From the NCBI GenBank assembly GCA_951812855.1, contig OX638337.1, positions 1,620,001 through 1,652,000 on the forward strand: a stretch of DNA of 32,000 nt, read 5' to 3'. Within the stretch, counting starts at the first letter, position 1, and every line of letters starts with the position of its first letter. Positions 1 through 32,000 of this stretch are shown here, piece after piece. Below the pieces are notes generated by a model. It did not search any database. It was not told the DNA's origin and was given only the letters and a program-made list of their open reading frames with translations. Position numbers and translations under genes: made by a program. This DNA is from an uncultured Lentisphaeria bacterium. GTDB taxonomy: Bacteria; Verrucomicrobiota; Lentisphaeria; JABSQK01; JAJFLO01.

Positions 1-3000
1 GAAGGTGCCATCGGGGCGGACGGTACATTTAAGGTGAATGCCGATGCTGATGGTGACGGTGTTACATCAGATGAAACATACAATATTGCAAATCATGCAG
101 TTGATGGAGCAGCAATTATTGTGGATAGTGCAGCAGCCAGGATTGCGAACAACAATATTTTAGGTAACGGAACGGGTATTCATCTCTTGGATATTGCTAC
201 AACTGTAAATGACAAAGCGGTTGCTACCACTCTTGATTATAACAGGATTGGAACAATCGGAGCACCGGCAAAAACTGCAGCTGAAACAGATATCGATGGA
301 CCTTCCGGTGATGGGTTGGGAGTAGGGTTTCATATTGCACACGAAACAGTAAAAGCTGATGCGGGAAACAACCTCGGTGATTTAACGGGAGCAATTACCG
401 ATGGGGATTCTGTTGTATATAATTCTAGTGATCTCAGAGTTGAAGGTTCAAACATTTATGATATAGCCACTCAGTTGCTCAACGTACGCGGAAATGTGAA
501 CGCTAATGCCTTGGCGATAAGTGATGATAAGACCGATGCTGCAGGTTTTCAGGTGCCGTTGGCTGCTGCGATTACGAATGCTGATTCAGCTGATGATGTA
601 GATTTAGGAACCACAACGGTTAGTTCTGTGATAACAGATATCAGTGTTGCAGTTACCGCTGTTAATAGCAGTGACACCGACCCGAATAAGGAACCGCCTG
701 CCTCAGTGAAGATTGCGACAGAAATTTCAAATTCCGATGCAGGTATAGATACAAGTAAAGATGCAGGTAAAACTGAAGAAGAAAACCGAGTTGCTCTGCA
801 GGAAAAAGTTAATGCTATCCTGGATGGCATTAAGCAGGAGCTTGCCAAACTCAATAAGGATAACACTGTCACAAAATTTGTTTTTGAGCTTAAACTTCCT
901 CCAGCCGATGTTGATGGAGTACATTTTAATGCATTCAACGTGCCGGGAGCAGAATTCATAATAAAAAAAGCAACGGGTGTTGTTGTGCTTACTGTGGGAA
1001 CACCTGCGTTGACGGTTGGAGATGGCGTGACATTGACTCTTCAGGGAACAGTCGTAACAGATTCAGACGGAAATGTAGTTAATTCCATTCAAGTTAAAAA
1101 CACCGATAAAACCGAAGTCGGTGATTCTCCAACTATTCTAGTGGAAAGTGGTGGTACTCTCAAAATTCGTAACGTAACCCTTGGTGAATCAACCATATTT
1201 GACCAGGCAGTAATAAAGATTGAGGGAACCGGGGTGTTAGATCTGGGAACAGCTGCTGATCTTGGAAATAATACGCTTACTGTTAACCCGCGAGTTAATG
1301 AAACAGACGGAACCATAACCAATTCAGCCTATCCGCATGGATTGTTCATTCTGCATAATGGATCAGTTGATGTAAGTGCACTTGGGAATATATGGATTGA
1401 TAATACAGCAGGTGCAAACACAGATATAAGCAAAGATAATGCAAAGATTCAAGCATTAATTGATACGTCGGGAGGTTCTGCAAAGGTAACAGTACTTCCA
1501 GCATTAAATGATGCTCCGACATTTGTTAAAGGTGCTGACATAACAATAAATCAAGATGTGGGACCTCAGACTGAATTTGCCTGGGCAACAGACATTAGTG
1601 CTGGAGCGATTGGCAAATTAGAATCTTTCACACTGACTGCAGTTTCTATCACTGTCCCTACTGCAGATGGATCAGGTACTGAGTCCGGAGCAGCAGAAAC
1701 TTTCTTTAAAGATGCACCAACAGTTGATAAGGATACAGGTGATCTGAAATATACTGTAGCTGACGGAATAACAGGTACCGCGACATACACTATCCATGCT
1801 ACCGATAATGGACCGGGAACAGGCGGTAATATTAATGTTAGTGCTAAGCAATCATTTACGATTACTGTACAGAAATTAAATGATGCTCCGACATTTGTTA
1901 AAGGTGCTGATATAACAATAAGTCAAGATGCGGGACCTCAGACTGAATCTGCCTGGGCAACAAACATTAGTGCTGGAGTGGTTGGCGAATTAGCATCTTT
2001 CACACTGACTGCAGTTTCTATCACTGTCCCTACTGTAGATGGATCGGGTACCGAGTCTGCAACAGAAGAAACTTTCTTTAAAGTTGCACCAACAGTTGAT
2101 GTGACTTCAGGTGATCTGAAATATACTGTAGCTGACGGAAAAACAGGTACCGCGAAATACACTATCTATGCTGCCGATAATGGACCGGGAACAGGCGGTA
2201 ATATTAATGTTAGTGCTAAGCAATCATTTACGATTACTGTACAGAAATTAAATGATGCTCCGACATTTGTTAAAGGTGCTGATATAACAATAAATCAAGA
2301 TGCGGGACCTCAGACTGAATTTGCCTGGGCAACAAACATTAGTGCTGGAGTGGTTGGCGAATTAGAATCTTTCACACTGGCTCCAGTTTCTATCGCTGTC
2401 CCTACTGCAGATGGATCGGATACCGAGTACACAACAGAAGCAACTTTCTTTAAAGTTGCACCAACAGTTGATAAGACTACAGGTGATCTGAAATATACTG
2501 TAGCTGACGGAAAAACAGGTACCGCGAAATACACTATCCAGGCTACCGATGATGGACCGGGAACAGGCGGTAATATTAATATTAGTGCTAAGCAATCATT
2601 TACGATTACTGTACAGAAATTAAATGATGCTCCGACATTTGTTAAAGGTGCTGATATAACAATAAATCAAGATGCGGGACCTCAGACTGAATTTGCCTGG
2701 GCAACAAACATTAGTGCTGGAGTGGTTGGCGAATTAGCATCTTTCACACTGGCTCCAGTTTCTATCGCTGTCCCTACTGCAGATGGATCGGGTACTGAGT
2801 CCGCAACAGAAGAAACTTTCTTTAAAGTTGCACCAACAGTTGATAAGACTACAGGTAATCTGAAATATACTGTAGCTGACGGAAAAACAGGTACCGCGAA
2901 ATACACTATCCATGCTACCGATGATGGACCGGGAACAGGCGGTAATATCAATGTTAGTGCTAAGCAATCATTTACGATTACTGTACAGAAAGGCGTTATA

Positions 3001-6000
3001 GTCGCAAAAACCCCTGATAAAAGCGTACCAACAGGTGATTTGGCACATTTTCCTCTTAACGAAGCAACCTGGAATGGAACAGCAGGTGAAGTTAAAGACA
3101 GTACAGGACTTGGAGCAGATGGAACCGCTAAAAATGGTGCCAAGACTGTTGCAGTCGAAGATAATGAAGCATTGACTCGTGCCGGTTCTTTTGATATTTC
3201 TGATCATTTTATTGCAATTGATACTGAAGGTAAACGAAGTATTATCACAAATGCTGACGGAGATCTTACTCTTACTGCATGGATAAAAACTACCAATAGG
3301 AGTGGGTTGCGTCATATTGCCGGGAAGTCTGCTTTTAGGAAAGACGGAGCGTTCGCGTTAATCTTGTCGAGCGGCAGGGCTATATTTTATGTAAATGGTT
3401 CAAGGCGGTTTCTGAGAGCAAAAGATAATGTAGCGACTGGAAAATGGGTACATTTGGCAGGTGTGTATGATGCCAGTGAAGGGACACTGAATCTATATGT
3501 CGATGGAAAATCAGTAGAGAATGATAACAAGGGAGCAGTGACCTTAAGCCTGGATAATGCCGTACCATTTACAATTGGTGGAGATGACGATGCTAGTTCT
3601 CAAGTAAGGAACTTTGATGGTTTGATTGGAGGGGTAAACGTATTTTCTACGGCTCAATCACCGGAAAACATCGCAGCAATAGCAAGTAACACGGCTTCTG
3701 AGTCTGAGTCTGAGCCGACTATAGGGTTTGTTATTTCAAAGGTTGAGACTGCAGATGTGGATTCAAATGGAAAACTTGACGCTCTGTTAATTACCTTTTC
3801 TGCTGCAATTGATGACGCAACATTTACTCAAGCCTTGATTTCAGGTGGTAATCTGGTTATAAAGAATGGAACGACCGATCTTAAAGCATCGTTAACAGTC
3901 GACCCAGCCAACAACACGTTGGATGGCGATGTTAATAATAATAGATATGTTATAAAAATTAATGAAGATGCAGGTCTGAATACGGGGGATACACCGACAG
4001 TGGCGTATACAAAACCGGCTACTGGAGGAATTACCAGTTCCGCGGCTGCCGGGTCTGTTTCACTCCCAAGTGTGACAATGACTGCAACAGATTCAGCTAA
4101 GCCGGCGCCTGAGCCTACTGAGCCTACTGAGCCTGAGCCGACTATAGGGTTTGTTATTTCAAAGGTTGAGACTGCAGATGTGGATTCAAATGGAAAACTT
4201 GACGCTCTGTTAATTACCTTTTCTGCTGCAATTGATGACGCAACATTTACTCAAGCCTTGATTTCAGGTGGTAATCTGGTTATAAAGAATGGAACGACCG
4301 ATCTTAAAGCATCGTTAACAGTCGACCCAGCCAACAACACGTTGGATGGCGATGTTAATAATAATAGATATGTTATAAAAATTAATGAAGATGCAGGTCT
4401 GAATACGGGGGATACACCGACAGTGGCGTATACAAAACCGGCTACTGGAGGAATTACCAGTTCCGCGGCTGCCGGGTCTGTTTCACTCCCAAGTGTGACA
4501 ATGACTGCAACAGATTCAGCTAAGCCGGCGCCTGAGCCTACTGAGCCTGCTGAGCCTGCTGAGCCTGCTGAGCCTGCTGAGCCTGCTGAGCCTGCTGAGC
4601 CTGCTGAGCCTGCTGAGCCTGAGCCGACTATAGGGTTTGTTATTTCAGAGGTTGAGACTGCAGATGTGGATTCAAATGGAAAACTTGACGCTCTGTTAAT
4701 TACCTTTTCTGCTGCAATTGATGACGCAACATTTACTCAAACCTTGATTTCAGGTGGTAATCTGGTTATAAAGAATGGAACGACCGATCTTAAAGCATCG
4801 TTAACAGTCGACCCAGCCAACAACACGTTGGATGGCGATGTTAATAATAATAGATATGTTATAAAAATTAATGAAGATGCAGGTCTGAATACGGGGGATA
4901 CACCGACAGTGGCGTATACAAAACCGGCTACTGGAGGAATTACCAGTTCCGCGGCTGCCGGGTCTGTTTCACTCCCAAGTGTGACAATGACTGCAACAGA
5001 TTCAGCTAAGCCGGTTGTGCTCAGTGCAAGTGCTGATTATAATACGAGCATTCGTAAACTGTCTATTACATTAAGTGAGAGGGTTGCTGCAACCTCAACT
5101 GACCTTTCAAAATTACATTTAAATGACGTTGCGGGAACGGACATTGTTACATTGACCGGAGCAACGAATTCCTCCACAGGCAAGGTAAATGTGATTAATT
5201 TGAAACTGATGCTGACACAACTTCGGAATGTACTTAAGATTTCCAGTCATCCTGAGGCAACTGGAACAGCGGGTGCAGTAGTATTGGACTCTGATTCTGG
5301 TGCGTTTACCGACGCTTCAGCGTCTGCAAATAAAAGTGCAGCTAAAGACAGTGTAAAGGTTACGGAAGTATTGGATTCAACGTCGCCTAAGGTAACGAAG
5401 GTTTCAGGCAAAGCAGGTAAGTTTGGTCCCGGTCAGGTTATTACAGTAACAGCTCAATTTAACGAAGTTGTTGACGTAACGGGTCCTGTTACTCTGGGAC
5501 TGACTCTTAGCAGTGGAAATGTAGTAGCAAACTATCTTTCAGGTGGCGGAACTGATACACTTACGTTCACTTACAAAACAGCTGCCGATAGAAGTGATTA
5601 TACGAGTGCGGGCGACTTAGTTGAATTTACTCCTGCCAATACTATTGGCGGGACGGGAACAGTTGCAGACGTTAGTGGTAATGAACTGGCTGACGCAGAC
5701 AAATCATTAGGTACCGGCGTTGCTAAACTCTCAACAAATGCTGAGATTCGTATTCTTAATACATCTATCACTATTGCCGTTCCGGGTACAAGAGAGGGGC
5801 AAAAATTTACCGCCACCGTTTCGTCAAATACACTTGGTCTTCAAGCACTGAATTTTACGATAATTTGCGAGAACAGCCAAATCGGGGAACTCAGTAATTT
5901 TGAGTTGCTCTCTAAGGGTGGTGCTACTTTAAGTTCAGATGCTGCTCTTGAGGGTGTCACTTCCTGGAAATCGGGTACTACAACCGTATACTTTGTGTCG

Positions 6001-6978
6001 GTGCGTAGTACCGAAAATGGTAAAGTTGCCGTTAAGGCTTCCGGAGACGTATTGACATTTACCGGCAGCGTTTTGGTTGGAGCCAAAGATAATACAGGTA
6101 CAGCTCTAAAAATTGGGAATGAATCCGGATCACTATCAATTGATTCAAAAGGTGCGGATGTTGAACTCGCTACTAACGCTGTAGCCGATTTTATTGATAC
6201 CCAATATAATCGTCTTGACGTAAATGAGAGTGGAAAAGTAGAGGCCGTAACTGATGGAGCCTGGATATTCAGAGCGGCACTCTATGGTGGTTTAGACGGA
6301 CTGGTACCAATTAACCGATCTGCTGAAGGAAGTAAAGAAGAAAATTTAGCGAAGGATCTGATTATTATCAGAAATGTAAATGGAGCCGGGCGTGTACCTG
6401 CGGGATCTGCGGGTTCATTTAATGTTGATGGAACTGGATCATTTGATGCGGGAACAGATGCAATTTACATTTTTAACAGATTGTCAGCATTAGCAGACGA
6501 TTCTGGAACAGTTAATACAGATACTAGTACTATTCCATCGCAGAACCGGGACGGTTTCACACCCGACCAAATTATTGCAATTAATAATGCTATTGATGCG
6601 TTGAATGCTGAAGCTGAGGATACATTAAACCCGGGTATTTTTGCAGGCACAGATCTTAAAAGATTGATAGATACTCAGAAACCCTTGTTAATTGGATTTA
6701 ACGAACATGTGAGAATCGCCCTCACGTCAAGTAATACTGACGAAGGGAAACTTTTGAATTCAACAAATATTCAAACGTTGATTGCCGACGAAGAATTTAT
6801 CAAAATAACAGGTAATCCAGAAACTACTACCTACACGTATGCAGTAGGTTCTGGTGCCAGAGTTATTACGGTAACTCCTTCAGGAGCCTGGTCAAAAGAT
6901 ACGAAGGTCCGTGTTAAGGAAACATTAGTGCAGGATGTTGAGGGTCTTGCCGGAACACGTACAGTTATTTTCGAATAG
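1..6978 (+). CDS. Giant modular cell-surface / adhesin-like protein, 5'-truncated by the window edge
   Basis: Frame 1 is open from nt 1, with no stop before the GTG at 34 used by the ORF track, so the N-terminus is off-window. Stop TAG is at 6976-6978 and is followed by a strong terminator. Motifs in the translation: 'NNILGNGTGIHL' beta-helix-like repeats; 4x 'LNDAPTFVKGADITINQD...FTITVQK' cadherin-like units. A LamG-like segment follows: 'LTLTAWIKT...GKWVHLAGVYD...LYVDG...NFDGLIGGVNVF'. Then 3x 'EPTIGFVISKVETADVDSNGKLDALLITFSAAIDD...'. Cohesin-like and dockerin-like segments and an SbsA-Ig-like tail lie near the C-terminus. Confidence 0.9.
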   Translation, partial: EGAIGADGTFKVNADADGDGVTSDETYNIANHAVDGAAIIVDSAAARIANNNILGNGTGIHLLDIATTVNDKAVATTLDYNRIGTIGAPAKTAAETDIDGPSGDGLGVGFHIAHETVKADAGNNLGDLTGAITDGDSVVYNSSDLRVEGSNIYDIATQLLNVRGNVNANALAISDDKTDAAGFQVPLAAAITNADSADDVDLGTTTVSSVITDISVAVTAVNSSDTDPNKEPPASVKIATEISNSDAGIDTSKDAGKTEEENRVALQEKVNAILDGIKQELAKLNKDNTVTKFVFELKLPPADVDGVHFNAFNVPGAEFIIKKATGVVVLTVGTPALTVGDGVTLTLQGTVVTDSDGNVVNSIQVKNTDKTEVGDSPTILVESGGTLKIRNVTLGESTIFDQAVIKIEGTGVLDLGTAADLGNNTLTVNPRVNETDGTITNSAYPHGLFILHNGSVDVSALGNIWIDNTAGANTDISKDNAKIQALIDTSGGSAKVTVLPALNDAPTFVKGADITINQDVGPQTEFAWATDISAGAIGKLESFTLTAVSITVPTADGSGTESGAAETFFKDAPTVDKDTGDLKYTVADGITGTATYTIHATDNGPGTGGNINVSAKQSFTITVQKLNDAPTFVKGADITISQDAGPQTESAWATNISAGVVGELASFTLTAVSITVPTVDGSGTESATEETFFKVAPTVDVTSGDLKYTVADGKTGTAKYTIYAADNGPGTGGNINVSAKQSFTITVQKLNDAPTFVKGADITINQDAGPQTEFAWATNISAGVVGELESFTLAPVSIAVPTADGSDTEYTTEATFFKVAPTVDKTTGDLKYTVADGKTGTAKYTIQATDDGPGTGGNINISAKQSFTITVQKLNDAPTFVKGADITINQDAGPQTEFAWATNISAGVVGELASFTLAPVSIAVPTADGSGTESATEETFFKVAPTVDKTTGNLKYTVADGKTGTAKYTIHATDDGPGTGGNINVSAKQSFTITVQKGVIVAKTPDKSVPTGDLAHFPLNEATWNGTAGEVKDSTGLGADGTAKNGAKTVAVEDNEALTRAGSFDISDHFIAIDTEGKRSIITNADGDLTLTAWIKTTNRSGLRHIAGKSAFRKDGAFALILSSGRAIFYVNGSRRFLRAKDNVATGKWVHLAGVYDASEGTLNLYVDGKSVENDNKGAVTLSLDNAVPFTIGGDDDASSQVRNFDGLIGGVNVFSTAQSPENIAAIASNTASESESEPTIGFVISKVETADVDSNGKLDALLITFSAAIDDATFTQALISGGNLVIKNGTTDLKASLTVDPANNTLDGDVNNNRYVIKINEDAGLNTGDTPTVAYTKPATGGITSSAAAGSVSLPSVTMTATDSAKPAPEPTEPTEPEPTIGFVISKVETADVDSNGKLDALLITFSAAIDDATFTQALISGGNLVIKNGTTDLKASLTVDPANNTLDGDVNNNRYVIKINEDAGLNTGDTPTVAYTKPATGGITSSAAAGSVSLPSVTMTATDSAKPAPEPTEPAEPAEPAEPAEPAEPAEPAEPAEPEPTIGFVISEVETADVDSNGKLDALLITFSAAIDDATFTQTLISGGNLVIKNGTTDLKASLTVDPANNTLDGDVNNNRYVIKINEDAGLNTGDTPTVAYTKPATGGITSSAAAGSVSLPSVTMTATDSAKPVVLSASADYNTSIRKLSITLSERVAATSTDLSKLHLNDVAGTDIVTLTGATNSSTGKVNVINLKLMLTQLRNVLKISSHPEATGTAGAVVLDSDSGAFTDASASANKSAAKDSVKVTEVLDSTSPKVTKVSGKAGKFGPGQVITVTAQFNEVVDVTGPVTLGLTLSSGNVVANYLSGGGTDTLTFTYKTAADRSDYTSAGDLVEFTPANTIGGTGTVADVSGNELADADKSLGTGVAKLSTNAEIRILNTSITIAVPGTREGQKFTATVSSNTLGLQALNFTIICENSQIGELSNFELLSKGGATLSSDAALEGVTSWKSGTTTVYFVSVRSTENGKVAVKASGDVLTFTGSVLVGAKDNTGTALKIGNESGSLSIDSKGADVELATNAVADFIDTQYNRLDVNESGKVEAVTDGAWIFRAALYGGLDGLVPINRSAEGSKEENLAKDLIIIRNVNGAGRVPAGSAGSFNVDGTGSFDAGTDAIYIFNRLSALADDSGTVNTDTSTIPSQNRDGFTPDQIIAINNAIDALNAEAEDTLNPGIFAGTDLKRLIDTQKPLLIGFNEHVRIALTSSNTDEGKLLNSTNIQTLIADEEFIKITGNPETTTYTYAVGSGARVITVTPSGAWSKDTKVRVKETLVQDVEGLAGTRTVIFE
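1504..2991 (+). repeat. Four in-frame tandem repeats of 372 bp (124 aa) encoding cadherin-like 'NDAPTF' domains
   Basis: 'ttaaatgatgctccgacatttgttaaaggtgctga' recurs at 1504, 1876, 2248 and 2620, an exact 372-nt period. The antisense shadow ORFs in the ORF track repeat with the same period. Copies are clearly diverged: a by-eye alignment of copies 1 and 2 shows roughly 30 mismatches. Confidence 0.95.
3712..5014 (+). repeat. Three near-identical tandem modules (423, 486 and about 394 bp) encoding a 141-aa domain plus Pro/Glu/Thr/Ala linker
   Basis: 'gagccgactatagggtttgttatttca' starts at 3712, 4135 and 4621. Copies 1 and 2 looked identical at every base I compared. Copy 3 differs at 4648 (K->E) and 4741 (A->T). 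Identity ends at about 5014, where the linker is replaced by 'gttgtgctcagtgca'. Confidence 0.95.
4543..4620 (+). repeat. Perfect 9-bp microsatellite (GAGCCTGCT)x8 plus a partial unit, encoding an (EPA)n linker
   Basis: Read directly: gagcctgct repeated from 4543 to 4614, then gagcct at 4615-4620. The equivalent junction after copy 1 (4114-4134) has only (gagcctact)x2. Confidence 0.97.
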
Positions 6979-7017
6979 ATACATATAACGGGTTATAACT
7001 GTTAGGAACAAAAGATC

Positions 7018-7058
7018 AAAGCCGCAGTCTTATTTTGACTGCGGCTTTTTTTTATTTT
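7018..7058 (+). terminator. Rho-independent terminator of the giant surface-protein gene
   Basis: Stem gccgcagtc (7021-7029) pairs with gactgcggc (7037-7045) around a 7-nt loop. It is extended by aaa/ttt and followed by T8-A-T4, 40 nt after the stop codon. Confidence 0.9.
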
Positions 7059-7505
7059 GTAAAATTTTGATTGATATGCAACAGGGATTAAGGATTATTT
7101 TCCGAAGTATATTTAAAATGACTTTCAAAAAAATTTAAGTTGACAGTTTACACACTAATTATTGTATGCCCGGGATTTAATCACAATCGGTTATATCACA
7201 CTGTTTATTGCTATACTAATGGTATTATTTAACCGTACATTTGATTCTGTTGAACACCAATATTGTACAGACGCATCATACTGAAAGGGGATTTGACTGT
7301 AATATTTTTTATATGATAAAAAGATCGAAAATAGTTATTGTTTTCAATTAGCGTATGCCCGACACCTAATATAACATATTACATAAAAGGATTCGATGAA
7401 GAGTATCATGTACTTTGCTTTAATGATTGGGAGTTTCTTTTACTCATTCCCAGTATAGATATGAATATACTCTGCCTGATAAAATGTATATTTTAAGAAT
7501 TCGAG

Positions 7506-7532
7506 TGCAAAACTTCCTCAGGGAGTTTTGCA
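7506..7532 (+). promoter_or_regulatory. Strong hairpin in the long spacer upstream of the 248-aa cohesin-like gene (possible attenuator or terminator-like element)
   Basis: tgcaaaact (7506-7514) pairs with agttttgca (7524-7532). Inner pairs are t-g, c-g and c-g, leaving a 3-nt loop, and the hairpin is followed by the U-rich 'atttattatttaat'. Function is not established. Confidence 0.35.
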
Positions 7533-7917
7533 ATTTATTATTTAATCCTCCTTCAGGGCTTGTCTGCTGTGGTGGATTTTATTCCCGGTCTGTTGTCGTG
7601 TTTGTTGAACACTCTCATACCGTTCAGCGGTACGAGCTGTCTTACTGCACTCGGTTGCGGGGTAGGGGGACGTTAATTAAATGTTATTCCAATTCCATAT
7701 TTTTAATATGTTAATATTATGTTATCTCATTACTAATTGTCATCTATCAAAATGTGTAACACAAATATCTGTGTAGTATTGAACTGACAATGAGGTATTT
7801 GGAAAAAAGAATATTCCCGGCGAACTTGATGTGTTTTTCAATATAAAATTTGATCTTTGGTTTTTATCGGGATTAAATCAGTTATACTGAACATCTTAAA
7901 ATTAAAAATATCAGAAT

Positions 7918-8664
7918 ATGAATTATAACTTAAAATTTATTTGTTTTTCTATTCTTGCATTTGTTATCGGCTGCAGCGTTTTTTTTCTATTCTTATTTTT
8001 TATAAAGAATCAAGCAGCCCCAAAGCCAGAAGTTTTAGGTGGATCAAAAGAAAATATTAAAACGTCTCAAGCAGAGACCGCAGTTAAAAAATTTGAAAAG
8101 CCGAAAGAGCACAAGCGCAGGGGAAAAAAGGAAATTATTACTTTCATAGAAGAAGAGCTTGAACCTGAAGAATATATTGAAGAAGAGCCGAGTTTAGAGG
8201 AAATTAAGGCTTTTGCAGCATTCTTGCCGGAGGATCTTGAGGATAAACAAAAGATGGTCTATATGGATATAGGTAATTATGATGTTGATACAGGTGAAGA
8301 ATTTGAAATTAGTATTCGAGTGGATGCACCGGCGTTGGTTAATTTTTCATTAATGATGGAGTTTAATCAGGAATTTATTGAGTATGTCAGCGATAGTGCC
8401 AAAGCTGTCGGGAAGATGTTCCGCTATGGTATTGAGTTTTATGCTCAAAACGACAAAGGAAGAATGATTTTGATCAGCAAAGGACATCCCGGGGCGAAGC
8501 AGACAGAAAAAGTAGAAGATAGACCGGTTGCCGTTTTTCGAATGAAAGCAAAACAGTCCGGTATTACGAAAATAAATTTTTCAGGAAAAGGTATCATTCT
8601 CCTTGATCCGTTTGGAGGTAAATTAGAGTACGACGTTAAGGGTGGAGTCATTGAGATACGATAA
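7918..8664 (+). CDS. Membrane-anchored protein: N-terminal TM anchor, acidic linker, C-terminal cohesin-like module
   Basis: 248-aa ORF with an ATG start. Hydrophobic N-terminus 'FICFSILAFVIGCSVFFLFLFFI'; Glu-rich linker 'EEELEPEEYIEEEPSLEE'. C-terminal pattern 'GEEFEISIRVDAPALVNFSLMMEFNQEFIEYV...VAVFRMKAKQSGITKINF...GGVIEI' resembles cohesin domains. Confidence 0.7.
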   Translation: MNYNLKFICFSILAFVIGCSVFFLFLFFIKNQAAPKPEVLGGSKENIKTSQAETAVKKFEKPKEHKRRGKKEIITFIEEELEPEEYIEEEPSLEEIKAFAAFLPEDLEDKQKMVYMDIGNYDVDTGEEFEISIRVDAPALVNFSLMMEFNQEFIEYVSDSAKAVGKMFRYGIEFYAQNDKGRMILISKGHPGAKQTEKVEDRPVAVFRMKAKQSGITKINFSGKGIILLDPFGGKLEYDVKGGVIEIR

Positions 8665-9445
8665 AAAATCTCTGAAGGGTTTAAGATTCGGCATAGTCGT
8701 GTAGAAGTGGGAATGTGATTTTGGCCAAAACAATAATCACCTGCAACTTAACTTAAGGTTGTTTCAACACTGATATCAATCGATAAATATTTAATTATTA
8801 TTTAATCATTTGCTAATATCGAGTATATTTCAGCATTTTTCGATATATATCATTTTGTGTTATATTGGAACATTTTTTCAGCCCCTTAACGCAGTCTCAT
8901 TTAGTTTAAGAGAAAACCTCGTCCGGCATTCAACATTGGCCTCAGGATTCTTTATGTTTCACGGGGGATTGATATTTGTTGGAGTTTATCGGCTTTACGG
9001 TGGTAAAGCCGACCAGGGTTCACTGCTCTGGGTGTGCAATGAGGCGTATTATAAAAACATCGATCGACGACGGGTGAACTTCGACGACCATGATTGGAAA
9101 ATATTCCAGATATTTGGCTCGGGTAATTTGATTTTTGTTTTTATATTATTGAAAAACGTCAGGATTTTAAATTAACTGTATGGTCAATCCAATCATTACA
9201 TATTTAATTATTAAATCGGGAAATTTAATATTACTTGATTATTGATAACCAATACGATTGATGTAAGGTTAATTATTAGATTTCGCAGTCTTCTTATGGT
9301 CTGTTACACGATCAATGTCAGGACTAAAATGAAATTATGCTATATTTAGTGAATCGCAATGAAGTTTAGGCGTTGTTTATCAATGGTTGAGCAGTAAGCT
9401 ATGTTATTTCAACAGCCTGTCAAATTTTAACCCGGTGAATTTTTA

Positions 9446-11434
9446 ATGAAGTTACATTTAGGTATAATATTTTTCGTCTTTTTTATAATCCCATGTTATT
9501 CCTTGACCACTGTTACTGTGTCGCCGGAGACGTTTGACGCTGAGATTGATGAGAACGTTACCATTGAAGTTAGTGTCGAGAACGATCAAGAGTTGAGAGA
9601 GTTTATTTTCAGAGTGTCCTTTGACCCCGAATTCCTTGCACCTGTCAGTGAATTGACGCAATCCGGATTTGAAATTATTCCGAAGCCCGAGGATAGAATT
9701 GTTTCATTACAAAAGTTCACGGAATATAAAAATTCATTAAGATTTAGGTTTCTTGCAGATTTGTCCGCATTAAGTTCTGTCGCTGTAGGTAGTGGTTCAG
9801 GAAAACTATTCAGCTTCAAATTAAAGGCGTTGAAATACGGTACAACGAATCTGACCTATTCCAGACCCCGTGTAACACTTGTTAAGCTCGTTGATGGAAA
9901 CTCTGTAGAGGACGAGGTGATCTATGATAAAGGGGGAAAGGTGAATATTAAACCTAATAACCCAGGGATTAATAATGTTGAAGTGAACGAGGGAGATACA
10001 GGGGAAGTATCCCTCGGATTTACAGTTTATTTAGGGGAACCAGGGGATAATGTTGTAACTGTCTTTGCAAATACTGTAGACGAGACGGCAAGACAGGAAG
10101 ATAATGATTATGAACCGTTGGTCGATTATCAGCTTGTTTTCAATCCTGGAGAAACGTTAAAGAATTTCAATGTAAAAATCAATGGAGACACTAAGCTGGA
10201 ATCTGATGAAACATTTGAGGTTAAATTATCAAGTTCTGATGTCACGTTTGTTAATGATACCGGAACGGGAACGGGTACTATTAAAAATGATGACTCAACT
10301 TTAATATCTATAGATGATGTAAGAAAAATAGAAGGTGATATTGCCGAAACAACATCGTTTGATTTCACCGTATCACTAAGTCATGCCAGTGAGATACCAA
10401 TAACCGTTCAATATAGTACGGCAGATGGGAGTTCAACTGGTCTACCGGAACCTGCGACACTAAGCGATAATGATTATCAGAGGAAATCAAATGAAACCCT
10501 GACCTTTAATCCAGGGGATTTGTCTAAAATTTTGTCAATTCTGGTAAATACAGACACTAAGGTTGAAGGTGATGAACGCTTTTTTGTTGATTTGTCTAAT
10601 CCTCGCCTTGAAGGTGTCTCCAAGCCTTCTGTATTGAGTATTTTCGATGCTCAGGGAGTCGGGATTATAAGGGACGATGACAAATTAAAACCGGTAATAA
10701 CATCTATTACAAGGGCCGGCATTGAATCTCAAGGGAGCAATTATTTTGTCAAATTTTTGGTGAAATTTAATAAAGATGTAGAAAATGTCAGCTCTGATGA
10801 TTTTGAATTGACTAAGAATCCTGCTGCCCTGACTCCCTCAATTAGCCAGACCAATAATTCAGCACCAGCAGTACATGACAGTTATTTAATTTCAGTAAAT
10901 ACTGGACCGGGAGAAGGGACTATCGGTATTACCATTAAGTCATCGAATGATATTCAGGACGTTAATAACCGTCTTCTCACGGTACCGGGTAGTTTTGTAA
11001 ACGAATCATTTGTGATCTGGGAGAAGAGCCTATCGGTTACTAAAGGATGGAATCTGTTTTCATTACCCGGCCCTGTATTCAATAAAGAATTTTCAAATCT
11101 TTTTCCTGATGCATTGCCAAGTATCTGGACGTGGAATTCCTCTACATTTATTAAGGTAACAAATGCAGTTGATTTGGAAAAAAAGGGGTTCTGGATTTAT
11201 TTCCCGAATAAAGCAACGATTTCGATTCGCGGAGTTAATGCAAATTCATCATCAACCAGTTTGGTAAAGGGATGGAATCTTGTTGGTGTTACGAGTGAAT
11301 TAAGTGATTTTTCGGGTTTACCTGTAAGGATGCCTATGTGGTTTTGGCAGGGAAATCACTATGCAAGCATTCAACGTCTTTCGCCATTTATTGGATATTG
11401 GATTTATTCACGAGATTCAAGAGAACTAAAGTAA
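9446..11434 (+). CDS. Secreted protein: signal peptide, cohesin-like module, two Calx-beta-like domains, duplicated C-terminal GWNL/W-x-W module
   Basis: 662-aa ORF with signal-like 'LGIIFFVFFIIPCYS'. Cohesin-like 'ENVTIEVSVENDQELREFIFRVSFDPEFLAPV...KLFSFKLKALKYGTTNLTY'. Calx-beta-like 'NDYEPL...FNPGETLKNFNVKINGDTKLESDETFEVKLS' and 'NDYQRKSNETLTFNPGDLSKILSILVNTDTKVEGDERFFVDLS'. Confidence 0.8.
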   Translation: MKLHLGIIFFVFFIIPCYSLTTVTVSPETFDAEIDENVTIEVSVENDQELREFIFRVSFDPEFLAPVSELTQSGFEIIPKPEDRIVSLQKFTEYKNSLRFRFLADLSALSSVAVGSGSGKLFSFKLKALKYGTTNLTYSRPRVTLVKLVDGNSVEDEVIYDKGGKVNIKPNNPGINNVEVNEGDTGEVSLGFTVYLGEPGDNVVTVFANTVDETARQEDNDYEPLVDYQLVFNPGETLKNFNVKINGDTKLESDETFEVKLSSSDVTFVNDTGTGTGTIKNDDSTLISIDDVRKIEGDIAETTSFDFTVSLSHASEIPITVQYSTADGSSTGLPEPATLSDNDYQRKSNETLTFNPGDLSKILSILVNTDTKVEGDERFFVDLSNPRLEGVSKPSVLSIFDAQGVGIIRDDDKLKPVITSITRAGIESQGSNYFVKFLVKFNKDVENVSSDDFELTKNPAALTPSISQTNNSAPAVHDSYLISVNTGPGEGTIGITIKSSNDIQDVNNRLLTVPGSFVNESFVIWEKSLSVTKGWNLFSLPGPVFNKEFSNLFPDALPSIWTWNSSTFIKVTNAVDLEKKGFWIYFPNKATISIRGVNANSSSTSLVKGWNLVGVTSELSDFSGLPVRMPMWFWQGNHYASIQRLSPFIGYWIYSRDSRELK

Positions 11435-11520
11435 CAGGAATGTCGTATTGTTATAAAAAATCTGACATCTGCTATTTCTCGTCTATTTAATACGGATATC
11501 TAAAAAACGTTTTAGTCTAA

Positions 11521-12819
11521 TTTGACTCTGTATGGAATTTTCCAGGCGACGTGGTTGATACAAAAGGCGGGTTTAATGGAACCGCGATTAATGGTGCTAA
11601 TACAGTTTCTGCTGCCGATAATTCGGTACTTGGTCGTACAGGACTATTTGATAGTGTCGATGATGTAATTACAATTAATAGCGGGATTAATAATGTTGTA
11701 TCGGCAAATGGCAGTCTTATCATCCGAATGGCACTGAGTTAAGGGCTGAAAAACATGTTTTCGGCTGCGTAAAATTTACTGACATATGATCCTTATATCT
11801 GTCCCCGATTTGTTCATTAACCGGTATTTTTGGTCTTCTTTTTTTGGCTCGAGGTTCGTTTCTGCCAGGACGATCCGGGTTAAGTGGAAATCAACATCAT
11901 CAGTACTGAGATTAAGCATTGATACAACATTATAATATGAATAAAATGCCCAATTGCCGGGAATCACATCAAATGGATTATTAAATTCCATAATTAACGC
12001 CGGAGCCGGTTTTCATGACTATGCCGGTTTTCCTCTGTCCAGTCTGATAATGTGCCTGTTGCCAGGTTAAAAAATCCAGCCCTATGGTGCTGTAGAAAAC
12101 ATCTCTTTTTCATTGCAGCAGTTTGAGACCGACATTTCTGATTAACCCGGGTATCCGGCATTGAAAGTCCAGTTCCATCAACAGCCTTTACATTTCGGCG
12201 ATACCACAAATCAGTTGTATATGGCTTTTTCTCCAACGGTTCAACAATTTGTTCAGACAATGCATATAAAAATTCAAACCGCAAGCGTCGACGTGCCTGA
12301 ACAATAAGTGCCTGTATTTGAACTGGGAATCCGATGTTTCCGGTCATATAACCAGCTCTGTACTTGTTTGACGGCTTCAGTACATGCTGAAGCCTGCAAG
12401 AGGCTGGAAGGAAAAAGTGTAAAACACAGTATGGAGGCTGAAGGCACGACCCCGACTGTTTTGACGCTCTGTAATCTGGTGTAATAATCCAGGGGGACAA
12501 AAATCGTTCAGATTCCGAGAGTTGATGACTTTTCAGCGACTCATAAATTGAGGCAGTTCGTTGCTTATTCCTATGGCGTGGACGTCTGAATTGAACTGGA
12601 AAATCTGGAAGATATGATGTAGTGTCAATCTATGCCTGTGAATCCTTTTTGCAGTTTATGATTTGTGCTTAAAACTACTTTGATTCACAGGTTGCTTTTT
12701 ACAACTTTTCAGCTCTCAACTCAGTGCCATTCGGGGCAGGCGGTTTATGTGACAGCGATAGGTTTGACGGGATGATCGAGAAATCAGTCACGTTTGTGAC
12801 TGCTGGAATAAAGGCATAA
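11521..12819 (+). pseudogene. LamG-domain gene remnant with no start codon and its core missing, interrupted by an IS remnant
   Basis: The frame opens at 11521 directly after a TAA, with no ATG. 'WNFPGDVVDTKGGFNGTAINGANTVSAADNSVLGRTGLFDSVDD' parallels the LamG N-terminus of the giant protein ('EVKDSTGLGADGTAKNGAKTVAVEDNEALTRAGSFDISD'). After the IS, 'DRFDGMIEKSVTF...*' (stop 12817-12819) parallels 'NFDGLIGGVNVF'. The central LamG strands are absent. Confidence 0.6.
11724..12734 (-). mobile_element. Decayed IS4-family-like insertion sequence (1011 bp): terminal inverted repeats intact, transposase frameshifted and truncated
   Basis: The 29-bp terminal inverted repeats at 11724-11752 (ccgaatggcactgagttaagggctgaaaa) and 12706-12734 match at 27 of 29 positions, and the outer 17 bp are perfect. 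Minus-strand ORF fragments (12500-11994 and 11991-11776) contain 'VKAVDGTGLSMPDTRVNQ' and 'FFNLATGTLSDW', which I recall as typical of IS4-type DDE transposases. The reading frame is broken and too short for an intact transposase. Confidence 0.6.
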
Positions 12820-12876
12820 TTCAGTTTTCTAAATCCTGAGAATATTGAAAAACTAAAAATGAAAATTGACTAAAAT

Positions 12877-14325
12877 ATGTTGAAAGTCATCTCTAATATT
12901 ATAGTCCTGTCACTGAGTATAACTCTGTTTTCAGGGTGTAGAACGAAAAGTACACTGAAGGATGTACAAACAGAAACAGGGATATCATTTCCAGATAAAT
13001 GGATATCATTAGCTCACGATCAAGTTGAGGCACATCCTATTGGGTGGCTTAGTGATATTAATGATTCGTATTTAACCGCACTGGTAACAGAAGCAATTGA
13101 AAAGAACCGGGATATAAAAGCAGCGGCATCACGAGTCAATTCAGCGATAGCTCAGGCAAAAATTGAAGGTGCGTCTCTTAAACCGAATTTAAGTCTTGAG
13201 TCAGGTGCATCCAAAACGAAACGTACATCTTCCAGCGGATTTGCACTGTCAAACGTCCGATCAAATAACTATAATTTCGGCTTATTTACTAATTGGGAAA
13301 TTGATTTATGGGGTCGGCTGCGTAATCAGGTTGATGCATCATATAATGATCTCAATGCGGCAACAATGGACAAGAAATCAGTGTCTCTGTCTGTCGCGGG
13401 TAATGTTGCTAAATCCTGGTACGGACTCATCGAATCAAAATTACAGGTTAATCTTTCCCGAAAAACTGTAAAGAGTTTTGAAAATTCGCTGATTAGCATT
13501 GAACAGGGATTTCGAACCGGAATCAACAGTGCCCTTGATGTACGTTTAGCCCGGGCAAATATCTTTGTGGCCAAGAATCGATTATATGAAGCACTGAGAG
13601 CTTTTCAAAACCAAAAACGGACGTTGGAAATTTTATTGGGCAGATACCCAAGAGGTGAACTTGAAACGCGCAACTCCTTCCCGGAATTGAAACGACGCAT
13701 CCCGGTCGGACTGCCAATGGATCTCTTAATGCGGCGACCAGACCTCATTGCAGGTCACCAGCGTTTAGCGGCAAATGATTATCGGTGGCAGGATAAAAAA
13801 CGCAACTGGCTGCCGTCTCTTGCACTAACAGGAAATGGCGGGACATCAAGCAGTAAGTTCAAAAATCTGATGAATTCAAATTTTGGAGTCTGGAACATCG
13901 CAGCTGTTATCATGCAACCCTTATATAACAGTGGTCGCCTTTCAGCAGAACGTGCCATGGCATTGGCAAACAAAGATAAATCCCTGGCTGATTTTTCTCA
14001 GCTGATTCTTCGTGCTCTTAAAGAAGTTGAAATTGGGATCACGAACGAAGATTTGTTATTCAATCAGGAAATCGCATTGAAATCAGCTAAAGATGAATCC
14101 GTCATTGCTGAGACAATAGCCCGGGAACGATATCAAAAGGGACTTGAGAATATAACCACACTTCTTGAAGCCCGGCGACGTTCATTCGAAGCCCGGAACA
14201 ATTTTTTAACTGTAAAGAGCAGGCGAATTCAAAATCGTATTGATCTTTATTTAGCACTGGGGGGAGATTTTGGAATAGAGGGAAAGCAGGATAGAAACAA
14301 AAAATCACCCACAGAAATTAAATAG
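12877..14325 (+). CDS. Efflux outer-membrane factor lipoprotein (NodT/OprM family)
   Basis: 482 aa with lipobox 'LFSGC' at residues 17-21. Two TolC-like repeat halves with 'WEIDLWGRLRN' and 'RRPDLIAGHQRLAA...LPSLALTGNGG', which are classic OMF motifs. Confidence 0.88.
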   Translation: MLKVISNIIVLSLSITLFSGCRTKSTLKDVQTETGISFPDKWISLAHDQVEAHPIGWLSDINDSYLTALVTEAIEKNRDIKAAASRVNSAIAQAKIEGASLKPNLSLESGASKTKRTSSSGFALSNVRSNNYNFGLFTNWEIDLWGRLRNQVDASYNDLNAATMDKKSVSLSVAGNVAKSWYGLIESKLQVNLSRKTVKSFENSLISIEQGFRTGINSALDVRLARANIFVAKNRLYEALRAFQNQKRTLEILLGRYPRGELETRNSFPELKRRIPVGLPMDLLMRRPDLIAGHQRLAANDYRWQDKKRNWLPSLALTGNGGTSSSKFKNLMNSNFGVWNIAAVIMQPLYNSGRLSAERAMALANKDKSLADFSQLILRALKEVEIGITNEDLLFNQEIALKSAKDESVIAETIARERYQKGLENITTLLEARRRSFEARNNFLTVKSRRIQNRIDLYLALGGDFGIEGKQDRNKKSPTEIK

Positions 14326-14441
14326 TTATAACATAATACACAGTAAACAGTTAAGTTTTTTAATGCGTTTAGTTAAGAAAAAACAGGCACGAGTATTCTG
14401 TAATAAGAAATCAAACTATATTCGAAAACTGGATAAAAAAT

Positions 14442-15806
14442 ATGAAAACGAAATTACGATTTTTCCTGCCACTGTTTATTGTGGCAATATGTGCTGGAAT
14501 CGCCTATCTGCTAATCAAAAATAAACCTGAGCAGGAGCGCCATAAATCCGATACAAAGACATTAGCAGTTGAAGCCATAAGAATTGAACGTCAGAATTAC
14601 CAAATTGTACTAAAATCTCGTGGCGTCGTAAAACCACGTACTGAAACAACACTTGTTTCCGAAATATCAGGTCGAATTATTAAAATATCTGATAATTTTA
14701 TGGAAGGTGAATTTTTCAATGAGGGAGAGGCTTTAGTTCAAATCGATGATCGCACATACAAGGCTGAAGTAAAAATTGCAAATTCAGAATTGATGTCTTC
14801 ACGTTCAGCATTTGAACAGGAAAGAGTCAATGTTACGAATTTTGAGACTCAAATTATTTCAGCAGAATCAACACTGGAACGGGCTATATTAGCGTATAAA
14901 GAAGAAGTTGCCAGGGGGAAACAGGCACTTAACGATTGGGAACGGCTACATCCTGATAGACGCCCCGACGAGCTGGTATTGCGCAGGCCACAATTAGCAA
15001 CTGCCAAAGCCGCAGTTGCTGCAGCAGAAGCGTTATTGGAACAGAGCCAACGCAATGCGGAATTAGGTCCCTATCAAGTTGCTGCTGCTAAAGCAAAGGT
15101 CGAAGCAGCCGAAGCAAGCCTGGAAAAAAGGAAATTAGATTTAGAACGTACCAAAATTATTGCTCCATTTACAGGCATCGTTCTCACTAAAAATGTAGAC
15201 ACAGGTCAATACATAAGCCAAAATACTCCTCTCGCAAACATTTATGCAGTCGACTATGTTGAAATTAGGTTGCCGCTATCGAACCAACAACTTGGATATA
15301 TTAATCTGCCCGAACACCATCGGAATACCGGAAATACCCCTGTATCATCATTTCCGTCGGTAATTTTAACCTCCTCTCTCGGTCTAAACGTGTATAAATG
15401 GAATGGAAAGTTGATTCGATCAGAAGGCACATTTGATCCTGCGAGCAGGCAACTTTTTGTAATCGCCAAGGTTGATAATCCCTATGACCGCAGCAAATAT
15501 GATCGACCGCCATTAAAAATTGGTCAATTTGTGGAAGCAGAAATTGATGGGATCATTGCCCGGGATGTCATAGTTGTTCCAGGAACATCCGTACGTACTG
15601 GAAATGAAGTACTGGTCATTATAGAAAACAACAAACTTCAGCGGCGTACCGTCAAATCATTTTGGTCAGATGAAGAAAATGTGATCATTTCCGAAGGGAT
15701 CTCCGAAGGTGAAATTTTGTGTATTACACCGCTGAATTTTGCTATTGATGGAATAACGGTGTCAGCAACTATAAAGGGGAACAGCATGAAAAACGGAGGA
15801 CAGTAA
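14442..15806 (+). CDS. Efflux periplasmic adaptor (membrane fusion protein, HlyD/RND-MFP family)
   Basis: 454 aa with N-terminal TM 'FFLPLFIVAICAGIAYLLI'. Lipoyl/hairpin pattern 'VSEISGRIIKI...GEALVQIDDRTYKAEV', a long Ala/Glu-rich coiled hairpin, then 'TKIIAPFTGIV' and a C-terminal beta-barrel-like segment. Confidence 0.88.
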   Translation: MKTKLRFFLPLFIVAICAGIAYLLIKNKPEQERHKSDTKTLAVEAIRIERQNYQIVLKSRGVVKPRTETTLVSEISGRIIKISDNFMEGEFFNEGEALVQIDDRTYKAEVKIANSELMSSRSAFEQERVNVTNFETQIISAESTLERAILAYKEEVARGKQALNDWERLHPDRRPDELVLRRPQLATAKAAVAAAEALLEQSQRNAELGPYQVAAAKAKVEAAEASLEKRKLDLERTKIIAPFTGIVLTKNVDTGQYISQNTPLANIYAVDYVEIRLPLSNQQLGYINLPEHHRNTGNTPVSSFPSVILTSSLGLNVYKWNGKLIRSEGTFDPASRQLFVIAKVDNPYDRSKYDRPPLKIGQFVEAEIDGIIARDVIVVPGTSVRTGNEVLVIIENNKLQRRTVKSFWSDEENVIISEGISEGEILCITPLNFAIDGITVSATIKGNSMKNGGQ

Positions 15807-16097
15807 TTCACAAGACCATCATAAATTCTAAAGCTATCTGTATAGACAGTGGATTGGGTATCTATTTTTCTCCTGATAATCGGGAAGGAGTTTCTTCGCC
15901 GAGCAGTTTTTCACGACTTGTGTCTAAACTTTTCCAATTCGTTTAATCAAGCCATATACAGCGGTTTTAACACTTGCTCCACACTCTCATTGAGTAAAGA
16001 AGAAGTTCCATTTTCGTATTTTCAGCACTGATTTTGTACTGAATCAGCATTCGCTGGGAGCGATTGGAGTTTTGATACCTGATCGGGTAAGGGAAAC

Positions 16098-16173
16098 TGG
16101 AGCCAAAGAGCGGATTTGAACCGCTGACCTATTCATTACGAGTGAATTGCTCTGCCAACTGAGCTACTTTGGC
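16098..16173 (-). tRNA. tRNA-Thr (anticodon CGU), 76 nt, CCA encoded
   Basis: The reverse complement folds by hand into a cloverleaf. Acceptor GCCAAAG/CTTTGGC; D arm GCTC-AGTTGGCA-GAGC; anticodon arm ATTCA-CTCGTAA-TGAAT. Variable loop AGGTC; T arm AGCGG-TTCAAAT-CCGCT; discriminator T; CCA. Confidence 0.93.
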
Positions 16174-16321
16174 TTCTGAATTGAAACGGTAAATAATCTA
16201 CTGAAAAAGAAATTAACTTACGCATCATAGTCTAAAGAGTGATACAAGACTTTTACAATGTCAATATATAGTAATACAAAAAGAATCGATTAATCATCTT
16301 ATCATCAAACAAGGAGATACA

Positions 16322-16927
16322 ATGAATACAGTTGACGCGATTAAGCAGCGACGAGCCGTAAAACATTATGACCCGAATCATATTATGACCGAAACTGAAA
16401 TTGAGGAGCTGTTATCATTGGCGATGTTATCACCGACTGCATTTAATATTCAAAATTGGCGTTTTGTCATACCAAAAGATAAATCCCTTCGCCAGGAAAT
16501 TCGTAAAGTATCCTGGGATCAGGCACAGGTCACAGATGCATCACTCTTCGTTATATTATGTGCAGATTTAAAATCATGGGAAAAAGAACCAACCCGTTAT
16601 TGGCATAATGCACCCGAACCGATTCAGGAATTTATGATCCCGGCTATTGACCAATATTACCGAAATAAAGATCAGGTGCAACGCGACGAAGCCATGCGAT
16701 CCTGCGGGATTGTTGCACAAACACTGATGCTGGCAGGAAAGGAAATGGGATATGATTCATGTCCTATGGACGGTTTTGATTTCGACGCTGTCGCCAAATT
16801 AATCAATTTACCGAAGGATCATGTTATTACAATGTTTGTTGCGATTGGAAAAGGCACGAAAAAGGCACGGCCTAAACCGGGCCGGTTGTCGCTTAATGAC
16901 GTGGTCATTACAGATCGGTTTGTCTAA
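16322..16927 (+). CDS. NAD(P)H nitroreductase family protein
   Basis: 201 aa with SD 'aaggaga' 7 nt upstream of the ATG. Motifs 'RRAVKHYD' and 'SPTAFNIQNWRFVI' are typical of the nitroreductase fold. Confidence 0.85.
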   Translation: MNTVDAIKQRRAVKHYDPNHIMTETEIEELLSLAMLSPTAFNIQNWRFVIPKDKSLRQEIRKVSWDQAQVTDASLFVILCADLKSWEKEPTRYWHNAPEPIQEFMIPAIDQYYRNKDQVQRDEAMRSCGIVAQTLMLAGKEMGYDSCPMDGFDFDAVAKLINLPKDHVITMFVAIGKGTKKARPKPGRLSLNDVVITDRFV

Positions 16928-17280
16928 ACAATCTTCGATAGGTTAGGGACGTTTTACAGCGGGTTCACTGACAGAGAATTATCTGAACTAAAATTAAATA
17001 CTGTTTATTTTTACCCGAGCTGTGTACTAACTCATTGATTCTTGTCAGTACAAATATAATAAAAATACTTGGTCATCAACGAAAACGACTGAATAGGAAT
17101 GATGGTTTTTAGCAGTATACGTCTTTGTTTGATACACCCCAAAATTAATGGCATTAAATCGAATTAATTTACGTCAATTTATATTTAATTTAAGGATATT
17201 ACGATTTATACTTAATATAGATGTTCTTTAAAAGAACCAGGGACAATACTTTTTTTTGACTATTTGAAAAATATAGGAAA

Positions 17281-17826
17281 GTGCTGAAAAAGTATCCAAT
17301 GACCACTCAATCGAATAATAGTAACAAAGAACGTTGGTATTGTGTGATGACCAAACCTCATGAAGAGAGACTTTCTCTCATGCACTTATCACGTCAGAAC
17401 TTTGATGTGTATTTACCTTATGTAAAATGTAAACGACTATATCGCAGAAAGTTGCAATGGGTGACTTCGCCGATGTTCCCACGATATCTCTTTGTAAATC
17501 TTCAGAATTTCGAATTTATGCCACAGATCAGATCAACACGGGGCGTCTCTTCATTAGTTTCATTTGGCAACAAACCTGCCCAAATCCCAACTGAAATTAT
17601 CACTGAGATTCGTTCACGCTGTAAACAAGATGTGTATACCGTGGATCAGCCTGATTTTGAGGAAGGTGACAGGGTTGAAATTATTACCGGCCCTTACCAG
17701 GGTATGAAAGGAATTTTTGACCGGAATTCATCAGCCGAAGAACGCGTTATTGTTTTATTAGAAATTATGTCGACTGTTGCTAATGTTGAAGTAGATCGAG
17801 AATTACTTGTCAAAGATAAAGATTAG
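17281..17826 (+). CDS. RfaH-like specialised NusG paralog (NGN + KOW transcription antiterminator)
   Basis: Matches my recollection of E. coli RfaH over the full length: 'WYCVMTKP...', 'SPMFPRYLFVNL', 'IRSTRGVSSLVSFGNKPAQIPTEII', and KOW-like 'GDRVEIITGPYQGMKGIF...ERVIVLLEIM'. Start is uncertain: GTG at 17281 or ATG at 17299. Confidence 0.85.
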   Translation: MLKKYPMTTQSNNSNKERWYCVMTKPHEERLSLMHLSRQNFDVYLPYVKCKRLYRRKLQWVTSPMFPRYLFVNLQNFEFMPQIRSTRGVSSLVSFGNKPAQIPTEIITEIRSRCKQDVYTVDQPDFEEGDRVEIITGPYQGMKGIFDRNSSAEERVIVLLEIMSTVANVEVDRELLVKDKD

Positions 17827-17832
17827 TGAATA

Positions 17833-17863
17833 TTATATCAAAAAAAGAATATTTTTGATATAA
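17833..17863. promoter_or_regulatory. Perfect 12-bp-arm palindrome (TTATATCAAAAA-N7-TTTTTGATATAA) between the RfaH-like gene and the coiled-coil gene
   Basis: Read directly: arms at 17833-17844 and 17852-17863 are exact reverse complements. It begins 7 nt after the stop codon. The stem is all A/T apart from one C-G pair and has no trailing U-tract, so it looks more like a candidate operator than a terminator. Confidence 0.3.
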
Positions 17864-17909
17864 AAATAGAATTTGACCTGAATTATTGAGTTATAAGGAG
17901 ACTTAACCC

Positions 17910-18683
17910 ATGACCTGCAAAATACAGTCTGACATCTACTGCTTCGGCTCATTATTAAAACTCGTTTTCCTTACGATGTTTTGTTTTGCTATTTCCGGAT
18001 TTTCCCAAACAAGAGAAGATATTGTTCGAATTTCTCAGCGAGCATCAAGTTCAAAAAAAGAGGTTGCCCGACGGGAAACGGCATTGGCAAATCTTAAAGA
18101 GAAACTGGAATTGGCAAATCAAAATGTAACAAAAATTGATCATGAACTCATATTGAAACGTACAGAAGTACCCCGTTCAGAGAAAGCCGTCAAAAAAGTT
18201 GAAAAGGATTTAGATATCGCTGAAAACAGAGTGCAAAAAATCTCTTCCCGCATTAAAAAATATGAGCAAAGACTGATAAAATCTCGGGAAAGGGCACAGC
18301 ATTTTTCGAATCTTGAGACGGAGTTAAGAAACCGATATATTAGAAACACTGTAAGGAAAACCCACAAGACTCAACTTGCACAGTTAAACCGGTATGAAGC
18401 AAGAGTGAAAAAATTAGAGAATAAGGTTAGAGCAGCACAGGCAGAAGTCACTGCCCGTACCATCATTGCAGGAAGAACGACGGGACAATGGAAACGTAAA
18501 TTTGCAAACTTTAAAGTGTATGAAGCTAAAGATAAAGCAGACTACTTATTAAATGAATTGAGAATCTATCAGGGAAAAGTATCTAAAGCACAGAACGACA
18601 TTGTCGGATTAAAAGCAAAATTAAAGAAAGCACAATCTGATTATCCTCAATATGAACAGGAGATGACTAAATCCGATAAATAG
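17910..18683 (+). CDS. Secreted Lys/Arg/Glu-rich coiled-coil protein of unknown function
   Basis: 257 aa with SD 'aaggaga' upstream. Signal-like 'LLKLVFLTMFCFAISGFSQ'. The rest is heptad-like charged sequence ('LANLKEKLELANQNVTKIDHEL', 'RVKKLENKVRAAQAEV'). I recognise no family. Confidence 0.7.
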   Translation: MTCKIQSDIYCFGSLLKLVFLTMFCFAISGFSQTREDIVRISQRASSSKKEVARRETALANLKEKLELANQNVTKIDHELILKRTEVPRSEKAVKKVEKDLDIAENRVQKISSRIKKYEQRLIKSRERAQHFSNLETELRNRYIRNTVRKTHKTQLAQLNRYEARVKKLENKVRAAQAEVTARTIIAGRTTGQWKRKFANFKVYEAKDKADYLLNELRIYQGKVSKAQNDIVGLKAKLKKAQSDYPQYEQEMTKSDK

Positions 18684-19127
18684 ATTCATTTTTCAGCCTC
18701 CTTACTTTAGCACTATAGATTCAACAAAAACCATTACTCCGATCAGAATGAGCGTGACGTCAAACCTCCCGAGTCTTGAAAAAAAGTTAACCACTATTGA
18801 TCATTATGACAGCCGTTGCCCGACTCCGGCCAATCAAAACCAAAGCCTATACGAGATTGAAGAATCTGTTTGCGGCTTTTCCTCAATTATTTTAATGTCA
18901 GTGCCAACCCTACAGCTTATCCGGCATCGGTAACAGGGATTTTATTCGACAGGAAATACAGACTTCTTTCCCGTCGTTTATCGAAATTACAGTCCATTAC
19001 AGGTTCTACTATTTTAAGACTGAAAAATCTGCCCGGTACCAATTGAACTCGAATTTCCCGTTTCAATCGGTATATTTATCATTCTTGACATTAGGAACAT
19101 TAATCATGATCAATCCATTAGACTGGC

Positions 19128-21077
19128 ATGAGGAATTCAAATCCAAAACCAAATCAACTTTCTTTAGTTTGTCTGATTATCGTAATATTACTCAATTTAT
19201 TGAACTGTTTTTTTACTCATAAATGGCCTGATATTTACATTCTAAAGAGCATATCGTTAAACCTGGCTTTACTGGCAGTATTTTCCGGGTTCGCTTTATC
19301 AGAATCATTTTTAGCTGGTCGTAAACAAGCCGAAGATGTCGACAATGACGTATTGAAACACAGCCTGAAGTCTTCGGATATTTTTAATCAGTCTTCACTG
19401 TCATCCCCCGCTGCCTCTTCTTATAAACTGGTGATCTGCTATATCATTCCGGCAATGACTGCTGCTGCCGGACTTGTATTTGCCGGCTTGAATATATATA
19501 GACTTAAATCCTGGGTCCACCATCTCACAACACCGCCTGTCAGCAGTTTTAATATATCTGGAATCTGTTTTTTTATGTTCTTTTTTTGCGTGCTATCCGG
19601 AAGTTATTACAACGGTCTTTCCGGCAATCAATCTCACCGTTGGCTGCGACCCATTGGTTCCTGGCTTCTATATTTAAGTTTTCTTTATGCTCTGACTATT
19701 GCTTCGGCCATCATCTTTCATATAAATTCTATTAATCCTGATTATACTATATTCCGGATAATCAGTATCCTAAACATAATCTTCGGCCTGGAACTTATCG
19801 GTAATGTTATCATTGAAATATATCGGCCAAAAATACAATCGTTAGAAGTCAATCCTATATTTGAAAGCCGTTTTCTGGCGTTTTTCACAGCACCGGATGG
19901 TTTTTTACAGAATATAGCAAATACCATTGATTATCAGTTTGGAATTAAGATATCAGACACTGAGTTAAATCATTTTATTAATCGACTTGTATTCCCCTAT
20001 GTTATACTGGTTTGCCTGAGTTTATATTTTTTTGAATGCATTGTCATCATTGATTCTGATGAGGTCGGTATCATTGAACGTGCGGGCAAACCCATTAAAG
20101 AATCACTGTTACCACCCGGAATGCATTTTAAATTTCCCCGCCCCATCGATCGACTGATAAATGTTCCGGTAAAAAAAATAAGAAAAGTCATCGTCGGTTT
20201 CAATGAACCCCATCAGGAAACCGAACAAGAAACGCACAAAATTCATAAGGCCGATAAAAACCATACTGATAAGGTAATCCTATGGAACAAACGTCATCAT
20301 CATTCCGAAGAAACGTTTTTAATTGCAAGTCGGCTCGATACAACCCGTTCTCATTTTAAGGATGCTTCCCGGGGCAATGGGTATCGACCCACATCGGCTA
20401 ATTTAATCGCAGCTGCCATTCCTGTATTTTATTCCGTTGATGAATCCAAGATTTTTGACTACGTCTATAACTACAAAAATCAGGCGGAATTAATCAAAAA
20501 AATTGCGTATCGCGAAATAATTTCCTACCTGGCATCAGCCGATTTTATCCACATCATAGGAAAAGGACGCATGGAGGCTAAATCTGATATTGAAATGAGA
20601 ATAAGAAACGCTTTTGCAACAATGAAGCCTGCTGTCGGTATAAAAATACATTACGTCGGCATTATGGAAATCCATCCACCTGTCACTGTGGCAGGTGCTT
20701 TTCAAAATCTTATTGGGGCGAAGGAATTATCAAATACCACTATACTTAAATCTCAAAAAAACGCGGTGATAACCAAACGTGATGCAGAAATTAAGAGCCA
20801 CGCATTAAAATCAGAAGCTGAGGGTTATTTATATGAAGAGCAGCAACTGGCAAAAGCTGAAGTACAGCGATTTAGAGAGCAACAAAAATTATTTCATATC
20901 TCTCCAAAATTATATAAGTTACGCACATTTTTAGATCTATTCGAAACTGAAACAGAAGATGTGAAGAAATACGTCATTACAAGTGATTCCAAAGAAACAT
21001 TCATCATAGATTCACAGCAAAGACTAAGCCCCGATTTATTAAACGACCTAAACGTTGAACCTGCTAAGGAGAAATAA
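19128..21077 (+). CDS. SPFH/band-7 (HflK/C-like) protein with a ~300-aa N-terminal polytopic membrane extension
   Basis: 649 aa. About six hydrophobic helices precede the SPFH anchor helix, for example 'LSLVCLIIVILLNLL', 'LVICYIIPAMTAAAGLVFAGL', 'ISGICFFMFFFCVLSG', 'IGSWLLYLSFLYALTIASAIIF' and 'IFRIISILNIIFGLELIGNVII'. The SPFH core follows: 'IVIIDSDEVGIIERAGKPIKESLLPPGMHFKFPRPIDRLINVP', with a C-terminal 'AEAEGY...AKAE' coiled region. Confidence 0.8.
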   Translation: MRNSNPKPNQLSLVCLIIVILLNLLNCFFTHKWPDIYILKSISLNLALLAVFSGFALSESFLAGRKQAEDVDNDVLKHSLKSSDIFNQSSLSSPAASSYKLVICYIIPAMTAAAGLVFAGLNIYRLKSWVHHLTTPPVSSFNISGICFFMFFFCVLSGSYYNGLSGNQSHRWLRPIGSWLLYLSFLYALTIASAIIFHINSINPDYTIFRIISILNIIFGLELIGNVIIEIYRPKIQSLEVNPIFESRFLAFFTAPDGFLQNIANTIDYQFGIKISDTELNHFINRLVFPYVILVCLSLYFFECIVIIDSDEVGIIERAGKPIKESLLPPGMHFKFPRPIDRLINVPVKKIRKVIVGFNEPHQETEQETHKIHKADKNHTDKVILWNKRHHHSEETFLIASRLDTTRSHFKDASRGNGYRPTSANLIAAAIPVFYSVDESKIFDYVYNYKNQAELIKKIAYREIISYLASADFIHIIGKGRMEAKSDIEMRIRNAFATMKPAVGIKIHYVGIMEIHPPVTVAGAFQNLIGAKELSNTTILKSQKNAVITKRDAEIKSHALKSEAEGYLYEEQQLAKAEVQRFREQQKLFHISPKLYKLRTFLDLFETETEDVKKYVITSDSKETFIIDSQQRLSPDLLNDLNVEPAKEK

Positions 21078-21078
21078 A

Positions 21079-22017
21079 ATGCCTGAAAATAAACCACTTG
21101 TTCGCTGGCCGATGTATCTGACAATCGCGATGATTCTGACTCTTTTATGCACAACGTTATTTACCTATAGCGTTCGCCACACCGACCATGCGGTGGTTCT
21201 TCGATTTGGCAAACCAATTATGGAAAAAAATACTGATCCGGGTCTCCATTTCAAATTACCGTTTGAGACCGTTTGGACTGCAGACAACCGAATTCAATGC
21301 TTCGAAGGTGAATCTGGAATCGTCGAAGAGATATTCACAAATGACGAGAAAAATATCACCGTAACTCTTTTCATGTGCTGGAAAATATCAGAAGATAAAC
21401 GCTTGACTTACCTGGAGCGTGTCGGAAACGGCCCGGCGGCTCGACTTGAATTGACGGCATTACTAAGAAGCTATAAGAACAGTGTTTTTGGAAAATATAA
21501 ATTTGAAGATTTAGTCAATATCGATCGAAACAAGATTAAGATTCGACAAATTGAGCGTGAAATCCTGGCATTGATCAGTATTGAAGCGTTAGACTTGTAT
21601 GGCATTGAAGTTTCAGATATCGGCGTAACTCATCTTGGCTTTCCTGAAACTGTAACGAAGAAAATATTTGCACGAATGGAAGCTGAACGAGAAACTGAAG
21701 TTCAAAAAATCTTATCCGAAGCCGATATAATTTCGGCAAAAATTAAAACTGATGCCGATAGAGAAAGCGTAAAACGACTGGCAAACGCCGAAGCTGAAGC
21801 AACCCGAATTCGAGCAAAAGGCGATGCTGAGGCGGCAAAACATTATGCCGTATTTGAGCAGAATCCTGAACTCGCGGCTTACCTTCGGAAATTAAATTCT
21901 CTCAAGCAAATATTAACAGAAAAAACGACCCTCATTTTAGATACAGAAACCGCTCCGTTTGATTTACTGAAAAATGACGGATTGGAGAGCAATATTCCAA
22001 CCAGAATCAGTCAATAA
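21079..22017 (+). CDS. SPFH/band-7 protein, HflC-like
   Basis: ATG at 21079 is preceded by SD aaggag (21066-71) and lies 1 nt after the upstream stop; the ORF track's TTG at 21055 is less likely. Single TM 'YLTIAMILTLLCTTLF', then 'AVVLRFGKPI...PGLHFKLPFETV' and 'ANAEAEATRIRAKGDAEAAKHYA'. Confidence 0.85.
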   Translation: MPENKPLVRWPMYLTIAMILTLLCTTLFTYSVRHTDHAVVLRFGKPIMEKNTDPGLHFKLPFETVWTADNRIQCFEGESGIVEEIFTNDEKNITVTLFMCWKISEDKRLTYLERVGNGPAARLELTALLRSYKNSVFGKYKFEDLVNIDRNKIKIRQIEREILALISIEALDLYGIEVSDIGVTHLGFPETVTKKIFARMEAERETEVQKILSEADIISAKIKTDADRESVKRLANAEAEATRIRAKGDAEAAKHYAVFEQNPELAAYLRKLNSLKQILTEKTTLILDTETAPFDLLKNDGLESNIPTRISQ

Positions 22018-22022
22018 CAGTT

Positions 22023-23072
22023 ATGGATAATAATAACCAGAATCAAGCATCCGGCATGAATACCAATGAGGGACAGAAAGCTCTTCTAAAAACGCTGCGT
22101 CCCGGATATATATTATTAAAAGCTGTAACTGTTATTCTGTTCATTTTATATCTGCTCTCCGGTTTATTCATCGTCAATCCAAATGAAAATGTGATTATAC
22201 TGCGATTCGGTAAGCTGGTCGGAGACAAAGGAAATCAGCACCTTATCACAAGTGGTCGTTGGCATTGGGCATGGCCTGAACCAGTTGATGAGATAATCCG
22301 GGTCCCGGCGAAACAGGTAAAAACTATTCACACGGACTGTTTTTGGTATAAACAGGATCAGATCACTGAAAAACTGGCAGTGAATCATACGAATTCAAAT
22401 CAACTTCGCCCCGGAATTGATGGATATTTATTAACCGGTGATCGCAATATAGTACATTCACAATGGTCAATTTCTTTTCTGATAACCCACCCGGTAAACT
22501 ATGCATTGAATTTTAAAAATCCCGATAATCTGATTCGTCAAGAATTACATCGGGCAATTCTCCAACAAACAGCACAGCACTCAATTCATGATTTCTTATA
22601 CGGAAATATCGAGACAATTCAAGAATCAGTCCAAAACCAGACTGTCAATCAACTGGCACGGCTGAACATTGGTGTAACCGTGATGAATATTTCCTGTGAA
22701 AAAAGAGAACCACCACGTTCAACAATCCCATATTTCAATAAAGTAAGCGAAGCAAATCAAGAGGAAAAACAAACTCTGGATTCAGCACAAAGATACGCTC
22801 AAAAGGTCACTATGCAGAGTCGAATAAAACAAGCCCGGATCATTGCCGAAGCAGAAGGATACCGAGAAAAATCTATCGCAACACTGGCAGCAGATAACGA
22901 GTACTTCTTAAAAATTTTAGAAGTCTATAATCAAGCACCGAAAACAGCACTTATTAACTTATATTCCCAGACCTTAGACGACGTATTCGCTAATGTCGAA
23001 TCAAACTATATTATTCATTCCGACAGCAAAAGTAAGGGACAGGAAGTTCGAATCAAGCTCGACGAAAACTAG
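22023..23072 (+). CDS. SPFH/band-7 protein, divergent HflK-like
   Basis: 349 aa, starting 5 nt after the upstream stop. TM 'ILLKAVTVILFILYLLSGLFIV', then 'NENVIILRFGKLVG...WHWAWPEPVDEIIRVP' and a C-terminal 'RIIAEAEGYREKSIA' segment. Confidence 0.78.
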   Translation: MDNNNQNQASGMNTNEGQKALLKTLRPGYILLKAVTVILFILYLLSGLFIVNPNENVIILRFGKLVGDKGNQHLITSGRWHWAWPEPVDEIIRVPAKQVKTIHTDCFWYKQDQITEKLAVNHTNSNQLRPGIDGYLLTGDRNIVHSQWSISFLITHPVNYALNFKNPDNLIRQELHRAILQQTAQHSIHDFLYGNIETIQESVQNQTVNQLARLNIGVTVMNISCEKREPPRSTIPYFNKVSEANQEEKQTLDSAQRYAQKVTMQSRIKQARIIAEAEGYREKSIATLAADNEYFLKILEVYNQAPKTALINLYSQTLDDVFANVESNYIIHSDSKSKGQEVRIKLDEN

Positions 23073-23131
23073 ATAAAAAAGAATAAACAGTTAAGAAAAA
23101 TTTATTTTTATTGTTCCCGGTCGAATTTTCT

Positions 23132-25105
23132 ATGCCGATCGGGAAAAATCAATTGACGATGGTATCAAAATCAGAAAATCAAATCAATATTCAGCATAAA
23201 GGCAATAAGGAAATGATAAACCTTCATATCGCAATGGCAGGCGGATCATTTTTACTCAGTGCAGCACTGTCAAAATATTATTTCTACAGCCATGAACCGA
23301 TAATAAGCACAATCAGTGCGATTATTGCCGTATCTGTATTATCACTGCCAATATTAACAAAGGCAATAAAAAATGTGATATCCGGCAGAATTCGTATGAA
23401 TGAACTCGTCGCACTGGCACTGCTGGCATCAGTCATTTTAGGCAAATTTTACGAAGCAGGAATAATTGCATTTGTTATGCTGATTGTCATAACACTGGAA
23501 AAGAAAACCGCTGCGGGGGCCAATGAGTCAATTGAAACGCTGATCAAATTAACACCGACAATCGTCCGTAAATTAGCTGATGAAACTGAAGTTGATATTC
23601 ATATTAACGAATTGTGTATTGATGATATTATTCGTATCCGCCCCGGTGAATATTTCCCGGCAGACGGGACCATTATAACAGGAACAAGTACAGTTAATCA
23701 GGCATCGATAACCGGAGAATCATTACCGATTGACAAAACAAAAAATTCTACTGTCTTTGCAGGTACTGGAAATTTAACAGGTTCAGTTGATGTAAGAGTT
23801 ACCCGGATCGGTCCGGACACAACGATGGGAAAAGTTAAAGAATTAATTCAGACAGCAGAGAAAACCCGCATACCAATCCATCGCATTACCGATGACTATG
23901 TCAATTATTATATTCCGTCGGTCATTATGTCAGCCGTAATCATCTGGTTTTTTTCACAAAACCCGATGCAGGTTGTTTATGTTTTAGTCATTGCCTGTCC
24001 ATGTGCACTGGTTGTTGCTGTTCCGTCCGCAATTTTGGCAGCAATAGCAGCATCGGCACGCATGGGTATCTTAATCAAAGATCCCGGTCTGCTGGAAGCA
24101 ATAGCAAAAACCAGGTCGATAATATTTGACAAAACTGGAACTCTCACGGAAGGAAGACTTAAGGTGGCAAATTTAAATCCCGGCGAGAGTGTTAACTTGA
24201 CAGAACTGTTAACAATTGCTGCAAGCACAGAATCGAAGAGTAATCACCCACTTGCAGATGCACTGCGAAGTTTGGCCAATGAAGCAAACATCCAAATACA
24301 AGACCCGGATCAGATGATTGAATATCCCGGACAAGGAATCAAAGCTGAATATAAAAACGAAAAATACTACGTCGGACGCAAATCCTGGTTTAACGAATTA
24401 AATTTGGACACAAGTAATATTATTAATAAAAATGACGCCGAAAACTTGAATATTAGCGTCGTTTACGTAGCGAGAAATAATGAGGTGCTCGGCTGGATCG
24501 GCTTCAGCGATACCCTGCGGACAGATGCTGAAGCATCAATAGATTTAATATCAAATATTGGCATTGAAGAATGTGCGATGGTGACCGGTGATAATCCTGC
24601 TGCTGCACGTTACATCGCACAGGAAGCCGGTATCGAAGAGATTAAATGTGAATGTTTACCTGAAACTAAGGCCCAATTCGTTGAAACGAAGAAAGCAACA
24701 TTCGGACCGGTTATGTTTATTGGAGATGGTATCAATGACGCACCGGCAATTGCAGCAAGTGATATTGGTGTTGCAATGGGAGCTGTTGGAAGTGATATTG
24801 CAATGAACAGTGCCTCGATTGCATTAATGAACAATCGCTTAATGAATATACCTGATTTGATTGAACTGTCTAGAAAAACGAAATCAATTATAAACGCAAA
24901 TTTACTCATTGGCGTCAGTATGATTGTCGGTGGTCTCATGTTTTTTATATTTGGCAGTCAGATACTCGATGATATAGCCGGCATATTCCGCCTTCAGCCA
25001 ACATTCTTCAAGTCACTTGCTGCTGCCGGCATTCATGTCATAGGAACCCTGTTGGTTTTATTCAACAGTGCCAGATTATTTAGATTCAGTAACTCAAAAA
25101 CCTGA
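23132..25105 (+). CDS. P1B-type (heavy-metal) P-type ATPase lacking an N-terminal metal-binding domain
   Basis: Motifs 'CPC' (VIACPCALVVAVPSA), 'DKTGTLT' (from nt 24128), 'TGD', 'GDGINDAPA'. There is no GMxCxxC/HMA segment upstream of the first TM helices. Start is uncertain: TTG 23111, ATG 23132, ATG 23159 and ATG 23213 are all in frame. Confidence 0.88.
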   Translation: MPIGKNQLTMVSKSENQINIQHKGNKEMINLHIAMAGGSFLLSAALSKYYFYSHEPIISTISAIIAVSVLSLPILTKAIKNVISGRIRMNELVALALLASVILGKFYEAGIIAFVMLIVITLEKKTAAGANESIETLIKLTPTIVRKLADETEVDIHINELCIDDIIRIRPGEYFPADGTIITGTSTVNQASITGESLPIDKTKNSTVFAGTGNLTGSVDVRVTRIGPDTTMGKVKELIQTAEKTRIPIHRITDDYVNYYIPSVIMSAVIIWFFSQNPMQVVYVLVIACPCALVVAVPSAILAAIAASARMGILIKDPGLLEAIAKTRSIIFDKTGTLTEGRLKVANLNPGESVNLTELLTIAASTESKSNHPLADALRSLANEANIQIQDPDQMIEYPGQGIKAEYKNEKYYVGRKSWFNELNLDTSNIINKNDAENLNISVVYVARNNEVLGWIGFSDTLRTDAEASIDLISNIGIEECAMVTGDNPAAARYIAQEAGIEEIKCECLPETKAQFVETKKATFGPVMFIGDGINDAPAIAASDIGVAMGAVGSDIAMNSASIALMNNRLMNIPDLIELSRKTKSIINANLLIGVSMIVGGLMFFIFGSQILDDIAGIFRLQPTFFKSLAAAGIHVIGTLLVLFNSARLFRFSNSKT

Positions 25106-25257
25106 GGAATCACCCAATAATCCGGAGTGTTCGAATTCGTAAGATAAAATACAGATTCACTTTACTGCCAGTTATCAAACCTAAAAATTATCTTACAAAT
25201 TAAATACAGCAACAAAGTAATTATATCATAAAATTTATTTTAACGGAGACAAAATCA

Positions 25258-25734
25258 ATGAAAACATCCAGGGGCTTATTCATTTTTTACGTGACAGCAA
25301 CATTGTTGATCCCTGTAAATGTCAGTGCAGAATCTGCCCGGACTGATCTGGGCTATTGGGAACGGATTAAGCAGCACTTCAGGGATGACAATGATCACGA
25401 CAAATCTGAAAATGACTCAGAAGAAAATACAGACAATGAAGATGAACAAGACCTCACTGAGGATACGATGGATTGGTTGAAAAGTGATATGAAAAATATA
25501 GGCGCCTGGGAATATAAAGTATTAGAAATATCATTAACCGACCCGGTGGAATTGGAAACGAAGCTTAATCTGATCGGACAGGATAAATGGGAATGTTTCT
25601 GGATAAAAGAGAACGAAAATAAGGCGATAATGCTGTTCAGGAAACCCAAATTAAGTTATCTAAAAATCCTTCCCGTAAAAGATTTATTGAAACTGATTTC
25701 ACCCACTGGCGATGAGGATGGAGGCACTGAATAA
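25258..25734 (+). CDS. Secreted small protein with acidic linker and DUF4177-like C-terminal domain
   Basis: 158 aa with signal 'LFIFYVTATLLIPVNVSA'. Asp/Glu-rich 'DNDHDKSENDSEENTDNEDEQD'. C-terminal 'WEYKVLEIS...LNLIGQDKWECFWI...IMLFRKP' matches the DUF4177 pattern as I recall it. Confidence 0.6.
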   Translation: MKTSRGLFIFYVTATLLIPVNVSAESARTDLGYWERIKQHFRDDNDHDKSENDSEENTDNEDEQDLTEDTMDWLKSDMKNIGAWEYKVLEISLTDPVELETKLNLIGQDKWECFWIKENENKAIMLFRKPKLSYLKILPVKDLLKLISPTGDEDGGTE

Positions 25735-25825
25735 ACACCGGGGAACCGGGGCTTTTATTGCCTGTTGATTCCGGATACAATCTCTAATCTGAATTTTTGA
25801 AAGTTGAAAGGAAGAACATCCAGGT

Positions 25826-27163
25826 CTATGAGTGATTTTCTACATAGTCACAAGCATCCTTTATATACTTAACTGCGGTATGAATGCTGTTCAAATCTTC
25901 GAACCCATATGAAAGGCGGAGCTGCCGTTTTCCAATCTCAACAAGCTCGCCGGATTTATGTACGCAATAGGTGCCGGGGATATAAATAATGCGCGGAAAT
26001 TTTTTATCCTCAGACCCGTCGATATCCGGATTCCCGGTAATGCGGGCAAGATACTTGAAAAAGAGTGATTGATCATGGGTTTCAATAGTCTTAAATGTGA
26101 GATAATAGTAAAACCCCGCTTGTCCGCCGGTGTTGGTTTCCAGGTAATTACCCAGAAGTTGATTGAGCCAGTTTTTTACTTGCGTTGCCTTATCTTTATA
26201 ACCCGCATTGACTTTTCCAATCTGGGCAGCGGCATGGTGGTCGAGCATGTAACTGGCGATTTCCTGATTTACTAATGCTGCACTAAAACCAACATCACTC
26301 ACCCGTTGGATCATTCCCTTTAGAAAATCATTATTTTCACCAATCATATATCCGATGCGCAACCCCGGTGCAAGAATTTTAGATAATGTTCCAATTTCAT
26401 AGACAATATTCATTGGATCGTAAACAAATCCAGATTGCAGCCCTGAAATCGAAGAGTCGTGCACCAACCCTTCATAAGCTTTATCCAAAATAACAGGAAT
26501 TTTTCTATCCAAATCAATAGACAGTTCAGTTGCATAGGAAATGAGTTCCCGCCGCCGTTCATTTGATAAAATAATGCATGACGGATTATTAACGGTAACA
26601 ATATCAAAAAATATAATCTCATGTTTTCTATTACCCAGTGATTCTACTTTTTCTTTCAATATATCAATCCGAATACCCTGTTCATCTTCCGGAATCGCCA
26701 ATATCTGAAACCCAATACGTTCTAAAAAATTACAATAGATATAGTAAATCGGGTCGGCTGTAATAACGATGCCTTTCCTCAGAATCTGTGTCAGACCTTC
26801 CAATAAACTTGTGGCACCATTTGCACCTATAATAATCTCTTTATCTGCAAGCAGTTCCTCGTCAAGACCATTGTCAGGATTTTGAATCATGAACTGCTTT
26901 AATGATTTCTTTAGGTTAACCGATCCTTTTGGCCCTCCATAATTTAGTGCTGCACGATACTTTTGGGGATTGAGCAGAACGTTTTCCTGGGCTTCCTGTA
27001 TAAAATCACGGGGAATTGTCTTTTCATTAACATAGCCGACACCGAGATTGATATCGTAATTGTCTCTGAAATCAACCGCAAACGATGCCATCATCCGGCT
27101 GACGGGTGATGATTGTATTGACATCTTGCCATAGGAAGAAAGTTGAATATCGTTTAATGCCAT
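25826..27163 (-). CDS. PLP-dependent aminotransferase, class I/II
   Basis: 445 aa. 'NLGVGY', 'YGGPKGS', and the PLP-lysine context 'GTLSKILAPGLRIGYMIG' are typical of fold-type I aminotransferases. Substrate cannot be inferred. Confidence 0.8.
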   Translation of the reverse strand: MALNDIQLSSYGKMSIQSSPVSRMMASFAVDFRDNYDINLGVGYVNEKTIPRDFIQEAQENVLLNPQKYRAALNYGGPKGSVNLKKSLKQFMIQNPDNGLDEELLADKEIIIGANGATSLLEGLTQILRKGIVITADPIYYIYCNFLERIGFQILAIPEDEQGIRIDILKEKVESLGNRKHEIIFFDIVTVNNPSCIILSNERRRELISYATELSIDLDRKIPVILDKAYEGLVHDSSISGLQSGFVYDPMNIVYEIGTLSKILAPGLRIGYMIGENNDFLKGMIQRVSDVGFSAALVNQEIASYMLDHHAAAQIGKVNAGYKDKATQVKNWLNQLLGNYLETNTGGQAGFYYYLTFKTIETHDQSLFFKYLARITGNPDIDGSEDKKFPRIIYIPGTYCVHKSGELVEIGKRQLRLSYGFEDLNSIHTAVKYIKDACDYVENHS

Positions 27164-27183
27164 TGTGCTTCACAAAATTTTTT

Positions 27184-27233
27184 AATTGTCGTGACAATTC
27201 TTAACGGTCGAAATTGCCAATTACCTATTGGCA
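27184..27233. promoter_or_regulatory. Two short palindromes in the divergent aminotransferase / tpsB intergenic region
   Basis: aattgtc-gt-gacaatt (27184-27199) and tgccaat-tacct-attggca (27215-27233), both with perfect 7-bp arms. They are candidate operator sites only. Confidence 0.25.
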
Positions 27234-27278
27234 TACTATTCTTCAAAATACTCTTGTATGAAAAGTTAATTGAGAAAC

Positions 27279-28997
27279 ATGGGGCTGATATTGTGGGGAA
27301 ACAATGTGATTGATGAAAATTATACCCGTATTGTATTCAGATTTAAACTATACCAGCTTCTTCAAACAGTAATTTCTCTGTTTATCTTTTCCAGCTCATA
27401 CCTGCGTGCGGAGAGCAATGAGTTTGTATTACCAACAATTACTATGGATAATATTGGTCATCTTTCTACGGCCGTGAACATCTATGTAAGTCAATTTCAC
27501 TTTATTGGAAATTCGGTTTTTCCCAATGATGAACTTGCTGAGATCACCAAAGCATATACCCGCCGAATTGTCAGCAGCGTTGAACTCGAACATGTCAGAC
27601 AAATCCTTTCCGACCATTTTATTAACCAGGGGTACGTTAATACCGTAATTACACTTCCAGATCAACCCGTTGTAGATGGTACGATTAAATTTCATATACG
27701 TATCGGTGGATTGGCACATGTTTTTGTTTCCGGAAATAAACGCCTGAAACCAGATCACATCATCAAACGCATAAAAAAAGGAATAGGTCCACAACTAAAT
27801 ATCAATCGGCTCCGGCAAAATCTGGAATTACTTCAATATGATCCAAATATAGAGAAAATTAATGCACAGTTGTTTAAACATAAGAATGTGGAAAGCTCAT
27901 TTCTTGATGTGATCATCTCTGAAAAATATCCACTGTCATTGAGTATGGAAATCAACAATTATCGTGCACCGACAATTGGAGCAGAAAGACTGAGGCTGCA
28001 TGCATCTCATTCAAATTTAACGGGAATAAGCGATACACTTGCACTGGAATATGGATTGACAGCCGGGGACATCGAAGATACGGATATATCAAATGTTGAC
28101 GATATTGATTTAACATATTCTTTCCCAATTACCGACAGCGATGCACTACTTTCACTGCGGTATAGTAAAAAGGACTCCTTGATTATAGAAAAACCGTTTC
28201 GGAAATTGGATATTGAAAGTGAATTAGAAAATTACAGTCTGACCTTATCGTATCCGTTAAAAAAATCACTGAATCAACACCTTATTCTCTCACTGATTCT
28301 GGAGCATCGACAGAATAAAACGATTATAAAATCTCTTGACCTTCCGTTATCCATCTTTACAACAGGCTCGGTTCACAGCAAAACAAAGTTAACCGTAATT
28401 CGTTTTGTGCAGGAATACCTTCATCAAACACTTAAAAGTCAAGTAATCGTTCGATCAACCATAAGTTTAGGGGTTGACGCATTTCACCCAACGAAAATAA
28501 AGGGGACAACGCGGGATGGACAATTTACCTCATGGCTGGGACAATATCAGTATATTCGACGCATCGGAAATTCAGCAAATCAATTTATCTTTCGATCAAA
28601 TTTTCAATGGACAGATGATGAATTGTTATCTTTGGAACAGTTTAGTGTCGGAGGTTACTCCAGCGTCAGAGGATATCGGGAAAATCAGCTCGTCAGGGAC
28701 AGGGCGTTTCTTTCATCAATTGAAATTCGATTGCCGATACTGTTTAATAAATCAGGTAAAGAAATTGTCCAAATTGCACCGTTCTATAATTTCGGCAGAG
28801 CAACGAATAACGGTTCTGATTTTTCAGAATTTAATGACATCTCAAGTATCGGTATTGGATTTTTGACAAATCCTCTTCGTAATCTGAAAATGGAATTATA
28901 TTGGGGTTATCCACTAAGAGATGTCGACACAAAGAATTCTGATCTGCAGGATTACGGAATTCACTTCAGCATACAACTCGGATTATTTGATAACTAG
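27279..28997 (+). CDS. Two-partner-secretion outer-membrane transporter (TpsB; ShlB/FhaC/HecB family)
   Basis: POTRA-like 'FHFIGNSVFPNDELAEITKAYTRRIVSSVELEHVRQILSDHFINQGYVNTVITLPDQPVVDGTIKFHIRIG'. C-terminal beta-barrel with 'SVGGYSSVRGYRENQLVRDRAF' and terminal 'GIHFSIQLGLF'. Start is ATG 27279 or TTG 27270. Confidence 0.82.
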   Translation: MGLILWGNNVIDENYTRIVFRFKLYQLLQTVISLFIFSSSYLRAESNEFVLPTITMDNIGHLSTAVNIYVSQFHFIGNSVFPNDELAEITKAYTRRIVSSVELEHVRQILSDHFINQGYVNTVITLPDQPVVDGTIKFHIRIGGLAHVFVSGNKRLKPDHIIKRIKKGIGPQLNINRLRQNLELLQYDPNIEKINAQLFKHKNVESSFLDVIISEKYPLSLSMEINNYRAPTIGAERLRLHASHSNLTGISDTLALEYGLTAGDIEDTDISNVDDIDLTYSFPITDSDALLSLRYSKKDSLIIEKPFRKLDIESELENYSLTLSYPLKKSLNQHLILSLILEHRQNKTIIKSLDLPLSIFTTGSVHSKTKLTVIRFVQEYLHQTLKSQVIVRSTISLGVDAFHPTKIKGTTRDGQFTSWLGQYQYIRRIGNSANQFIFRSNFQWTDDELLSLEQFSVGGYSSVRGYRENQLVRDRAFLSSIEIRLPILFNKSGKEIVQIAPFYNFGRATNNGSDFSEFNDISSIGIGFLTNPLRNLKMELYWGYPLRDVDTKNSDLQDYGIHFSIQLGLFDN

Positions 28998-29099
28998 ATA
29001 ATTCATGTCTGCTTACACAGTTCAACGATGTCAATAAATCGGTAAAAAGCGTTAAGATTCAGCCAATAATAAACTATCCATTCGAAGATTTGGCTGTGC

Positions 29100-31880
29100 C
29101 TACAAACCGTCCCATGTTTCCTTGTTGCCAATAAAAAACAGATAGGTATTTTTGCCATCCATTTCAAGATGATGGGTCTTTTGTGACTTAATTTCCTGGT
29201 TCCTGAATAATTCAAACAATGAATTCTCTTCGGGCAACTCGATTGTTCTTATGCCATCCTCAAGTGTATGGATCCCAATAAAATTGCGGTTAATAAAATA
29301 AAGATCGTTGCTGTCTGAATACACATGGGCATCTGACTCACGAATCAACTGCCGAAATATTTCGGGATTTATAAATGGTGAACCGCTATAAAATGATTGC
29401 CATTCCGGAAATTTTTTAAGTGCCATTGCCGCCTCACCACCATCCAGAAACGTTGCAAATATAGTTGCCTCATCGTCATCAACTCCAAACACCGGCGAAA
29501 ATTCGACCTTCATCGACCGCCCGGCTGCCCTGAAAGAATAGGGCCAGCCAATTACATCTGTAATATTGCGACCTAAAAATTTCCTCAGATTCTCGTTGGG
29601 ATTAAGGAAAAACCGCTTTTCCCCCGGAATCATCGTTATTGAAATATTTGACAAGGACTCAATACCCTGTACTGACAAATATTTGTCAGAGACAAAACCA
29701 TCAGCCCAGAGAGTAATAATGGTCCGGTTCCCATTTTTGAATGTGTTGATCTGCTTTAATCTATGTTCATTAATATTGAAGGTATTGAAAAAAATAATCG
29801 TCTTATAGCTATCAGGTGTTAAATCATCGATCAAAACAACATCATAGGGGACTCCAATTCGATTCCACATAATTCGAGCCATTTGGAATAAATAAAAATG
29901 GGATGATTCAAGCTTAGATTGATATTGAACATCACGATCAATACGTTGATTTGCATCAATTTTAATCGGTAAATCATGATCCGGGGCGAGGTTCAAAAAG
30001 ACGTCTGGGTCTATTACGAATGCAACCTCAGATTGCATATCATTATCTAACTTCTCCGCTTTTCTTGATATACGTTGAAACGTTTTGAAATCGGTAGAGA
30101 GATTCCCGCGACTTTGATTTAAAAAATATAAAGAGGTACCGTTTATAAAGTTTGCAACAAACTTACGCCGGTTTACCTGAATAGCAGAAACGTTTTTTAA
30201 AGGCATCCGGGAATCATTTTTTTTCTGACTGCCGCCATCAATTTTATCATGAGTAAAAAATAATTTTCCCCGCTTATTCAAGGCATCAATCAACAGACCT
30301 TCCATGCCACTGACACCGTATCCATTACGATAATCAGTTTCATCAATTACCATATCAAAATAATCAATCTGTTTTGATTTCAGTAACGTTGTTAATGCAT
30401 TTCCTGTTAAATTATAGTCATTGTTCCAAAGTTGATTCATAAAGGAAACTGGACCACCAACAATTCCGGTCAGACAATTCTGCTGAGTTATCATCTTGAT
30501 ATCGCGTGCAAACGAAATAATAAATTCAGCCCAGGATTCGTTATAAAAGAGATAACTGTCCCTGTCAACACCTGCAGTCAGTGGATGAATAAATGAACCG
30601 ATTGTGCCTTTAACCCACTTTTCTTTGGGAACATGTGAAACAGAATCCAGGGATACAGCATCCTGTTTCCAGGTCTTTTGCAATTCAGAATCTGAACCGT
30701 ATCGTTTTGTTAGCCATTCCTGAAATTTTTTTTTATAGTCTGGATGCTGATCGCGTTCTGCATAAGGGTGTTGACTATAGCGGTTCAAATCAGTAATGAG
30801 AGTACACCCGATGAAATAATCATAATCGGAGTCTCTCAAATAAGCGATTAAATACTTAACCGCAGTCTTACAATATTTGACCCACTCTGGATTCAGGTCT
30901 GATATCACGACAGGTTTTTTGAATTTGCGTTCCTGTAAATTTTTCCACCAGTCAGGTGGAGAAGCCAAAAGAATATCAATAAAAACGGTGCGATTTTCCT
31001 GTCTTCCATACCCCGACAGCAATTCATCAATATAATCATAATCAATGTAGTCGACATAATTCCAGACCGGTTTAATATCTGGGCAGCTTGAATTGTAACC
31101 ACCAAAATTAAGAATAACGCGATTTATGTTATATTCTTCAGAAGTGCCTTGAATCCCCTTGTTCTTTACTGAATCAATTGTATTCCATTGTCCCAGTTGA
31201 GCAAGTGATTTATCATTTACATGAATTCTTGGTTCTCCTGATTTACCTTTAATTATCGATACATTCCGGGGTAATGGCTTTGCAAGAGATTTTTTAATCG
31301 CATTCTGCGACGGGATGTTTCCCTGAAACGAGATTCTAAGATTTGAAATATTCAGGCTCCCTGAAGTACTGGCATTTAACAGCAAATCAATATAGAAACC
31401 TTCGATCGTATGGCTCTTCTTCAATGTACTAAACGAGACTCTCCCAATAAGACTATCCTTATTTCCTTCGGCGGAATAAACCGAAACCATTGTTGGTCCT
31501 AAAGTTGCATTAACTTCATTTTGCGAAGTATGTATTTGATCACGCCCGGGTTTCAGCATAAGGAAGACATTAGAATTGATTTTAGCGGACGTAATATTTG
31601 TCGATGAGATTTCAAATTGAATTTCACAATTAGACACAATGGTTCTCTCAAAAGGAATGAACCAGGTTGCCCTGGAGCCAGCGTCGCCTGTAATTTGAAA
31701 TTCAGTTGAATGATCAGTTTTCTTAAAAAAGGTCGCTTCAACGTTCTCAGACTTGTGGAAAACAGAAATGTCCGGGTTTGATTTCTGAAAGTCAAAAAGT
31801 ATGTTGCCCGTGCCTCTGACAGTAAGTACTGCAAAGACGAGTGTAAATATTTTTACTTGACAAAATAATTCTAAATTCAT
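29100..31880 (-). CDS. Secreted 926-aa protein: N-terminal beta-sandwich, then GH42-like TIM-barrel and GH42M-like middle domain (putative glycosidase)
   Basis: Signal-like 'IFTLVFAVLTV'. 'KKKFQEWLTKRYGSDSELQKTWKQDAVSLDSVSHVP' and 'YLFYNESWAEFI' resemble GH42 N-domain motifs. 'VAFVIDPD...IGVPYDVVLIDDL..YKTIIFFNTFNINEHRLKQINTFKNGNRTII' resembles the GH42 trimerisation-type domain. The family assignment is tentative. Confidence 0.45.
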   Translation of the reverse strand: MNLELFCQVKIFTLVFAVLTVRGTGNILFDFQKSNPDISVFHKSENVEATFFKKTDHSTEFQITGDAGSRATWFIPFERTIVSNCEIQFEISSTNITSAKINSNVFLMLKPGRDQIHTSQNEVNATLGPTMVSVYSAEGNKDSLIGRVSFSTLKKSHTIEGFYIDLLLNASTSGSLNISNLRISFQGNIPSQNAIKKSLAKPLPRNVSIIKGKSGEPRIHVNDKSLAQLGQWNTIDSVKNKGIQGTSEEYNINRVILNFGGYNSSCPDIKPVWNYVDYIDYDYIDELLSGYGRQENRTVFIDILLASPPDWWKNLQERKFKKPVVISDLNPEWVKYCKTAVKYLIAYLRDSDYDYFIGCTLITDLNRYSQHPYAERDQHPDYKKKFQEWLTKRYGSDSELQKTWKQDAVSLDSVSHVPKEKWVKGTIGSFIHPLTAGVDRDSYLFYNESWAEFIISFARDIKMITQQNCLTGIVGGPVSFMNQLWNNDYNLTGNALTTLLKSKQIDYFDMVIDETDYRNGYGVSGMEGLLIDALNKRGKLFFTHDKIDGGSQKKNDSRMPLKNVSAIQVNRRKFVANFINGTSLYFLNQSRGNLSTDFKTFQRISRKAEKLDNDMQSEVAFVIDPDVFLNLAPDHDLPIKIDANQRIDRDVQYQSKLESSHFYLFQMARIMWNRIGVPYDVVLIDDLTPDSYKTIIFFNTFNINEHRLKQINTFKNGNRTIITLWADGFVSDKYLSVQGIESLSNISITMIPGEKRFFLNPNENLRKFLGRNITDVIGWPYSFRAAGRSMKVEFSPVFGVDDDEATIFATFLDGGEAAMALKKFPEWQSFYSGSPFINPEIFRQLIRESDAHVYSDSNDLYFINRNFIGIHTLEDGIRTIELPEENSLFELFRNQEIKSQKTHHLEMDGKNTYLFFIGNKETWDGL

Positions 31881-31943
31881 TAGAAATTCATTATATTATA
31901 GTTGTGTTAATAAGTACACATACTCAATAAGGAAGAAACTATT

Positions 31944-32000
31944 ATGGGTCGTAGTCCAGATTGTGTCCTTCATTTACCGCTCGAAGATGTTTCTCGTCAG
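31944..32000 (+). CDS. 5' end of an FHA-domain-like protein (3'-truncated by the window)
   Basis: SD 'aaggaag' lies 8 nt upstream of the ATG. 'MGRSPDCVLHLPLEDVSRQ' matches the canonical FHA N-terminal motif GR..x.D..L.D..VSR.H. Only 19 codons are visible. Confidence 0.4.
   Translation, partial: MGRSPDCVLHLPLEDVSRQ

Follow-up and report, generated by a model that had tools for sequence, protein, structure and literature searches.

A possible non-cellulosomal cohesin assembly set with a candidate EF-hand plug in the envelope of a diderm PVC-group bacterium

Known cohesin systems and the layout of the locus

In cellulosomes, single-cohesin anchoring scaffoldins bind the C-terminal X-dockerins of large scaffoldins. 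The anchoring scaffoldins compared here (R. flavefaciens ScaE; C. thermocellum SdbA, OlpA and OlpC) are single- or few-cohesin envelope-anchored proteins, and they share with the present locus the combination of one cohesin, a flexible linker and an envelope anchor. Another parallel is a nearby gene for a very large modular protein whose end, X-dockerin-like, combines a beta-sandwich with a Ca-loop module. Unlike these scaffoldins, which are attached through SLH domains or sortase in monoderm envelopes, the anchor here is an N-terminal transmembrane (TM) helix in a diderm. The locus also has no enzymes and no CBM-bearing scaffoldin, its cohesin module is invisible to Pfam Cohesin, and its candidate plug is not a canonical dockerin.

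Cohesins outside cellulose degradation include the non-cellulosomal Archaeoglobus fulgidus cohesin (PDB 2xdh) and the C. perfringens NagJ cohesin in complexes with a FIVAR-dockerin toxin (2w1n, 2jh2, 2ozn). Both systems pair with recognisable dockerins; the present locus has none, and the TM-anchored family of its membrane cohesin, about 50 clusters in size, has no name in any database. In freshwater Planctomycetes, a non-cellulosomal cohesin/dockerin complex, the 'planctosome', has been hypothesised on the basis of cohesin and dockerin domains that Pfam detects, together with an LTD anchor and peptidases (PMC6461901). The two share membership of the PVC group, a proposed envelope assembly and signal-peptide proteins that join cohesin, dockerin and HYR (hyaline-repeat) domains (PMC6461901); HYR-like repeats stand beside the C-terminal cassette in the giant proteins of the related loci L004 and L014. 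The present set, in contrast, lacks peptidases, is anchored by the TM-cohesin and has domains that escape Pfam; both models are hypothetical.

The window (the whole stretch of DNA analysed, 32,000 nucleotides) comes from a diderm of the Planctomycetes-Verrucomicrobia-Chlamydiae (PVC) group. Our tentative explanation, which we rate a little short of an even chance, is that it encodes a cell-envelope, non-cellulosomal, cohesin-based protein-assembly set with an EF-hand plug. The features are listed in Table 1.

Table 1. Features of the three cohesin-type genes and their surroundings (positions in the window)
Feature	Position	Strand	Remarks
Giant secreted protein	1..6978	+	5' end cut by window; full product 2704 aa
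Divergent cohesin-like beta module of giant (REGQKFTATVSS...ADFI)	5791..6195	+	hhalign, family level
Dockerin-like unit 1: EF-hand-like loop LDVNESGKVEAVTDG, helix AWIFRAALYGG, tail	6214..6417	+	
Dockerin-like unit 2: loop FNVDGTGSFDAGTDA, helix IYIFNRL, tail ending AINNAIDAL	6418..6603	+	
C-terminal Ig-like domain of giant cassette (LLIGFNEHVRI...VQDVEG)	6673..6975	+	Kept in giants of L002, L004, L014, L016
Intrinsic-terminator-like hairpin, 12-bp stem then T-run	7018..7048	+	40 nt past giant's stop codon
248-aa bitopic membrane protein: TM helix, acidic disordered stalk, cohesin	7918..8664	+	
Cohesin domain of 248-aa protein	8257..8658	+	Profile, hhalign, AF2 and Foldseek
662-aa secreted protein: signal peptide, N-terminal cohesin, 2 Calx-beta, unassigned middle region, W-rich C-terminal domain	9446..11434	+	
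N-terminal cohesin of 662-aa protein (residues ~22-171)	9509..9958	+	hhalign, PDB profile search
Two Calx-beta (Ca2+-binding beta-sandwich) domains	9980..10615	+	Pfam PF03160, E 1.8e-21, two stretches
W-rich C-terminal domain (GWNL..PG..W.W..G[FY]W twice)	11018..11431	+	No assigned family

The earlier note had described three consecutive plus-strand genes with cohesin-type modules as one candidate surface-tethering locus, and the sequence strings that it quoted were all found where it had placed them. The modules of the 248-aa and 662-aa proteins are borne out by profile or structure, that of the giant at family level only. Because a strong terminator follows the giant gene and AT-rich gaps of 0.8-0.9 kb lie between the three genes, they do not form one unit, and the giant gene is predicted to be a separate transcription unit from the other two. 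Surface tethering is doubtful as well. The window codes for TolC-like, TpsB and Omp85-type outer-membrane proteins, as expected of a diderm, and the cohesin on its N-terminal TM helix should thus lie on the periplasmic side and not at the cell surface. The three proteins gave no Cohesin or Dockerin match in the Pfam HMM check put forward with the claim. That check also identified no CAZy catalytic domain in them, the sole Pfam domains being Laminin_G_3 and Calx-beta; with no enzyme modules, the locus is not a cellulosome, as the note had held.

Cohesin modules of the three proteins

In the 248-aa protein, which crosses the membrane once, a flexible stalk of ~80 residues bears one type-I-like cohesin; this agrees with its initial description as a TM anchor, an acidic stalk and a cohesin. 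The TM helix spans aa 4-30 (nt 7927-8007), the stalk aa 31 to ~112 and the cohesin aa 114-247; the AF2 model has a helix at 4-30, a low-confidence stretch at 31-92 and a beta-sandwich at 114-247, with pLDDT of at least 94 throughout the cohesin module. Foldseek, suggested at the outset as a check, returned cohesins for all of the top 38 PDB matches of this model (best E 4.8e-9; TM-score (target) 0.53-0.80), and Ig-like adhesin domains first appear at rank 39. Cohesin complexes of the anchoring type are included (4dh2 and 3ul4), with TM-scores (target) of 0.73-0.75 for the OlpC and OlpA cohesins; A. fulgidus 2xdh ranks 32nd (E 4.5e-7). In a search of 1.84 billion representatives, the family profile matched true PF00963 multi-cohesin proteins (E 4.9e-15 to 1e-4), three of which also match Pfam Dockerin_1 (P0057, just under the gathering score, P0060 and P0066). 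Alignment to true cohesins by hhalign gave 98%. The same TM-stalk-cohesin build is common to about 50 clusters (50% identity), an N-terminal hydrophobic helix being present in 46 of the 52 family members, and the family alignment runs from TM through a Pro- or acid-rich linker to the cohesin.

The 662-aa protein is exported by Sec and, once mature, starts with a second cohesin, followed by Calx-beta and W-rich domains. We assign its N-terminal module as a cohesin based on profile comparisons: as a single sequence it reaches 93% (hhalign) against the TM-cohesin family and 83.7% against true cohesins, and its family alignment (A6) reaches 98.6% against the TM-cohesin family and 95.6% against 21 true Pfam cohesin domains. 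Cohesins make up eight of nine matches in a PDB profile search with this module type, NagJ cohesins being among the top ones. The protein also has a TIGR00845 match at aa 317-389. Its W-rich domain, without a Pfam or PDB match, is common to an 857-aa protein of L014 (33% identity).

The giant protein consists of a Sec signal peptide (seen in L001, the window's own locus), a beta-helix-like N-terminus, four cadherin-like 'NDAPTF' repeats, Laminin_G_3, three Ig-like repeats with PEPT/PEPA linkers and a C-terminal cassette. This cassette comprises a divergent cohesin-like module, a duplicated EF-hand-like unit and an Ig-like domain with weak Cadherin-like and Big_5 matches (E 0.013 and 0.052). 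AF2 modelled the giant's C-terminus with pLDDT 39.5 and the Ig-like domain with pLDDT 64-75. The cohesin-alignable region contains the strings 'GQKFTATVSS' (from nt 5797) and 'VLTFTGSVLV' (about nt 6049-6078). A four-member family alignment of it (A7) scored 87.4% (hhalign, E 3.7e-6) against the 21 true Pfam cohesin domains and 95.2% (E 2.8e-8, 128 columns) against a merged 77-sequence cohesin profile. Its true-cohesin reference score is 40.9, versus at most 16.7 in 100 column shuffles and 15.8 with the alignment reversed, and ten beta-rich control domains from the same proteins gave hhalign probabilities of at most 3%. The window's module as a single sequence stays at background level (0.8-11.5%). 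Thus the giant's module appears cohesin-like at family level only, and the single window sequence is not recognisable as a cohesin.

The duplicated EF-hand-like unit of the giant

The dockerin-like Ca-binding pair reported for the giant is real, conserved and duplicated (6214-6603; LDVNESGKVEAVTDGAWIF / FNVDGTGSFDAGTDAIYIF): two EF-hand-like units of ~50 aa match each other with E 0.003. The pair is kept in four related giants, with a degenerate second loop in those of L004 and L014, and near-perfect duplicates occur in unrelated proteins, the duplication being clearest in L011-L013. Dockerin membership did not hold up. The pair has no Pfam, NCBIfam or PDB match, and PF00404 is absent even at E <= 10; a true dockerin used as a comparison query recovered 27 PDB chains and matches calmodulin-like proteins too. 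Like type I dockerins (PF00404), the pair has a tandem DxDxxG loop with an amphipathic helix ending in Gly and lies at or near C-termini, and its loop and helix align with dockerin F-hand repeats (per repeat, hhalign 81.9%, P 1.1e-5; score 21.7 versus a maximum of 14.9 among 100 shuffles). This likeness is confined to 22 columns, those of the generic EF-hand loop and the start of the helix. The calcium loop has 13 residues instead of 12, the conserved T-D-G being shifted by one; units measure ~50 instead of ~22 aa, and the whole module 110-140 instead of ~60-70 aa. As a canonical dockerin the pair is therefore rejected, given the loop, the unit length and the outcome of every sequence membership test.

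We count the unit as a plug candidate because of its likeness to F-hand repeats and its C-terminal placing, the latter being usual for dockerins: it lies near the C-terminus in giants and at the very C-terminus in the unrelated proteins of L011-L013, for which no cohesin was identified within the sequenced flanks examined. The giant carries an unclassified calcium-loop plug candidate. We infer from sequence that this duplicated unit could, like a dockerin, plug into one or both free cohesins in a Ca2+-dependent manner. Either the membrane cohesin or the secreted cohesin protein, or the two together, would thereby hold the giant. The cohesin-like module of the giant itself could support the plug, much as an X-module does, or be an extra socket for chain formation. 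With its TM helix in the inner membrane of a diderm, the membrane cohesin would tether its partner in or across the periplasm; such an anchor fits poorly with adhesin display on the outer surface.

Relatives and alternative explanations

The gene arrangement recurs in relatives, a point that the note had proposed to check. The window, L004, L014, L008, L017 and L021 each have a TM-cohesin with a secreted, cohesin-headed protein downstream, and this pair is kept in every relative with readable downstream sequence. A giant with the same C-terminal cassette lies directly upstream of the TM-cohesin in L001, L002, L004, L014 and L016, five loci in which this position holds although the repeat regions of the giants have been exchanged. 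The upstream giant is confined to closer relatives and, however its repeat regions vary, always carries this cassette at its end; in L004 and L014, the HYR-like repeats replace the cadherin-like ones. What evolution has held constant is therefore the pairing of the TM-cohesin with the secreted cohesin protein rather than with the giant.

This constancy bears on a rather unlikely alternative, that the cohesins are real but form a two-gene system of their own, with a partner other than the EF-hand pair of the giant. Their ligand would then be a canonical or unknown dockerin encoded elsewhere in the genome, or not a protein, and the giant's module and EF-hand pair would be self-contained and packed intramolecularly, with calcium stiffening the C-terminus. 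In agreement with this, the pair in L017 and L021 stands without a nearby giant or dockerin-like gene, which along with L019 suggests that it is independent of a neighbouring giant; since the flanks of these three more distant loci reach just 0.3-3.6 kb, the absence counts for little. DUF1573 Ig-like proteins, tied to the cohesin family by neighbourhood (L014, L021) and fusion (P0048), point to other partners, the giant has its own terminator, and the dockerin-like unit departs from the canonical dockerin form. The giant's cohesin-like module and this unit are ~6 residues apart, so intramolecular contact is possible. Against it, the giant and its cassette keep their place directly upstream of the TM-cohesin in the five loci, whatever the repeats.

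The assembly reading must also be weighed against an improbable one, in which the cohesin-fold modules are generic beta-sandwich or lectin-like domains that bind glycans or envelope polymers, or spacers, in an ordinary envelope or surface cluster without socket-plug assembly. CBMs, too, fall within the broad beta-sandwich class of the cohesin fold. The solved cohesins that Foldseek matched are only 9-17% identical in sequence, other lectin-like or Ca-binding modules are present (Laminin_G_3, Calx-beta), and none of the three proteins has a recognisable dockerin. However, the homology is specific to cohesins, as the unbroken run of fold matches indicates, and profile links lead to multi-cohesin proteins, including the three with Dockerin_1. 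A lone cohesin on a membrane stalk, and the 171-177-aa proteins that consist of a signal peptide and a cohesin alone, resemble dedicated binding modules more than spacers.

Finally, an OEP gene (12877-14325) and a gene for an HlyD-family membrane-fusion protein (14442-15806), 1.4 kb downstream of the 662-aa gene, could suggest type I secretion through their products, with the giant as an RTX-like adhesin and no link to the small proteins; this is highly improbable, being contradicted by the lack of RTX, haemolysin-type or T1SS C-terminal signal domains in a Pfam search of the giant, the lack of an adjacent ABC transporter gene, the position of the OEP/MFP pair away from the cluster in L004 and L014, the RND/CzcB barrel-sandwich annotation of the fusion protein and the N-terminal Sec signal peptide of the giant.

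Cohesins of the 248-aa and 662-aa proteins

The earlier note proposed a cohesin-like module in each of three consecutive genes, and the sequence strings that it quoted all lie where it placed them. Standard searches reveal little of such modules. The Pfam scan that it called for returns no PF00963 or Dockerin match at E ≤ 1 in the three proteins, in which only Laminin_G_3 (giant protein) and Calx-beta (662-aa protein) are recognized. Precomputed Pfam annotation is empty in 5 of 5 family matches of the first search. Single-sequence phmmer searches of the three modules against the PDB give nothing significant (the best is a 27-residue match to the cohesin 5m2s, E 0.75), and BLASTP among the modules finds barely any mutual match (E 0.04-3). 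Because these Pfam, PDB and BLASTP searches showed almost nothing, the cohesin claim required profiles and structure.

Features of the window discussed in the text
Feature	Coordinates	Strand
Giant gene, 3' 6.98 kb	1-6978	+
Giant cassette, probable cohesin-like module	5791-6195	
Giant cassette, EF-hand-like pair	6214-6603	
Giant cassette, Ig-like domain	6673-6975	
First spacer	6979-7917	
Strong terminator-like hairpin after giant gene	7018-7048	
Spacer ORF, 95 aa, probably non-coding	7427-7714	
248-aa gene (TM-cohesin)	7918-8664	+
Second spacer	8665-9445	
Spacer ORF, 121 aa, probably non-coding	8810-9175	
662-aa gene (secreted cohesin-headed protein)	9446-11434	+
W-rich C-terminal domain of 662-aa protein	11018-11431	
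Three tandem SPFH/Band 7 genes (649, 320, 349 aa)	19128-23072	
P-type ATPase gene	23111-25105	
TpsB/ShlB-type two-partner-secretion transporter (POTRA_2 + ShlB)	27270-28997	+
926-aa ORF	29100-31880	-

The 248-aa protein is a bona fide cohesin carried on an inner-membrane stalk. In an exhaustive search of 1.84 billion representative proteins, the profile of its C-terminal module matched 67, about 50 of which have the same ~245-aa architecture. The next-ranking matches are multi-domain proteins with Pfam-recognized cohesins (P0055, P0057, P0060, P0064, P0066 and P0067). For instance, P0055 has three Pfam cohesins (E 4.9e-15 to the family profile), and P0057 has seven cohesins and a Dockerin_1 match just under the gathering score (E 9e-13). 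The family aligns with true PF00963 domains over 131 columns (hhalign 98.2%).

An AlphaFold2 model of the 248-aa protein, built on a 50-sequence alignment (mean pLDDT 89; module ≥94), has a TM helix at residues 4-30 and a beta-sandwich at 114-247, joined by a stalk modeled with low confidence. The cohesin fold is a nine-stranded flattened beta-sandwich (jelly-roll). Foldseek against the PDB bears out the cohesin fold predicted from the sequence, as the first 38 matches of the model are cohesins. The best is 4uyp_C (E 4.8e-9); CaCohA2 superposes on the model with a TM-score (target) of 0.80 and an rmsd of 2.3 Å. Apart from one two-domain chain, the ten best matches have TM-scores (target) of 0.70-0.80, with rmsd values of 2.3-3.1 Å, and the matches include the non-cellulosomal Archaeoglobus cohesin 2xdh. 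This superposition on solved cohesins concerns the 248-aa protein.

The modeled TM helix provides an envelope anchor, and an N-terminal hydrophobic helix is present in 46 of 52 members of the family. The succession of TM anchor, acidic stalk and cohesin that had been read from the sequence agrees with the AlphaFold2 model and is typical of this unannotated family. Two other identities of the N-terminus were considered and rejected: a lipoprotein, for which the Cys is not kept across the family, and a type IV pilin, for which the G|FTLIE motif is absent.

The 662-aa protein, which is secreted and multi-domain, likewise has a bona fide cohesin at its N-terminal tip. Residues ~22-171, as a single sequence, match the TM-cohesin family at 93% (E 3e-7, hhalign), and an alignment of this module with its counterparts from related loci raises the match to 98.6% (E 6e-16). 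Compared with a reference alignment of 21 Pfam-positive cohesin domains, the same module alignment gives an hhalign value of 95.6% (E 1.3e-8, 102 columns). Eight of the nine PDB matches of its profile are cohesins, among them the NagJ cohesins of C. perfringens and the ScaB cohesin dyad 3l8q (E 0.0014). The protein has a signal peptide in front of this cohesin and, behind it, two Calx-beta domains, a stretch without assignment and a W-rich C-terminal domain.

In the W-rich domain, the motif set GWNL(I/F/V)..PG, W.W and G(F/Y)W(I/M/V) is present twice. A domain 33% identical to it (L014 ~7200-7620) belongs to an 857-aa cohesin-headed protein encoded downstream of the TM-cohesin gene in the related locus L014. 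With no sequence match in Pfam or the PDB, the W-rich domain could represent an undescribed family of modules that bind the envelope or the outer membrane.

C-terminal cassette of the giant protein

The giant protein ends in a cassette of a cohesin-like module, an EF-hand-like pair and an Ig-like domain. On its own, the window sequence of the first module does not rise above background, with 0.8% for the true cohesins and 11.5% for a merged profile. Combined in an alignment with its orthologues from three related giants, it matches the 21 true cohesin domains at 87.4% (hhalign, E 3.7e-6, 87 columns) and the merged 77-sequence cohesin profile at 95.2% across the full domain (E 2.8e-8, 128 columns). 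The controls support the specificity of this match: 100 column shuffles peak at 16.7 and the reversed alignment reaches 15.8, against 40.9 for the alignment itself, and ten other beta-rich domains of the same proteins stay at ≤3%. AlphaFold2 modeling of the giant C-terminus was uninformative (pLDDT 39.5, two-sequence alignment); that alignment was not padded with known cohesins, to avoid bias, and the low-confidence model was kept out of the fold search. The module is probably a very divergent cohesin homologue, an assignment that holds at the family level and stops short of proof for the sequence in the window. Of the three cohesin modules first proposed, those of the 248-aa and 662-aa proteins stand on profile or structural evidence, and that of the giant on a family-level likeness.

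The adjacent segment encodes two units, LDVNESGKVEAVTDGAWIFRAALYGG... and FNVDGTGSFDAGTDAIYIFNRL..., which match each other at E 0.003, and the module is kept in related giants. Dockerin type I modules are ~60-70 aa long and consist of two ~22-residue F-hand segments (a 12-residue Ca loop and a helix) joined by a short linker. The units in the giant depart from this size and loop: they are ~50-68 aa each, within a module of 130 aa in the window, and have a 13-residue loop with a conserved T-D-G at positions 12-14.

Five dockerin-like segments have no PF00404 match at E ≤ 10. The unit has no NCBIfam match, and a PDB profile search with it finds no dockerin or other relative; as a positive control, the genuine dockerin of P0060 matches 27 PDB chains by simple phmmer. 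Whole-domain hhalign comparison with true dockerins gives 5.7-29.6%. Repeat by repeat, the comparison with dockerin repeats reaches 81.9% over 22 columns (P 1.1e-5; score 21.7, with shuffles peaking at 14.9) and needs a one-residue loop insertion, a likeness of the kind that a generic EF-hand loop and helix start give. The pattern D/N-x-D/N-x-[DST]-G...T-D, which is generic to EF-hands, is present in both window repeats, and the second loop is degenerate in the related loci L004 and L014. The dockerin-like pair of the earlier note is a duplicated EF-hand-like unit that fails the tests of dockerin membership. The unit may plausibly work like a dockerin.

The same unit, of the form LDVDxxGxxxxxTDGVYIFRxLxG..VVP..FR.LDP.IP.D and in near-perfect ~50-aa tandem duplicate, also occurs at the extreme C-terminus of unrelated proteins from high-GC metagenomes (L011 1612-2844, L012 3-4247, L013 55-1191), one of which has repeats resembling beta-propeller blades. 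Because it ends such unrelated proteins, the unit acts as a C-terminal domain that is mobile and belongs to no recognized class. In the flanks examined, these proteins have no cohesin beside them.

Gene order, cellular compartment and a candidate tether

The order of a giant gene followed by a TM-cohesin gene, part of the synteny that the earlier note proposed to check, is found again in L002, L004, L014 and L016; the more constant element is the downstream pair. A TM-cohesin gene is followed by a gene for a signal-peptide protein with an N-terminal cohesin in the window, L004, L014, L008, L017 and L021, and the downstream protein comes in two forms, a cohesin alone (171-177 aa) or a cohesin with variable repeats attached. 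HYR-like repeats stand in for the cadherin-like ones of the window in the giants of L004 and L014, which keep the full C-terminal cassette. No giant gene lies within the short flanks of the more distant L017, L019 and L021, and no cohesin-headed gene follows the TM-cohesin gene in L002. Its place (10745-12464) is taken by two copies of repeated short segments, '...PHDKLNALI..LDAKIMANG.HS', which may represent a repeat element or, at the end of the contig, a degraded region.

Proteins with DUF1573 (HYDIN/VesB-like Ig) adjoin TM-cohesin genes in L014 (8181-9401) and L021 (159-977), and P0048 joins a DUF1573 domain and a cohesin of the TM-cohesin family in one protein. These arrangements hint, in Rosetta-stone fashion, at a functional link.

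That the organism is diderm follows from other genes of the window, for a TolC-like OEP, a membrane-fusion protein of the HlyD/RND type and a TpsB/Omp85 transporter. An N-terminal TM helix in a diderm cell puts the 248-aa cohesin in the periplasm, and therefore the 'surface tethering' originally suggested is unsupported as stated. The giant protein is Sec-exported (signal peptide). We envisage that its EF-hand duplicate would serve as a Ca2+-dependent plug for one or both of the free cohesins. Plugging would tether the giant, as anchoring scaffoldins capture C-terminal X-dockerins, and the cohesin-like module of the giant could be an X-module-like support or a further socket. Taken as a whole, this proposal, which leans on that analogy, has in our estimate slightly less than an even chance of being right. 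A more specific version, which we regard as unlikely, would make the duplicated ~50-aa unit (13-residue loop, T-D-G-x-Y-I-F-R helix) an unrecognized class of dockerin, with secreted cohesin-headed proteins and an unrecognized family of inner-membrane-anchored cohesins as partners, forming a Ca2+-dependent tether of giant adhesin-like proteins to the cytoplasmic membrane across the periplasm of diderm PVC bacteria.

The support for binding between cassette and TM-cohesin is synteny, namely five loci in which the cassette lies directly upstream of the TM-cohesin gene. The main rival accepts the cohesins as real, gives them another partner and treats the giant cassette as a self-contained structural unit; we consider it somewhat unlikely. 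That the cohesin-fold modules are put to a generic beta-sandwich or lectin use is improbable. Type I secretion RTX adhesins have no N-terminal Sec signal, carry C-terminal RTX repeats and a secretion signal, and are encoded beside ABC transporter, MFP and TolC genes; the giant, with its Sec signal peptide, no RTX domains and no ABC transporter gene beside the OEP/MFP pair, was rejected as a member of this class.

Cohesin-dockerin pairs are among the strongest protein-protein interactions and are common modular connectors in synthetic biology. Non-cellulosomal cohesins and dockerins occur across all domains of life, according to Peer et al. (2009) as cited in PMC6461901 and PMC10066038. For Planctomycetes, a 'planctosome' built from cohesin/dockerin modules and HYR domains has been hypothesized (PMC6461901), and from Omnitrophota come descriptions of giant proteins rich in dockerins and of a CBM-like barrel with dockerin-like helices on its flanks (PMC10066038; bioRxiv 10.1101/2023.11.21.568195). 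The literature searched contains no description of the TM-stalk cohesin family, the paired secreted cohesin or the EF-hand duplicate. Unlike anchoring scaffoldins, which have an SLH or sortase anchor, the 248-aa protein has a TM helix. Should the EF-hand pairing be true, the plug, the anchor and the cellular compartment would each be of a new type for a cohesin-dockerin system. It would also provide a new dockerin class, an orthogonal connector pair and a model, open to test, of how uncultured diderm bacteria keep their giant envelope proteins in place. If it is untrue, the pair of TM-cohesin and secreted cohesin would still need a ligand, which is a tractable question. The cohesin finding itself is solid and exposes a blind spot of Pfam-based surveys. 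Since cohesins invisible to Pfam exist, as an unannotated membrane-stalk family (~50 sequence clusters) and two divergent neighboring groups, surveys based on PF00963 probably under-count non-cellulosomal cohesins in PVC-group bacteria.

Spacers, neighboring genes and repeat variation

The three genes are separated by AT-rich spacers of 0.94 and 0.78 kb, unusually long and with a GC content of ~31%; the equivalent gap in L002 is 2.3 kb. Rfam gives no match in them, riboswitches included, and no nucleotide or translated similarity to relatives is kept in the intergenic regions. The two spacer ORFs have no family matches in a Pfam scan. Farther along the window, the SPFH/Band 7 genes are followed by the P-type ATPase gene, and the two-partner-secretion transporter gene adjoins the convergent 926-aa ORF, which has no Pfam match and no recognizable TPS domain.

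A near-identical strain is represented by L001, a 1.94-Mb contig of an ENA metagenome assembly with ~98% identity to the window; a second contig of the same assembly encodes an identical 662-aa protein and a giant product called as 2704 aa. In the window, the giant (2704 aa) has four cadherin-like 'NDAPTFVKGADIT' units, three 'PTIGFVIS' Ig-like units and a long PEPA linker. The giant of L001 (1581-9059; 2492 aa), compared with window positions 1-5700, has three cadherin-like and two Ig-like units. Such a difference in copy number between strains that are ~98% identical suggests that the repeats of the giant expand and contract fast.

Follow-up and report, generated by a model that had tools for sequence, protein, structure and literature searches.

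The Escherichia coli HflK/HflC-FtsH cage (PDB 7vhq, 7wi3 and 9cz2) is built from two classes of SPFH subunit, a K-like and a C-like paralogue encoded by adjacent genes, each with a Band_7 domain, an N-terminal anchor and a periplasmic SPFH1/2 region followed by a long coiled-coil helix. The genes form a two-gene unit, hflK-hflC, often arranged as hfq-hflX-hflK-hflC. In the NfeD-SPFH operons (QmcA-YbbJ, FloA-NfeD), one operon encodes an SPFH protein together with its own membrane partner. In humans, the stomatin cage encloses aquaporin-1 and the urea transporter-B, UT-B (PMC12407830; PDB 9zd2).

In Pseudomonas aeruginosa, a P-type ATPase gene has been described behind a trio of SPFH genes in the locus PA2439-PA2434 (hmtA) (PMC4542158, PMC8531726, PMC11761036, PMC13086221). 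PA2439 is the first gene of this locus (PMC8531726), which is induced upon Zn depletion (PMC4542158 Table 2; PMC11761036) and the promoter of which is bound by Zur (PMC4542158, PMC8531726, PMC11761036). The SPFH genes (PaFlo5-7) are annotated as HflK family, HflC and HflC family, and HmtA as a P1B-type ATPase. An extra gene, PA2436, is listed, and the papers give no mechanism and make no mention of a polytopic N-terminal domain. P. aeruginosa is reported to keep a separate canonical hflKC pair as well (PMC13086221).

Here we describe an SPFH gene triad in the window, the whole 32,000-nucleotide stretch of Lentisphaeria DNA that was analysed. Compared by published gene order and annotations only, not by sequence, it most resembles, among described systems, the Zur-regulated PA2439-PA2435 (hmtA) locus, for which no mechanism is published. 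A preliminary description of the triad had called it an undescribed variant of SPFH systems; the gene arrangement is, however, partly described in P. aeruginosa. We propose that the SPFH triad probably forms a cage that serves a co-encoded metal pump and not the FtsH protease.

Three SPFH genes are followed by a P1B ATPase gene

Open reading frames and sequence agree with the preliminary description that three SPFH genes lie head to tail, with gaps of 1 nt between genes 1 and 2 and 5 nt between genes 2 and 3, and that an AAGGAG site for gene 2 sits inside the end of gene 1. The features of the locus are as follows.

19037 to 19072, no strand assigned: inverted repeat TACCAATTGAA-N14-TTCAATCGGTA upstream of gene 1, a candidate operator only, without conservation support
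19128 to 21077, + strand: gene 1, 649 aa, stop codon TAA at 21075-21077
19128 to 19823, + strand: pseudo-CDF (cation diffusion facilitator) membrane domain of gene 1, aa 1-232, six TM helices, N-in/C-in
19824 to 19961, + strand: cytoplasmic linker of gene 1, aa 233-278, two short helices, with conserved columns (n=119)
19962 to 20033, + strand: SPFH anchor TM helix of gene 1, aa 279-302, by hydropathy and AlphaFold2
20196 to 20279, + strand: acidic, His-rich variable loop in the gene 1 SPFH domain, aa 357-384, GFNEPHQETEQETHKIHKADKNHTDKVI, of low AlphaFold2 confidence
21066 to 21071, + strand: AAGGAG ribosome-binding site of gene 2, read from the sequence within the 3' end of gene 1, 7 nt upstream of the ATG
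21079 to 22017, + strand: gene 2, 312 aa, ATG at 21079, class-2, HflC-like single-pass SPFH subunit
22023 to 23072, + strand: gene 3, 349 aa, class-3, HflK-like single-pass SPFH subunit
about 23159 to 25105, + strand: gene 4, P1B heavy-metal P-type ATPase, 648 aa from the ATG at 23159, in an open reading frame that opens with TTG at 23111

An HMM search placed Pfam Band_7 above its gathering score in all three SPFH proteins, with E values of 3.4e-12 (aa 307-544), 1.3e-18 and 4.6e-15 for genes 1, 2 and 3. By hydropathy, each SPFH domain is directly preceded by one anchor TM segment, the only such segment in genes 2 and 3 and the seventh in gene 1. The six or so helices that had been suspected ahead of this anchor are seen both in the hydropathy scan and in the AlphaFold2 model of gene 1 (pLDDT 87.1), where six long helices (8-32, 37-79, 94-131, 141-164, 168-200 and 205-232) precede the anchor (279-302) and the SPFH domain. 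From its N terminus, the class-1 SPFH subunit encoded by gene 1 thus consists of the six-helix pseudo-CDF domain, the conserved linker in the cytoplasm, the anchor and an HflK-like SPFH domain with a coiled-coil. Its SPFH domain and those of the other two proteins are periplasmic by predicted topology. About 120 full-length homologues (620-800 aa) share the architecture of gene 1, ruling out a mis-fused assembly of two genes. Translational coupling is plausible within the window but is not a rule of the family, since the median intergenic gaps in the cassettes of relatives are 36, 21 and 12 nt.

The preliminary description had overlooked a P1B ATPase gene, 40-90 nt past the triad, which is a conserved fourth gene. 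Its product matches Pfam E1-E2_ATPase (PF00122) and Hydrolase (PF00702), lacks an N-terminal HMA domain, and contains DKTGT, a CPC motif in M4 (ACPCAL) and a conserved His in M6. It scores 501.7 bits against TIGR01525 (cut-off 346.25), under the cut-off of TIGR01511 (Cu) and over that of TIGR01512 (Cd family), and the nearest solved structures are those of CopA, sCoaT and ZntA. Among P1B ATPases, YN together with MxxSS marks Cu+ pumps (P1B-1), and K together with DxG marks Zn2+ pumps (P1B-2). Neither M5/M6 signature is present in the cassette ATPases, in which QN is conserved where M5 begins, as is H-x-x-[SG]-T...FNS.RL in M6 (n=61).

On the + strand, no terminator-like site was seen between 19128 and 25105. 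No shared upstream motif was found across 77 loci, and no Zur box was recognisable in the window.

The four-gene cassette is conserved and has transporter-SPFH fusions as sisters

Of 61 related genome loci, which come from Lentisphaerota, Verrucomicrobiota and Planctomycetota, 57 carry genes 1, 2 and 3 and then the ATPase gene, in this order. The triad is therefore co-conserved, and the arrangement is far beyond chance. The same order is kept at ~30% identity amid unrelated flanking genes, and it is found in Alphaproteobacteria and on plasmids of Rhizobium and Klebsiella. A gammaproteobacterial plasmid cassette has the order of the hmtA locus and is gene-for-gene homologous to the window cassette. 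The best match of each window protein in the proteobacterial cassettes is the product of the gene at the same position (33% identity, E 2e-108 for the ATPase), and class-specific HMMs placed genes 1, 2 and 3 in their corresponding classes for every cassette type. In many loci gene 3 and the ATPase gene overlap by 4 nt. Gene 1 stands alone at three loci (L042, L046 and L061), and the ATPase gene is missing from a fourth (L059). Judged together with the cage proposal as a whole, it seems likely that the triad opens a conserved operon of four genes spanning 19128-25105.

In sister cassettes the transporter and the SPFH subunit are a single protein. Class-1 SPFH subunits are fused in frame to a P1B ATPase in P0006, P0007 and P0009. 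An ATPase-SPFH fusion is present at 78 of 80 metagenome loci, 64 of which carry the fusion, gene 2 and gene 3 in order. The fused ATPases and those of the four-gene cassettes have the CPC and M6 His signature in common. In a further sister cassette (P0008), the fusion joins the class-1 SPFH subunit with a CDF domain that exceeds the Pfam threshold (E 2.4e-17) and has intact HxxxD motifs. Class-1 SPFH subunits are thus fused to either a CDF or a P1B ATPase, which argues for a transporter as the cage client.

Alternatively, the trio could be a general scaffold for membrane microdomains or stress responses, merely co-regulated with the ATPase under metal stress and making no specific contact with it where the genes are split. 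Pleiotropy is common among SPFH proteins, gene 1 is on its own or the ATPase is lacking in some relatives, and the P. aeruginosa triple SPFH deletion has only mild, subtle phenotypes (PMC13086221); the reported assays considered here were rich-medium growth, virulence factors, motility, biofilm and oxidative stress, metal limitation not being among them. We nevertheless regard this alternative as unlikely: the gene order is strict across phyla, the 4-nt overlaps and in-frame ATPase-SPFH fusions are recurrent, and the polytopic module on subunit 1 is always present in cassettes.

The SPFH subunits resemble HflK/HflC but form three classes

In Foldseek searches, the C-terminal half of gene 1 matches the cage protomers of HflK/C, stomatin, erlin and prohibitin (7vhq_E, E 1.5e-12). 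E. coli HflK/HflC is the source of its top matches, and E values against the protomers of 7vhq, 9cz2 and 7wi3 range from 1e-12 to 1e-6 for gene 1, the one protein modelled. The loop at aa 357-384 is enriched family-wide in D+E (21% vs 12% overall) and in His (4.3% vs 1.6%), and DDGHGH is present in several of the 25 loop sequences listed.

These likenesses raise the possibility that the three proteins are ordinary HflK/HflC paralogues caging an FtsH encoded elsewhere, with the ATPase as a mere neighbour or an FtsH substrate. Their best NCBIfam models are indeed hflK and hflC, the fold matches are to HflK/C in FtsH complexes, and RefSeq names the plasmid homologues 'protease modulator HflK/HflC'. 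However, all three proteins fall under the equivalog cut-offs: gene 1 scores 78.1 bits against TIGR01933 hflK (cut-off 159.4), gene 2 scores 124.2 bits against TIGR01932 hflC (134.4), and gene 3 scores 132.1 bits against TIGR01933 hflK (159.4), in agreement with the non-canonical status proposed for them earlier. They form three subunit classes rather than two, and the cassettes consist of three SPFH genes and a P1B ATPase gene rather than an hflK-hflC unit. Synteny with ftsH, hfq or hflX is absent from the window and the loci examined; the linkage is instead to the P1B ATPase, to which, or to a CDF, the class-1 subunit is fused in sister cassettes. An ordinary FtsH cage is accordingly very improbable.

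The absence of ftsH and nfeD from the window, already remarked in the preliminary description, is borne out, neither gene being found among the window ORFs scanned. An NfeD domain had no match in these ORFs or in the Pfam lists of the related loci examined. The window and the examined cassettes also differ from NfeD-SPFH operons in that the partner is a transporter.

The N-terminal domain of subunit 1 is a diverged CDF membrane domain

The preliminary description could assign the N-terminal domain of gene 1 to no family. Profile alignment by hhalign, Pfam hits in relatives and Foldseek now place it with the CDF (Cation_efflux-type) proteins. Its profile aligned with the CDF domain of P0008 over 203 colinear columns (Prob 94-95%, E 5.5e-8), whereas ~36 controls (reversed, shuffled, ATPase segments and unrelated polytopic ORFs) all remained at or below 1.4%. 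Pfam Cation_efflux (PF01545) matched 6 of 28 family members, with a best E of 1.3e-7; the window gene 1 protein itself had no PF01545 match, and the alphaproteobacterial N-domain profile had no direct match to CDF. In Foldseek, CDFs were the sole matches with a probability of at least 0.6, the best being ZnT1, ZnT7, ZnT4, YiiP and SLC30A10 (0.63-0.95). The structural likeness is weak taken alone (TM ~0.35-0.44, E at least 0.47). The domain matches a well-known family, but the fusion of a CDF-type domain to an SPFH protein was not described in the literature searched.

The domain shares with CDFs (YiiP, ZnT; PF01545) a six-helix N-in/C-in bundle colinear with CDF TM1-TM6, but the Asp and His residues of the metal site have been lost. 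The positions of transport site A (D/HxxxD in TM2 and HxxxD in TM5) are occupied by N45, L49, W179 and L183 in window gene 1. Across 119 homologues these columns are mostly P/L/A, G/A, W/Y/F and N/S/G rather than D/H, a vestigial 'E.WH' being left in 13 sequences. The cytoplasmic C-terminal metal-binding and dimerisation domain of CDFs is absent as well; only ~45 residues (aa 233-278) separate helix 6 from the anchor, and the conserved linker, anchor helix and SPFH domain stand in its place. We conclude that this is a decayed membrane domain of the CDF type, a zinc-transporter fold.

The strongest conservation in the family lies in this cytoplasmic linker and not in the N-domain helices. Its motifs YRP[RK], ESR, P256 and DYQFG[FI]xxS are invariant or nearly so among the 119 sequences, and at least 594 genome loci were recovered with the motif [LI][DN]YQFGFx[VI]S.

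An N-domain still active as a secondary transporter or ion path, for instance in cation/proton exchange via E222, would place CDF-like and P-type transporters, coupled, beneath one cage. In its favour, the CDF fold is retained, E222 in helix 6 (117/119) and E69 (113/119) are nearly invariant, and the CDF of the P0008 cassette keeps its HxxxD motifs. The loss of the tetrahedral site in the window and nearly throughout the family, the missing C-terminal domain and the peak of conservation outside the helices all speak against it, and we consider continued transport by this domain unlikely.

A proposed cage for a metal pump

In the reading that we favour, a cage dedicated to the co-encoded pump, the three SPFH proteins would together build a dome like that of HflK/C, on the periplasmic side of the inner membrane, with the P1B ATPase as client in place of FtsH. 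Subunit 1 would be the link to the pump: its pseudo-CDF bundle, joined to the cage anchor via the conserved cytoplasmic linker, may serve as an adaptor within the membrane, recruiting the ATPase to the patch that the cage bounds or keeping it there, either inside or at the rim. The HflC-like subunit 2 would alternate with HflK-like positions filled by either the adaptor-bearing subunit 1 or the plain subunit 3, and this sharing of the HflK-like positions would account for the number of paralogues, three. The likely consequence would be control of the stability, lipid surroundings or activity of the pump, or a confined periplasmic space for metal release or uptake. The proposal starts from the gene order and its conservation, the domain identities, the predicted topology, the fold and the sister-cassette fusions; co-assembly, contact with the ATPase and an effect on transport we infer as probable, jointly with the proposal as a whole.

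A cage enclosing a transporter is favoured by the stomatin precedent with aquaporin-1 and UT-B (PMC12407830), by analogy an SPFH oligomer whose enclosed client is a membrane transport protein. Unlike the window system, however, stomatin is a eukaryotic, cytoplasmic-side homo-oligomer, the clients of which are neither linked nor fused to it and include no metal pump. The proposal is also favoured by P. aeruginosa, where the SPFH trio and hmtA share one Zn-depletion-induced, Zur-bound locus.

A more specific version is tentative and, in our judgement, rather doubtful: an HflK/C-like dome of three subunit classes could enclose the ATPase, recruited via the fossil CDF or fused, within a confined periplasmic chamber lined by the acidic, His-rich loops.

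If this version is true, the chamber would receive the metal on release or supply it for capture, compartmentalising metal transfer across the inner membrane, and the 'importer' behaviour of HmtA, reported as an anomaly, could be explained. Metal pumps would then constitute a widespread, previously unrecognised class of SPFH cage clients.

Three SPFH genes and a P1B-type ATPase form a conserved cassette

The window carries three Band_7/SPFH genes in head-to-tail order, followed by a fourth gene for a metal-transporting ATPase:

19128-21077, gene 1, ORF of 649 aa (class-1 SPFH subunit)
21079 (ATG) to 22017, gene 2, ORF of 312 aa (class-2 SPFH subunit)
22023-23072, gene 3, ORF of 349 aa (class-3 SPFH subunit)
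23159-25105, gene 4, P1B-type ATPase directly downstream of the triad (genes 1-3); translation probably starts at the ATG at 23159, within an ORF that opens at 23111

Reading of the junctions confirmed the three ORFs and the spacing first reported for them: the TAA of gene 1 (21075-21077) is separated by 1 base from the ATG of gene 2, which is preceded by AAGGAG at 21066-21071, and the TAA of gene 2 (22015-22017) is separated by 5 bases from the ATG of gene 3. All three products matched Pfam Band_7 above threshold. The nearest NCBIfam model was HflK for genes 1 and 3 and HflC for gene 2, and each protein scored below the curated equivalog cut-offs for HflK/HflC, in agreement with the proposal that the triad is not canonical HflK/C. 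The absence of ftsH and nfeD from the window was also borne out by its ORFs. The same sequence is present on ENA metagenome contigs, one of 1.94 Mb, and a mis-fusion of gene 1 during assembly was ruled out by its homologues and by a confident AlphaFold2 (AF2) model.

The preliminary description overlooked the key partner, the ATPase immediately 3' of the triad. Its likely start was chosen from the length of the closest homologue. Gene 4 contains E1-E2_ATPase and HAD domains and scored 501.7 bits against TIGR01525 (cut-off 346); DKTGT and CPC are present, and an HMA domain is absent. The ATPase lineage of these cassettes shares CPC in M4, QN opening M5 and an H-x-x-[SG]-T motif in M6. No terminator-like sites were found on the plus strand between 19128 and 25105.

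In otherwise unrelated flanks, gene 1 homologues of 63% and ~30% identity each precede a pair of Band_7 genes and a P-type ATPase gene, often with 4-nt overlaps. When genomes were scanned for the family motif [LI][DN]YQFGFx[VI]S, at least 594 at species level matched; the best 80 belong mainly to Lentisphaerota/Victivallales, Verrucomicrobiota and Planctomycetota. Downstream sequence sufficed in 61 of the loci, and 57 of these kept the order gene 1, gene 2, gene 3, ATPase, confirming that the triad is real and conserved; median gaps across cassette loci were 36, 21 and 12 nt. The exceptions are natural variants that could inform function: three rumen Victivallales loci (L042, L046, L061) have gene 1 alone, followed in L042 by a DEAD-box helicase gene, and L059 has a Ser/Thr protein kinase gene after the triad in place of the ATPase.

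An alphaproteobacterial branch (458 clusters at E < 1e-10, represented by the homologue P0010) has the same four genes, which also occur on Rhizobium replicons and a conjugative Klebsiella aerogenes plasmid:

L093, cassette on Rhizobium tumorigenes NZ_CP117260
L094, cassette at 67441-73167 of K. aerogenes plasmid NZ_CP142847, a conjugative MOBF/MPF_F plasmid

The plasmid location suggests that the cassette is mobile. In L094 a DUF4198 gene lies upstream and a Tn3-family transposase gene ~2.4 kb beyond the ATPase gene. Each window protein found its best match in these cassettes in the gene at the same position (gene 2, E 1.8e-36; ATPase, 33% identity, E 2e-108), and class-specific HMMs placed each of the three SPFH genes of every cassette in the matching class. 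The triad therefore comprises three old, distinct SPFH lineages in fixed order with one ATPase lineage, and the four genes very probably constitute a conserved functional module. RefSeq names the replicon and plasmid genes 'protease modulator HflK/HflC' and 'P-type ATPase'; the former label is probably over-specific, and our result flags a systematic mis-annotation of these cassette genes.

A Victivallis MAG (L051:2-7833) carries, upstream of its gene 1 cassette, a second SPFH set (a truncated class-3-like ORF, then class-2 and class-3 genes) and, just upstream of the main cassette, a second P-type ATPase of 749 aa, so that some genomes may hold two such systems side by side. Small conserved ORFs trail other cassettes, of ~170 aa after ATPase fusions (L007:10921-11436; L008:11039-11551) and of ~235 aa in alphaproteobacteria (L091:13949-14656; L092:13985-14698). 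Pfam gave no match for the trailing ORFs of L007 and L091; they are possible further cassette components. In both L091 and L092 a Metallophos gene precedes the cassette.

Gene 1 carries a six-helix membrane domain

Hydropathy analysis assigned six TM segments plus an anchor to gene 1 and one anchor each to genes 2 and 3. AF2 models of gene 1 (pLDDT 87 at full length; pLDDT 84 and pTM 0.79 for the N-terminal domain alone) agree, showing six long helices followed by a short cytoplasmic linker of two helices and then the anchor helix, so the reported polytopic N-terminal module holds. From the positive-inside pattern and helix count, the N-terminus and linker are predicted to be cytoplasmic and the SPFH domain periplasmic, as in HflK/C.

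No Pfam or NCBIfam model covers this N-domain in the window protein, and its family profile found nothing significant among PDB sequences. An exhaustive HMMER search with profile A2 (five sequences, aa 1-305) returned 897 clusters at 50% identity, 479 of them at E < 1e-30, nearly all at the N-terminus of 620-800-aa proteins; by sequence similarity, then, the N-domain is a real family. The A2 result attributes the lack of matches to the N-domain alone in a 5.8-billion-protein word index to the sensitivity limit of that index. N-domains of the PVC-type branch (mainly Lentisphaerota, Verrucomicrobiota and Planctomycetota) and the alphaproteobacterial branch are homologous (hhalign Prob 95.9%, E 6e-9). 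Few N-domain residues distinguish gene 1 from its 90%-identity cluster representative P0001 (e.g. D71Y, V75I, G166R); position 166 is Gly in the window protein and Arg in the family consensus 'GxSR'. Weak Pfam Caveolin matches in 7 of 28 N-domains (set A4; best E 0.008) were assumed to be hydrophobic-composition noise.

The N-domain is probably a degenerate cation diffusion facilitator

The preliminary description could not assign the N-domain to a family. Three independent lines now place its fold in the cation diffusion facilitator (CDF) superfamily. Foldseek against the PDB gave no strong match, and the only hits with probability of at least 0.6 were ZnT1, ZnT7, ZnT4, ZnT3, YiiP and SLC30A10 (probability 0.63-0.95, TM ~0.35-0.44). 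Alignment of the family profile by hhalign to the CDF domain of P0008, a CDF-SPFH fusion that itself matches Pfam Cation_efflux (E 2.4e-17), gave Prob 94-95% and E 5.5e-8 over 203 columns with TM1-TM6 colinear; all controls (reversed and shuffled target, P-type ATPase membrane domains and 31 unrelated polytopic ORFs) gave Prob of at most 1.4%. Finally, 6 of 28 family members matched Cation_efflux unaided (best E 1.3e-7). The link to CDF runs through the PVC-type profile only, the alphaproteobacterial profile giving no significant match to CDF. Derivation from a P-type ATPase membrane domain was ruled out (hhalign Prob at most 0.9%).

At the positions of the CDF tetrahedral site the window protein has N45, L49, W179 and L183. 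Across 119 homologues these positions are not Asp/His, a vestigial 'E.WH' surviving in only 13 sequences, and the CDF cytoplasmic C-terminal domain is absent from gene 1. Conservation centres instead on one helix-6 residue, E222, and on YRPR, ESR, P256 and DYQFGFxxS in the cytoplasmic linker. The N-domain is likely CDF-derived and non-transporting at the canonical site. We conclude that it is a pseudo-CDF, a transporter fold retained for a structural or interaction role.

Transporter-SPFH fusions in sister cassettes

Outside its own family, the closest SPFH relatives of gene 1 include three ~1000-aa proteins (P0006, P0007, P0009) that join a complete P1B ATPase, one extra TM helix and a class-1 SPFH domain, and also the 573-aa CDF-SPFH protein P0008. 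Class-2 and class-3 SPFH genes follow each of the four. A metagenome scan for the ATPase/SPFH junction returned 367 relatives; among the best 80, ATPase and class-1 SPFH form one ORF of ~985-1045 aa in 78 loci, and 64 of these show the fusion followed in order by gene 2 and gene 3. The polytopic partner of subunit 1 is therefore interchangeable: it may be an intact CDF, the ATPase, or a pseudo-CDF whose cassette encodes the ATPase as a separate gene. By the classical gene-fusion argument, such interchangeability would mean that transporter and cage subunit are physically associated. Our literature searches for SPFH with P-type ATPase, CDF or P1B retrieved no description of ATPase-SPFH or CDF-SPFH fusions, and Hinderhofer 2009 does not mention them.

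Upstream region and other features of the window

A 444-nt gap (18684-19127) separates gene 1 from two ORFs at 17281-18683, an RfaH/UpxY-like antiterminator (TIGR01955, 140.7 bits, slightly below cut-off) and a coiled-coil ORF of 257 aa whose N-terminal segment is hydrophobic. In the 63%-identical relative (L002), too, the cassette is preceded by a NusG-family gene and an ORF of similar size (249 aa) that lacks annotation. Rfam matched no riboswitch or known RNA in the 440-nt leader, its sole match in the window being a tRNA outside it. A crude search by k-mers and inverted repeats for a shared operator or Zur-box-like motif upstream of gene 1 found nothing common to 77 loci, and inverted repeats local to the window gained no support from that comparison. 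PADLOC gave no matches to anti-phage defence systems. Other features are:

34-6978, 2314-aa ORF with a Laminin_G_3 domain
12877-15806, OEP outer-membrane efflux gene adjoining an HlyD-type membrane-fusion gene, with no inner-membrane pump gene beside them
16101-16173, minus strand, tRNA gene (Rfam)
27270-28997, ShlB/FhaC-type two-partner-secretion transporter

The Laminin_G_3 ORF and the ShlB/FhaC-type transporter appear unrelated to the triad.

Relation to the Pseudomonas aeruginosa hmtA locus

The nearest described locus is PA2439-PA2434 of P. aeruginosa, with three SPFH genes (PaFlo5-7) and the P1B ATPase HmtA. Gene order and the homologous Klebsiella plasmid cassette, rather than P. aeruginosa sequences, lead us to infer that PA2439-PA2435 is orthologous to the window cassette. 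PA2439 heads its locus and its promoter is bound by Zur (PMC8531726); zinc depletion raises locus transcripts and proteins (PMC4542158 Table 2; PMC11761036). HmtA is reputed to be an 'importer' because its overexpression raises cellular Zn and Cu, a role that reviews regard as unconfirmed (PMC10393844). The accessible text of a study from 2026 describes the SPFH operon of three genes as patchy and HGT-like in distribution, and reports only mild phenotypes for a triple SPFH deletion, metal limitation not being among the assays it describes; a term search of that text found no mention of HmtA or P-type ATPases (PMC13086221). The proposal that the triad is an undescribed variant thus stands in part: it is real and conserved, and the polytopic N-domain, its CDF ancestry and the fusions are absent from the searchable literature, but the gene arrangement had already been seen, uncharacterised, in P. 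aeruginosa.

A possible cage around the pump

The AF2 protomer of gene 1 is HflK/C-like by Foldseek, including the long coiled-coil helix, and in the cassettes a metal transporter is obligatorily linked or fused while the FtsH context is absent. We lean towards a mechanism in which the SPFH proteins form a cage around the pump. The three would build a hetero-oligomeric dome in which HflC-like gene 2 alternates with HflK-like positions taken either by gene 1, with its adaptor, or by gene 3, which has none. Pseudo-CDF and linker would hold the ATPase within or at the membrane patch that the dome encloses, and the cage might tune pump stability, lipid surroundings or activity, or confine a periplasmic volume that handles metal. 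Stomatin with AQP1 and UT-B offers a precedent for an SPFH cage around transporters (PMC12407830; PDB 9zd2). A variable loop in the gene 1 SPFH domain (aa 357-384) is rich in acidic residues (D+E 21% vs 12% overall) and His (4.3% vs 1.6%), with DDGHGH in several of the homologue loops listed, and fits weakly with a metal-related periplasmic role.

SPFH proteins (HflK/C, stomatin, prohibitin, flotillin) are universal. To our knowledge, their specific clients are mostly unknown outside FtsH and the m-AAA proteases. The cassette offers one such client that is defined by genetics, a P1B metal pump: operon order is kept in at least four phyla, in-frame fusions of pump and SPFH recur, and a fossil transporter domain would serve as a built-in adaptor. 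Hundreds of genomes carry the cassette, among them conjugative plasmids of Enterobacteriaceae; published gene order adds P. aeruginosa, whose locus is responsive to zinc starvation. The role of an SPFH cage for a transporter is therefore directly testable in tractable organisms.
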